Both the position numbers and the translations under genes were made by a program. A stretch of DNA of 64,000 nt from Botryllus schlosseri (Eukaryota): positions 16,866,001 through 16,930,000 of the forward strand of contig CM119371.1 in NCBI GenBank assembly GCA_051294905.1. The letters run 5' to 3'. The notes under the pieces were generated by a model. It was given only the letters and a program-made list of their open reading frames with translations, was not told where the DNA came from and searched no databases. Below are positions 1 through 64,000 of the stretch, piece after piece. Numbering within the stretch: the stretch's first letter is position 1; each line of letters begins with the position of its first letter.

Positions 1-1407
1 AAAGGTTGGCCACCCCTGATCTATATAGATTACTAATCTACCCGTAGGGTAATTATCTATACTAATCTAGCTAGAGTCTGTCAGCCATCAGTAACATCGG
101 ATGCAGCAACGAAGACATAGATGCCGCCGTGTGACGTCATAATGAATACTTGTCAATTGTCGATAACATCATAGTTGCACTAGACCGCACTTTACGCCAT
201 GCCATTGCTGTGTACAGCATTAAATATCTGACGCGGCGTTTTTTCACACTGGCACTGTACTCATTAACATTAAGCCATACAGCTGAATTAAATCTTTAAA
301 TGTGCGATTATTTTTCAACTGTAACTGCAGTAAGAGCAATATGAGCGCATATCACGTCCTGATCAATAGAAATCCGATTTGTACCAAATAGCCATTGGTT
401 TGACATTCGATATTGGTGCACTCGTTACCAGCCCATCTGGTGTCGATCAAGTTTATCGGAATATAATATTTTCCCGTACAAACGAATAGAATAAAATCTG
501 AATTGGTGCCACGGAGAATCGGATGTTTCATTAATATTGCAACCTAATTAAACACTGTGCCATGCACATTGCGCTGTGCCCGTAAGGAATTAAACTATGC
601 ACATTTACAAGTCACAGTGCGCGATAATTCGAGAATACTAGAGTATCAAGCATACATCAATAATGAATACACGGAACAGAGGATTATAAATTGGAAATCG
701 TGTATCATATCAGTAATTTGTCTCCAACAAAAAATACCATGGGGTTCTGACATGGCGTTGAGTAGCCTAGCTCGCACCGCGAAAATTGTTCCCTGAGTGT
801 AACGGCGTTTTGGGCTACTCTTCTGGCATCCCCTAGATACACCTGAAATCCTTGCAGAAGGGAATGACGACCATGCGCAGTGATGAATTCCAATTCACAT
901 GCATAGTTGCATATGCATGCACAATAACACTGTCCAATTTCGCGCTCCTACTAAACAACTAACACGAAAGAACGAGAACGAGTATTTGCTCATTCGATTC
1001 ATAGCAACGATGAGATAGAATTTCTCGGCGCGTGCTCGTCATGTCGACATGTGCAACGAAATCACGTTTTTATTGTCCGTCCCATTTCGCGTAATAGGCC
1101 TACATAGTGATCATTATTTTCGAACCGTACAATTGGTCAACAAGGTTGTGCTGATGATGAAATTGCGGGTATGCCGAATACCCATAATATTCATAAGCAT
1201 AGCATACCGAGGTTCGGCACTCATTATGAAAATTGAGCATTAAACATATGACTGCTCTGCTGCTATATCCCCAGGAACATGGTTAGTCGAAAAAGGTAGC
1301 GCCAAAGAGGCAAATATTCTCAATTTCGTGAAGTCCTGCTGCTGAATTATATGTGAAATCAGCAGATATGGTTGTTGCATATATATAATAGCATCATATG
1401 AAATACG

Positions 1408-1576
1408 TCGGAGCTGGAGGTACTCCTAAAATAACTGGCTCCAGCTTCGGCCCCAGCTGAATTTTATGTACAGCTCCGTCTCCGTCTCCAGCTCCGGTGA
1501 AAATGCACGCCTCTGGGCTCCGCCTCCGGAGCTCCGGCTCAGGGCTCCTGCTCCGGGCTCCGACTCTAAAGCCCTG
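1408..1576. mobile_element. MITE remnant (right end) with GCTCCG subterminal repeats
   Basis: Dense gctccg/ggagc repeats ending in gactctaaagccctg, a hAT-like CAGGG terminus. Left end not found. Confidence 0.6.
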
Positions 1577-2567
1577 GTAAAAAATATAGCAAGCGCATGA
1601 TGTCCATCTCGATTTCATATGTTTATTGTATCATAATAACCAAATCTGTGTGACTACTCCTGTATAACTTGTCAATGGGGTAAAACGCGTTTTACACATT
1701 GCTCAATATCATCGTACCCACACTAAGACGCCGAATACATTGTGCGGCCAAGACCGTTAAGGCGTAAGCTTGTATATTCCCTTGCAAGTCCTCTTCTAAA
1801 GTGTTTGCAAAGCGACGGAAGATATTGATTATATGGGATTATTATTAGGGATCGTGTAAACCTCCGAAAGGTTCAGGCTCGTGTGAACGCGAACCTTTTT
1901 CAAAGGTTTTGTGTGAACGTGAACGTGAACCTCATGACGTCACGTAACGTCATATTGTTAATTCTAACCCCCACATACACGATACCTAGCGACGACTCGG
2001 GCCACATAATGCCACAATGCTGAAGTACATATTGACGTTTTGAACTTGGACAATATATCAGTGGCGGCTCGTGACAATATCGGGTGGTGGGGCAAGGGCT
2101 GCATGCGACTTTTTATCAAGATGACGTCACAATGGCGTTTTCCAACGTAAACAAGTAACTTGGTGGTACGGACTACGGTAACACGAACTTCCCGACAACA
2201 GTGATTTTAACGTATGTGCCTCGAGAGGTCTGCCGGTGAGCTGTGACTTGAAGTGTGGTAACTGCGTAAACGGCGTACGGAACAAAGATTCGACACGGTT
2301 CATGTTCGCATTATACCTGACTAATTATCTGCAGCAATGGAAATGACTATAACTCGAGAGATTGCGTAAGCCTAACTGGAAAGGTCAACGAGTTCGGACA
2401 CATACGCAATTGTTATCTCATAGATTGGATATGTCATATTGAATCCAAAACATAATTCTGAAGAACTACGGATAGCGGCCTCGGAAATTCGGTCCCGGTA
2501 CAGCATAGGAGATTTTGGCCTTGAGGCTGGAGACTGTCACACGACACATACGGCTTACGGTCTATAG

Positions 2568-3436
2568 CAGAGGTCTTAAACTCAAATGTGCTCGCGGGCC
2601 AATTTCCTACTTTTTGATGGCACCGCGGGCCGCAGCACGAATAATAGCGGAATTCAATGTATTTCCAAGTAGGCCTCAGTTGAGGGTACTTTGCAGACTG
2701 ACATTCCACACGCATCGTGACAACGTGATTTACTATCGTTAATTCACGCTTGGCTCGAAAAAAGTTTTTTTTAAAGGTTGGAATAAAATTGTTGCTGTAC
2801 TTGGATAGTTTGTCAAAATAATTAGTTGTAGACACCATGCGAGAGTACCAATACATACATACATACCTATACATCGAAAGGGCAACATAATGCCACTGCT
2901 TGCCACACCCTCCTGTTTATATATCTAAATAAGCTACGAAACGCAAGCTACGACCTTTTTATATTTTACTATTTTCCATACCGGTTTGATAGTTTGTTGC
3001 GTCCGTGGTTGTACCAAGTAACGGCGTTCCGAGTCACAAAAGTCCTTCTCTGATTGTATCCTTTGACGCGACTCTGCTCAAGTCATTTTTATTTTATCAC
3101 CCGTTGAGTCCTAGTTCGAGTAATTCTACAAAAGGTCACGCCCAAGTAAAAATCACAATTTTCAGTACGAATTATCAACGGGTCATGTTCAACCAACCAT
3201 CACAAACAAATAATGTCACGAAATAGGTAATCTTCCACTGCGTCGTAACTTTTGAAAGTGATGTAATAGTGACGTTTGATGAGTAGTTTAAGGCTTCTGG
3301 AGCAGTTTTAGAGCGAATTTTAAGTTCTCAAATTATGAAAAAATTGGTAGTTAAATAATGTCGAATACTTCGAAATCCAAAATGACCTCGCGGGCCGCAC
3401 AAAATGGTCTCGCGGGCCGCGTGTTTGAGACCTCTG
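2568..3436 (+). mobile_element. hAT MITE (CAGAGGTCTCAAAC/GGCCCGCG family)
   Basis: TIR cagaggtcttaaac/gtttgagacctctg, TSD gtctatag. The paralogous site near 47304 is empty. Confidence 0.92.
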
Positions 3437-3509
3437 GTCTATAGTGTCTATATGTCTGCTGCAAAATCGCCTTGGGAAAATATATTACCGAATAAATACG
3501 TGGATGAAA

Positions 3510-4500
3510 GCCGAAAACTTGGTACACTGTTACATGAAATCATCGAGAAATAGCCTCATGACCGTTTTCGGTATGGTACACTGTCAAAATTAATACGAAC
3601 AGACCAACACCGAATTTTGCGTAAAATTTACTGAGGAATCGGCTGATCAAGCGATCAGCTCTTAGCCGCCATCGAAAACGAAACAGCTATCGCGCTTGAC
3701 AGGGGTTGTAATTGTAAGCAAATGGCCTGAAGGCCACAATTTCACGGTGAAATTGACATTGGAGAATATAAAATAAAAGTAAATATTTGAATGCAAACCG
3801 AGGATGTTAGTAAACTGTTTCATGATATCATCATCTCATCACCTATCTCAGTATGGAACACAGTTAGCGTTAACACAGATACACCGGCTTTTGCGTGAAA
3901 TCCGCAATGCGTTAGGTGGGCTAAGTGTCAGATCAGCGCACATCTCTACCATACTCGACCTTGATAACGAAATTGCTGCCCTAATCATTGAGTGCCAACC
4001 TTGAGACTAGGTACAGCGTTCGATACTAAAATCAAGACATACCATGCAAAAGCTCATGACGGATCTAGGTAAGGAGCATCGTTAAAATCAATGGAGACCA
4101 ATACCGGCTTTACGTAAAATATGTTTGCGATAAATGACGAGTCAGCTCTCACTCGACTTAGGAAACGAAATTACCACAAACACAGTACAGTGACAAACTT
4201 GAAACTTGGTACAGCGTTCGATACTAACATTAAGACTTACCGTACCAAATGTCATGACCGATCTCGGTATGGAACATCGTCAAAATCAATGGATACCAAT
4301 ACCGGCTTTTGAGTAAAATCTGTTTGCGATACATGACGGTCAGCACACACTCAACTTCGGAAACGAAATTACTACCCTAAACTTTAAGTAGAAACCCTGT
4401 AACTTGGGACAGTGTTAAATACCACCATCACGACATGACATACCAAGTTTCAAGAATTATCATGGTGTGAAACACCATCAAAATCGACCTATACCAGCAA
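3510..4500. repeat. Diverged ~198-bp tandem repeats inside the hAT element
   Basis: Motif aacttggtacag...tcatga...aaaatc recurs near 3517, 3812, 4003, 4201 and 4399. Confidence 0.75.
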
Positions 4501-5919
4501 AGGTCGACTAAACGCATATGACGGTAACCGAGTTCAGATATAGATACGATTGTTACATCACACCTTGAGGGCGACTAGGCTATGTTGCCCCGGTTGCTCG
4601 GTAATTTTATGAATAGGAGAGAGTAAATCACTGTTTCTTTATTGTGCGCGGCTTTGAGAGAATAGACAGTGAAAGCTTGTTATGAGCGCTACCGGGGCAT
4701 GCCCCGGCTAGGCATTCGCAAAGCGAAAACACGGAAGAGAATTCGATTTTCGCAGAGACTTCGCTATATATGGGCATTTACAAGCGAAAGGACAAGAAGA
4801 ATACGATTTTCGCTGTGATTTCGGTATATATAGATTGCTGTGCGTCTCTAAATGGTAAAGAACTGTTATTGAACAGAATTTTAGGTGGGGCAATGCCCCA
4901 GTTGCCCTATAGGACGAGCCGCCACTGCAATATATGATGCGATAATCCCATAAAATCAATATCTTCCGTCGCTTTGCCAATAATTTCGGCAAGGACTTGC
5001 AAGGGAATATAAGCTGACGCCTTATTAACGGCATAGGCCAGCCTGACAATGTATTCGGCGTTTGAGTAATGCTACTTTGATATTGAGCAGAGTGAGAAAC
5101 GGGTTTCTATATTTGCTACCGATATTTACCCTTTAACAAGTTACACAGCAGTAGCCAACACCCCAATCTCGCGGATTTGGTTTTTATGATACAGTAAAAA
5201 CATGAAGTCAAGATTGACCCCGTACACCTGCTAGATTTTTTACATCAGACAACGACATCAATCTCATTGATTGGTTGAATCATCATTCGCTGACTGCATG
5301 TAGTGTATTTCGCTCTTGATGTTGTGTGTTTGCGGGTAAAGCTCACAGCAGAAAGTCACTACATATTCACAAACGGAAAGCTGGATATTTAAAGCAAACT
5401 ACTGCAACAAAGCAAGTACAATTTTTACAATTGTCAAGGTGCAATCTCGTTTGGTATTGATTTTTTTATGCTGCCAGCGCCATGCATAGAGTTGTCCACT
5501 GTTGAAATGCAATAGATTTCAGCCAAACATGTCAAAATTGTAATATATGAAAAAGATTCAGAGCGCAGAGCCATACCAAGGTTCCTTTGTGAACGTGAAC
5601 CTTCAAATTTCTGACACCATCCCTACTTATTCTATCATTTGATTGCTACAGTTGATACATTTGACGACGTTTAAAAAGCCAATATGTACTTACCAGCATT
5701 GTGGCATTATGTGGCCCGTGTCGTCGCTAGGTCTCATGTACACTAATATAAATCACTTCACTAAAATGTAGGGTTGGAATTAGCAATATGACGTCACGTG
5801 GCGTCATGAGGTTCACACTCACGTTAACACAGAACCTTTCAAAAAGGTTCGGCCGTTCATACGAACCTGAACCTTTCGGAGTTCACACCATCCCTAGTAG
5901 ATAGTCAGCGTATGATGCG

Positions 5920-7647
5920 TATTTAACCAATCAATATAATTTATATAAACAAATCATTGATGTCTAATGTAAAACTATAGCAGGCGTACGGGATCTATCT
6001 TGATTTGATATGTTCATGGTAACATATAAATCAAATCCGTGCGATCAGGGTGTTGGCCATCGTAACACTTTTTTTGGGGTAATATCGGAAGCAAGTATAC
6101 AAACCAGTTTGACACTCTGCTAAATATCAATGTAACAATAGTCAGACGCCGGACACATTGTCAGGTCTGGCCTAGACCAGAGATCTCAAACTCAAATGTG
6201 TTCCCGTGCCAATTACCTAATTTTTGATGACGCTGCGGGCGCAGCACCGATAATTGGGGAATTCAATGTATTCCAAGTAGGCTTTATTTGACGGGACTTT
6301 GCAGACTGGTATTCCACACACATCGTGAAAATGTGATTTACTCTTGTGAAATACCGCCTGGCACGAAAAAATCAAATTTTAATTTATCTGAATAAAATTG
6401 TTGCTGTACTTGGCATAGTTACTGTATATTTAGTTGTAGACACCAAAACACATTAAAAATGCATCAGGACATCGTAAAAGCTGTCACGTTAAAATTTTCC
6501 AGCTAGTGGACTTTTGACTGTCACAATTATAGGTAGATTGATCTGATATCAGAGCATTGGAGCACTACAGCCCAATCCGGGTTTCGGGCATGCATACTGC
6601 TGATACTAGGGTATTGATCATGTCATTACCAAAGTCAAATTAAATCAGCGCTAGATTAACCTTCAAATATTAGAACAGATCTATAACAACCTGAATATAA
6701 TGATTGCTGTGCCATAGCATTAGAAATGTCAATTCGCCGAAGAATAAATTAGTGTTACAGCTCTGAAGTCTACGACTACTATATACTCGCTACATTTATT
6801 GGCGATGGTAACCAGGATAAAGATACCCAAGATGACACAGGATGTAACCAACTATACATCAAGAGGGTAACATATTGCCAATCTTTTCCATACAGAGCTG
6901 CTTAGATATCTAAATAAGGTGTGCAACACAAGCTAAGACCTTTTGATGTGTTACCATTCCCTATACCAATTTGATCGTTTTTTGCGTCCGTGGTTGTAGT
7001 AAGTCACGGCGTTTCGAGTCACAATAATTCCTTCTCTGATTGTAGCGTTTGACACGACTCAACTCGAGTCATCTTTATTTTATCACACGTTGAGTCCGAG
7101 ATCGAGTTATTCTACAGAAGGTCTCGCCCAAGTCCAAATCACAATTTTCAGTCACGAACCATCAACAGGTCTTGTTTTACCACAATAAACAAGTAGTGTG
7201 GTGTAATAGTTGCTCTTTCACTGCGTAGTAACTTTTGAAAGTGATGTAGTGGTGAATTAGACGAGGAGTTTCAGGCTTCTGAAGTAATTTTAGAGCGATA
7301 TCCAGTTCTCAAAAAAAAACATTTGGCAGTCAAATATCGTCGAATACTTCGAACTCCAAAATAGCGTGGCGGGCCGCGGGCCGCGTGTTTGATACCTGTG
7401 GCCTAGACCGTTTAAACATAAGCTTATTTTCCCTTGCAAGTTCATTAGGGGTGACTATAAAAATTCAGCATGTATACTTTAGCATTGTAGTCTCTAATGT
7501 GACTGAGTCGTTGCTCGTGTACAATGTACATTATTATATCACTTCACTGAAAATTAGGGTTGGAATTAGCAATAAGACGTCATGTGACGTAATAGATTCG
7601 CGTTCGCGTTCACACAGATCATTTTAAAAACGTTCGCACCATCCCTA
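5920..7647 (+). mobile_element. Third TAGGGATG-family MITE copy (left-truncated, interrupted)
   Basis: Colinear with about 59950-60540. Ends caccatcccta. Confidence 0.7.
6178..7400 (+). mobile_element. hAT MITE (CAGAGG family, longer variant)
   Basis: Ends cagagatctcaaac/gtttgatacctgtg, TSD gcctagac. Homologous to 2568-3436. Confidence 0.88.
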
Positions 7648-7879
7648 CAGGTAGCGGCGAGTGAAAAAAAAAAGATTCGTAATATCAATGAAAAAATATT
7701 TGAATCCCCATCTCCAAGGTAGAACCTGCAAATCCTAAACAATGGTTTAATCGTATTAACTTTTGACGAGGTACAATAACAGCAGCAGTAAATTCATTAT
7801 TGGTGGTTTACGGATGAAATAATTCGTTTGGCAGGACAACCTTTCTGTATAACTTGTTTGTCTCATTTGGGGATATTTG

Positions 7880-8546
7880 CTTTTGTTTGTTTGTTTTGGG
7901 GTATTCATGGTGTTTGTCGACTTCTATGGTCAATTGGTCATTTACACCAGGCCGATATTCTTCTTATCTTCCGTAACTGCCGACTTTAAGCACGGCCCAC
8001 CTCTAGGCTTTTGTAACACACCGCTGACGCGGATGAGTTGGTAGGAGGAGCCTATGTAAACCTCCAACAATTAGGTATTGGAATTCGGAAGTCGAACTCG
8101 GTCCAACTCAGTGGTTCCCAACGTGGGCGATATCGCCCCCAGGGGGTGATTTGGCGGTCTGTGGGGGGCGAAAATGACGAAGGGGGCGACAGGGGGGCGA
8201 AAATGGACAAAGGGGGCGACGGGGGGCGAAAATAGCGAAGGGGGCGATAGGGGGCGATGACGCGTCAAAACGGCTGACCTTTTTTTTCAGTCAACCCACG
8301 GGAATCTAGTTACAAAAGTGTGTCAAATTAGACATCGAGCCGATAATTTGACCTTTTTGTTTAGTCAACCCGCCGGTGATTACAGTTTGTATGCCCAATT
8401 TTCGGTACAGAAAATTTGGGGGCGATGATCGGTGTTGACCTTGAAAAGGGGGCGATTGGTCGAAAAAGGTTGGTTACCACTGGTCTAACTCGAACCCGCA
8501 CCCATTGGTGTTGCAGCCGCGGATTATTACACTGCGCTATCTCGCC
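7880..8546 (-). mobile_element. tRNA-derived SINE family A, interrupted by a MITE
   Basis: Minus-strand head with A box (ggcgagatagcgcagtg) and B box (ggttcgag). Body matches 14033-14298 and 25610-25875. Confidence 0.85.
8109..8482. mobile_element. hAT MITE with GGGGGCGA repeats
   Basis: Ends cagtggttcccaac/gttggttaccactg, TSD gtccaact/gtctaact. Confidence 0.85.
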
Positions 8547-8764
8547 ACTGATTTGCATTTGTAACACATGGTGACGAATCTCCAGCCCAGTTAGTGGGGG
8601 AATCACCAAACGCTAATTGTGGCTGCATAATCTCGCTATGGGGCATTGTCAGTGAGAGATCACATTGAACAGAATGTGTTGTTATTTTTTAGTAAACTTA
8701 TCTGTCTCGCTTGGTTAACGCAGGACCGGCCAAGCTCCCATATTGGCGGGGGGGGGGGAGGGTG

Positions 8765-8990
8765 AACTCGAAGGGGGCCCAAAATCATTTCGTGAATTAA
8801 CATAAATTATAGAGTATGTTTTTAAAAATTTATGCAACTGTTAAAAAAAATTGCGCTCCGTGAGATTTAATGTTGCGATATATCTTCATCATTGGGCACC
8901 CTTCCCCAAGAAAAAATACGCATGATTTAGAGAAATGGGCATTTCGTTGTCGACCATTACCGCGCCGCGGCGCACCAAGACATTCGAAGT
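8765..8990. repeat. Dispersed repeat module
   Basis: Similar to about 34050-34270 (same strand) and about 55500-55700 (opposite strand), e.g. cttccccaagaaa..tacgcatgat. Confidence 0.6.
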
Positions 8991-9891
8991 TTTAGTCCAT
9001 GTAACATGCGACTCCAAGAAGTGCACTCACTAAACAGTAACTAGATCTCGCTGATAAGTATCGTCAAAAACGTACATCGTAAAGAGGGGGGGGGGACGAA
9101 GTGCTGTTCATTCAGGACGTTTGAAGCTCAGTAATTCAAGTCGAATTTGGCTGAACCATCGTAATCTCTGACGGTACGTTTCATTGATCTTCGACATCAG
9201 ATCGAGATGTGCACTTTTGAGAACAAATTATGCCAGGATCTCGGTATAGAAAAGTAAATAGATCACCAAAGCTGTTCTCCGAGCACATAACCAGGATTTG
9301 TAGCGTAATGAGGATGTATACGACATAATGGAATTTCTTCAAGTATGAGTCGCTCATGGTCTCAATTTTCCTCGCTATCGCACCTGAGCGATCGTTTATT
9401 TCCTATGTGATATTCGCAGAATTTCATGCCACAAAGAACTTAGTGGCACCTCGCGCGATCTCCTGTGGCGTAATTTATAATTATGCCACTGAACTTTGCT
9501 GGGCATTGCAGCCGATAAGCGTCACGCGTCACGCTTAGATAAGTGGTTACGCCTGAATGGATGTATAATTAGGCTATGTGCCCTAAATTTTAAAAGACAC
9601 CATCTACATCAGTTCCACCAGTATATATCTGATCACATCGGATGAGATTTTACTAGCTGCAGCTGCAGTACATTAGAAAACCCTGAGGTAAAGTGAGAAG
9701 AGGTATAACTCGACAGCACCGACCACGACCGGGGCGTATGGGATTGGGAGCCACTGAATAATGACTGCGAAAGAGATGGGAAGACGTTCCAGAAAATACA
9801 AGAGAGCAAAGAGCATGAACATTTTGAAATTCGTGTCGTGGAGAAAAAAGTCTAAAAAGGCGATAAGCTCCACGGTGTTGTGACCATTAAT

Positions 9892-10404
9892 TAGGGGTTG
9901 GCACGATGATTGGAGTACTCGAATCTGAATCGAGTAATAATTTTAATGATCCGAGTCGAGTAGTGAAAGACGATTTTTTCGAGTACTGAAATTATACGCT
10001 CCTCGCCATTGCAAGTAAATTTACGAACGAGAATTGTGGTTTCGATACTATTTTCCACTGAGGCTTTGAAACCTTGATTGGCCTATCGCAGCGCACGAAA
10101 CATATTTTACTAATGTCCCGAACGTTACTGGAAATAACTCATTTACGAAGTCATGATCATCTCACAACATTTTCACGAAGTGCAATGAAATCGGTATGAT
10201 TGTAAAAATACCAAAGTATCTTTAATGCAATGCATAATAGGCATTATATTCTTTCTGGTGGCACAAAAGGTATATATTTGAACCTGCATGGACATATTGT
10301 ATTATTGTATGGCGTCATAATGAGTGATACTCGAGTACTCGACTCGATGCCTAATACGTGATACAGAATCGAATCACTCAGGTACTCGATTTTGCCCAAC
10401 CCTA
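9892..10404. mobile_element. hAT MITE with GAGTACTCGA repeats
   Basis: Ends taggggttggca/tgcccaacccta, perfect TSD ccattaat. Confidence 0.88.
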
Positions 10405-11293
10405 CCATTAATACATACATCCATATAATATTGGTTGCTTAAGCAAGAACATATGCTTCGCGCATCGATTGACATGGTTCAACCCATAGATTGTACATGG
10501 ATTTGAGCCATGTGCATTTGTGGACTCGATTTACAGAGCTGCAACATCGTACTTAGTTTAACTGTATTGCCGATGTGTCACAAAATGCTGGACAAATTAT
10601 GTTGTGGTAATTGCGATGTCACAGAAGGGAGACGATCACAGTTGTAAATATTTTGGATGAGCTATCATGCCATGACGTATTTGACACATTCCGGATAGGC
10701 ACTGAGCTCGCAGGAAGTCAAGCTTGTGAATTATCGCCTCGTAAAGAAAAACTTAAACTAAAAGTCATTTGGATGTCTAAATCGCGTACATTTATGACCG
10801 ATCCAAAACCACCCAATTGATGAATTTCAAACTACTCTCTCAAAAACTATACCGAAGGAGATTGTGGAAGAGCTGTCACTTCGCCGTAGATCACGATGTC
10901 AACTTGGATCCTGTCCGTCTTCGTCATGAACACCTTTATTTCGCTCGGTGCACGTGTCTGCTCAGGAAAGACCAATTCTCGAATCTGCCCATCATAAATG
11001 CAAGGGAATATAAAGTATTGAATACAAGTAAAATTATCTATCACAATTATACACCACATTATTTCAATTGGTATAAAATATGTGTGGGGTTTGTAATAAC
11101 AGAAGCACTAATAGGACAGGGTCCGAGAACCTTTTAGGTTAGAAAAACATTTTAGCCATATTATCGATATATGCATATCATAAAGAGCTATACAACGATG
11201 GCAATCAACTGGTAAATCCCGATTGAAAATTCGTGATGTCATTGTAGCTCGAAGTCGATACTGACTACATGAGAATTGTTTCAAGCACCAATT

Positions 11294-11791
11294 CAGGGTT
11301 GTAACCACGTCACAAGGCTCCTAGTCACAAGTCAGGCTCACTTTTATAGTCAAGTCGAATCAGTTTCGATTCACCACCGAGCCAAGTCCGAGTCCGAATC
11401 AGCGATATGAGGGTCGAGTCCGAGTGATGGTATTGTGACTCGAATCCGAGTCTAAGCCACTGTGTTGATTGATCAGTTTTCAGTTAAAGTCTTGTTAAAT
11501 CAACTTTTTATAACTCTGTTTGGTGATATCGAATGGTTTGCATTTTTATATACTAATTTTCCTCACTTTAAGCACTTTCTGGTCAGGTTTTCAAGTATCA
11601 GTACCAATGGACGAAATCTCCATAGTGTGGTTACTTTACTATTTTTCGAAATTACAATGAAATGTCTGTCTTGGAGTGTCGAGTCATTTTCGTATTTTGA
11701 GAAAATGACTCAAGTCGAGTCGAGTCACCAGGAAATCGTGTCACTCTATTCGAGCTCGAGTCGAGTCATGACTCGAGTCACTACAACCCTG
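11294..11791. mobile_element. MITE with GAGTC/GACTC repeats
   Basis: TIR cagggttgta/tacaaccctg. Second copy at 54551-55069. TSD not clear. Confidence 0.8.
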
Positions 11792-12502
11792 TTCACCATA
11801 TTTTTTGTGTAAAACCAATGTGATGTTATAACTCCAGCACCGTATTTGCTCTATATCGGAGTCTGTATTGGACTAGTAAATCAACTATTAAGCAGACAAC
11901 ATTTGCCATTACTATGAGATTTTCGTACCCTCTAAATCCCATGGATACGCCGCTGGCTTGACCTCACAAAGACTTGTCTCAGCCAGCACAAGAATAATGA
12001 ACCAGTCCGTTATGAAAGTTTACAAATTAGTTGCAGCAATATTAATAGAGAAGTCGCCAATTGCCGATGCCAATGCCAAAGATGAAACATTATTAAACAA
12101 TCGGAGCGCCGCATCCTATAGGCTCCCGGCTCCTGCAGTAGAATGCATTATGCATGGCGTTGTAAATCTACAATGAAGATGGCGAAAGAGAATTATCCGC
12201 TTTACTACACCAGTCAATTCGACGTACAACCATTAACGCAAAATGACTGACTAGAAAACAAATACGGGAGCTACTTATACTCAGTTGCCGCGATACAGGT
12301 GCTGTTTCGGCCGTTTTTTTACATGCACTTATAAACGTCGCGGAAACTTATCCCAAAACTATTTTCTACTTTCAAAATGAATGTGAGTAACTGGTTTCGG
12401 CTGAAAAATTGTGACGGAAAAGTTTAAGTAGTCGTAAAACAGAACTACTTCATGAATCTGAAAAAAGTACTTTGTTACAGACTACCTATGCTGTTATGGC
12501 CA

Positions 12503-13420
12503 TTATGCATCATGGAGCGAACAGCACTCGCTGACGGATGAAAATGCCAGGTCTGACCGAAGTACCACCAACCATGGCAACACTTCTACCTTTAATACGC
12601 AATTATTGGCGTCTGCAGGCATCTTTAATATTTTCTCAAGGATCGCGCGAGTGCCTTGTTTTGATAGGTTTTCCATGTTTACACGTTGGACTTGTATGAC
12701 TGCGCCTCCACTCGTGAAATGGAAGAGTTCGTTTATAATGCCGATGGTGGTTTCTTCCAGTTCCTCAACCTTCAGACGATTGCCCTGCAAAATAGACGCA
12801 GGTGTTCGAACACAACTGGCCACGCCACAGGTATTCTTCTAACGAACAATATATGTCAAACCTCAAGCGCATGCAGTGGTGCTTACCCCTCAATAACCTA
12901 AAAGCCTTCGATGACCGCAAAATTTATGCTGAGTAGCCCCTTATCAGAGCAGCATGAAATATATTGATGAGTGTCAATAGTGTGATTTAGTGTTGTCGCG
13001 AAATTACATCTTACAATCATGGAGAACATCCGATTTAGAACTGCAAGTACGCGACACTTTGAGTTTTCCAGACCCTTCATTCACAAGTTCTATATTAGAA
13101 GTTGTGTTGAAATGATTCGGAAATTTCTCCATACATTTGTAATTTATTATTAATTTACGTGAGTAGCAACACTGACTATAGGGTTAGTTATTTCGCATAA
13201 CTCAATAGTGCTCCAGTGCAATGACTGTAGCTAGCTAACAAGAGGTTGCTTACCACAACATCGTACTTCATATTGTAATCCGACAGCTCGACGGATCCTA
13301 TCTCAAATTTAATTGCGCCTGCATCTTTTGAGTGAGAGCACGCAGCAAGCAGGCCCGACAGTCTTTCAGCATCTTCACGCATATCTCCCACAATTTTTAA
13401 GTTTGCTATCTTGCAATCTA
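12503..13420 (-). pseudogene. Degenerate coding segments, probably distal exons of the NACHT/NLR gene
   Basis: Three co-oriented non-repeat ORFs (13391-13188, 13080-12898, 12823-12503) with protein-like composition, broken by stops. Link to the NACHT gene is inferred from strand and position only. Confidence 0.4.
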
Positions 13421-14032
13421 CCTGAATAAACAGTGAACACAGCTTGTATCAACAATTGGGATTGACATAAGTTGTTTACACAAGCCTGGATTAGTTCAAA
13501 CATCACATTATTCATCGATTTCGCGAAAATATCGACTAGTTTACAAATGTTAGTCTATAGCAGTGGTCTCAAACACGCGGCCCGCGAGAACATTTTGTGC
13601 GGCCCGCGACGACATTTTGTAATTTCAAGTATTCGACAATTTATTCAAGTGCCACATATATTTTTTCGATATCAGAACTTGATGTTCACCATAACACTAC
13701 TATAAAACTCACTGAAATCGCAACAAATTACGCTATATATCACATCTCTTTTAAAGGCTACCATGCGGTGGAAGATCAGCTATTACGTCACATTTCTAGA
13801 TCATGATAATAAAACATGGCCCGTTGTTGATTCGCGACTGAAAATTGTTATTTGGTTTGGTGCGACCTTTCGTAAGATTACTCGATTCCGAATTGACTGG
13901 GTGATTAAATAAAAATGACTACAGTTGAGTCGGGTCAAACGTTAGAATCAGAGAAGAACTTGCGACTTGCGACGGAATGGTGACTTCGTAATGAAACTGT
14001 CATGGGGAATAGTAATATATCAAAAGGTTTAA

Positions 14033-14298
14033 TTGTTTTGGGGTATTCGTGGTGTTTGTCGACTACTATGGTCATTTACACCAGGCCGATATTCTTCTTA
14101 TTTTCCGAGACTGCCGACTTATAGCACGGCCCACCTCTAGGCTTTTGTAAAACACCGCTGACGCGGATGAGGTGGCGAGGAGGAGCCTAGGTAAACCTCC
14201 AACACTTAGGTATCGGAATTCGGAAGTCGACCTCGGTCGGACTCGAACCCGCACCCATTGGTGTTGCAGCCGCGGATTATACTACTGCGCGATCTCGC
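14033..14298 (-). mobile_element. tRNA-derived SINE family A
   Basis: Closely matches 7880-8546 once that copy's MITE is removed. A and B boxes present. Confidence 0.87.
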
Positions 14299-15071
14299 GA
14301 CCGCTGCGTAGGGTATATAGCTATATAATCATGCCAGTATGGCAACAATCGGCATTATGTAATCCACGTGACGTATAGTTACTTACATGCTTGGTGTTGT
14401 TTGTTCTACTTATCCCTGTTATTATCGGTGGTGAGTAAGGTAGTATTACGCTCCACAGCTGTAACATCAATAAATTCATCGGCGATTGGACATTTCTATT
14501 CTAGGCGTTCTCAACCAGGGTCCGTAGACCCCTTCGAGGTGCGAAGCACCACATCAGGGGGTACGAGATGCATTGTGGATTTAGGCCTGTATGCCGTGGA
14601 ATGGCCAATTTATTCAACTGGAAAATGGTCTTCGCGCTATGTACGCGCGACTTCATGTGAATGGGCTTTCTGATTTTATTATAGGTACCACTAGAAATTG
14701 TGTTGCAAATGGACAGAGCCTACGAGAAATGTTATTGGAAGCACAGGCGGTACGATCGGTATGGTTAAGAAACAATCCTATTACTATGGCTCAATAATGA
14801 TTATATTTAAGTTGCTTTTGATATGTTCCAATAATAATCGAAGGCAAAATCCAACGCTGATTTAATTTGGCTTTGGCAATGGCAGTAACAATAGCCAACT
14901 AATCACGACTATATCAAAACCCGGATTAGGCTACACCGCTCAAATGCACTGATATCAGATCAATCTTCAGTAGATTTTAAGATATTCTATATAAAATTGT
15001 GGCACGTCAAAGTTCCTCTAGTTGCAATGTTATTACCCGACAGTTTGACGATGTCATGACTCATGATGCAT

Positions 15072-15648
15072 TATAGATAACTAACCTACGGATAGATACG
15101 CAACACCCGTCGTCACGCTTGCTTGCCCGGAGGGAATTACTGCTCAGCAATCTGAACGCAGCATAATTGCTAATCCCAAAGCTGATGACCTGAGCGCTCA
15201 AATTGAATAAAGTTGATCTTATTTGAAAGCTACTGTCGCATTGATTTCGAAAATATACATTAAAATCTGATCAGGGCAGCGGAAACCACTTAAAATTCAC
15301 CTCAAAGTCTGAAAATCTGCATTGTTGTAAAAAATCGCAACCATGCAAGGCTCATTGTCATGGTCTTTGTGCTACGTCTCTACCATTGTTAGCAACAATG
15401 CCGATTTTCAGACTTTGAAGGCTATTTCGAGCTAGTTCCGTTCCCCTAATGAACTTTTAATGTAGATTTTCCGAATCAACGCGACAGTAGCTTTCACATA
15501 AGATCAACTCTATTTAATTTGAGCGCGTAGGTCGTCAGCTATGGGATTAGCAAATATGCTGCGTTCAGATTGCTGAGCACTAATTTCCTCCGGGCAAGAG
15601 AGCGTGACGACGGCTGTTGCGTATCTATCCGTAGGTTAGTTATCTATA
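15072..15648. mobile_element. Foldback MITE with very long inverted arms, possibly P superfamily
   Basis: tatagataactaacctacggatag... is inverted at the other end over more than 200 bp. 7-bp TSD gatgcat. Confidence 0.85.
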
Positions 15649-16419
15649 GATGCATCCTCTCGCATGATGTCTATAACCCAATATTTTAACCTTTTTTTCC
15701 CGGCCTAAAAACAATTTTATTCAAATATTTGAAAATGTGATTTTTTCCGTGTCAAGCGTGAATAGTACAGTAGTAAATTACATTTTCACAATGTTTGTGG
15801 AATGCCTTTCTGCAAGCCCCCGTCAAATAAGCCCTACTTAGATATTATACATTGAATGTCGCTATTATTGAAGCTGCGGCCCGCGGCGTCATCAAAAACT
15901 AGGAAATTGGCCCGCGAGCACATTCGAGTTTGAGACCTCTGGTCTATAGGTAGGTATATTTGCTAAGTGATGTGTCAGCAGTGTAGCACTCTGATAAGTT
16001 ATTTCTCATAAATCAACTCAACATATTGAAAGAAATCAACTGTATTTTAAAATATATTTCCATTATCGCAAGCACAAGGCATATGCTAATATATATCACA
16101 GCAATTAGACATCTAAATATATAGATGTGAAGCAGTGGTTCGTAACCGTGTCTCCAGCGCCCCCAGGGGGCAATATGGATTTTTAGGAGGGCAAAAACGC
16201 CCAGCGGGCAATATGGAGGGGTCCTGGGTCCAGGGGGCAGTGTGGGGGGAGCTCAACCCTCGCAGTAGATGGTGCAGTATTACAATGACATATAATTATA
16301 TAGTAGAATAATAGCTCTATACATTGGTGAGTTCTCATTGCAAACTCAACAAAATCGGCCAAATCACAACTTTTATCGTTGCACTCATCGCGAAATATCC
16401 ACCGATGATGTTTCCGTGA

Positions 16420-16638
16420 GAGAGATCAGATTTATTTCCGCCTGTGCCATTGAGATGATTTGACGATGGAGATGCGATACAACTTATTTTCTCCCCAATG
16501 CTATCCCTGGATGCTCAGCCTAGCTGGATATTCGCGGACACCAGTTTTCGAGTTTCTGTTCTGACCTGGCCGGGGATTCAACCCACGACCTATCGATTGA
16601 GAGGCCGGACGCACAACCATTACACTATCTCGCTCGGT
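16420..16638 (-). mobile_element. tRNA-derived SINE family B
   Basis: Head accgagcgagatagtgtaatggtt...gtgggttgaatccccggcc, related to 58245-58583. 3' boundary approximate. Confidence 0.75.
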
Positions 16639-18580
16639 GAATGCAGTGGTTTTTTTTTAATTCATTTATAATTGAATTGCCACGTTAAAACACAGCCGTC
16701 CCGTTTCGACACCTCGCTATCTTTTCATTGTGTCGCAGTCTTCTGGTGTTTTGAAATGATGAACATATAAATAAACTGATACTGATACTGATAGCTCGGG
16801 TTATTTTCCACAAAATGTTTTTAACTAGGTATTGTATCCTAGAGCGCACTGCCTGTCGAAATTGAAAAGGCACTGTACTGTACAGCTTTCGAGAGTGATG
16901 CAACTTGCACATTAAAGATGTTTTGAGGAATTTTGGTCAAAATGATTAACTAAATATACTTGTATTTGCGAGCTACATAATTAAATCGTTAGAATATTTC
17001 TTCATCGTATCATAAAAGTTGATAATTAGTGTCGTGATCCACATTCATGTTAAAGTTGCAAGCTTGGTGAAGTAAGTAAGCTTGGTCTCCCGCTCGTGTG
17101 CCAGTTTAGAGGGCCATAATGGCATACGTCATCACCTCAGCAATTCCATAGAATCGGAGGATCTTCGCCAAGGCTAACTGAGCCAAATGCTTTCGCGAAG
17201 TCGACACGACGCCCACAACATTCTTTTTAATTGAGCGGCAAGTGTCAATGATTGTAAGCCGTGCCAGGATGTGCTCTGTTGTATCGCGGGAGGGCCGAAA
17301 TCTATTCTGAAGATTCAGGAACTTGGTAGACAGTTGCTCATTCAGGAGCAGTACTCGGTAGAACAGACTAGACGCCGTGTGCATGAAGGAGATGTCTATG
17401 TAGTGTGCTGGGTCACTCGCTGCGCCGTTCTATTAGATCGCCACGAGTTCGATCTCGAGCCACTGGGGCAGCACCATGCCGCCTTCGAGGACGCCATTTA
17501 TGACGTCGAGGAGCAACGGTGCAACGCCCGACGGTTCAACGCCTATGCAGCCATTGCGATGGCTTTCGTGCCGATGCCCTTGAATTGTGGTACTGCACGC
17601 GTGGCTGTCTTGCGCTCATCTACGGTGCTCAGGGTTGTTTTAATCGCTAGAGGATTTGCTGCTAGTGAAGACGGTGCCACGAGCACATGGATGCCTGGTG
17701 CAGGTGTGGATAAGAGGTTCTCGAAGTGTGCGACGAGGTCTTCCGTACAGGCCTTCACGCGGGTCCTCTTAGATCCATCTAGTTATTCACCGATGGCTTT
17801 CCAGGCTGCTCTTCATCGGCCTGCTTCCAATTCATTTTTCACGTTAAAAGCAATAGCTTCGACTCTTCCTTGCGAACAGTGTTGTTACCGTGGGTTAGGC
17901 AGAGCATTGCATCGTTATCATCGAAATATGCTTCCAGTGTTCCAGAGGTGCACGCGGCACGTCTGAGAGCCACGAGGTTCTGGCGCGCACTGAGCACTAC
18001 CGGGTCAGATTCCCAGGAAAATTTTGGCAGTGACGTGCTACGGGCCTCATCGAGCGTTTCACGGGCTTCATCCTTGACTGCTGCCACAAACGGCGCAATG
18101 GTGGTCTGTATTTTGGATCTTGAGGACGTGGAGTGGTGCATGATAAAGACATTCATGCGTCCTTGAGATCAAACCAATTTGGTAGGGGATCTCTCAGTAC
18201 ACGCTTCGCGGCGAACTGGGGGCTTCCACAAAGCGTGGCCAACCGCATGCGGTGGTCACTCCTGATCGTTAGCATGAGCACCGTCCCAAAGTTCGTGAAG
18301 TGACGCCGTGAGGAAGCTTTGCAGCAGATATAATCCCGCCGTGTGTTGCGTTGGCGCATACCGTTAAATGTCGTCCTGCGCTTCGGCTTCATATGGAAGT
18401 TAGCGTTGAGAGGGATGAGATCGCAGCGGTCGAGTAGATTGGTAAAATGCTCAGAGTTGCTGTTAAAGTGGCCAGCTGGGAAGCGAATTCGCTGCGAGCG
18501 CTCTGCCAGCGTGGCATTCATGTCCCCAAGCAACATGGTTATGTCGCGCTTCGAGTAGGAGGAGATAGTACCTTCTAATT

Positions 18581-20178
18581 CAGGGGTGTCAAACATTCGA
18601 CCGACCGCTGGCCGCATCCGGCCCGCCAGACCATTTCATCCAGCCCGCTAGGTCAGTCTGACTAAATTGAAAAGTCGTGTATTATACAGCGCATTTCTGA
18701 TAGAAGTAAATGTCAAACATGTTCATCGGCCAAATTATAACCATCTGACGATAGTGTTGAGTTTTCACTCAAGTATTCAGCAGGATCACGTCGGTGTATT
18801 GACACGACATTGTGGAGAGGCAAAAAAAGTGCACACTCGGTTCAGAGTCTTTTTGGAGAAAATGGACCAAATAATAGTTATTCACAGAAGGCGGAAAAGA
18901 CAATCCAAAACCGGCACATGTAAAATACAAGTAGACATGTAGCTACAAGAAGAATAAAATTCAAATATATCTGGTCGCACTGCTGCTTATGTTACTCAGA
19001 CCCAAAAGGACGCAACCCCAATCTGCAGAGAAATCGAATGGTGAATTGGTGATTTTGAAAATGATTAACGAAATTCCAGCCCCTTCGTTTACAATCTCTT
19101 ACATTCCCCACCGCGAATACGCAGGTCCAATGATGCATCACGATTAAAGCAATAAGGAGAATAATGAAATATTTCAGCTTATATCGCCGTTGGAGACTAT
19201 GTTTTAAGTCAGTGGTTCCCAACCTTTTTCGTCTTGTGCCCCCCTTGGCCGATATTTGAGCTAAAATCCCCCCTATGAAAAAGTTGCCTTTGACTAAAAA
19301 AGGTGCTTTCTAACGCACAACCATTTGTTGACTCAGCAATTAATGGCCAAACATATTCAGATTAGATATGTCCGAACTATATCGAATTCGGACCGCACTA
19401 CACTGTGGTAAAGTACCGTTAAATTTGACCTGTTTTTGCCGGTCGAGTAGCCGCTGACGAAAAATAAATCCGCTTGCTATGGACTTGAGTTGAATCGATG
19501 AATTTGGTATGTGGTTTTTCACGTTACCTCATATGTTGGCTTAAAAAGTTGAAAAATTTCACTAGTGGCCTTGTGCCGAATTCGGCTAGACTTTTTAGCT
19601 TAGTGGCATTTTGATCGAGAGGCTGTCGCGGGCCCGACGAAATCGTTTCGTGAGCCTCACTTTATCAGGGGGTGTAGTATCTACGGAAGGCATACAAACA
19701 TACACCTAGCTTAAAATCCGCCAAAGAAACATACAATTGTAAAGAACTAATTTCTACTTGACAGTTCTATACCATAAAAATCTAAAAACCTCGTGAACCC
19801 AGTGTATCTTCCGATACAATGCCAAAGCCAGATTCTACATTAAAAATTTAAGCCAGATTCCCCCCTAAAAGTTTTAAAATTCCCACCGAATGGGAACCAC
19901 TGTTTTAAGTGGTTTATAACTGTATTCAATTGACCAATCATCGCATTTTGCCAATTCCATTGTTTGTGAGTAATGGTGTTTCTAGAATAGAGCCCATATG
20001 ATTCGTGATATAGGTCTAATATGTAATGATATTTTGCACAGCAGTTGATAACAAAGCATTCCAATGAAAAACAAAGGTATGTATTTTGAGTTAACATTTT
20101 GGATCATTTGACTCGTCCGGCCCGCAAGTGATCAAAATTTGTGAATCTGGAACGCGACCGTTGAGGTTGACACCCCTG
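18581..20178. mobile_element. hAT MITE inserted in the LINE endonuclease
   Basis: TIR caggggtgtcaa/ttgacacccctg, TSD ttctaatt/ttctagtt. Confidence 0.87.
19210..19882. mobile_element. hAT MITE nested in 18581-20178
   Basis: TIR cagtggttccca/tgggaaccactg, perfect TSD ttttaagt. Confidence 0.88.
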
Positions 20179-20668
20179 TTCTAGTTGGTCGTAGAAGGCG
20201 AGCGTATCAGTTGGGAAGGCAGTGGTGTTCGGAGATGTTGCCCGATACGCACACATTAGGTGTAGTTTGCGGCGATCGAGTGGAATACTGGTTGTGATAA
20301 TCCGGCTGTTTACTGTTTATAACGTAAATACTTGCCTCAGCGTTGAAACGTCCGGACATGATTAGACCGACGCCTCCGACTCCGCCTTGGTTGGCAGATT
20401 ACTGGACCATGATGATGCCTGCGCCTAGGTCTTTATCGTGGAATGAATCAGTGAAGTGCTGGAGATGTTCTTGGATTGCCAATGCATCAATCTTGAGGTC
20501 AGTCACAATTGCGACTGATTCTTCCTGGCGCCACACAGAGTTCAGATTTCTTGTGTTCAGAGTTCCAAGTTTAACCTTTGCTCTTAGGCTAATTCTCGAG
20601 GGCACCGCCCGGCAGACCCCGTTCATTCTATTAATATTGTACCACTCGGTGAGTACGCAGTTCCTTAA

Positions 20669-21070
20669 GGGGCACTGCAATCTAAAAATGATGTGGTCTC
20701 AAATTGTAGCGCAAAACGAAATATTTTGGTTGCAGTCGTTTCTTCTGAACGCCACCGTAATGGAGCTGCAATGTATTGAAATTTCCACAGTTGCATCACG
20801 CTCCAGCAGTCACGCAAGGATCGGACTTTATATAGTTGTCAGCCGATGTTATGAAGGAAATAGAATACACTAGGCCCGATTTTGACATAAATCTCGTAAG
20901 TGGACATCTTCCGTTGAACGCGGTATCTAAACCCCCTCGGCGTGTACGACATATTACCACATTGCAGCAACAATACGGTGGCGGTCTGAAGAAAACGGCT
21001 GCGGCGAAAATTTTTCTTTCGTTGACTCCTTCAATTTGAGACCACATCAATTTTACGATGCATTGGCCCT
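20669..21070. mobile_element. Kolobok-like MITE
   Basis: Flanked by TTAA on both sides, purine-purine termini, ~35-bp imperfect TIR containing gatgtggtctcaaattg. Confidence 0.78.
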
Positions 21071-21269
21071 TTAAGGTAGTAGAGTCTTCGACTCATACTT
21101 TGCGACTTGGTCTACTATGTCTACTGCCTATATACTGCGCTGCACGTCCGAGTTGTACGTAATCATTACAGGCAATCAGCTGGTGAAGCGATAAATACAC
21201 GTCTGCACTCGGCCACTGACTTTAGTGACTATGCTTGTCATAGCAACTGCTCGAAATAGCCCCTGTATC

Positions 21270-22505
21270 CAGAGGTGGTCAAAGTAGTCAAGAAATCTAC
21301 TCAAGTACAAGTAGAAGTACTTGTTTCATAAGCAACCTGAAACTACTTGAAGTAGAAGTAGATTTGTCTGACTTTGAAAGTACTCAAGTAAGTAAGTAGT
21401 TTACAAAATGATCCTGATTGGATCGGTTATAAAAAGGTAAAATTGAGCTATGTGATAGGTGACGAGCTTGATTCATATTGATGCATAACAGCAGGTATCC
21501 AATTTTCGATAGCATGAGCATTCGCCCACATCGTGGGATGAAAGTGATAGTATTGATAACGAAATGCGATGCTAATCCTCTGTTTTATCCAACAGCGCGT
21601 TTTGGGAAATAGCATGGCCATCCCCCATATTATAAGGCCCGCATTTTAGTCGAAGAACAATACGGAGAAGTTGTATAGGATACGGTGTAAACACTTTGCG
21701 CGACTACTAAACGTTAATAAGAAATATGGTGGACCGTAAAAATGCCATATTGCGTAGCTTTATTTCTAGAAATTAAAGGCATTACTGCACTTGCTTTTAT
21801 ACTTCAACATGTATGTTATCCAGACAGAAGAACTGATATTAATTATAACTTAAAGTATATGATGCTGGGAATAGAAAGTGGAATATTAATACTACTTCTA
21901 AAAGCAGAATATGTATTTCATGTTTTTAGTCCAGAAAGTTACAAAGGTGGTATGCTAAAAAAGCTCTAAAACTAAAAAAAGTCCACTCTTCCAGATTAGG
22001 ACACGCCATATGGACATGCTAAATTACGATATGACAAGAAAATGCTAGATTGCGAAACATTAGTTTCAAACGTTATGATGAGCCATATATACTGTGATGA
22101 ATTATTTTATATGGGCGAAGGGCGAAAATGGGGCGTGAGCGGAACCACGCCAACCCTCCACCTAAATTATATTCACCGATACTTTCGTGAAATGATACTG
22201 GTTACTCCGTAACCCCTGCGCGCGAAGCGCGACGAAAATTCTGGGCTCTACTAAACTTTTATGAAAATTAAATGTTAAAACTCCGTGAAAACAGCTCCGA
22301 AATTCCTCAGGCTATCTTCCTGATTGAAAGATTGAACTACTTCTACTTGACAAACTGAAAATAGCGACAAGTAAGTAAGTAGATCACAAAATATTAGGAA
22401 GTAGAAGTAGCGAAAATCAGATCTACTTGAGTAAGTACCAGAAGTAGAGTAAAACTACTTGAGTACTTCGAAAAAGTAGAAGTACTTCGTTACTGACCAC
22501 CTCTG
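21270..22505. mobile_element. hAT MITE with AAGTAG/CTACTT repeats
   Basis: TIR cagaggtggtca/tgaccacctctg, perfect TSD cctgtatc. Confidence 0.9.
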
Positions 22506-22932
22506 CCTGTATCACAGTAACAGAGATTTAGTTTTCACCTATTTGTGGTCTCTTCAGTGACCGTTAGTCGCAGTGATACATAATTCAATTTTACAAGTAA
22601 ACATTGCCACCGATTTGCCGCTAAAAGTATACGATTCCTCGACCGTCCAATTTTCGAATCTACTTGGGCACTCTTCGGATTATACATACTACATACATTT
22701 GAAGTTTATTTAAAAATGGAAGAAAAATAGCTATACCTATACTTTTGATTGCGTATAATTCAAGTAATTACTCGTCCGACTGACCACCTCTGAGTAAAAA
22801 TGACTGTTCATCAGCATTTAAAAGGCATTGCTTACATATGCACTAGACATGTCGCGCACAGATTAAATATTGATCCAATTTTACTGCATAATTTAATACA
22901 AGTACAGCATACCACAATTAACATTGACTTAC

Positions 22933-23535
22933 CTTCATAGCAAATTTCCCTACTAATAGTGCCAATGACGACGAATGGATGGTCATGGTGCTGTAAGTCT
23001 TCACTTTAGCAATGGCTGGAATCGATTGCGCAACGGACAGCGCATCAGCTGCGTCACAATCTACCTTCACTTTTATCGACGTGACTTTCGTCATATGATG
23101 AGCCAGAAGAGGAGCGCATTGGCGTAGTATTCGAAGATCCCTGACATCGGTAATCGGTATTCTTTTATTCTTCGTTCCAATGAACTTTCGCAGTAAATTT
23201 TGTAGACCACACAACGTGTCTTCATCTATATATTATTATCATAAATAGTGGATTCATATGGCGGTCAGGCAGATTAGCGCTTTAAGCTCACGTATATTTG
23301 ATATTGAAGTTACAGCTTTCCATTGGTCTTCGTCTGCAATGATTGCCACTCCAAGCAAAATATAATTGGGAATCTCGGTGGAAGATAGTATTTCCCGTAG
23401 AATCTTGTAGTTTTTGATTTTTTCCATTGAGAGCCAATGAAATGCAGCTAGGATATCCTGAAAAGAATTGAAATCAACATTGTATAGTTTGAGTTTAAGG
23501 TACATAGGTTTACAGATGCTTTTTAACATCTGTGC
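22933..23535 (-). pseudogene. Putative downstream exon of the NACHT/NLR gene with internal stop/frameshift
   Basis: cag acceptor near 23536 and AAG|gtaagt donor at 22933. Two adjacent Leu/Ile-rich ORFs (23529-23254, 23214-22918). Confidence 0.55.
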
Positions 23536-23676
23536 CTGGTATCAAATTAATTATAAAACCACTAATACCTCTTATCAAAGCAGTGCAAATTACTAACCGA
23601 AGGTGTAAAATGCTCAGGACATTATTATTCCACGGTATTTCGGCAGACTGTGCATAATGATGTCACATGTACGTGT

Positions 23677-24052
23677 GTGAAGCGAGTGGCGCAGTGTGCT
23701 AAGCGACACCGTCACGACTCCAATGGTTGGTGGTTCGAGTCTCGGCTCTGCCATGTTTCTATGTGTCGAAGGTTTATCTGGGCTCCTCATCGCCGATCCC
23801 GCTGTTAACGCAGCGCCTTGAAAAAGCCCAGAGGAAGAGTGAGCCGAGCTCCGAAGTCGGCAGCAGAGACCAGCAAGAGGACGCATGAAAGCGAGAGCGA
23901 ATGGAAGAGTGGATGTGCGCGAGCATGAAAGTCGCCCAGAGCATGCAAAAAGCAAAGAAACTGAACTTTACGAATGCATTGTCGTGGCGCACAAGGCCTA
24001 AACATGCGTTAAGCGCCACTGTCGTTGTTGTGTGATTATAATAATAATAATA
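23677..24052 (+). mobile_element. tRNA-derived SINE family C with (TAA)n tail
   Basis: A box gtggcgcagtgtg, B box ggttcgagtc, ataataataa tail, 12-bp TSD acatgtacgtgt/acatgtaggtgt. Confidence 0.87.
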
Positions 24053-25609
24053 ACATGTAGGTGTAGCGACGCAAGTCAATGACGGGCGAATGTCTCAAAG
24101 CCGGACTATGATGGGATCACATTTATTGATCATGGACGTTTTAGTAGCCTACTAGCCAACAAAAACGGTATTCAGGGGAATACGTATGTAAAGTATATAC
24201 TAATAAGGCCAATGTTTAATTCAGAGTATTAATAATATATTTTGATTATATAGCGGACAAGAGGTACCAAAATAACAACATGTAACGAAGTAATTGTACC
24301 AACGGGCACGTCCGAACATGTTTAATTATTAATTACGTGGCCTTCATTTTCCAAGAGAACAGCTGACTCAGCGCTACTGGTAAATCTGATTACGTGGGCT
24401 GCGAGGATAAAAAGTTTATAGCGACATATATATTCAATTACCAGCTATTAATTCATGCATTAAACAAATCTTTCCTGACCATCGAAATCACGCGACGGGG
24501 TTCTTGGGGGAGAAGTCCCAGAAGTTTGATTTATCACGCTATGGGTGCGCAAGACGTCTTTTAGGGGGGCTGACGACGTGCTGTTACGGCCCCCCTTCTT
24601 ACCCATCGTCTATATTATAGTCCTTACAATTTGGGGGGGGGCGGCGCTAGAGCACCATAATGTTTGAAAGGGGACGATGGAGGAAAAAAGGTTAAAAACC
24701 ACTGATCTACAGTATTAGCTGCTTCGACATTATGCAATTGGTATGATACTGTTGCGTTTCAAGAGGACATTGACATGGCACATTCCGAGATGAAAACACT
24801 CGCATTCCTAATGTACCTGAAAGAGAACAGCAGAGGTCACATTATATGCGATATATATGCATTATATTTTCGTTTTCTTTAAAAATTATATTTTATTGGT
24901 TTTGCTCCGTTACTACTCTGTTGTTGCATATATTACAAACTTCATTTTGTCAACAGTAATTTATTACCATGCATTAGATGTGTATTGTGGTGGATTTTAT
25001 TCTCTAATTCGGAGAGATGTTGGGGTTCCGCGAATGCCGGCATATTAGCGAAAGTGTTCCACAGGATAGTAAAGGTTAGGAACCATAGATTTATCAATTT
25101 AATGACTGTAAGAAAAGAACAGTGTGAAAAAAACAGTGATAAAAATCAAAGGTGGATCGACCGTTTACCGCGCAACGATCGATTTTGTCCACAGTGTATT
25201 GGAGAAGTGTTCTCAAATGTAATTATTTATCAAGGCGCTACATGAATATGTTGCATAATTTCTGGAATGCCCAAGTGTAGTGAATGTTTATAATGTGCAT
25301 GCCGTATTCGTAAAGCCATGTGCAAAAACATTTTTCATGAAACGCTTATGAATGGAAAAATATAAGTGAATGCAAAGACATATAGATCATTCTGTGATCA
25401 CTATGAAACTATTACCTTCAATTTTCAATGTTAAGGATTTTACCTGGCCCAGAAGCCACTGATTCAAGTGCGTGACCGTAAATATGGCTTCGGATATGAC
25501 AACACCTTGCACGTTAATGTCATGAGATACCTAACCTAGTGGCGAGATGGCCTTCGATCAGGTGATCGTGCCGAGAAAATAATTCTGCAAATATAGGCAC
25601 AACTTCGCC

Positions 25610-25875
25610 GGGGTGGCGAGATAGCGCAGTGGTGTAATCCGCGGCTGCAACACGAATGGGTTGCGGGTTGGAGTCCGACCGAGTTCGACATCAGAATTCC
25701 TATACCCAACTGTTGGAGGTTTATCTCGGCTCCTCCTCGCGAAAGCGATGTCTTACAAAAAGCCTAGAAGTGGGCCGCGCTATAGGTCGGCAGTTACGGA
25801 ATACAAATGAGGAATATCGGCGTGTTGTAAATGACCATAGTAGTCGACCAACACCATGGATACCGCAAAAACAAA
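25610..25875 (+). mobile_element. tRNA-derived SINE family A inserted in the NACHT exon
   Basis: Head ggcgagatagcgcagtgg, A-rich tail, TSD aacttcgcc/aacttctcc. Confidence 0.85.
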
Positions 25876-25884
25876 AACTTCTCC

Positions 25885-27059
25885 AGTAGTTGATATTTTA
25901 CTCACTCGAATAGCTTCGCTAATAAATCTATAACGAAGATGGTGGTCCTTTATGGTCTTTCGCGAAAATTTTCCGTGATTTGGATCAAACGTCATTGAAA
26001 TGTAATGAGCCATTGCATAAGCGTTGTTCTTATCAGAATCGCGTATTACTAAATCCACTGTTCCCCTTGTGGCTGCATCGTGTGCGGCGGCCATTACAAA
26101 CTTCATCTGGTTGCTTCCAATATTCTCATTGCGGGAATGGTGTGCGCCGAAGTAGTCTATCGCATCAACAAGAATTTCTATAGCGGACATTGTTTCGTTC
26201 TCTTTGATTTGACCTGCCAGGTGTATCAGCAGAGCCGGCGTCTTGCACATGTCTTTTATATATGGATAAGAATACAGAATTAGACCAACACGTTGCCGCT
26301 CGCCAATGAGTCGTACGAGGATATCCATCACGTCCTTTTTGTCGAAGCCCACGATGTTGACGATTTGTACGGTCATGACATTTGGATATTTACGAAGCCA
26401 TTGTGGCGTCGTAGTACAGATTACCCACATCCCTTTGTAGATGTTGCACCGAAGAAGGTTAATTATTATGGAAAGGGGGTGTTCTGGTTCGTCTATTCTT
26501 ATCTTTGCTGCTATATTTGAGTCACTCTCGTCTACGTCAATGTCGTCAATAACGACTACAACTTGAGTTGGATTATCAGCTATCCATTTCTCTAAGGTTT
26601 TTGATGTTTCTTCAGTTTTTAAAATATTGTGGAATTGATCCCTAAACAACAGATCAAATGCTCGGTATTTCCTTTTCCAGTTAATGTCATCTCGTTTAAT
26701 GAACACGGTAAGTTTGATATCTGAGGGTCCGACAATTTCACCTCTCATAGCTCGATTCGCATACTTTATTGCAGTGGTAGTCTTCCCGTACCCTGGCCCG
26801 CCTACCAGTAGCACCGTTGTTGAGGTTTGGTCATTCGGACATTGATGTACCGTCTCCAGCGACACTGCGTTGTGTACCTCCCTTTCTTCCTCACTAGCCT
26901 TATTCGCACTATTTTTCCTCCATTTCCCAAATGCCAAGCGTCGATAACCGATGTCGTACTCATTCTTAAGTAGTGTGAGATCGATTTGTGAATGGTCGTT
27001 TTGCTCCTTTAGGTTTTCAACTTTCTTTTTCGTCTCTTCGTTAATCTTATGCCCGATAC
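25885..27059 (-). CDS. NACHT NTPase exon of an NLR-like gene (probably pseudogenised)
   Basis: Walker A VLLVGGPGYGKT, Walker B VVVVIDDID, sensor VICTTTP, IVGF and MCKTP motifs. Frame is open upstream to the phase-1 acceptor acag|GT at 27059. Confidence 0.88.
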
Positions 27060-28599
27060 CTGTTGTGACATTTGACTTAAATCTGTGAACATGGATAGCG
27101 TAACGGTGGACAAATCACGGTCTTCAAGTGAGTTAACATAATATGGAAATATAACATGGTGCACGAAGTTGTCGAATTTTATTTCTCGTGTATGTGATAT
27201 GGTAACGACGACCATCACTTAATTTCGGCACTGCATAATAAATTATTTGCAGCTGCGCTATAGCCTACTGCAGTAATTGGCATAGATTGTATAAAACGTA
27301 CTGTAGTTATACCTTAATTAAGGTTAGTTGTATATCGTTTGTAATATATTGAGCAATTTTAATTTTTCTGCTAAGCTTATCTGCACCAATCTGTCCTAGG
27401 AGATACACGCAATTGTACGTTATTAAAAGCTTATATGAAGCTGGCATGACCTTGTATGATGTCATTGTCGATTGTTACTGCATGGTTCGTAATTGTGTCA
27501 CTATATTCATTGATATTGTGTTAAGACCAACGACGTAGCCTACTGGTCATTGTCCCGTAATGTAATGATGGGAATTGCGAGCCTTTTTCGAATCAAGAGG
27601 AGAAATGTTCTAAATAAGCATAGAAATGTCAGAATAAACCTGAGTCTTGTACGTGCAATATTGACTTTTATTTCATATCTGAGAATAAAGTGGTTGTCTG
27701 CGTTCTTCGGTGTCGGAATTGATCGGAATCCTACAATCACAATTAGACCCGGTTTTACAACAACCCATATTCAAAAGTGTCAAAGTCCGTATATCCACAG
27801 ATTATAATCAAGAAGACGACACTGCCTCACTTGCCTCCTCTGACCCTAATCACTGACGTATCACACCTTACACTGAACATATGTACTGCTGTATAGTGAC
27901 AATGTTTATCTCCAATAAGCTTCCCCTACGCATGTGATCATGGGTCCGTGCATTTAAGACGAACACAAAGACGCACATATTATCTCGTATACCTGATGAA
28001 AGTCTCAAATTTTGTATGAATCTTAACCTCGCTAATTAATCAACCAGGACTATAAAGCCATCAGTAAGACCATGCAACAGCAAAAAACGCATTAACTGCA
28101 TGTAAAAGCTGCTACTGTTAATTTTACTGTTGTCTATATCTGTTGGAAATGTTAATTGTCTTACGCTTCGAGAAATATGAAATGGTTATCCTTCAAATAA
28201 GATGTTACTTGCATAAGATAGATTTGACTCAAGTTTCGCATGATCCAATACCGCAACCAGCATGATTGTTTCGAGTTTTACAGAGATAATGTGGAGCACC
28301 CGATGAATACCATGTAGTGAGTTCGAATTTTGAATTGGTGCTACCATGACGTCATGAACTTTCAATGTTAAATGGATTTTCGAACGTGACGTAACCATTA
28401 ATTGACATGCATGACTCTTTCGTAGTTAAAATAGAAAATATAGAGCAAATGTGGCTCTTCCGAGGAGAAAGGTTCGCTACCCTTGCCATACGGACTACAG
28501 TGGCGCCACTCCGTTGCAAAGATTACTTCTATCGCAATTTACAGTCTCACATACTATTTTCGTGTATCTGGACAGGGAAATATTCGCCTTGTATGTTAC

Positions 28600-28665
28600 C
28601 TTTGATCTCCGGAGGCGCGTTCCAATTATCAGGTGAGTCGGCCATTTGTCTTCCCGTTGGTGATT
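28600..28665 (-). CDS. 66-bp phase 1-1 exon of the NLR gene (ESPTGRQMADSPDNWNAPPEIK)
   Basis: cag acceptor, AAG|gtaac donor, open frame in phase with the NACHT exon. Confidence 0.65.
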
Positions 28666-28727
28666 CTGTTTTTATCGGTTGTGTGTCAAAGGTTATGCAT
28701 TGCAAAGGATGAATAGAGTATTACTAC

Positions 28728-28796
28728 CTGGATTGTCCGCATATTCGATTTGACGCCTAGGGCACGGCGGAGGAACTGGACATGCGGTGTCATTCA
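28728..28796 (-). CDS. 69-bp phase 1-1 exon of the NLR gene (NDTACPVPPPCPRRQIEYADNP)
   Basis: ttccag acceptor, CAG|gtagt donor, 62-bp intron to the next exon. Confidence 0.6.
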
Positions 28797-29189
28797 CTGG
28801 AACATATTCATGTTTGGATTAGCCATTTAAACATTTAAATCGTCATTTATTAACAAAAAAGTGCTATAATGCTTTGTTTTAGTTGCCAAGCGGTGTCGTT
28901 TTTGATAGAGGGTGACTTCTACTCTGCCGTACTACTGCTTAAACCAGGGGTTCCCGAATTTTTTATTATCTTGGTCAAGTATCCGATTTGTAGATGTTCC
29001 AGGGCCCACTTCTAAGGTTGGTAAACTGATCACTAAAATGGGTCAGCACCTCCACGACCCCCACCCAAATGTCAAACGACGCCCCTGTTGAAACCACTGC
29101 TGGTATATAGTGTAAATGACGATGACATTGTACTGAGTACAATCTTAAGAACCTGAAGATAGAAGGAAGGTGTTGGAGTTGTCTGTGAT

Positions 29190-31485
29190 CAGGGCATGGT
29201 AAAGTATGATCTGTAATACAAAATTTCAATACTCCATACCCGCCTCCATCATTCTATATCATACTGTCAATTTACCATACCATTGTAATATTCTCCCATA
29301 CAAAATTTGATTCTTTTTCCACACTTTCGCATTTGCCCAACCTCTCAGAGATAATATTCCATTTTGATGTTTTGAAAATGTCCGGCATTTATTTTCCAGG
29401 TATTTTGGATGTAATTATCAATTTAAAATGATGATACACCAATTTTATCCCAAATTTATTTGTGTCATATATCAGAGATGGATAGGTTGCCTAATCCTCG
29501 AAGACGAAACGTAAGATATATGCGATATTAGTTGGGAATCACAGCAAAAGCTCATGACATGTAAGATAAATGTGACAACGCACGGGTAGCAGTAACATGG
29601 AGGGAGGTGTTATCTACAAAATAACATAAAGCAAATCTATTGTTCCATTAGAACAGACCTGGGAAAAGTGCGACCCACGGGCCGAATGCGGCCCGAGAAA
29701 TGTTGCTTGGTATTCTAAACATAAAACTTTCTTTGAGGATGACTAAAACCATAGGATGTATCAACTGAACAGGAAATTCGGTAACTTTGAATCCAGCTCA
29801 TTAATATGCCACGATAAAAATGCGTACGTTCCGCGCTTGCGTAATCCAGATTCAAAATAAATGCAATGTGGCAATGTCTTACTAGCAATTGAAGTCACAA
29901 CAAATCACTCTTTCCATATAGTTTAGTTTAAATCTTCATCGTTGCAATTGTTACTTTGCGCAATATACGGTATGTATTAAAATTGCTAAGTGATACGTTT
30001 CCAAATCTCTAATTCGGAAAACTGGTCAATCGGTGCTCGCGGTTACTGAATCATCAATTCAATCACCCATAAAGTATTAACGGCATGCCAAAAAAGGAAG
30101 CCGAAAACTGAAATTCAAACAAGGCATAGACTTAAGAGTACTAAATATTTGTATACTTAAGTCAGGGGTGAACCCGTCCTTTTAGTTTTTGCCGAGCATC
30201 GCGCAGAGATTAAGGATTTTAAATAAAGTCGGTCTTGTTATAAAAACACGAAACATTCGGTCAAGGGAGGGCAAAGTTTAAAAAAAAAACGCTGGCTTCG
30301 CTCAACATCGAGGCTATTTAAGCTGGAAGGAAGCGACCAAGAAAATGCTTTGTACCATTGCATATACATTTCAGTGCAGTGGTCCTCGAAATGCATGGGG
30401 GCTTGAAAGCATCAGACGGGGGCGCGAAGCGGAAGTACATTGAATTTATTCCCCAGCCTATTGTTATTGCTTCGTGTATTGTCCCACAACAGCCAGAACC
30501 ATCCATACCATCCAACTAGCCGTTGGGTTTGCTAGCATTCTGGTTGCACTTTTTAATATTTTGCGGTATCATGATAAGGAGGGCGCGAACTATTTCACCG
30601 TCATAAAGGGGGGCGTTCCTACAAAAGTTTGAGAACCACTGTTTCGAATCATGACGGCAAATAGATATATTGTTAATTATACGTCACTTTCTTATTACCT
30701 AACATCGACACATTCACTGAGCCGCATTTATTAACAATTTAATTTAGAAAAAAGATTAAAAAATACTGGAGAATACAGCTAAAATTTTTCACTCGGCCAA
30801 CCAACATATTTTCCACTTTTAATTTGTCCCGCGGAGTAAAATAATTGCCCACCCCTGCATTAGAATATATATCTTAAAATACAATTTTACGTCGGGGATT
30901 ATTCGACATCGGATAAAAATTCAGATTCATCCGCTAATATGTAGGTCAGACTCATTAGCTTTATTAACAAAAATCGGAGTATCCACTCTTCCACTCATTT
31001 ATCGGAGATAATCAGATTTATTGAAGTTGCAATGGGTGTTGGAGGCCGCCATGGCGTTACATCGCTCGAAGACAAGCTACATATATTTGAATTACAATGG
31101 TGCTTCTGTCAACTATAGATGTTCTGTGATGATCATCCGAAAGATGCGCAGGAGATGACTTCCAAGCACATCAGATTGACATTATTATTCATGTAACTGC
31201 TACATTCACAGTGTCTACGATTCAGTTTACGGGGTGGAAATTTCGATAAGCGAAATGTAAGCTGTAACGATGTAACGCAACAGCGGTCGAAGATCGTTCG
31301 TTGTTTTTATGATATTCAGATTTTATTTAATATTATATCCCTTCATGTGCGAGTTGCACAACTTTTTTTCTTCAAATGCATTGTATCTTCTGCAGGTCAT
31401 GGCGATGGAGATTTCCCCACCATAGTCCACCATGCCGAAATTTCATTCCATACTATACGATAGTTTCATATCATAACATGCCCTG
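29190..31485. mobile_element. hAT element with CCATAC repeats, containing nested MITEs
   Basis: TIR cagggcatg/catgccctg, perfect TSD tctgtgat. Confidence 0.87.
29654..30857. mobile_element. hAT MITE nested in 29190-31485
   Basis: Ends cagacctgggaaa/ttgcccacccctg, perfect TSD cattagaa. Confidence 0.82.
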
Positions 31486-33242
31486 TCTGTGATGAAGCAA
31501 TTTACTCCAGCGTTCAGGAAATACGATTATCCTGACAATTTATTACGTTAACACTATCTGCAATACAGCTGAACTGTACAGTTGTCACGTTCACCACATG
31601 ATCTTTCAGATATCCCACCTATTAATTGGAAATCTGTTGCTTGGGCTCGTCGATGGTATGTCATTGTCTGACTCGCTGTGCTGCGGCGCTCCGATTGTTC
31701 GAAACATTGGCAATTTCCAAATTTGAGGACGATGTATGTGGGCTCTAGCGCCCTAGACACATTATAATTTATCTTTTTAGAACCAATGCGACAGTAGCTT
31801 TCGCATAAGTCCATTTCTGCTAAATGTTGTACTCATAGTATAGCTATAGAATTATCATATATGTTTGCGAAACGACCAGCAATTATTGTGGTTATTTGGT
31901 TGAACAGACGGGAAGTTACGTGTTCACCTAAATCCGTTAGGTTAGTAATCTATACTCTACCCCAGTGCTTTTCAACATGTGGGACGGTACGCACTTGTGC
32001 GCATGAAAATCCTGATGAGAGCGGATGAAAATCGTAAATAATTATCAATTTTTATGACGTGGAATAATGCAAATAAACCTATAATAAAAATAATATAATG
32101 ATATAATAATTTATGGAGGACCGAGTATAACAATATATCATTACTACACCAGGGCGCTGTACATAAAAGGCAATAAAGTATAAAAGTAAAAGATGTGTAT
32201 AAAAGACGGAGTACATAATTGTAGGGCGGAATGAACACTACTCTACTTCGAACCTAATGGGAAATTCAAGTACAGTGACTCCCTAACTTATGTAGTTGCG
32301 AAGCAAATGTAAAACCTTGTTTGACTTACGACGCACCACTATTAATCGTAGCTTTGACAAATAACTTTGTCTCTCACAAGATGTAGTGAATTAATATTTG
32401 TATAACGTCAAATTGACTTTCTGCTTTCTCTCGCTGAACAATCGTCATATTTTCGTAATAACATTTCGATTACCGCGAGTCATGGGGGTTTTAGTAAATA
32501 TCATTATTATAGACTCACATTTGCAAGTTACTGCAACGCAAATTTTTCCCTTCAAGGATTAATAAAGTATGAGTCGCAAAGGGAAAAATTTTCGGATCGA
32601 CACGGTGCCAGATCGATCTGTTAATAGGTATGCGATATTTGCTGAATTTATAGCAAGGACATTCTGCTATAGTTTTTATATATACAAAGTCAGTGTGTTG
32701 AGTACTATTATAGCCAATAGGCAAGACACGCATAATACATGGCTTGATCATGAGAATGTACCGATCGTTGGTTTGAATTCATGATAAGATTTGTCCGACT
32801 GGTTTGTCTTTAAAACATAGTCGAAGACCGTTAGGCTGAACTACTGCAGGGATGTGCAACGGGCGGATTCGGGCCTATGAGACGCATTCATTTTGAGCCC
32901 AACCCCTTCTGCGTTTTCGCACACGGAGACGTTAAGTTTTGGGCGGGCAACATACCGCTGATAAAATGTGGCGCCTAAAACATCAGCGGCGAAAAAACAA
33001 TGGCCAGAAATGACCGTCGCTGGATGGTCATAATTTCGATATGGATATGCTCCGTTGTAGAAATTGTCGACACCGAATAGTCCTGTTCTTGCGATCTGAG
33101 TACACAGTAGTACAAATTTGACGCCCAAAGGAATTTAATTACCCTAATTTGCAATCGCGTGCGCCAGACATGTTTCGTAGAACTGTGTTGTGTACAATAG
33201 TGATGTGCGCGTTCTTTATGTCATACAATTTCAATGTCATAC

Positions 33243-33417
33243 AATTTTTCATTGTTATGGAGATTGGGATTTGGACGCAACAATGTTGTCTGGCGAAACG
33301 AGAGAGTGGCTCAGGACGCAACAATGCTGTCTGGCTAAACGAGATTGTAGCTCAAGAGAAAAAGAGCCAGACAGCATTGTTGAGTCCCAATGCCAATCTC
33401 CATAACAATGAAAAATT
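33243..33417. repeat. ~50-bp inverted repeat enclosing a 41-bp tandem duplication (small MITE-like unit)
   Basis: aatttttcattgttatggagattgg...ccaatctccataacaatgaaaaatt, with two ggacgcaacaatg.tgtctggc units. Confidence 0.7.
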
Positions 33418-33839
33418 CGAGGCTGATTGTGGGAGTTCCAGGGCCACGAGCGGAATCAAATTTATATTTTCGTAATCAGTGCAGAGTCAGCTTTCGATTG
33501 TTACCCGTTTTACCAAATTTAATGCTCGGCAAGCCGGTCAAAAATGACCGTCAAATTGCCTGTAGCCAAATGGAAATTGTGACGTGATCAATTTCACTGA
33601 GGCGTGAGATTTGCCTGTGTCGACACCATATAGGACACTTTGATTTCAGCCAATAACCATTTTTCACACCCGTAAAATTCGCTGCAGTTCGGATAGGAGA
33701 GCTGAACAGTTCGTAAGATCTAGCCATCAAAACACTAGTAGTGGCTCAACAGCAGCAGCTGTTGGCTGACAACACTGAAGTTGTGCGTACACTGCTGGTG
33801 ACACATCGTGTTGCTTCATTCTGACATTGTTGTCTACAT

Positions 33840-35438
33840 CAGTGGTTCTCAACCGCCGGTCCGCGGACCGGTGCCGGTCCGCGACGACCTTCCTGCCGGT
33901 CCGCCATGTATCTTACAATTTTATACCTTGATTTCAAGATGCTACAAGTACGAGCTGACTCGCCAAACCGCGCAGTTTGCACGATCATTCGTTTTCGATA
34001 TATTCATTTCGTGCAGAACGGTAACTACCGCACCCAAACCCCCCTTCTGAAGGAGGCCCAAAGTGATTTCGTGAATGAACATAAATTATAGAGTATTTCT
34101 TTGAAATTTCATCCAACTTTTAAAAAAAATTCGCGCTTCTCCCGATTTAGTGTCACTAAATGCCTTGATTGTTGAGTGTCCTTCCCCCAAGAAATACGCA
34201 TGATATATAGGAATAAGCATTCCGGCGTCAGCCATTGCCGCGCTGCGACGCACCAACACATGATGAAGTTTAGGCGAACATAGGACTACGAAAAGTGTGC
34301 CAAAGATTCGGCAGAGAGAACACCTTGGCCGAAAAGGACTGCCCTTTGTTGCCTTCGATATATATGTGTCACATTGTCCATAGGCACCTAAATGGCTGGC
34401 GCAGAATTTTGCTGTCCTGACAATCTGTACCCCACAAGACAAATACCATCCCACAGAGAACAGTTATTTTCCAGTGAAGAAATAGTATTTTGGAATCGTG
34501 TGCGCATTCTAGTTTAGTGCGCTTGTGCGATATCAATATCTATTCACTATATATAACAGACAGTACTTCACGAAATAATGACATACAACGAAGTAATTAT
34601 TCCAACACGCCCGCCGAATATGTTTAATATTGATGACGTGTCGAAAATTTTCCAAGACAACACCTTACTCAGCTCTACCGGAAAATCTGATAATTCTGAG
34701 AGGATAAAAAATTAGAGCAATATATACGCAATTAATAATATTATTGACCGATTCGGTCATGAATTTTAAAAAATTTCCGCGCTTGGCGCGATTAGGCTGC
34801 TTAAACTCTCTGCATACACGGAGTATAATGAATGTGTTCACCGGTGAAGAAATACATCTAACTGTAGGAGGAATAAGACCAATGTTTTTTTGGGGGGGAT
34901 TGGCTGAAAAAGTGGTTTTGCGACCCCGGTTTTGTGGATGGCCAGGTGTAGCTGTAGTCAGGTGTTTTCCTGCGGCGCATTGTATCCGTAGTAGCAAGAG
35001 TAGCATACGTCTGGTGTTGTGGGCAATGAGCATTGAGCAAGGTAGCACGAAAAAGTGCTTGGATCGATTCCGAAACACTTCTTCTCTCGATATTGTCGAA
35101 GAGAAGAATATTAATCCAGTTGGCGTCGTCGGTTACATCCATGGCCTACGGCGCGAAAGACTGTAAAAGACTCTCGGCGGTAACACGTGTATCTGCGCAA
35201 GGCAATTTTACTTCGACTCAGCAAACTCACTACCGTACAATCACATGGATGCCATCAAGATCATCATTAATTTCGATCAAAATCCTCAAAATGTCACTCT
35301 CTAGCACCATATACTTGCAAAAAAACGGCAGTATACTTTACCTTTTCGGTTGATTTCAATTTTTGAAAGTCCCCCGGTCCGTCAAGTATTTTTCTAAATT
35401 TTACCGGTCCGCGAGGTGAAAAAGGTTGAGAACCACTG
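33840..35438. mobile_element. hAT element with CCGGTCCG repeats, possibly carrying a decayed transposase fragment
   Basis: TIR cagtggttctcaacc/ggttgagaaccactg, perfect TSD gtctacat. KKCLDRF and YL(A)KNG-like remnants at about 35050-35330. Confidence 0.85.
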
Positions 35439-36228
35439 GTCTACATCACAATTTTTCCTAATGCGTTCCTTGAAATAACAACCAACGCCAACACAGTCTT
35501 GCTTGAATTTGGATATTGCGGTGGGTTGAGCATAATACCATGTCAACTTATTCGTTTCATTTGAACGTTTATGATTCACAATGAACAGACAATGGGTCGT
35601 CTTCAACGGTAGGCACATAATGTAGGCTACAATAAGTCACATGTCAAATGATAAGTTCACAGACAGTCAAATATCTACGATATAAACGAAATGCAGGTTG
35701 TCAAAGAATTTCATTTTTTGACAAATTTTGACGTATTTTTGAAATGTCAAAAAACGTCGCCCACTAATTATAATTCATAACTGAGATTACGCACCGTATG
35801 GAACCTTGGCGAAAACACGGTAACGTGACTGCATATCAAACATGATTAGGGTTGCATTGGGGTAACGTTGAAATACGGGTTATTTTTGAGGTTATAAAGT
35901 TCCATGCGACAGTGACCCATGCAGAGGTGTCTCCTTCCAAACTGTCGATTGTCATTGTACCACATATTCTCAAGTAACGGTCAACCGCTACTTGAATGAA
36001 AAGCCGGTACATCCTCCCGTTTTTTTTTTTCAGGCGAGCTACCCAGGTGGGTTTCATAGCGCTTAATCTATGTATCAACATACTGATATCTCAGAACACT
36101 AATAAAATTGTCTTGACGAGTTATAGGCCCTGATTACATGTTTTATATTTTATCTTCATGGCAAAGTGCCTCAAGCAGACCTCTCCCCGATTCGGACACC
36201 GTATTGAAAGAAAGAGCATCATACTCAC

Positions 36229-36375
36229 CTTGACTCGCGGGTGGTGCTTCTTCCTCAGCACCGAAATTATTGTAAACGATCTTGTTTACATTGATCTGAT
36301 CTCCGGTCACAACGTTAACAGTGCTATTTGCGAACCGTTGATTGACATTTTCACCTCCAGCCAAAATGGCGGACC
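36229..36375 (-). CDS. 147-bp phase 1-1 exon 2 of the NLR gene, encoding an N/V/Q/G-rich amyloid-like motif
   Basis: tcttag acceptor, CAAG|gtgagt donor. Peptide GSAILAGGENVNQRFANSTVNVVTGDQINVNKIVYNNFGAEEEAPPASQ. Confidence 0.75.
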
Positions 36376-36590
36376 CTAAGATACACGTTATTATTGTAAT
36401 GCATTCTAGATTCCATACATTGCATTTTAATAAAATGATATGATTCTATTATGTTCTTCCATATCTTTCGGCATCTTATACACAAGGAAATGAATGTGTT
36501 GTTTCTAAACAACTTTAAAACTGTTTTATATGGACAAAATTAATATGATTTTTACATAGTCAGCGCTCAAATACAAATGCCATTACGTAC

Positions 36591-36657
36591 CGGGTGATAA
36601 TGATGTAGGCAGTACATCAGCGTCACCAGAATAGTGACCTCCACCATCTTCTGCCAT
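36591..36657 (-). CDS. First coding exon (MAEDGGGHYSGDADVLPTSLSP)
   Basis: atcATGG start context, CCCG|gtacgt phase-1 donor. A ttttcag acceptor at 36703 implies a further upstream UTR exon. Confidence 0.68.
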
Positions 36658-37589
36658 GATATTGATAACCGTGGTACTAATTATCTAGGGTATATCACAA
36701 TGCTGAAAATACAAATATCAATTATACATTTTATGAATAATCTTTTCTGCGCAACAGGCCAAGACTAGCAGTCCTGAGCATAGAAGATCTGATGGCTATA
36801 TTCGAGCAACCTGTCAACAGTCACATGTTCCTAATTTTGAATACCCTATATTGTTTGAAAATGATTTGTTCAATAACAAGTTGTATGCATTATACACCAT
36901 GCGATCAGTTTGTCGGACATGACTAGGCGAAAGTGCGATAAATAAGATCGAAGTACTAGACTGGGCAAATGCATGGATTAGTGATGTACCGTCTCATCCC
37001 TGCCTAAATATGAGAATCCCATGAACAAATACTTGCTAGCAGCAGCACCCACCATCTGACATTTTAGCAGCATTTTTCTGGCTGATTGGCCATGAAATAA
37101 ATGAAAACAAAATTTATTTTTATTGTGTCTACACCTTTTCGATCTTTATGTCTATAGAAAGTTTAAGATCTCCATAAACCAGTGCCTCAAGGCGGCTCTA
37201 CTAAATATAGGTAACTCGGTCGTCATATCCATTCCATTTACAAGAGCACCCCCCTACCCCCCCCCCAAAAAAAAAAAAAAATCCATTTCGTAGACTAGAG
37301 CAAAGGCACACAAAGGCCTTGTATAACCCTAGTATAATAATTCGGTCAATAAAGATGTTGGCTTATTGCAGTGGTACGTGCCATTTGCCATTTCCAGAGT
37401 AACAAACACGCTGAGCTCAGAAATAGTACATATCTGAATATTACAGAGACTTGATGACCCGGAAAGAAGATGCATTGCCTTCTATTACAAAGATGTTGCT
37501 AACACAGTTAGACCAGTCCGGCATTGACAACGTTCAGTTGTCGCAAATGACTTTTATAAGTTTGGCAGATACATAACCAGTGTCTAGAA

Positions 37590-38445
37590 CAGGGGTGGGC
37601 AAAGTACGGCCCATCGAAATCATCGAGAAACGTGATAGAAATATTGATAAAAATGTGCAGTAAAAAATCAAATTATTAGAGCGACTTTTTAAATACAGTT
37701 TATCATGAAATTTATTAGGTTCATGCCTGTGTTTGGTAGATTCGTCCTCTATATGCGCAGTTAATTACAAATCATTCATAACTTCGGTCTCCACTCATCC
37801 ATAATGAGTATGATCCAAAGCAATACAAAAGCGGAAGGTTGAAGATGAATGATGCTGCAATCAATAAAGAATCAACTTATAGGTGGGTCTACTTCTGTTC
37901 CGGCGTCGATAGTAACACAATTACTATTACTTGTCACAATATGACATTATTATAATGAATTCGTTGCAGCAATTCAAAACACCAGAACAACGGAATTATG
38001 TTTGAGACAATAGTTAATTATTTTGATTCGTCCTCACAAAAGAACGGGAAAAAGGCAAGTTAAATACAGTGAGCCCTATACTGAAACTCACTTAAAGGTA
38101 ACATGTTGGTGCCAAATTGTGTGTTCCTAAGTTTGGCCAGACGCAGAATCAACATATCTATAAGCCGATCGTTACTCACATATTCAAATTTCCATCCTAT
38201 CCGAAAAATCAGCCCAACGTTTTTACATCCCTTATTTTGACGAATTGATTCAGGAAGGCCATAGTTTATCAAATTTCGGTAATGTTTCTGATGCGTGTGC
38301 GTGGCTGGAGCATTAACAATGTGCCGACCTTTGTATTGGTCTGAATCCACCATTAAATTTGTCCGACCATGGCTTCTCTGAAAAAACGCAGTCGGGGAGC
38401 GTTAGGATGCTTTAGTGTAGGGGTGTGCAATGATCGGGTCCTGGA

Positions 38446-38486
<41 letters not shown>

Positions 38487-39044
38487 GACTTGCGAGGCCA
38501 ACCCCTACCGCGCCAGGACACATTATGTGTTGACCAGCATAGCGATAGTTGAAGCATCGATGGCAAAAATTGCCGGCGATAAAACCAAAATTACCGTCGC
38601 TGGTTGGCAAATACATTTTAGATACTGATATGTCCGATCGTTGAAATGGTTAGTACCGAATAGTCTGAGTAGAAAGTCAATACAAATGTGACTCGTGGTC
38701 AAATAACACACTCTAATAATTTGAAATCGCGTGAGTCAGACATGTTCCAATAGCTGCGTTGCGTACGACTGCTGTCTGTGCGTTCTCGATATCGTATACA
38801 TGCCTTTAAATGTAGCATATAGTTATTTAAAAATGCAAACGATTTGATGTGTGACGCTTGGATGGCGAGATGCCACTAAAACTAGCATTTGAGTCGCGGT
38901 CAGAATGGTTAAAGAACCACTTCTTTTTATATTAGAATAAAAGCATGCGTTATGGCTTATAATTACGATTTTACTATAGTGCGGCCCGCAAACCAATTCA
39001 GATGTTGAATGCGGCCCACTAGCTGAAAAGTTTGCCCACCCCTG
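37590..39044. mobile_element. hAT MITE (possibly composite)
   Basis: TIR caggggtgggcaaa/tttgcccacccctg, TSD gtctagaa/gtctataa. Confidence 0.75.
38450..38481. repeat. (GA)n microsatellite
   Basis: About 16 GA units. Confidence 0.95.
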
Positions 39045-39914
39045 GTCTATAATATGAAATTGCGATGCATTGCGGTATAACAACTGTTATACGTCAAAAA
39101 GCTAGGCATGTGGTAGTATTTGGTCAGGGGTGGGCAAATTTTTTGTTGTACACGGCCGCATTTGGAATACTTCGACAGCATAATGCCGTCAGCCATCGGT
39201 GGGCTGACTAAAAAAGATCATTTTGCCGATCGAATCCCGAAATACCCGTTCCGAGGTCCGGTTTAATTGGGTTTACCAAGTCAACCATGCCCCATTCCCC
39301 CTTGCTAGCACCAAAATCCCCATTTCACGTCAAGGATGTAATTTTTATACAATCCCCTGACATGAAGGGGGACTAATTACTAACAACGAGGACAATTTGC
39401 TGCCTTCGAATGACATTTTAGCTTTCTTTAAAAACGAGGTAAATTCCTCCGAAAGTGGACGTATGTCGTATGGTATCCTCACCGCAAATTCTTCATTGCT
39501 TGATAGCTAGTAATCATATCATGTCTAATAAATATCAAACCCATTTTGGAACGAATTTAGTTCATGAAAGTCTGTAACATTGAAATAAGTGACTTCCTTG
39601 ATGTTGAATAGGCTTTTCGAAGTACAGAACTTCAATATTGCAGCAAACAAACGTTCATATTGTTAAATTTATTACACTGGAAGCTTTTCGACTGGCTCTC
39701 TTCAGCAGTGATTTTGCATACGAGAAGACAAACTTGCAAAATTGGAAACCTCACGCGACACCATAAGTTTTAGTTGTCAGTCCGGTTTCCGTTCCGCAAG
39801 CCAGTTCGGTACTCGTTTTTCAGGTGTTGTGTTGTATGTGCATGGGGTTAATGGTGCTTAACTACTCAGGTCTTGTGCACCAGACCACGTCGAAAATAAG
39901 ATATCCGCAAATAA

Positions 39915-42900
39915 TTAGATTAATCGGGTAGCCAATACGAATTCAATGACAGTCTGAATTGTATATGGACTGGATAATAGGGCCCGTACTGTCATGTCGA
40001 CATGGTTCCGTCTAGCTGCACTCTTCAAATATTGTCTCTGAGAAGCATATACTGGGCACACAAGCAGAAAGTGTTCGATCATCTCTTCGGCCTTGCACGT
40101 GTGGCACAGGCCATCTTCGTGGCACTTTAAACGATGAAGATGAGAATTAAACCGCCAATGTCCCGATTTCAACCTCAATATAATGGAGAAGTGCCTTCGT
40201 GAAAAATTCAGCGGCGAAGGAATATCTGCGATGGCTGCTTGTATTTTGTGATATGCGGACCCGTCATATATGACGAGTTGAAGTCTTCAATCCATTTCTC
40301 GCGGCATATGGATGCTATGAACGTTTTCACTTCTGAATTAGACAGTTCGACCAGTTCTTCACTGTCATCTGCGTAATCCGTGGATGCAGCCGCTCTTGCT
40401 AGTTCGTCAGCCGTTTCATTTTGTCCAATTCCCATGTGGCCAGGGATTCATATCAAATTTGTCTTCACTCCTTTTCTTTCGAGATCTGCGATAACATAAT
40501 AATATCATATATTAGTTTGTTATTAGTAGAACCGGGGGTAATGGCTGTAAGGGCACTTTGACTGTCCGATAGGATGGCAAGTTTTTGAGATCCTAGATTT
40601 TCTTTTGCCCAGGTTAACCCACGCAGAATTGCAACTAATTCGGATGAGAATACTGATGAATATTTACTGAGAGATTCGCTGTGAGAAAACGGAATTTCTT
40701 CGACTACGAAGGCTGCACCACATCGATGAATAGTTTTCGACCCATCGATATATATTTTGACATGGTTCGAGTACGTTTCTGTGATGTAACGATTACACTT
40801 TGACTTAGCAATTGTGGGTAGGTCAGACTTTACATTTCTTGATTTTAGGTGCAAATCTATTCGACAACATATTTCCTGCCATGGCGGGAAACGAACTACT
40901 TCATGGTTCTGTAGATTAATTTGCATGAGCTTCGCATTTTTAATTTTCATATTAAAGGTCATAAATAACGTCGAGTCCGGGAAGATTTCGTGCCAAGAAT
41001 CCTCAAAGACTGTTGCGCACGGGTGGTTCGGCGATGACGCTATAACAGTTCGATAATTATAGCACGCTTGCAGATAACTCAATGGTATGGGTGGTTAGGC
41101 GCAGGAATGTTGAAGAGCGAAGGATGGAGTACTCTTCATTGCCCCGTTGCATATCCGTAGAGCGGTATTCTGAATTTTTTGGATGCAATTCATAACATAT
41201 AAAGGTGAAAACAAATACGCCTCGAACCGTACTCAATTACCGATCGGATCATAGATCTGTAGACCGCTAGCAAGCAAGGTGTGGAGGCACCCCATGTTGT
41301 ACCACTGAGCATTCGTAGTAAGTTCATTCTTTTTAGGCAATTTTCAACAACAGCATCTTTGTGCAAACGATAACTCAGTTTAGAATCGAAAATAATTCAA
41401 AAGTATTTACAACTTTTCTTCATTGGCAGTTCTGTCATACCTATTGAAAATTGGACAGGTGGCAGTTTTCTGCGTTTTGTGAATATAATTGCGGCAGACT
41501 TCTTGACATTGACCCTCAAACCCCATTTTTCACACCATTGATACAGGTTGTTTAAAGAATTCTGCAATTTGGACGAGATTGTCATTACATCTAAGCCAGT
41601 TTCCCATAGGCAAGCGTCATCCGCAAATAGATTGATACTCGTATCGATTTCATCGGGGAGGTCATTCATCATAACAGTAAAAATTATCGGACTGAGAACA
41701 CTGCCTTGTGGAATCCCATTATCTAAGGAAAATGAATCGGATAAGCTGTCACCTACCCGAACTTGGAAAGTACGGTTACAGATGAATGAGTAAATCCATC
41801 TCAGCATGTTGGCTGAAATGTCCAGTTTGTGGAGCTTGGAGATAACGCCTTCTCTCCAAACGGTGTCATAAGCTTTTTCTAAGTCTAGAAAAGCTCCAAC
41901 TGTAGATCGTTTGTTCCAGATGCCTTTGTAGATATCGTCATGCAGGGCTAAAATACAATCTGTGGTTGAGCGTTTAGTCCTATAGCCGCATTGAACTGGC
42001 GAAATTTGTTTTGTACTCTCTAACCACCAACGTAGTCTATTAGATATCATCCTTTCCATAATTTTACACATATTGCTTGTTAGGGATATTGGGCGATAGG
42101 AGTCCGGATGACTAGGTTTTTTGTTTCCTTTTAGTAATGGTATAACTGTTGAGTGACGCCAGCTGGCAGGTCAATTTCCATTACTCCATGTAGCATTGAA
42201 CGATGAAAGCATGCGACGGAGACAAAATTGGTCCAGATTGTTGATCATGATCATCTGATAACATACGCCGTCAGGTCCAGGAGATGCACTTTTCTTCGCC
42301 TTCAGCGCTTTCTTCAATTTCTTTATTGTGAAGGGATTATTCATGTCTGAAGCTTGATCGGTTTGTACCAATAGAAGCGTTTCTCTTTCGAATGCTTCCC
42401 GTCTGGCCACCGATTCAGGATCGACGTTATCATCGCTACTGAATGAGATGAATCTACACGCTAATGCATTTGCTTTGTCCTTATTGCTTGTAAGTATGTG
42501 ATTTCCAGATGTAAGACTACTTACTAATCGTATTCCATGATCTGGATCCGGACATCGATCGGACGACTCTCCAGACCTTGGATAATTTGGCTGTACTGTT
42601 CAGAGATAAGCAAAATGATTCCCAACAGGACTTTTTAGCGGATTGTATCACTCTTCTAGTTTCCGCTCTCTGCCTTTTGAACGCTACAACAAGGTCAATG
42701 TGAAACGAGGTCTTCATTTTTAAGTAAGCAGCTTGTTTCAGACGAATAGCTCGGGCACACACTTCATTCCACCAGGGAATGCAACATTTTCTTTGAGGTT
42801 TCGTGATTGTAATACTGATTCGAGCTGCTGCGATTATTGCTTCTGTGATGTCTTGTATTGTCACTCGTTCGTTGTTACACAACAGAGAGAGATTCCGATT

Positions 42901-43633
42901 AGCAGACCATCGAAATTCAGACCATTTTGCTTTGTGTATAGCCCAATATTCATAATACTGCGCCCCCACATTTGGTGAGATCGAAATATGATTGAAGATC
43001 AAAAAAATGGTCACTTCCTAAAAGATGATCCGTGACCACTGTCTCAATCTTGTGTCCTATGTCCTTGGAAGCAATTGTTAAATCAAGCAGTGATGTTGCG
43101 CCAGCATCATACGATATGTTTAGTCTTGTTCCTATATTGGTGTTTATGACTACCAAATCTTTGTCGTCTAATACCTCATACAGATGTTTTCCATACCGAT
43201 TACCATTCTTGGCACCCCAGAAGGAGTGGTGTGCATTGAAGTCGCCCACCGCTACGAATTTAGAATCGCATAAAGAAAAACACTTTTTCGTAAGCTGCAG
43301 AGAGACTGCTTTATTCGGTGGTATTTAGATATTCCTGATGGCGATTTCATCCAACTTTATGAGTTGCACCTCTATCGGGAAAATATTGTGAACTTCGATT
43401 TCCCGGTAACTTATATTTTCTTTCACGAACAAGCAAACTCCTCCGCCGTGGATGTTGCGATCTTTACGTATTAAATTATACTCAGGAATTTTTGGAACAT
43501 ATTGGCTAATCAAGTGCGATTCCTGTAAGGCTATGATCTCTGGCTTTTCCAACATACAATTTTCAAGAAAATGTTTCAATTCGTTGAGTTTACGATACAA
43601 GCCTCGACAGTTCCATTGGACTATATTGAAGGT
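39915..43633 (-). pseudogene. LINE ORF2 (endonuclease, reverse transcriptase, RNase H, zinc finger), frameshifted
   Basis: IVQWNCRG, LQESH, GDFNAH, SDH, SPGPDG, FLDLEKAYD, GIPQGSVLSP, LFADD, IYIDGSK, SDSQSA, GIGQNETADELA and CHTC..EHFLLVC. Confidence 0.93.
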
Positions 43634-44282
43634 GTCGGTGTATGCTCGAGGACATTATTGTCACCATGATCATGATGATGTGCGGACTGGTCGTTGCAGT
43701 GGCGGCTCGTGACAATATCGGGTGGTGGGGCAAGGGCCGCAAGCGACTTGTTATCAATATGACGTCACAGTAGCGTTTTTCAACGTTCATGATGGCCACA
43801 TGAATTTCCCGTAAACAATGATTTTTAACGTAGGTGCCGCGAGAGGTTTGCCGGTGGCGTGACTTGAAGTGCGGTAACAAATGTTTTATTCATTGTTTTT
43901 TATTCAAATGATTATTTTACAAAATGTACGCGAACTAAGAATCGTTCCCATGCCACGAATCAATCATCAGGTTATCCTTAGTAGCATGCGTTATGATTTC
44001 GTGGTAGAGATTACGCAAGCGCCGAGTAAGACTATACCAAAAATACACAGACCAACTACCTACAAAGAGCATTCGCATGACACCTTGTGGTGTTTTAATC
44101 GTTCCATGCTCAGCAATTCTGTAAAGTGCTGCAGCGCCTCCGACCCGATTTGTATATGGATTCTCGTCCCGAAAGCGAGTCAAATCGATTTGCCCTCGTC
44201 CGAAAGTGTTTGGTACACGATCCTGATGCGTTACGACCAGGGGATAGGCAATCAAAGCGGTGGCACCCATAAACGTAAAACA

Positions 44283-45350
44283 TTATAAAAAGCCAGCTGT
44301 TATCCATGGAAGATTGAGCTGATGCGCGTAGCAATGCAAAAAATGCGCATGCGGGTAAACTTCTTTCATTAAAACTTGTACGCTATGTCGCGATCCGCTC
44401 ATGACTGCTGCGCCGTCGTAGGTTTGCGCAATAAGTTTCGACTCAACTGAATAGGGCTGTAATGTTTTTTTTAATACGTAAGAAATTCCGACAGCAGTGC
44501 GATCGTCAACAGCCACAAAGCTGTGGAATCGTTCGACTGGCATACCAAATTTCGTGAACCGAAAAATCACGACTAGTTGTGACAAACACGTAATGTCAGT
44601 TGTTTCGTCAGACTGAATAGATAGAAATTCAGCGTCAACAATCTCGGTAAACAAATGCTGTAGAAAGATGTGATATATCGAATCAAGCACATCATTTTGA
44701 ATAGTCTTTGAGGTACCCTTAGCTACTGTCGCGGTGTCGAGATGTTCGCGCAAAATGCTATCAATGGAAGCCGTGTATTTAATTAGATCCAAAAATACCC
44801 CCCTATTGAGAGAGCATTCCTTCTCATCGTGGCCTCGAAGGGGCAATTCATGAACTCCAATAAATTTAATGGCATCAATCACCCGAGAGAGAACATGCCT
44901 ATTCTTATCTACAAGCTCATTGTGCTTGCAGACTGATACGCGATAACTTTCATTGAGCTGCGACATTACATTTACTCTGCCAAACAATTTATATTTAACT
45001 GCACTAGCCATGTGCACTTGGGATTTTTGGTGCGTTTTCAGACGCTCTGACAAATGCTTCAGATCGCGATAACCAATTTTGTTCCAACAAGAGCCACTGC
45101 TTCCGGTACCGGCACTGTCAAATAAAAGACAGTAAAAGCAAAACAAGGCGTTTTTATCCTCGCCATAAGTAAGCCATTCATTTTTATCGAAATGCGCTGA
45201 AGAAAAGGCACGAGTGCGCTTTCCTCCGGCGTACGATTGGATCAATGGGCAATTTCTAGGCTGATACGGACCTAGTCGCTTTACCTCTAATTTTTGCTCT
45301 AAAGGCAGCTGGCTAAACGGCGTACGGAGCAAAGATTCAACACGATTCAT
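44283..45350 (-). CDS. hAT transposase N-terminal half (TTF-type zinc finger plus DUF4371/ZMYM1-like), truncated
   Basis: WLTY..FCFYCLLF, H.KS..H, LPLRGHDE, SKTIQND, SDETTD, QTYDGAAVMSG and HCYAHQLNL. Similarity ends after AHQLNL. Confidence 0.9.
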   Translation of the reverse strand: MNRVESLLRTPFSQLPLEQKLEVKRLGPYQPRNCPLIQSYAGGKRTRAFSSAHFDKNEWLTYGEDKNALFCFYCLLFDSAGTGSSGSCWNKIGYRDLKHLSERLKTHQKSQVHMASAVKYKLFGRVNVMSQLNESYRVSVCKHNELVDKNRHVLSRVIDAIKFIGVHELPLRGHDEKECSLNRGVFLDLIKYTASIDSILREHLDTATVAKGTSKTIQNDVLDSIYHIFLQHLFTEIVDAEFLSIQSDETTDITCLSQLVVIFRFTKFGMPVERFHSFVAVDDRTAVGISYVLKKTLQPYSVESKLIAQTYDGAAVMSGSRHSVQVLMKEVYPHAHFLHCYAHQLNLPWITAGFL

Positions 45351-45579
45351 GTTCGCACTTGACCTGACTACTTATCTGCAGAAATGGAAATGACTATAAA
45401 TCGAGAGATTGCGTATGCCTAACTGGAAAGGTCAACGAGTTCGGACACATACGCAATTGTTATCTCATAGATTGGACAAGGAAATGTCATATTGAATCCA
45501 AAACATCATTCTGAAGAACTACGGATAGCAGCCTCGGAAATTCGGTCCCGGTACAGCTTGGGAGATTCTGGCCTTGAGG

Positions 45580-47262
45580 CACTGGCGTAGCAGCATGTGC
45601 TGCCGCCCCTGGCTCTCGCTTAAAATGCCACCCCCCTCTAAGTAGACCGCAGCTAATTTCGACGTATAGATTGATGTTCAAACAATCTTGTCAATAAAAA
45701 TAAATACAAATAATATGCCGCGTCTCAGCCTCCCCGTCTCAACGTGAATAAGGCCAAAAATATTAAAGACAAGAAATAGCGAACGAATGTATTGTGTAAA
45801 TAGAAAATCAATAGCAGCCCCAAAACTTAACTTTTCGGGCTTTGCCGAAGCAAAATCAGCGATTATATCCACAAACGCAATATTTTGAACGCAGTCTCTT
45901 TCTATAGACCAGTGGTTCTTAAGCGGGGGTCCGCGAAGCATTTTCATGGGGTCCGCGAAGCCTCTAAATTTGTAAAGTCATTGGTAACCTAATTTACTTT
46001 TTTTTTAATTGGGAAAAGCATGGGACAGTTTTCGCTTCATAATTACTAAAACTTCAGGACTCACGTGATTAAATTGGTCGTCTGAGATGAAATATCCGAC
46101 TGTGCAAACTCATTTTATTGTCAACTTACCAATGGCATGCCGATGCAAACATATTGCTGTTTATAAATGTTTTGTTAAGGTTTATGAAAAATTAAATGTT
46201 GGAGATAGCAATTTGGATTTGCAGTTGTCAGTCTCAGCAAATTTGAAAACAGTCGTTTGAAATATAAATTCCTGAACTTTTCCCCTGATCTGTCCCAATG
46301 AAAGAATTGAAACCGCGCTACGAAATCCTTTTCATCCTGTGATATAACCACTAAATACCTTCAAGATGAGATGTTAGATAGAAATGACTATAAGCTGCGT
46401 GGACATGATATGTTCGTTACAAACACACACCAGAAGCTGTCGTCGGAGGCGTTACGCGTTAATATTACATTTGCCACCGATATATCTTTGTGGAAATGGA
46501 TTTTCGGCACTCGTTCATATCCAATCAAAGACGAGGATTTTCAAGATAATAAATACGGGTGTAAAATTCGTTTCGAAATATTAAAAGTCTACCCATTTTC
46601 GACATATGGTGTGATGTTATTTTGAATAAAATTTATTTTCTGGCTGTTTATTACTAGCCTACAATCAATGTTTGCACGAGACAGGTGACGGTTGCACGAT
46701 AATTAAGCTAATTATGAACGAAAACTTGAGGGGGGCCGCGGGGATCTGCGGCGTTCCAAAAGGGGTTCGCGAAGACAAAAAGGTTGAGAACCACTGCTTC
46801 AGACAGAATCGATAGAGCTGGTAGCCGATCATCATTCATGGTAGAACATAAATAGGACTTAATCAGTTTGAGCTTTGAGAAGCTCCTCGCACAGCTCGCA
46901 ATTGAAACACCAATGGTCAGATAAAGTTCCAGACACGAGCATAAATACGGTATCGAATGAAGTAGCTTTGCATTAACTAACCAACCAACCATTGTTAGGA
47001 ACAAGCGGCCTTGACGGCTATTTCGGAATGGTTCCATTGTCATGTTAACATATTAATTCGTGTTTTTGGAATTAGCGTGACACTAGCTTTCGATTGAGGC
47101 CAGTTTGATTACATTTTAGCTCACGGGACGCCAGCTATAGGACTACTCATTACACTGCTTTTAGCTGGCTGTGTACACTGTGTTAGCCTCATTTTGCCGC
47201 CCCCTTGGAGCCTGTCGCCCCTGGCGCAGAGCCAGAACCGCCAGGTGGCTGCTACGCCACTG
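45580..47262 (-). mobile_element. hAT element carrying a C-terminal dimerization-domain remnant
   Basis: Ends cactggcgtagc/gctacgccactg, perfect TSD ccttgagg. SCARSFSKLKLIKSYL..STM..RL..LSILS joins IERD once the inner MITE is removed. Confidence 0.9.
45910..46796 (+). mobile_element. Buster-type hAT MITE with a transposase C-terminal remnant
   Basis: TIR cagtggttct/agaaccactg, TSD ctatagac/cttcagac, YLCGNGFSALVHI motif. Related copy at about 52790-53385. Confidence 0.82.
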
Positions 47263-48589
47263 CCTTGAGGCTGGAGACTGTCACACGACACATACGGCTT
47301 ACGGTCTATAGTGTCTATATGTCTGCTGCAAAATCGCCTTCGGAAAATATATTACCGAATAAATACGTGGATGAAAGCCGAAAACTTGGTACACTGTTAC
47401 ATGAAATCATCGAGAAGTATAGCCTCATGACCGTTTTCGGTATGGTACACTGTCAAAATTAATACGAACAGATCAACGCCGAATTTTGCGTAATATTTAC
47501 TGAGGAATCGGCTGATCAAGCGATCAGCTGTTAGCCGCCATCGAAAACGAAACAGCTATCGCGCTTGACAAGGGTTGTAATTGTGAGCAAATGGCCCGAA
47601 GGCCACCATTCCACGGTGAAATTGACATTGGAGAATATAAAATAAAACTAAATATTTGAATGCAAACCGAGGATGTTAGTAAACTGTTTCATGATATCAT
47701 CATCTCATCACCTATCTCAGTATGGAACACAGATACACCGGCTTTTGCGTGAAATCCGCAATGCGTAAGGTAGGCTAAGTGTCAGATCAGCGCACATATC
47801 TACCATACTCGAACTTAATAACGAAATTGCTGCCCTAATCATTGAGTGTCAACCTTGAGACTTGGCACAGCGTTCGATACTAAAATCAAGACATACCATG
47901 TAAAAGTTCATGACGGATCTAGCTAAGGAGCATCGTTAAAATCAATGGAGACCAATACCGGCTTTGCGTGAAATATGTTTGCGATACATGACCGATCAGC
48001 ACACACTCGACTTTGGAAACGGAATTACTACCCTAAACTTTGAGTAGAAACCCTGAAACTTAGGACAGTGTTAAATACCACCATCACGACATGACATACC
48101 AAGTTTCAAGAATTATCATGGTGTGAAACACCATCAAAATCGACCTGTACCAGCAACGGTCGACTCAACGCATATCACGGTATCCGAGTTCAGATATAGA
48201 TACGATTGTTACATCACACCTTAGGGGCGAGCAAGCATATTTGCCCCGGTTGCTCGGCCATTTTACGAATAGGAGAGAGTAAAGCAACGTTTCTTAATTG
48301 TGCGCAGCTTTGAGAGAATAGATAGTGAAAGCTTGTTATGAGCGCTACCGGGGCAAGCCCCGGCTAGGCATTCACAAAGCGAAAACACAGAAGAGAATTC
48401 GATTTTCGCGGAGACTTCGCTATGTATGGGCATTTGCAAGCGAAAGCACAAGAAGAACGCGGGTTTCGCTGTGATCTCGATATATATTGAGCGCTGTGCG
48501 TCTATAAATGGTTAAATTGTTATTGAACAGAATTTTAGGTGGGGCAATGCCCCAGTTGCCCAATAGGACGAGCCGCCACTGGGTCGTTG

Positions 48590-49813
48590 GTTCTCTCGTT
48601 ACCAGCCGATAGATACAGAGGGTTTCCACTGTTCGATGTTACATTCGACATTTCATAGTTTTGAGTCGCCTTATCACCGAAACAATTCTTTGGCACCGAT
48701 ATTCCTAGATTTTCACCGGCCGATTTTGCAATAATTTCGTCTATGCGTACCTCTTGACCTGCTCCGAAACTGACTATTGTGTTATTGATGACTTCCGCTA
48801 TGAAATTGAATAATGCTGCCAGCGGGATGGTTACCAGATTGCCAGCAGAACTTGGATGAGGACTGCGCGAACTACTTTCATTGATACCAGCACGATCGTT
48901 ATCGGAATAACTTTGTTCGCCGCTACCTGCACTACTGACATGGAGTGACTTAGGCAATGGGGGAATTCAGTGGGCGAGAAGGGCTGAAGACTTTCAGTAT
49001 CCTGATGCTGTGTCTATCTGGCACTCCAATAATTGACCCCCGTTTTAACCATGATTACTTGGATTTTAGCTTCCTGGCGGTATCTCGGACAACCCGTATA
49101 ACGAGCCGAATGAGAGTCTCCACAATTCACACACCATGGATTATTCTCGCATTTATCAGCGTTACGTCGATTCCCACATTTCGCACAGCGTTGAGCATTG
49201 CGGCAATGCTTCGACTTGTGACCAAATCTGTTACAATTATAACATCTCACGGGTGGCGGATTGTAAACCCGTGTTCGAAATTGCATGTATCCAATCCTCA
49301 CTACAGTGGGCAGAATTATAGACGCGAAACACAGTAAGACCGATTTGTTATACTTAACCACATCATCTGATTTGTACGAGAATCGCCGCACGAATGTGAC
49401 GGCTAGCGATTCTTTAATCTCGTCGTCGAACATTTCAAGCGGCACATTCGTTATCACTCCTTTAACCTCAGAAGGTCTGACTATATGGCGCTCGGTTTTA
49501 ACCTCGATTGGTGTCGACGCAGTACCTAAATTATCGCAAGCGAGCAATTTCTTGACCTGATCACTGTTCGCGCATTTGACTAGAATGTCCCCCGAAGGAA
49601 GTATTCTAATATCACTGTAGTTGCCACCAAGCACTTTGAACAAAGCTTTATTAATAGTTAATGGATTTCATTGCCGCATAGTTTTTTAACCCATTTGATG
49701 ATCACCAAAAGATCACCATTACCTCTATTTGAATCTGAAGCCATTTCCTTTGAAGCGGGCCCATTCAACTCCGAATTTGCGGAACGCTTATGCGCTCCGC
49801 CACTTCCTGACAT
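48590..49813 (-). pseudogene. LINE ORF1, gag-like with zinc knuckles
   Basis: RCYNCNRFGHKSKHC, RCAKCG and CVNCGDSHSA..C. ATG at 49813. Last codons continue at 43688-43621. Confidence 0.9.
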
Positions 49814-50019
49814 TTCACGGTATTACCTTTATATAGCTGTGGTTATTGCTGAATCTATAATCTAGAAGCCGATATGACGATAAACTGCAAACACTTCCCT
49901 AAACTTTGACTTGTCTCTGCCTCGTTTTTCAGGTATTTCATTTGCGAGAAGGCTGAGGCGGCGGAAAATAACATTATCCAATTCACGGAAGGCGTTGCAC
50001 AGACAATTTGAGGTATATG

Positions 50020-50471
50020 CAGAGGTGGTCAGTAACGATGTACTTCTACATTTTTGAATCACTCGAGTAGTTCGCCGCTACTTGGGTACTTACTCAAGTA
50101 GATCTAATTTCACGCTACTTCTACTTCGCAAAATTTTGTGATCCACTTACTGACATTTCACCCTTTGCAGTTTGTCAAGTAGAAGTAGTTTAATCCGTCA
50201 ATCAGAAAGATAGCCATGGGGGATTTCGGGGATGTTTTTATGGAGTATCAACATATAATTTCTATAAAAGTTGAGTAAAGTCCAGAATTTTTGTCTTTTT
50301 TCACAACTACATACTTACTTGAGTAGATTTAAAGTCATCAATTCTAATTCTACTTCAACTAGTTTCAAGCTGCTTTTAAAAGAAGTACTTCTACTCGTAC
50401 TTGAGTAATTTTTTGCGTCGCCAATTCTACTTCTACTTGAGTAGCTTTCTTGACTACTTTGACCACCTCTG
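50020..50471. mobile_element. Internally deleted copy of the AAGTAG-repeat MITE
   Basis: TIR cagaggtggtca, perfect TSD ggtatatg. Inverted relative to 21270-22505. Confidence 0.9.
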
Positions 50472-52789
50472 GGTATATGTTAATGGAAAATTTGAAGATT
50501 GTATAGAAACTCTTTCTGCCCACATAAATAAGGATTTGTCAATTTTATGATAGATTATCCAATACAGAAAGATGGAAAGCAGATCTACATTTAGCAATCA
50601 TTATCGTGCCATTACCTCTTGATAAGGTTCACAAGGAAAATCTTCGAGTAGATGAACTCTACTGCGACGAATGTAGTTTTGAAAGATATATTCAAGTTTA
50701 TCACCGTCAGTCACACGTAAGGTTGGGTGAAGAAAATAAATAATTCTCAGCAAGTTTCAGGAGAACAGCGACAGATTTGACCGAATACCATCTGTTCAAA
50801 AATGAAAATGCGTCAAAAAAGCAACTTGGTGGTTCTAATGTCAATTTATCTGGATAAAGCCGGTTTTAGACATTCCATCTCATTTATATTTGGATTGCTA
50901 AAAGAGCAGAGTGGTACTGTAACATTACCAAACATGAATTGGATCAGTTATTGGAACGCATGAATGTTCACTTGTACAAATATATTTACTACTTGGTAAA
51001 AAGTGTTCTCGACAGCTTGGGTACACATCGTAAACAGGTAGGCCAATGTGTTTGGTGTAGCAATAGGCCAACCGTCCCTCAGCAATAGCGGGATAAGCGG
51101 CATTCAACCATTCAGTCGAATGATATACATCGAACGATATATAGTGAATGACATATCAACTGCACCGTTTTTAATGTACAGAAAGTAGATATAACGAAAT
51201 CCTAGTTCGAAATAACATCATGAACATGAGTTCAAAATAACATCTCCATATGTATTTGATGACGTGCATGAATCCTTCTACGTTGAGATTGCACTTTAGT
51301 ATACGAAATTGTTCAATTATATTGATTCAATTACTCCTGTTATATTACTCATATCAATATCTTAGCTGTATTGTTTTCCTACTACTACGTATACTATATT
51401 ATTTTCCAAAAGACGATATGTGACTAAAGATTGTGTGCATAGGAAAACCTCTATTTTGTGTTTTAAGCAATTCATAAAACTTATCTACACTCGCTGTGGC
51501 AGTTAAAGTGACAATATGATTTAGGAATTTAGAAAGGCGAATCAAATACTGAACTGTACACATGAATATAATTCTCGTCGTGCCTAACTAGCACAGCACT
51601 ATACTAGACGTACTGGTACAAAACCAAACAACTTGTTTGACCGAGAAGAGTTTTAATGAAATAGTTGAAATCAAAATGATGGAAAAGAGTGGCCTTTTTA
51701 ACGAGACACGAGATTCCCTAAGCCAGTGGTTCTCAAACTTCTTTAGTCACGCCACCTTTTATGATTGTGAAAAATTTCGCGCCCACTTATCGTCATATCA
51801 CAATATGCAAACAGAATGCTGGCAATCCCAATAGCTAATTTAATGGCATGAAATGTCAATGTATAAGTCGCATCAATTGATTGTATCATTGGATTGAATT
51901 ATTTCTCCGCTCCTTTGTAGTATCCCATTCACCAAAGAATTTTTTAAAACTGGCCCAGTGTGTACAGTTCAGTATTTGATTCGTCTTTCTAAATCCCTAA
52001 GGATTTTATTCTAGCACGTAGCAACACCTTTATTCGCGAACAGTGGGATTGACGGTGATGATTGGCTGGTTGAATACACTTATGAACCTCTGTTAAAACA
52101 GTGGCGGTAACGACGATACAAGCTCACTTATTTGTATGCTCCCTTTTAAGTCGTAATCTGGCGTTGGCCGTGTGTATGCGTTGTGAGGAATACAAGAGAT
52201 AAAACTGTAAACGTAGACTTTTGAATTTGTTGTATTTTTGTTACATCACGATTCAGGTTTCGCTATATTCCGGGGACTTTTTGAGTCAGAAATGATACAG
52301 TACCGCGACCATGCACTGTTATTTGAATTATATTATTCGTGTAAATGATATATTATCCATGTAAACGTCTTATAACGGTCTAGCAGTGTCGTTTTCGCTT
52401 GTGTAAATAACTACTTTTGGGCACATTATTCCATAAAACTCAACTCTGCAGGGAGCACTTTTTTGCCTTTTCAAAATTGAGTGTCAATGTGACTGATTTG
52501 TTCCTATAGTGGTAACAAGTTTGAAACCAAAACACCGTAGTCTGGTTATTATAATGTGGCCTACCAACAGACTCGACATTTGCTGTTTTGAGGGAATATT
52601 TAACGGAAGTATTGTCTTACAAACAAATCAACATTTGTGACAAACGTGCTGGATAATACAAGCATTTTTCAATCTACTTGGAATGGCTTCGAGGGCCGGA
52701 TGAAATCGTCTGGCGGGCCGTATGTTCGACACCCCTGGTGTAAACTCATTTTCATTTCCAAGTTGCCAATAGCCTACTGATACAAACAT

Positions 52790-53385
52790 ATTGCTATTTA
52801 AAGGTCTGTTGTTGAGGTTCGTTAAAAATAGTTTTTCTTTTTAGTCTGTGTCAAAAAAGTGAATAAAACCTCATCACGGAATCCATTTTCTCCTGTGATA
52901 TACATAACCACTATTCCAGAATATCTCGAAGATGAGCTGCTATATATAAATGACTAGTGTGGAAGTGATAACTTCATTGAAAAATATGTTTCTCAATTTC
53001 GGTGCCATATATGTTGCGATTGTGCTCAAAGCTGTCGCGGGAAGCGTCAGGCGTTAATATTCGCCGCCAGCTACCTTTGTGGAAATGGATTTTCGGCACT
53101 CGTTCATATCAAATCGCACGCGTGAATTTTTAAGACACGATCACATATTTCAAGAAATAAGAAATAAAGCTGAGAAGTCCCTTTGAAACAATAAAAGTCT
53201 ATCAACATTTCTACATATAGTATGACCTTGTTTTCAAGAACGGTCATTTTGTTGCTGTTTATCACTAGCCTTGAGTCACTAGCACAAGACGGTTGCACGA
53301 TCATTGAAATAATTTTGAACTAAAACTTGAGGGGGTGTCACGGTACAAAAGGGTACCGCGATGACAAAAAGGTTGAGAACCACTG
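52790..53385 (+). mobile_element. Buster-type MITE, right part
   Basis: Colinear with about 46180-46796. Ends ggttgagaaccactg. Confidence 0.7.
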
Positions 53386-53637
53386 GGTTATATCATTCCA
53401 AAGAATAGTGCAACTAAAGCCCCAATCACACAGTAGATGGGATGAATTAGATTATTGGGTTTCGCGACGTGAGTGGAACAGCGGACGACCATAATGTACA
53501 CCAGAGTTCTACGATCTACAGTAACTTCCGCACCCAAACCCCCCATTTGGAGAAGCTCGAAGAGGCTCAAAACTAATACGCTGGTCGTTTCTATCAGAAG
53601 AATCAGTCAATTGAAAATTTTCGTCGCGCGATTCTAT

Positions 53638-56105
53638 CAGACATGGGGTAATCGCGATTAGTAATCGTAATCGATTACGACGATTACAGCATTTTCAAGT
53701 AATCGTAATGGCAATCGATTACATTCGAAAAAAATCCAAAGTAATCGTAATCGTAATCGACTACTTCACATATCTAATCGATTTCTTTGTGAAAGAACGA
53801 TTACTTTTTGTTTGTACAATGAATTTGATATAACTGAACATTCGTGAACAAGGGAGAGATATTTACCAGGTTAGCGATGGCGCAAACGGTTGATTTTCAA
53901 ACGCCACTGCTCATTATTACGTCAGAAGTATTAGCATTGCTATTCCTTGCGTAAGAAGTATCCACACATAGTAAATATATATTCGATGTACGTACAATGT
54001 TGTGTGATTGTTAGAACTGTGTCAGCCATGCTGTATATCAGCTTATCAATACACTCCAGACGCCACTAATATAATAATCACCACTCTACCTATAATTTCA
54101 AATAGTAATTTATGTATTGATGTTTGGTTATGCTTAGTTAAAACCAGTTTGACCGTTGTTGCTTGGCGAGCAGTAGGCCTATCTATAGTATACGTATGTA
54201 TTGTACGTACACCGGACAAAGATTTGAAATTTTGTACTCGTCAAATAAAACATTACGATGTTTTAAATAAACAGCTGGTGATATCTATCATAACCGAGCC
54301 GTTCTTTGCCGGTTCTCGTAACGGCAGCTTTCAGTATCTGTAATAAGTGTACGGTAGAATTTTAAGTTCGCTTTATCTTATTCTCATATGACTCTACTTA
54401 GAACGGGCGCCAATCGTTATTTCACAATTCTTCACTCGACATTTATACCTGTCGCCATAGCCATCCGCTTGTACACCATGTTTGCATGGGTTGTAGGTAT
54501 AATCAGGACCAAAACAGCAATTCGTCCCCCACTCAAAACATTGGTATTGGTAGGGTTGTAACCAAAGTCACAATGTTCCAAGTCACAAGTCAATCTCACT
54601 TTTATAGTTTTGACTCGAGTCAAGTCGAGTCATTTTCAATTCACCCCCGAGTCAAGTCCGAGTCCAAGTCAGCTAGTATAGGGACGAGTCCGAGTCATAG
54701 TGTTTGACTCGAGTACGAGTCCAAGTCGTTATGTTCTCAGATCAGTTTTCAGATCATTCCGGTTCAACCCACTTTTTTCAACTCTGCTCGAGTGATATAG
54801 AATGGCTCGTGTTCATAATATAGTAATTTTCATCAGTTTTCACAGTTTACGGCCCTATTTCCAAGTCAGGACTGATAGACGAAATGCAAATAATGTGGTA
54901 ACTTTACTATTCTTCGAAGTTACATGGAATGTCTGTCTTGGCCGTTCTAGTCTCGAGTACAAGTCGAGTCAATACAAAAATTGACTCGAGTCGAGTCAAT
55001 TTACGCATTTGAAAAAATGACTCGAGTCAGATCTAGTCACCAAAAAATCGCGGCTCGAGTCGGACCCATAGGGTGGTCAGTTTTCAAGTTGATGACTGAA
55101 TTTCGTCAATAATATTGGTAATTGCATTATATTGCTATTCATTCAGATTTACCGGTAGAGCTGGCGGCACGTAATTCATAATTATAGCACATGGTATGTT
55201 GTTATAATTACTTTATTGCATGTTGTTAATTCGTGACTTCCCGTCTTTTATATAATCAAAAGATGCTGTAGTCGCCCAAACGTAGCAGACTAAAAGAAAC
55301 ACTTTCGTGAGACGCACACACAAATTGTTATGTCTTCATTCCTCTGTGAGTGCCCCGGTTGGCATTTGCATTGTTGCGGCTCAGATTGGAAGGACGGACT
55401 ATTCGTCACGCCCATAGAGCGCGGCTACAGACAATGGACACATACCCAAAGTTTTGGCCAAGGTCATCCTTTGGTAGCACACTTTGTGGAGTTGCATAAT
55501 GGCCAAAATTGCATACGTCTTTTGGTGTGTCGTGGCGGGGTAATGACCGCCATCGAAATGCCTATTCCTATAAATTATGCATGCTTTTTTTCTTGAGGGG
55601 GAGCGGTATGCATTTCAAAATCAAGCTATTTAGAGACATTAAATCCCGAAGCTCGAAGAAATTTTTAAAGTTCATTAACTCACTTGAAAATACTTTTGAG
55701 TCCCCTTAGAGCTCGCTCCCGGTGCTATTGGGGAGTTTGGGGTGTGGCAGTTACGGACCTGGCAAGAATGCAAATCGTTGGATGCGACGAATAGCCCTAC
55801 ATAGAGTTGGGCAATGGGTGCATTATGACGTAACAAGCAAATGACGTATGATTTATAAAGAAAGTTGTTATCTCATTAGACCTTTTCATCGCAAGTCTTA
55901 TATTGTCTTCCAATATCTCTTCTGAAATTAGTTCTAGGAAGCAAAACAAATGTAATCGTGAGTAATCGTGATTACTTTTTGAAATGTAATCGTAATCGAC
56001 TACTTCCTGATTTTGCTGTAATCATAATCGTAATCGTAATCGCGGGATTCACAAGTAATCGTAATCGCAATCGATTACATTCGTGAAGTAATCACCCCAT
56101 GTCTG
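53638..56105. mobile_element. hAT element with GTAATC/GATTAC repeats, containing nested repeats
   Basis: TIR cagacatgggg/ccccatgtctg, perfect TSD gattctat. Confidence 0.9.
54551..55069. mobile_element. GAGTC-repeat MITE (family of 11294-11791)
   Basis: Colinear with 11294-11791. Confidence 0.78.
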
Positions 56106-56726
56106 GATTCTATATCCCGAGCGGTCTATATTTAAATATTATTAAGAGTTACAGTTATGCGCATGGTTTAGAGAAATAAGCATTTAGGCTGCGGTAAGTA
56201 CCACGCATTTACCCGGACTATGATTCTAGTATAAGAGGTGGGCCGTAGAACATTTTCGAACCGGAAATGGAACACGGTCAAAGGAAGGTTGAGAATTTCA
56301 AGTCAATATCAGGGCCAGTAATTTTTGCAGATATCATAAGAAGTGTGGCCGGCCAGTTGGTGATCCACACAACATTGTTATCGTAATTTGCAAGATAATG
56401 CAACATAGCTCAACTTGGAATTAAAGTTTAGTCATCTATGTCGAGCACGCGTGCGGTTCTGGTAAGGTATACAAATATTTCACCTGTTTATTTATCTGTA
56501 ACGAAACAGCAAAACTATGGCACGCAGATATACGATTTTACATATCGATACACATATTTATACGTTGCACAAATCTTTCTTCCGTATACTTTCAATTTCC
56601 CAGTCGAATTTTAGGTGATCATTTTATTGAAACAAGAAGTTTTTGCTGTGTCGATATTGGTATTTGGCGTTTCCTCATCCTGATGCCAAGCATATCGGCT
56701 ACCTGAATGAAATAGGCCATGATGCG

Positions 56727-57009
56727 TGTCGTCTCCAAAAATGTCGACGATTGTATTAAGCTGGCTTTCTTCTGTTTCCGAACTGACACCAAACAAGAAC
56801 ACCAAATGGACGAATCTATTATTTGATGACGTTAAAAAATATCTCGAAACCCTGACAACATAATAGAATAACAAATATCAGCAAACCAGTACAACAACAA
56901 CATCAAAACAGACGACCTCCATCGCGTCACTCCACATATAAATGCACGTGCACCGCAAAGTGCTCGAGGTGGCGAAGGGTGAGCCATAACGAAATAAACC
57001 ACCGTGACA
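56727..57009 (-). repeat. 3' LTR
   Basis: Direct repeat of 61075-61357 with about 5 mismatches. Confidence 0.93.
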
Positions 57010-58244
57010 TTGCCGGCCCTGTGACCAACTGGAAACCGTCATTGTCAACCACAAAAGGTCACAACAAATTGATGAGAGGTGGTTGTGTAAAGAAATATTG
57101 CGAAAAATAAATCAGGACAGTTATAAGCGACGCAACTTACGAATGTTACGTTCGTAGGTTCCACATGCAGAACGAGCCCTAACTCTCCTGACTGAGCCAA
57201 TACAGTCGGGGCACATGATTAGGAAACAATCAAGAAATTGCCTTATTGACATGAGTACCTTAGAGGTCAATTATTTTACGAACACAAAATTGTGCAATAT
57301 CAGGAGCACAGGCGTCTCCAAAGACGCGAGAAGTCATCTGAAGTCAGAGCTACTGCCCGTTGACATACATTCAAAATTGACATAATGCCCTAACGAGCGA
57401 CGAATTGGGTATGAATATGATTAACAATTAGGATCAGCAAAATTGGCATTAAATGCAGAAAAATATCGTCTCATGAAATTTTCCGCAATAACAGAAGTCT
57501 TGTTATTGCAACCAAAGAAAATTAACGTCAGTAGAATACACACAATTTGTTCGAAGGGTTTTGTCGCAACCCATAAAACAGCCAAGTTATCATAAATTAA
57601 CTGTTGACTTTGTAATCCAGGAAACGCATAAGAACTTGTTACTAATAATAAGGTGAAAATCATTTACATCAATAAATGGGTGGAAATTGGACACGGCCTT
57701 CAGGTGTCATTGTGCATTTGTGCAACAATATCTGCACTTGGGGTAAGATTTACAATATCATGAAAGTGACAAGTACATCATTCAAGTTGCTGCCAGTGCT
57801 TTACCCGATTCCTTCAATGGATATGGGCACAAATTTAGGCTGACGCGGAAGGATGGCAGCGGTATTTATCAAACAAGTCAGAGGTTCACCACTGATAACC
57901 AATTGGTTTAGGAAAAACAAAGTACACATGCAGTTGGTAGCCCCAGAAATAAGGAATGCATGCCTGATAAAACTGGTAGAAACTACCAGACAGATGATTA
58001 TCACCAAGGGTGTGAACAGATGTACCGGACAATTTATCTCGGCAATTGCAGGAGATAGAGCCGTAATTGTGTTGTTACTGGCAACAACAATCGATTTAGA
58101 ATATACCGAACATTTGTATGCGTGACGTAATAAAGTGGCTTGAGCACAGTCACATCCATGAATTTTGCAATGACATGTAGATGGGTAATAATTGTGATCA
58201 TGATCACAGAATAAACAATTACGGCGTAACAGACTCTCTTCTAC

Positions 58245-58583
58245 CACCACAAGACCGACAAGATAGCGTAATGGTTAAGCGTCCGGCTTCTTGATCGGTA
58301 GGTCGTGGGTTCGATTCCCGGCCGGGTCAGACCAAAGACCTGATTAGTAACACTGGTATCCATGACTTCCCTGCTTGGCGCTCATGCATTACTGGGATAG
58401 CGTGGTGGGGTGGTGCATGACTTAGAAAGCCGTATAGGCTATATCTGCACTTCCTTGTCCTGCGGCATATGCACATCATGCACTCATGGTATGCATATGC
58501 ACAGATCGTGTGTATGTGTATCATGAGTCGGTGTATATGCCGCAAAAACATCAAGGACAAAAATAAACTACGTCCTTTCCTTC
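58245..58583 (+). mobile_element. tRNA-derived SINE family B
   Basis: A box tagcgtaatgg, B box ggttcgattcc, (CCTT)n tail, TSD cttctac. Confidence 0.88.
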
Positions 58584-59562
58584 CTTCTACGAGCCCATGA
58601 GGTTGCTGAACTTGCATCTTTTTGAAGTCTTCAAATTTGAAGAGAGGATGAAGGTCTTGAAACAGGATACATGATGAACGTAGCTTATTTTCAGCATCAT
58701 ATCGATGCACCGAGCTTGAATCCATAGATGTAGAATTCACCTTTATTGCAGTTTTGCGCGGATTCTTCGAGTACATCTTGTGCAGTACGTTTAGATCAAC
58801 ATCTTCGGGTTCAAGTGAACAATCAGATTCATTGTTGACCGGACCAAATGGTGACCGAGTCAATGTTGTCTTCTTCTTGACAAATTCAACGAAATCGTTG
58901 CGATTTGGATTAACACTGGCTTCTTCCAGGTGAATTACAGGAGATGAAAGTGGAATAACAGGACATTGAGCAGGCTGCAGCAGCTCACAATTGTGAGTGT
59001 TAACTGTTGCAGGGTGCGGAGTAATATCAATGGACATTTCACAAGTGTGAAAGCCTCGATTAAAGTTGGTCGCATCAGCCGCCCCACTACGGGGGATCCT
59101 TGGAGGCTGACCGAACCAAGTATGTGATATAAGCGGCTGCGAAGCCAGCCCATTACTGGTGGTCGAGTATTGAGAAGTAGAGGACCATTTTGGTTGCACA
59201 GCCGGCCCATTATAGGCTTCTGAGTACTGGCAACTGAATGGCAAATCTGGTTGCACAGCCGGCCCATTACAGGGGGCTGAGTACCGGTAATAGGATGTCT
59301 TTTCTGATAACGAACATCCTTCAACACACGTAGTAGGGCAAGTTGCAAAAATTTGACATTGCGTGGGAATGGCCAGAGTATTGAGAAAGTCTTCTGTGAG
59401 TGGTTTATAATCAATAGCATCGCCAACTGGCAGTTCTTTGTTATGGGCGTCATTACTATCCAAGCCGCAGAAACCTTTATGACTGGTCACAGAAGCTATT
59501 GATCCAAATTGTGACGAAACTGTTGCTTTATACCGTTCAAGTTTTGACTGAGCACTGAAAAG

Positions 59563-60540
59563 TAGGGATGGTGTGAACGCGAGGTTCACGTTCGTGTTCT
59601 GTGTGTGAACCTCAGAAATTTAGAGGTTCACGTTCACAAACGAACCTTGGTAGGTTCTGGACTGTGAACCTTTTGCATATATTAAAATTTTCACTTAATT
59701 ATATCATATTTGGTTGAAATTTATTGCATTTCAACTGCGGGCCACTCTATGCATGGCGCTGGCAGCATAACAATATCAACACCAAACGAGCATGCACCTT
59801 GACAATCTCAAATATATTACTTGCTTTGTTACAAAAGTTTGACGGAATATCCAGCTTTCCGTTTGTGAATATTTAGTGACTCTCTGCTGTGAGCTGGATC
59901 ACACAACATCAAGAGCGAAATATAGTACATGTATACAGCGAATGATGCTTATTCAACCAATCAATGGAATTGATATCGTTGTCTGATTAAAAAAATCTAG
60001 CCTGCATACGGGGCCAGGGTGAATATTGACTTCATATGTTTGTTGTATCATAAAAACCAAATCCGTGCAATTGGGGAATTGGCTACTGCTGTAAAACTTG
60101 TTAATGGGGTAACATCGGTCGCAAATACAGAATAACCCGTTTTACACTCTGCTCAATATCAACGTAGCCATACTCAGACGCTAAATGCATTGTCCGGTCT
60201 GGCCTAGACCGAGGCGTAAGCTTATATCCCCTTGTAAGTTCTCATCGAAATTGTTGGTGACGGAAGATTTTGATTTTATTGGATTTTTATATCATTTGAA
60301 TTCCCCAGTTGATACATTTGGCGACGTTTAAAACGTCAGCATTGTGGCATTATGCGAACGAGTCTTCGCTAGGCATCGTGCGCATTAATATAGGCTATCA
60401 CTTCACTGAAATGTAGGGTTGGAAGTAGCAATATGACGTCGCGTGACGTCATGAAGTTCACGTTCGTGTTCACGCAGAACCTTTCAAAAAGGTTCGCGTT
60501 CACACGAACCTGAACCTTTCAGAGGTTCACACCATCCCTA
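59563..60540 (+). mobile_element. Intact TAGGGATG/GAACCT-family hAT MITE
   Basis: TIR tagggatggtgtgaac/gttcacaccatcccta, perfect TSD ctgaaaag. Confidence 0.94.
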
Positions 60541-61074
60541 CTGAAAAGCTCCCATTCCAACCTTTTCAAATTGTCTTCCCCTTGCGTCCTCAATGTCTGT
60601 AAGTTGTCAAGTGACGTACTTACACTTTCAGCAGTAATAAGTTTACGGAATGTGTCATCTGCAATATTCTTGGTATATAGACATAGGTCATGAAATGACA
60701 AAATTCCTTCTAATATTAATTCGGCATGGACACTGCCCTCGGTTATCTTTTCTTTGATACCGGTAGTAAGTTTGTTCAACTGGGTATTTACTCGATAGAA
60801 TGTCTCGTCGAGACTGTCTTTTGCAGATAGAACAGTTCGGGGAGTAGCTCCGCTCAAACATTCAGTAAAATAGGCATCGGCAGCGTGGAAGTCTCTCGCT
60901 AGACCGGCCAAAATATTGTCAGTGGCTTGCATATCGAAGCCACTGAGTGAAATCGCCTGATCGGCATCAATGTCTTTTCTTGGACCAATAGTAATGTCAT
61001 TGACTTGCGCATCGAAGTCTTTGACTCTTGATTGGAGCATTTGTAACGTAGGCAACACTCGATTTTTTAACCTT

Positions 61075-61357
61075 TGTCGTCTCCAAAAATGTCAACCATT
61101 GTATTAGGCTGGCTTTCTTCTGTTTCCCAACTGACACCAAACAAGAACACCAAATGGACGAATCTATTATTTGATGACGTTAAAAAATATCTCGAAACCC
61201 TGACAACATAATAGAATAACAAATATCAGCAAACCAGTACAACAACAACATCAAAACAGACGACCTCCATCGCGTCACTCCACATATAAATGCACGTGCA
61301 CCGCAAAGTGCTCGAGGGGGCGAAGGGTGAGCCATAACGAAATAAACCACCGTGACA
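61075..61357 (-). repeat. 5' LTR
   Basis: Direct repeat of 56727-57009. Confidence 0.93.
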
Positions 61358-62391
61358 ATGCGTATATTTTGTTAGTTTCCATTTCACAGAAGCTTTAGCG
61401 TCTAGAGAGCAAACGACGCCCATGCTATATAAGATGTGAACTCAGCTCGGATATCATGGAAATAATATCTATCAGCTTGCATAAAATAACCATTAGGTAT
61501 CAAATCAACACGAGTACTGAACGACAACGTTTCAAGCTCTAAAGTTCTGACTAGCATTGAGGAAGTTTAAAAGCTAAATAAACCAAATCATGACAACACG
61601 CATTCCCGTATTGTTCATAGAGTGACATCCAGTGGTTACTATAGTAACTTTGGCCCTGGGATTTATATATCTTTACGACTATTTGTTTGAGTTTCGAAAA
61701 GCATTGTACAATGTACATACGTTAAAAAGGGAGAACAAACCCAACAAATTCGACAAGAACGTGAACAAGTTATCGCGATAACCTCTGCATCTTTATAGGC
61801 GAGTCAACTTATTCAAGCTTGTTTTATTTATTCGCGCGCAACGTCGGCACACTATGAACGACATTTAAATCCATATTCTCAAATACCATAGCTTGTCTTG
61901 TAAGTTTTATTTTATTTTTCATTTTCACAGCCGGCTATAACATGTTAGATGATGGATGATGTAAAGTTACTTGGAGTTGTGATCATAGTTATCAGCGTTG
62001 CTACTCCAGTAGAATTTATAGTACCGCCGAAAATTTCGACTCAAATAAAATGCAAAAACAAGTATATATTTCCAATGCGTGTCAAAGCTGCTTAAAGTGG
62101 AAGCAGAAATAGAATCTTCTAAAAAGCACTCACGTAAGTAGTTTTGGAAAGTACATTTAGTCGCGGGTTCGACTAGCTTTGCCAGTTAATCAGGTAATCG
62201 TGTATACTTTGTAAATTGCTGGAAAAATCTTTGCGACACTAGAGCAAAATTACCAATGACTATATAAAGTTGGGCGAGTGCAATCTTCGACGATTTGATC
62301 ACTGGTCAGCCATTTCTCCGTTGGGTATTTCACGCGATTCTAGTGACGATTTCACGCATAAGAGAATCGTGTGGCGAGACAGCGCAGTGGT

Positions 62392-62850
62392 ATAGAGTGA
62401 CGTACGGTCCAATGAGGCAGGTGAGGCAGTGCCTCACCTGTCGTCAGGGTGAGTAAGTGAAAATTGTAAAAACCCTCCATGAGTCGATGATTATTGATAT
62501 TTTACATCGATGTTCATAAATGACTAAATTAGAACATTTTTTCACCCAACATCAATTTGCATAAATATTATTCAAAAATACAGCGCCAGCGTTGAGGCAC
62601 AGGTGAGGCACGGGCGGGTCGTGCCTCACCTGAGAAAGTGCAATTCATCATAAATAGCTCTGAATTCATAACAACTGGTATCAATCAAATGCTATCGTCT
62701 CACTGACTCCAAAAATCCAAATATTAACAGTGTCAGAGCACCAGACCCCCCCCCACAATCGCCAAGGAAGGTGACATTTGGCTTTATTACAGAAAATGTC
62801 ATCTCAGAGAAACAATAGCCAGGTGAGGCACAAACGAATCTGCCTCTTGC
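62392..62850. mobile_element. Left part of a MITE with GGTGAGGCA/TGCCTCACC repeats, cutting a SINE-A head (62372-62391)
   Basis: Repeated gaggca motifs. Immediately preceded by tggcgagacagcgcagtgg. Confidence 0.55.
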
Positions 62851-64000
62851 ACTATTAGCTAACAACCGGACAATCGCAGCACAGTGAAACGCGCTATCGA
62901 TTTCGGAATACAACAGTCTTGTAGGAATTATATAGTAGCAACGGCCAATACGTATTGCGGAGCAAATACATTACCTTATTTATGTAGCTGTGATTTATTT
63001 TCCGTTAAATTGTGGTATGTGATAGCTACTAGTATAGGGTCATTGCCGTTGTTTGTGGTATTTAAGCCGTGTTCAACTGCAATACCTACAACCATAGGCA
63101 CCGAGTTACGGGGTGGCGGGGAGGCGCAGCCACCCCCTGACACATTTATGGGGTGACGGCCACCCCATACAAAATGCTTCAACGCCCGCCGTCTGTCAAT
63201 TAGCGAGTCCTGTGATATCGCGTAAATGCCAACTATTTACCATTTACCGAATACCGATACGCGCGCCAATAATTGAATCCGCAGCTTCGTCGGCGACGAC
63301 GAACTAGTGCTTAAAACGCCCCAATAAATTGTATTCCGTCATTAGTAATCAATAATCATACAATCGAAGCGACCTCGTTCGACCTCGTTTACGACGACCA
63401 TCTCCTCTCTCGACCAGACGAGCGAATCCACGTTTTACTTATTAGGTTGTATTTGCGCGCATATTCGTTTACAAATGAATTCTTAAGTTAGTTTCATGAG
63501 TCTCTTCAATTAAAGCGCGAAATAGGGCAGTGTGTTTCTGTATGCCTGTGAATTGAAAGTCATTCCGGCGTAAAGTGCGCATATTCGTTACTCTAACAAG
63601 GCTTTGCTAACTTTTATCGGAAAATGCAGCAATGCAGCTCAAACGTCGTTATAATGAGCCAACAATTGTCGCGAGGTCAGACTCGGAACCCCATTGTGCT
63701 GTACGCAAGTCGATGTACTACTGATTTGATTAGATGCGCGCTTTCTCGTTTGCTGTCCTATGTAGGCTACTAATTCTTGTCTGCTTTATAAACTGGTATT
63801 CCCTCAATGTCACTTGTCAGTGTTTAATTTGTTATTAACACTGAGCATTGTGCAGTGCTCGGCGTCGAATTACGTTGTCGAATATTGATGCAACACGAGA
63901 TTCCCGGTGACGCAAATTATGAATTTATTCGATTAGTTTGAGCGGGAGTCTTCTATGTTCCAACAAACGTCATTGCTGGACTGACTTTATTGGGCGCAAC

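Follow-up and report, generated by a model that had tools for sequence, protein, structure and literature searches.

A proline-poor N-terminal motif under selection in the effector position of NACHT receptor genes in Botryllus schlosseri

A NACHT gene of Botryllus schlosseri raises the question of what its protein signals through. The gene lies on the minus strand of a stretch of 64,000 nucleotides (the whole stretch is referred to here as the window), and the initial annotation had read it as an NLR that carries an amyloid-like exon where a death-fold domain might stand. We evaluated the gene model, the motif and its spread through the genome, and the possible roles of the motif.

The predicted gene and its exons

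The five minus-strand exons proposed initially could be joined in a single frame (508 codons, no stops) with four GT-AG introns between them, but the 3' end given for the fifth exon was wrong. Position 25885 is not a donor (GG comes next), and the last seven codons of that model were intron sequence. The NACHT exon ends at 25906, followed by GTGAGT, and this donor is also kept in all five paralogues with a complete NACHT exon (L002-L006). With the corrected end, the model extends via four further exons to a stop; the predicted gene has nine exons and one open frame for an 803-residue NACHT protein, with all splice sites GT-AG on a frame check. The intron 3' of the NACHT exon contains a dispersed repeat.

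The coding part of exon 1 (36591-36657, minus strand, as for all exons) comprises an ATG and 22 codons and ends in phase 1. The start at 36657 is supported by an in-frame TGA 5' of this ATG, and an exon-1-like exon lies about 240-300 nt 5' of most top motif copies. Exon 2 (36229-36375, 147 nt) carries the motif peptide at 36349-36260, exactly as claimed. Exon 3 (28728-28796) encodes a proline-rich linker and exon 4 (28600-28665) a further linker; exons 2, 3 and 4 are all phase 1-1. The two linker exons are native to the NACHT clade of this gene, with similar exons in four (exon 3) and three (exon 4) of four paralogues. Variable disordered linker exons separate the motif from NACHT. Exon 5 (25906-27059) encodes the NACHT ATPase, with the Walker A sequence GGPGYGKTT and a match to PF05729 (E 2.3e-12; 47.5 bits against a cut-off of 26.7), and an Atlas search with this exon gave a NACHT cluster as the top match (score 0.96). 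The frame check further predicted exon 6 (23292-23457), exon 7 (22933-23225, preceded by a 66-nt intron) and the last exon with the stop (12503-12784); exon 8 (13254-13421) is 168 nt long and phase 0-0. None of exons 6-9 has a Pfam match, and any leucine-rich repeats encoded there may be too divergent for Pfam.

We also examined the 138 minus-strand frames of at least 30 residues upstream of NACHT (27060-40000). None of them matched a death-fold, TIR or BIR effector domain, and the sole hits were two unrelated ones below cut-off. This search ruled out a hidden death-fold exon, and the reported lack of a death-fold or TIR domain was upheld. The window holds neither a second NACHT exon nor an alternative leader.

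When three bulk RNA runs were searched (X4, X7 and X8; 6-13% of each), depth on exons 2-5 was zero or near zero and there were no splice-junction reads, including for the path from exon 2 to NACHT that the initial annotation had proposed to check. In the DNA-like run X1, exons 1-2, exons 3-4 and NACHT had an equal depth of about 45, and the 7.4-kb intron was bridged by no contig of that run. We conclude that the DNA bears out both the gene and its peptide, with splicing as a prediction.

Conservation and identity of the motif

The genome contains 150 matches to the motif. A NACHT exon is listed within 40 kb of 116 of these, and in 113 of the 116 the motif lies upstream of it on the same strand. 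Phase-1 AG and GT borders of the motif exon were retained in all 30 of the best genome matches, indicating that the exon is more than a chance reading. The conserved core (36269-36373, minus strand; alignment columns 1-35) spans about 35 residues, in which hydrophobic positions alternate with Asn/Gln. Over 28 copies, dN/dS was 0.16 and 0.14 in its two sub-blocks (about 0.15) against 0.75 in the linker of the same exon, values that are lowered because protein similarity guided the choice of these copies, which are not independent of one another. The window copy compared with five near relatives gave a core pN of 0.07-0.13 and pS of 0.34-0.44. The motif core is under purifying selection. An origin of the exon as a transposon was ruled out, since the linkage to NACHT is strand-specific and selection acts at the codon level.

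The peptide had been described as rich in N/V/Q/G with linkers richer in proline, and the 28 copies agree: N, Q, G, V and I make up 58% of the core and 36% of the linker (figures without a proteome background), while proline makes up 0.7% and 7.8%. The core contains 8% Lys and 3% Leu. Tandem copies of the motif were seen at C1:11762576 and 11763734, and at C1:16397420 and 16402293. Structure prediction of the monomer gave no confident fold (pLDDT 52, pTM 0.11), and that of a four-copy complex no usable model (score 0.02), which bears neither way. These data support the motif as a module that occurs throughout the family, is under selection, is poor in proline and rich in N/V/Q/G/I, and takes the effector position, with no death fold.

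As claimed, the canonical RHIM core is absent: the tetrad (V/I)-Q-(V/I/L/C)-G and matches to PF12721 were found in 0 of 28 copies. At the position of the invariant RHIM glycine, seven of them have another residue, Arg in six and Glu in one. The loose cRHIM tetrad V/IxxG, a weak pattern, is present in 20 of the 28, window copy included, and the G-phi-Q-phi-G signature in none. A RHIM profile search of the genome gave nothing above the cut-off (10 candidates scored). Comparison with RHIM and PP models, suggested initially as a check, gave no match to the motif, and neither did HET-s models or solved fibrils; no solved RHIM fibril appeared among 20 PDB rows with E up to 10. Matches to EAD10 (Pfam) in three of the 28 copies (best E 0.0098, below cut-off) and to MthK (PDB, E 0.5) were taken as chance, and an Atlas search with the peptide returned only unnamed clusters (score at most 0.80), with no lead. 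Judged by its sequence, the motif is not a canonical RHIM.

Movement of the 5' cassette between genes

Conservation in paralogues, as initially expected, holds for the family at large but fails among the closest NACHT paralogues examined. The window NACHT belongs to a seven-member clade (96/92). Each of the four paralogues examined there starts with a leader rich in Pro and Lys, and some 20 kb of upstream DNA contained no copy of the motif. No such leader is present anywhere in the window. The 5' cassette extends approximately over 35760-36950 (minus strand) and consists of upstream DNA, exon 1, intron 1, the motif exon and the start of intron 2. By blastn it is about 67-77% identical to motif-bearing genes elsewhere (L032-L060), introns included, and NACHT genes from several distant clades begin with it. 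The homology of the cassette stops near 35760; this end point, the intron homology with a paralogue (L064) at about 31620-31910 and the repeat depth together place a putative chimeric junction in the repeat-rich interval 31900-35760. A genome DNA search with exons 3-4 returned only the window itself; this search was too insensitive, as local comparison did find homologues. Since the closest NACHT paralogues lack the motif and start with a Pro/Lys-rich leader, the window gene is most likely chimeric, through a leader swap.

The motif also occurs outside NLR genes. On C8, each of the four copies is followed by NHL exons at a distance of 4-8 kb downstream, no NACHT being listed in the vicinity, and in the one copy checked the motif exon is in frame with the NHL exons. 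The front end of the C8 gene that we read is the NLR motif cassette plus two short linker exons. TRIM-NHL proteins are NHL-repeat propeller proteins (PF01436), and the C8 genes likewise have C-terminal NHL repeats (PF01436); unlike TRIM-NHL, no RING, B-box or coiled coil was seen in the one copy read. These four genes count as one event, duplicated in tandem. That an unrelated protein family carries the motif speaks for a self-contained module.

Readings of the motif and comparison with known systems

A matching effector elsewhere in the genome, as predicted initially, was not found. None of 70 caspase matches lay near the roughly 25 motif copies without an assigned gene, and a search with MLKL_N gave no match, but its controls likewise gave none; a divergent C-terminal motif copy would escape these searches. 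The copies without an assigned gene include four at C3:21.62-21.79 Mb and others at C3:20.09 and 20.18 Mb, C3:58 and 97 kb, C16:21.12 and 21.90 Mb, C11:11.80 Mb, C5:3.18, 24.96 and 24.99 Mb, and C10:27.54 Mb. The protein databases searched held no full-length motif carrier. HMMER, run against 1.84 billion representatives, gave 16 motif matches; of the 14 examined, three were unrelated repeat proteins and 11 were short, unspliced ORFs carrying the motif exon, the two long matches lying outside the 14. Word-index protein searches, which are weak negatives, gave no longer protein for two NACHT exons and one genomic ORF for the motif profile.

We see an even chance that the motif is a portable, homotypic and probably cross-beta signalling tag. 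Exons 1-2 would then be a portable 5' cassette encoding a disordered leader with the motif of about 35 residues, which would serve as the homotypic tag of most NLRs of the genome. A ligand may switch the NACHT domain into an oligomer and cluster the tags; these would stack as parallel beta-arches (cross-beta or amyloid-like) and act as templates for the same fold in a partner that bears a similar motif, the way NWD2/HET-S, BASS or PGRP-LC/Imd do. Through the leader swap, the window receptor would have been connected to the common output of the family, and the NHL genes may supply this pathway with a further type of sensor, or with a regulator. Position, selection, composition, the absence of a confident monomer fold, the tandem copies, the loose tetrad and portability favour this reading. 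The empty RNA runs, the failure to find a death effector with the motif, the missing matches to RHIM, HET-s and PP models or solved fibrils, the exchanged glycine and the Lys content count against it. More tentatively, and at somewhat below an even chance, animals could here have a second amyloid signalling motif besides RHIM, on a swappable cassette: the main output of more than 100 NLR genes, transferred also to a distant NACHT clade and to NHL-propeller proteins, in a fungal-style amyloid immune network of an invertebrate chordate.

The motif might instead be a short linear docking motif, a portable tag that forms no fibre but contributes a beta-strand to some folded protein (an adaptor, kinase or ubiquitin ligase). 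This is unlikely, although it accounts just as well for position, selection and portability, it suits the Arg at the glycine position in six of 28 copies, and the second protein class with a C-terminal motif copy that templating needs did not appear in our searches. However, a conserved stretch of about 35 residues in which hydrophobic positions alternate with Asn/Gln is long for a docking motif, and the tandem copies and composition suit amyloid signalling motifs. Less probable again is that the cassette spreads by donating a promoter and a phase-compatible start codon, the motif having a structural or auto-inhibitory role in the main NLR family alone, while the window and NHL genes carry it as a passenger. 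The whole 1.2-kb cassette with its upstream DNA has moved, beyond the exon alone, the junction region is rich in repeats, and NHL genes are abundant on C8, making a single chance fusion plausible; the values for one NHL-linked pair (L054 and L059: core pN 0.08, pS 0.23, intron divergence 9%) settle nothing. Against this, variable disordered linkers before NACHT and the use of the cassette in distant NACHT clades are unlike a packing element, and the window copy has retained its core. That exons 1-2 are left over from a different NLR gene, or result from a join in the assembly, and are unspliced to a headless and possibly pseudogenic NACHT, is least likely of all, for while the RNA reads are absent, the ancestries of cassette and NACHT differ and the long intron is unbridged, every phase is compatible, the 803-residue frame is intact, the window offers no other leader or NACHT exon, and the depths in X1 are equal.

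Whether RHIM is the sole signalling amyloid in animals has been posed as an open question (PMC7889193). The Botryllus motif supplies a candidate of defined extent, 35 residues, in many natural variants. A natural control is provided by sister NACHT genes that have or lack the tag and by the non-NLR carriers, and peptides and foci assays can thus put the question to a direct test. The motif also points to the missing output of the Botryllus NLR receptors. Even if no amyloid is formed, exon cassettes would swap effector ends within an animal NLR expansion.

The motif-NACHT architecture itself has precedents in amphioxus, fungi and bacteria, and is not new to animals. Amphioxus BF82280 is described as a RHIM-NACHT-repeat protein, alongside other invertebrate RHIM proteins, in an account in which tunicates apparently lack RHIMs (Kajava et al. 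2014, PMC4262963). As in BF82280, a short motif with unstructured flanks takes the death-fold position before NACHT in an invertebrate, and as with invertebrate RHIMs, where the motif class of BF82280 is found on varied immune architectures, several protein types carry it (PMC4262963). Unlike BF82280, the Botryllus motif has no RHIM tetrad or Pfam RHIM match, and about 100 receptors bear it on a dedicated symmetric exon.

Like NWD2/HET-S, HRAM, PP and BASS, it is an N-terminal motif in the size class of about 25-35 residues on a NACHT receptor (10.1101/2020.01.06.895854, PMC7889193), and, as in the HRAM/PP/BASS type, it is short, conserved and set in disordered flanks N-terminal to the NLR ATPase. 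BASS, HRAM and PP motifs are described as biased towards N, Q, G, V and I and poor in Pro (10.1101/2020.01.06.895854), and the composition of the Botryllus core is in line with such a bias. It differs from them in having no G-phi-Q-phi-G or Pfam sequence match, and its Lys content stands against BASS motifs described as Lys-poor. Unlike the fungal and bacterial systems, no adjoining effector gene with a C-terminal motif copy was found. The tandem copies resemble ZBP1 and HET-s. The loose VxxG core recalls the cRHIM of insects and crustaceans (PGRP-LC, PGRP-LE, Imd, SRB2), where one motif is likewise common to structurally unrelated receptors (PMC13506858, PMC9387487); unlike cRHIM, the Botryllus motif has a variable glycine and no known adaptor, and its carriers are NLRs and NHL proteins.

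Gene model and the motif exon

The five minus-strand exons of the initial annotation comprised 508 codons, were stop-free in one frame and had GT-AG ends at all four intervening introns; the position given for the exon-2 peptide (exon 2, 36229-36375) was confirmed. The 3' end of the fifth exon had been misplaced by 21 nt: the donor GTGAGT begins at 25905, and is common to the paralogues L002-L006. The corrected model has nine predicted exons in a single frame (803 aa). The proposal of an animal NLR stood for its NACHT domain (exon 5, 25906-27059), which scored above the Pfam cut-off and whose closest NACHT cluster in the Atlas was predominantly chordate; no LRRs were detected, the four tail exons, perhaps too divergent, being without a Pfam match. 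The reported absence of death-fold and TIR domains also held, since none of 138 minus-strand frames (at least 30 aa, 27060-40000) matched such families. The customary Walker B consensus is hhhhDGLDE. The corresponding region of the window gene and its close paralogues (26530-26560, minus strand) reads hhhhD-D/G-I-D-V, a divergence that may change ATP hydrolysis.

When we searched the 495.5-Mb genome (window included as C1:16866001-16930000) with the 48-aa exon-2 peptide, we obtained 150 scored matches from 151 candidates at E up to 10; for 79, E was at most 0.001. An AG, a phase-1 GT and an exon length divisible by three were retained in 30 of the 30 best matches, the window copy counted. NACHT places were pooled from three genome searches into 192 distinct ones; one search contributed 50 of its 83 rows, the other 33 being removed because the frame end running into an intronic repeat alone was matching. 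A NACHT lay within 40 kb of 116 of the 150 motif matches (none was listed for 34), the nearest being downstream on the same strand for 113, upstream for 2 and on the opposite strand for 1. A motif match lay up to 40 kb upstream at 104 of the 192 NACHT places, both lists being lower bounds. The motif exon is a family-wide exon.

We aligned 28 copies of the 30 best, excluding the near-duplicates L048 and L049. Pooled dN/dS was 0.16, 0.32, 0.14 and 0.42 in columns 1-11, 12-18, 19-27 and 28-35, respectively, and 0.75 in the linker of the same exon. As the aligned copies are related and were picked by protein likeness, the within-exon contrast is the safer reading. The exon-2 peptide is a real, selected and portable N-terminal module.

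Probable chimeric origin of the gene and the cassette on NHL genes

Sequence comparison suggested that the window gene is chimeric. Its NACHT falls within a clade of seven clustered genes (support 96/92, in a tree with several long branches); identity to it is 58-65% for the five closest members and 43% for the sixth. None of the other six had its own upstream motif match among the matches listed. About 20 kb of upstream DNA was examined for four of these six: the motif profile found nothing, while exon 3 had homologues in all four and exon 4 in three. Three of the four begin with a short ATG exon, then a Pro/Lys-rich exon with a phase-1 end; a DNA profile of these three leaders detected the fourth paralogue (E 1e-16) and had no match in the 64-kb window. 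These loci (L061-L068) lie upstream of NACHT genes at C1:16.43, 16.67, 16.72 and 17.00 Mb. The two exons are the putative native leader of the clade, and the Pro/Lys-rich one presumably resembles an SH3-binding motif. Within the seven-gene clade, L005 is broken by a stop within its NACHT match and L007 by a truncated NACHT exon.

Exons 1-2 of the window gene, introns too, share about 1.2 kb of homology with cassettes elsewhere in the genome. The window cassette nests among those cassettes in a DNA tree, with a sister that lacks strong support. The NACHT exons beside them (e.g. C1:11755350, C5:24245511) belong to the main family, and the sole main-family NACHT aligned in full (L029) was 24% identical to that of the window. 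Since a phase-1 end is common to both leaders, the swap would preserve the frame; the junction should lie in the repeat-rich interval at ~31900-35760.

The pooled list held 31 motif matches without a same-strand NACHT up to 60 kb downstream. A further NACHT search mostly returned known places, apart from C1:23763172, which adjoins one of the 31. Among the NACHT-less copies, the full downstream DNA was examined for one, C8:3917728 (L054 and L069), where an LTR retrotransposon comes after the motif exon, followed by a pair of short exons and then by NHL repeats (PF01436, best E 2e-14). From exon 1 through the motif exon and the short pair to the first NHL exon, all five exons are predicted to join in frame with GT-AG introns. 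All four C8 motif copies have a same-strand NHL exon 4-8 kb downstream, and these exons are the four best matches of the genome NHL search. No NACHT is listed in the vicinity of the four genes (C8:3863738-4016207; L054, L059, L069), which are tandem copies stemming from a single event and belong to an NHL family with about 50 loci besides these. Between L054 and L059 the motif core showed pN 0.08 and pS 0.23, at an intron divergence of 9%. The second linker exon was matched in three of these genes and also, weakly (E 0.22), at another NHL gene without a listed motif; it therefore seems to belong natively to the NHL family. An in-frame TGA occurs in two listed C8 matches, within a part of the query frame that is possibly intronic, so not every C8 copy need be intact. 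The cassette appears to precede a non-NLR family as well. The retrotransposon at C8:3917728 sits in the intron that follows the motif exon and is Ty3/gypsy-like (L054:2489-3132, L069:1-4624), with reverse transcriptase and integrase pieces in several frames and LTR pieces 94-98% alike.

Proposed mechanism, partner searches and expression

The motif, whose position, selection, composition, disorder, tandem copies and portability we observed, may be a homotypic cross-beta tag; this is the most likely reading, with about an even chance of being right. NACHT oligomerisation would bring the tags together, and the clustered tags would template a partner. We infer tag stacking, partner and output by analogy with NWD2/HET-S, BASS and PGRP-LC/Imd. 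The matching effector predicted elsewhere in the genome was not found, though a C-terminal copy in another exon context is easily missed by the queries used. None of 70 caspase matches in the genome lay near the about 25 motif copies without an assigned partner gene. Among the protein-library hits examined, the motif occurred only in short unspliced ORFs. Many caspase matches each sit within one long open frame, and ten or more nearly identical copies (257-aa frame) occur across several contigs, as if mobile-element-borne.

The motif might instead be a non-amyloid docking motif, which we consider possible though unlikely. We find it improbable that the cassette donates a promoter and that the motif is a passenger in the chimeras. 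Least probable is that exons 1-2 are an unspliced relic.

Bulk RNA was sampled from three runs (6-13% of each, likeness 90): depth was zero or near-zero on bins with exons 2-5, and no read joined exons of the window gene. Such near-absence is compatible with silence or with low or tissue-bound expression. In X1, a run that behaves as DNA, exons 1-2, exons 3-4 and the NACHT had equal depth, and no contig bridged the cassette exons to the rest of the gene.

Other elements in the window, on the minus strand where frames are concerned, include a broken LINE-type element (39915-43654; endonuclease, reverse transcriptase, RNase H and zf-RVT pieces), hAT transposase remnants (44283-47052; DUF4371, Dimer_Tnp_hAT), a LINE ORF1- or gag-like 217-aa frame with Cys/His knuckles (49014-49667; no Pfam match at E 0.01) and, in the 9.5-kb intron before exon 8, a probable decayed LINE fragment (17100-18640; no Pfam match). 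Direct repeats of 287 nt, 98% alike and 4348 apart (56727-57013, 61075-61361), enclose a 430-aa frame (58327-59619) and a 190-aa frame (60519-61075, part), neither with a Pfam match; together these are possibly an LTR-bounded element. A highly transcribed dispersed repeat at 23680-23930 (depth >300 in the RNA runs X4 and X8), with loose ends tRNA-derived in look, is probably a SINE.

Comparison with RHIM and other signalling amyloids

As the initial annotation had noted, the canonical RHIM is absent: neither the core tetrad nor G-phi-Q-phi-G occurs in any of 28 copies. No member of the 28 matched the RHIM, HET-s or PP families of Pfam, PF12721 found nothing above its cut-off in the genome, the motif profile matched no fibril among solved structures, and an AlphaFold2 monomer of the motif gave no confident fold. 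The BASS motif tables (10.1101/2020.01.06.895854) could yield a closer match than Pfam's. No description of the motif was found by title or abstract start, a coverage that leaves out most subscription journals, and the passages of PMC12261475 on animal-related terms contained no scan of animal NLRs.

Relevant passages of Daskalov and Saupe 2021 (PMC7889193) pose the question of whether RHIM is the sole metazoan signalling amyloid. Those of Kajava et al. 2014 (PMC4262963) describe tunicates as apparently RHIM-less and report a RHIM-NACHT-repeat architecture in amphioxus, so a motif-NACHT architecture is already known in animals. The looser cRHIM pattern, V/IxxG in the pertinent passages of PMC9387487 and PMC13506858, fits 20 of the 28 motif copies, the window copy among them; across the 28 copies the Gly of the pattern is replaced by Arg in 6 and by Glu in 1. 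At 58% N/Q/G/V/I and 0.7% Pro, the composition of the core agrees, with the exception of 8% Lys, with the bias that amyloid signalling motifs of bacteria and fungi are described to have.
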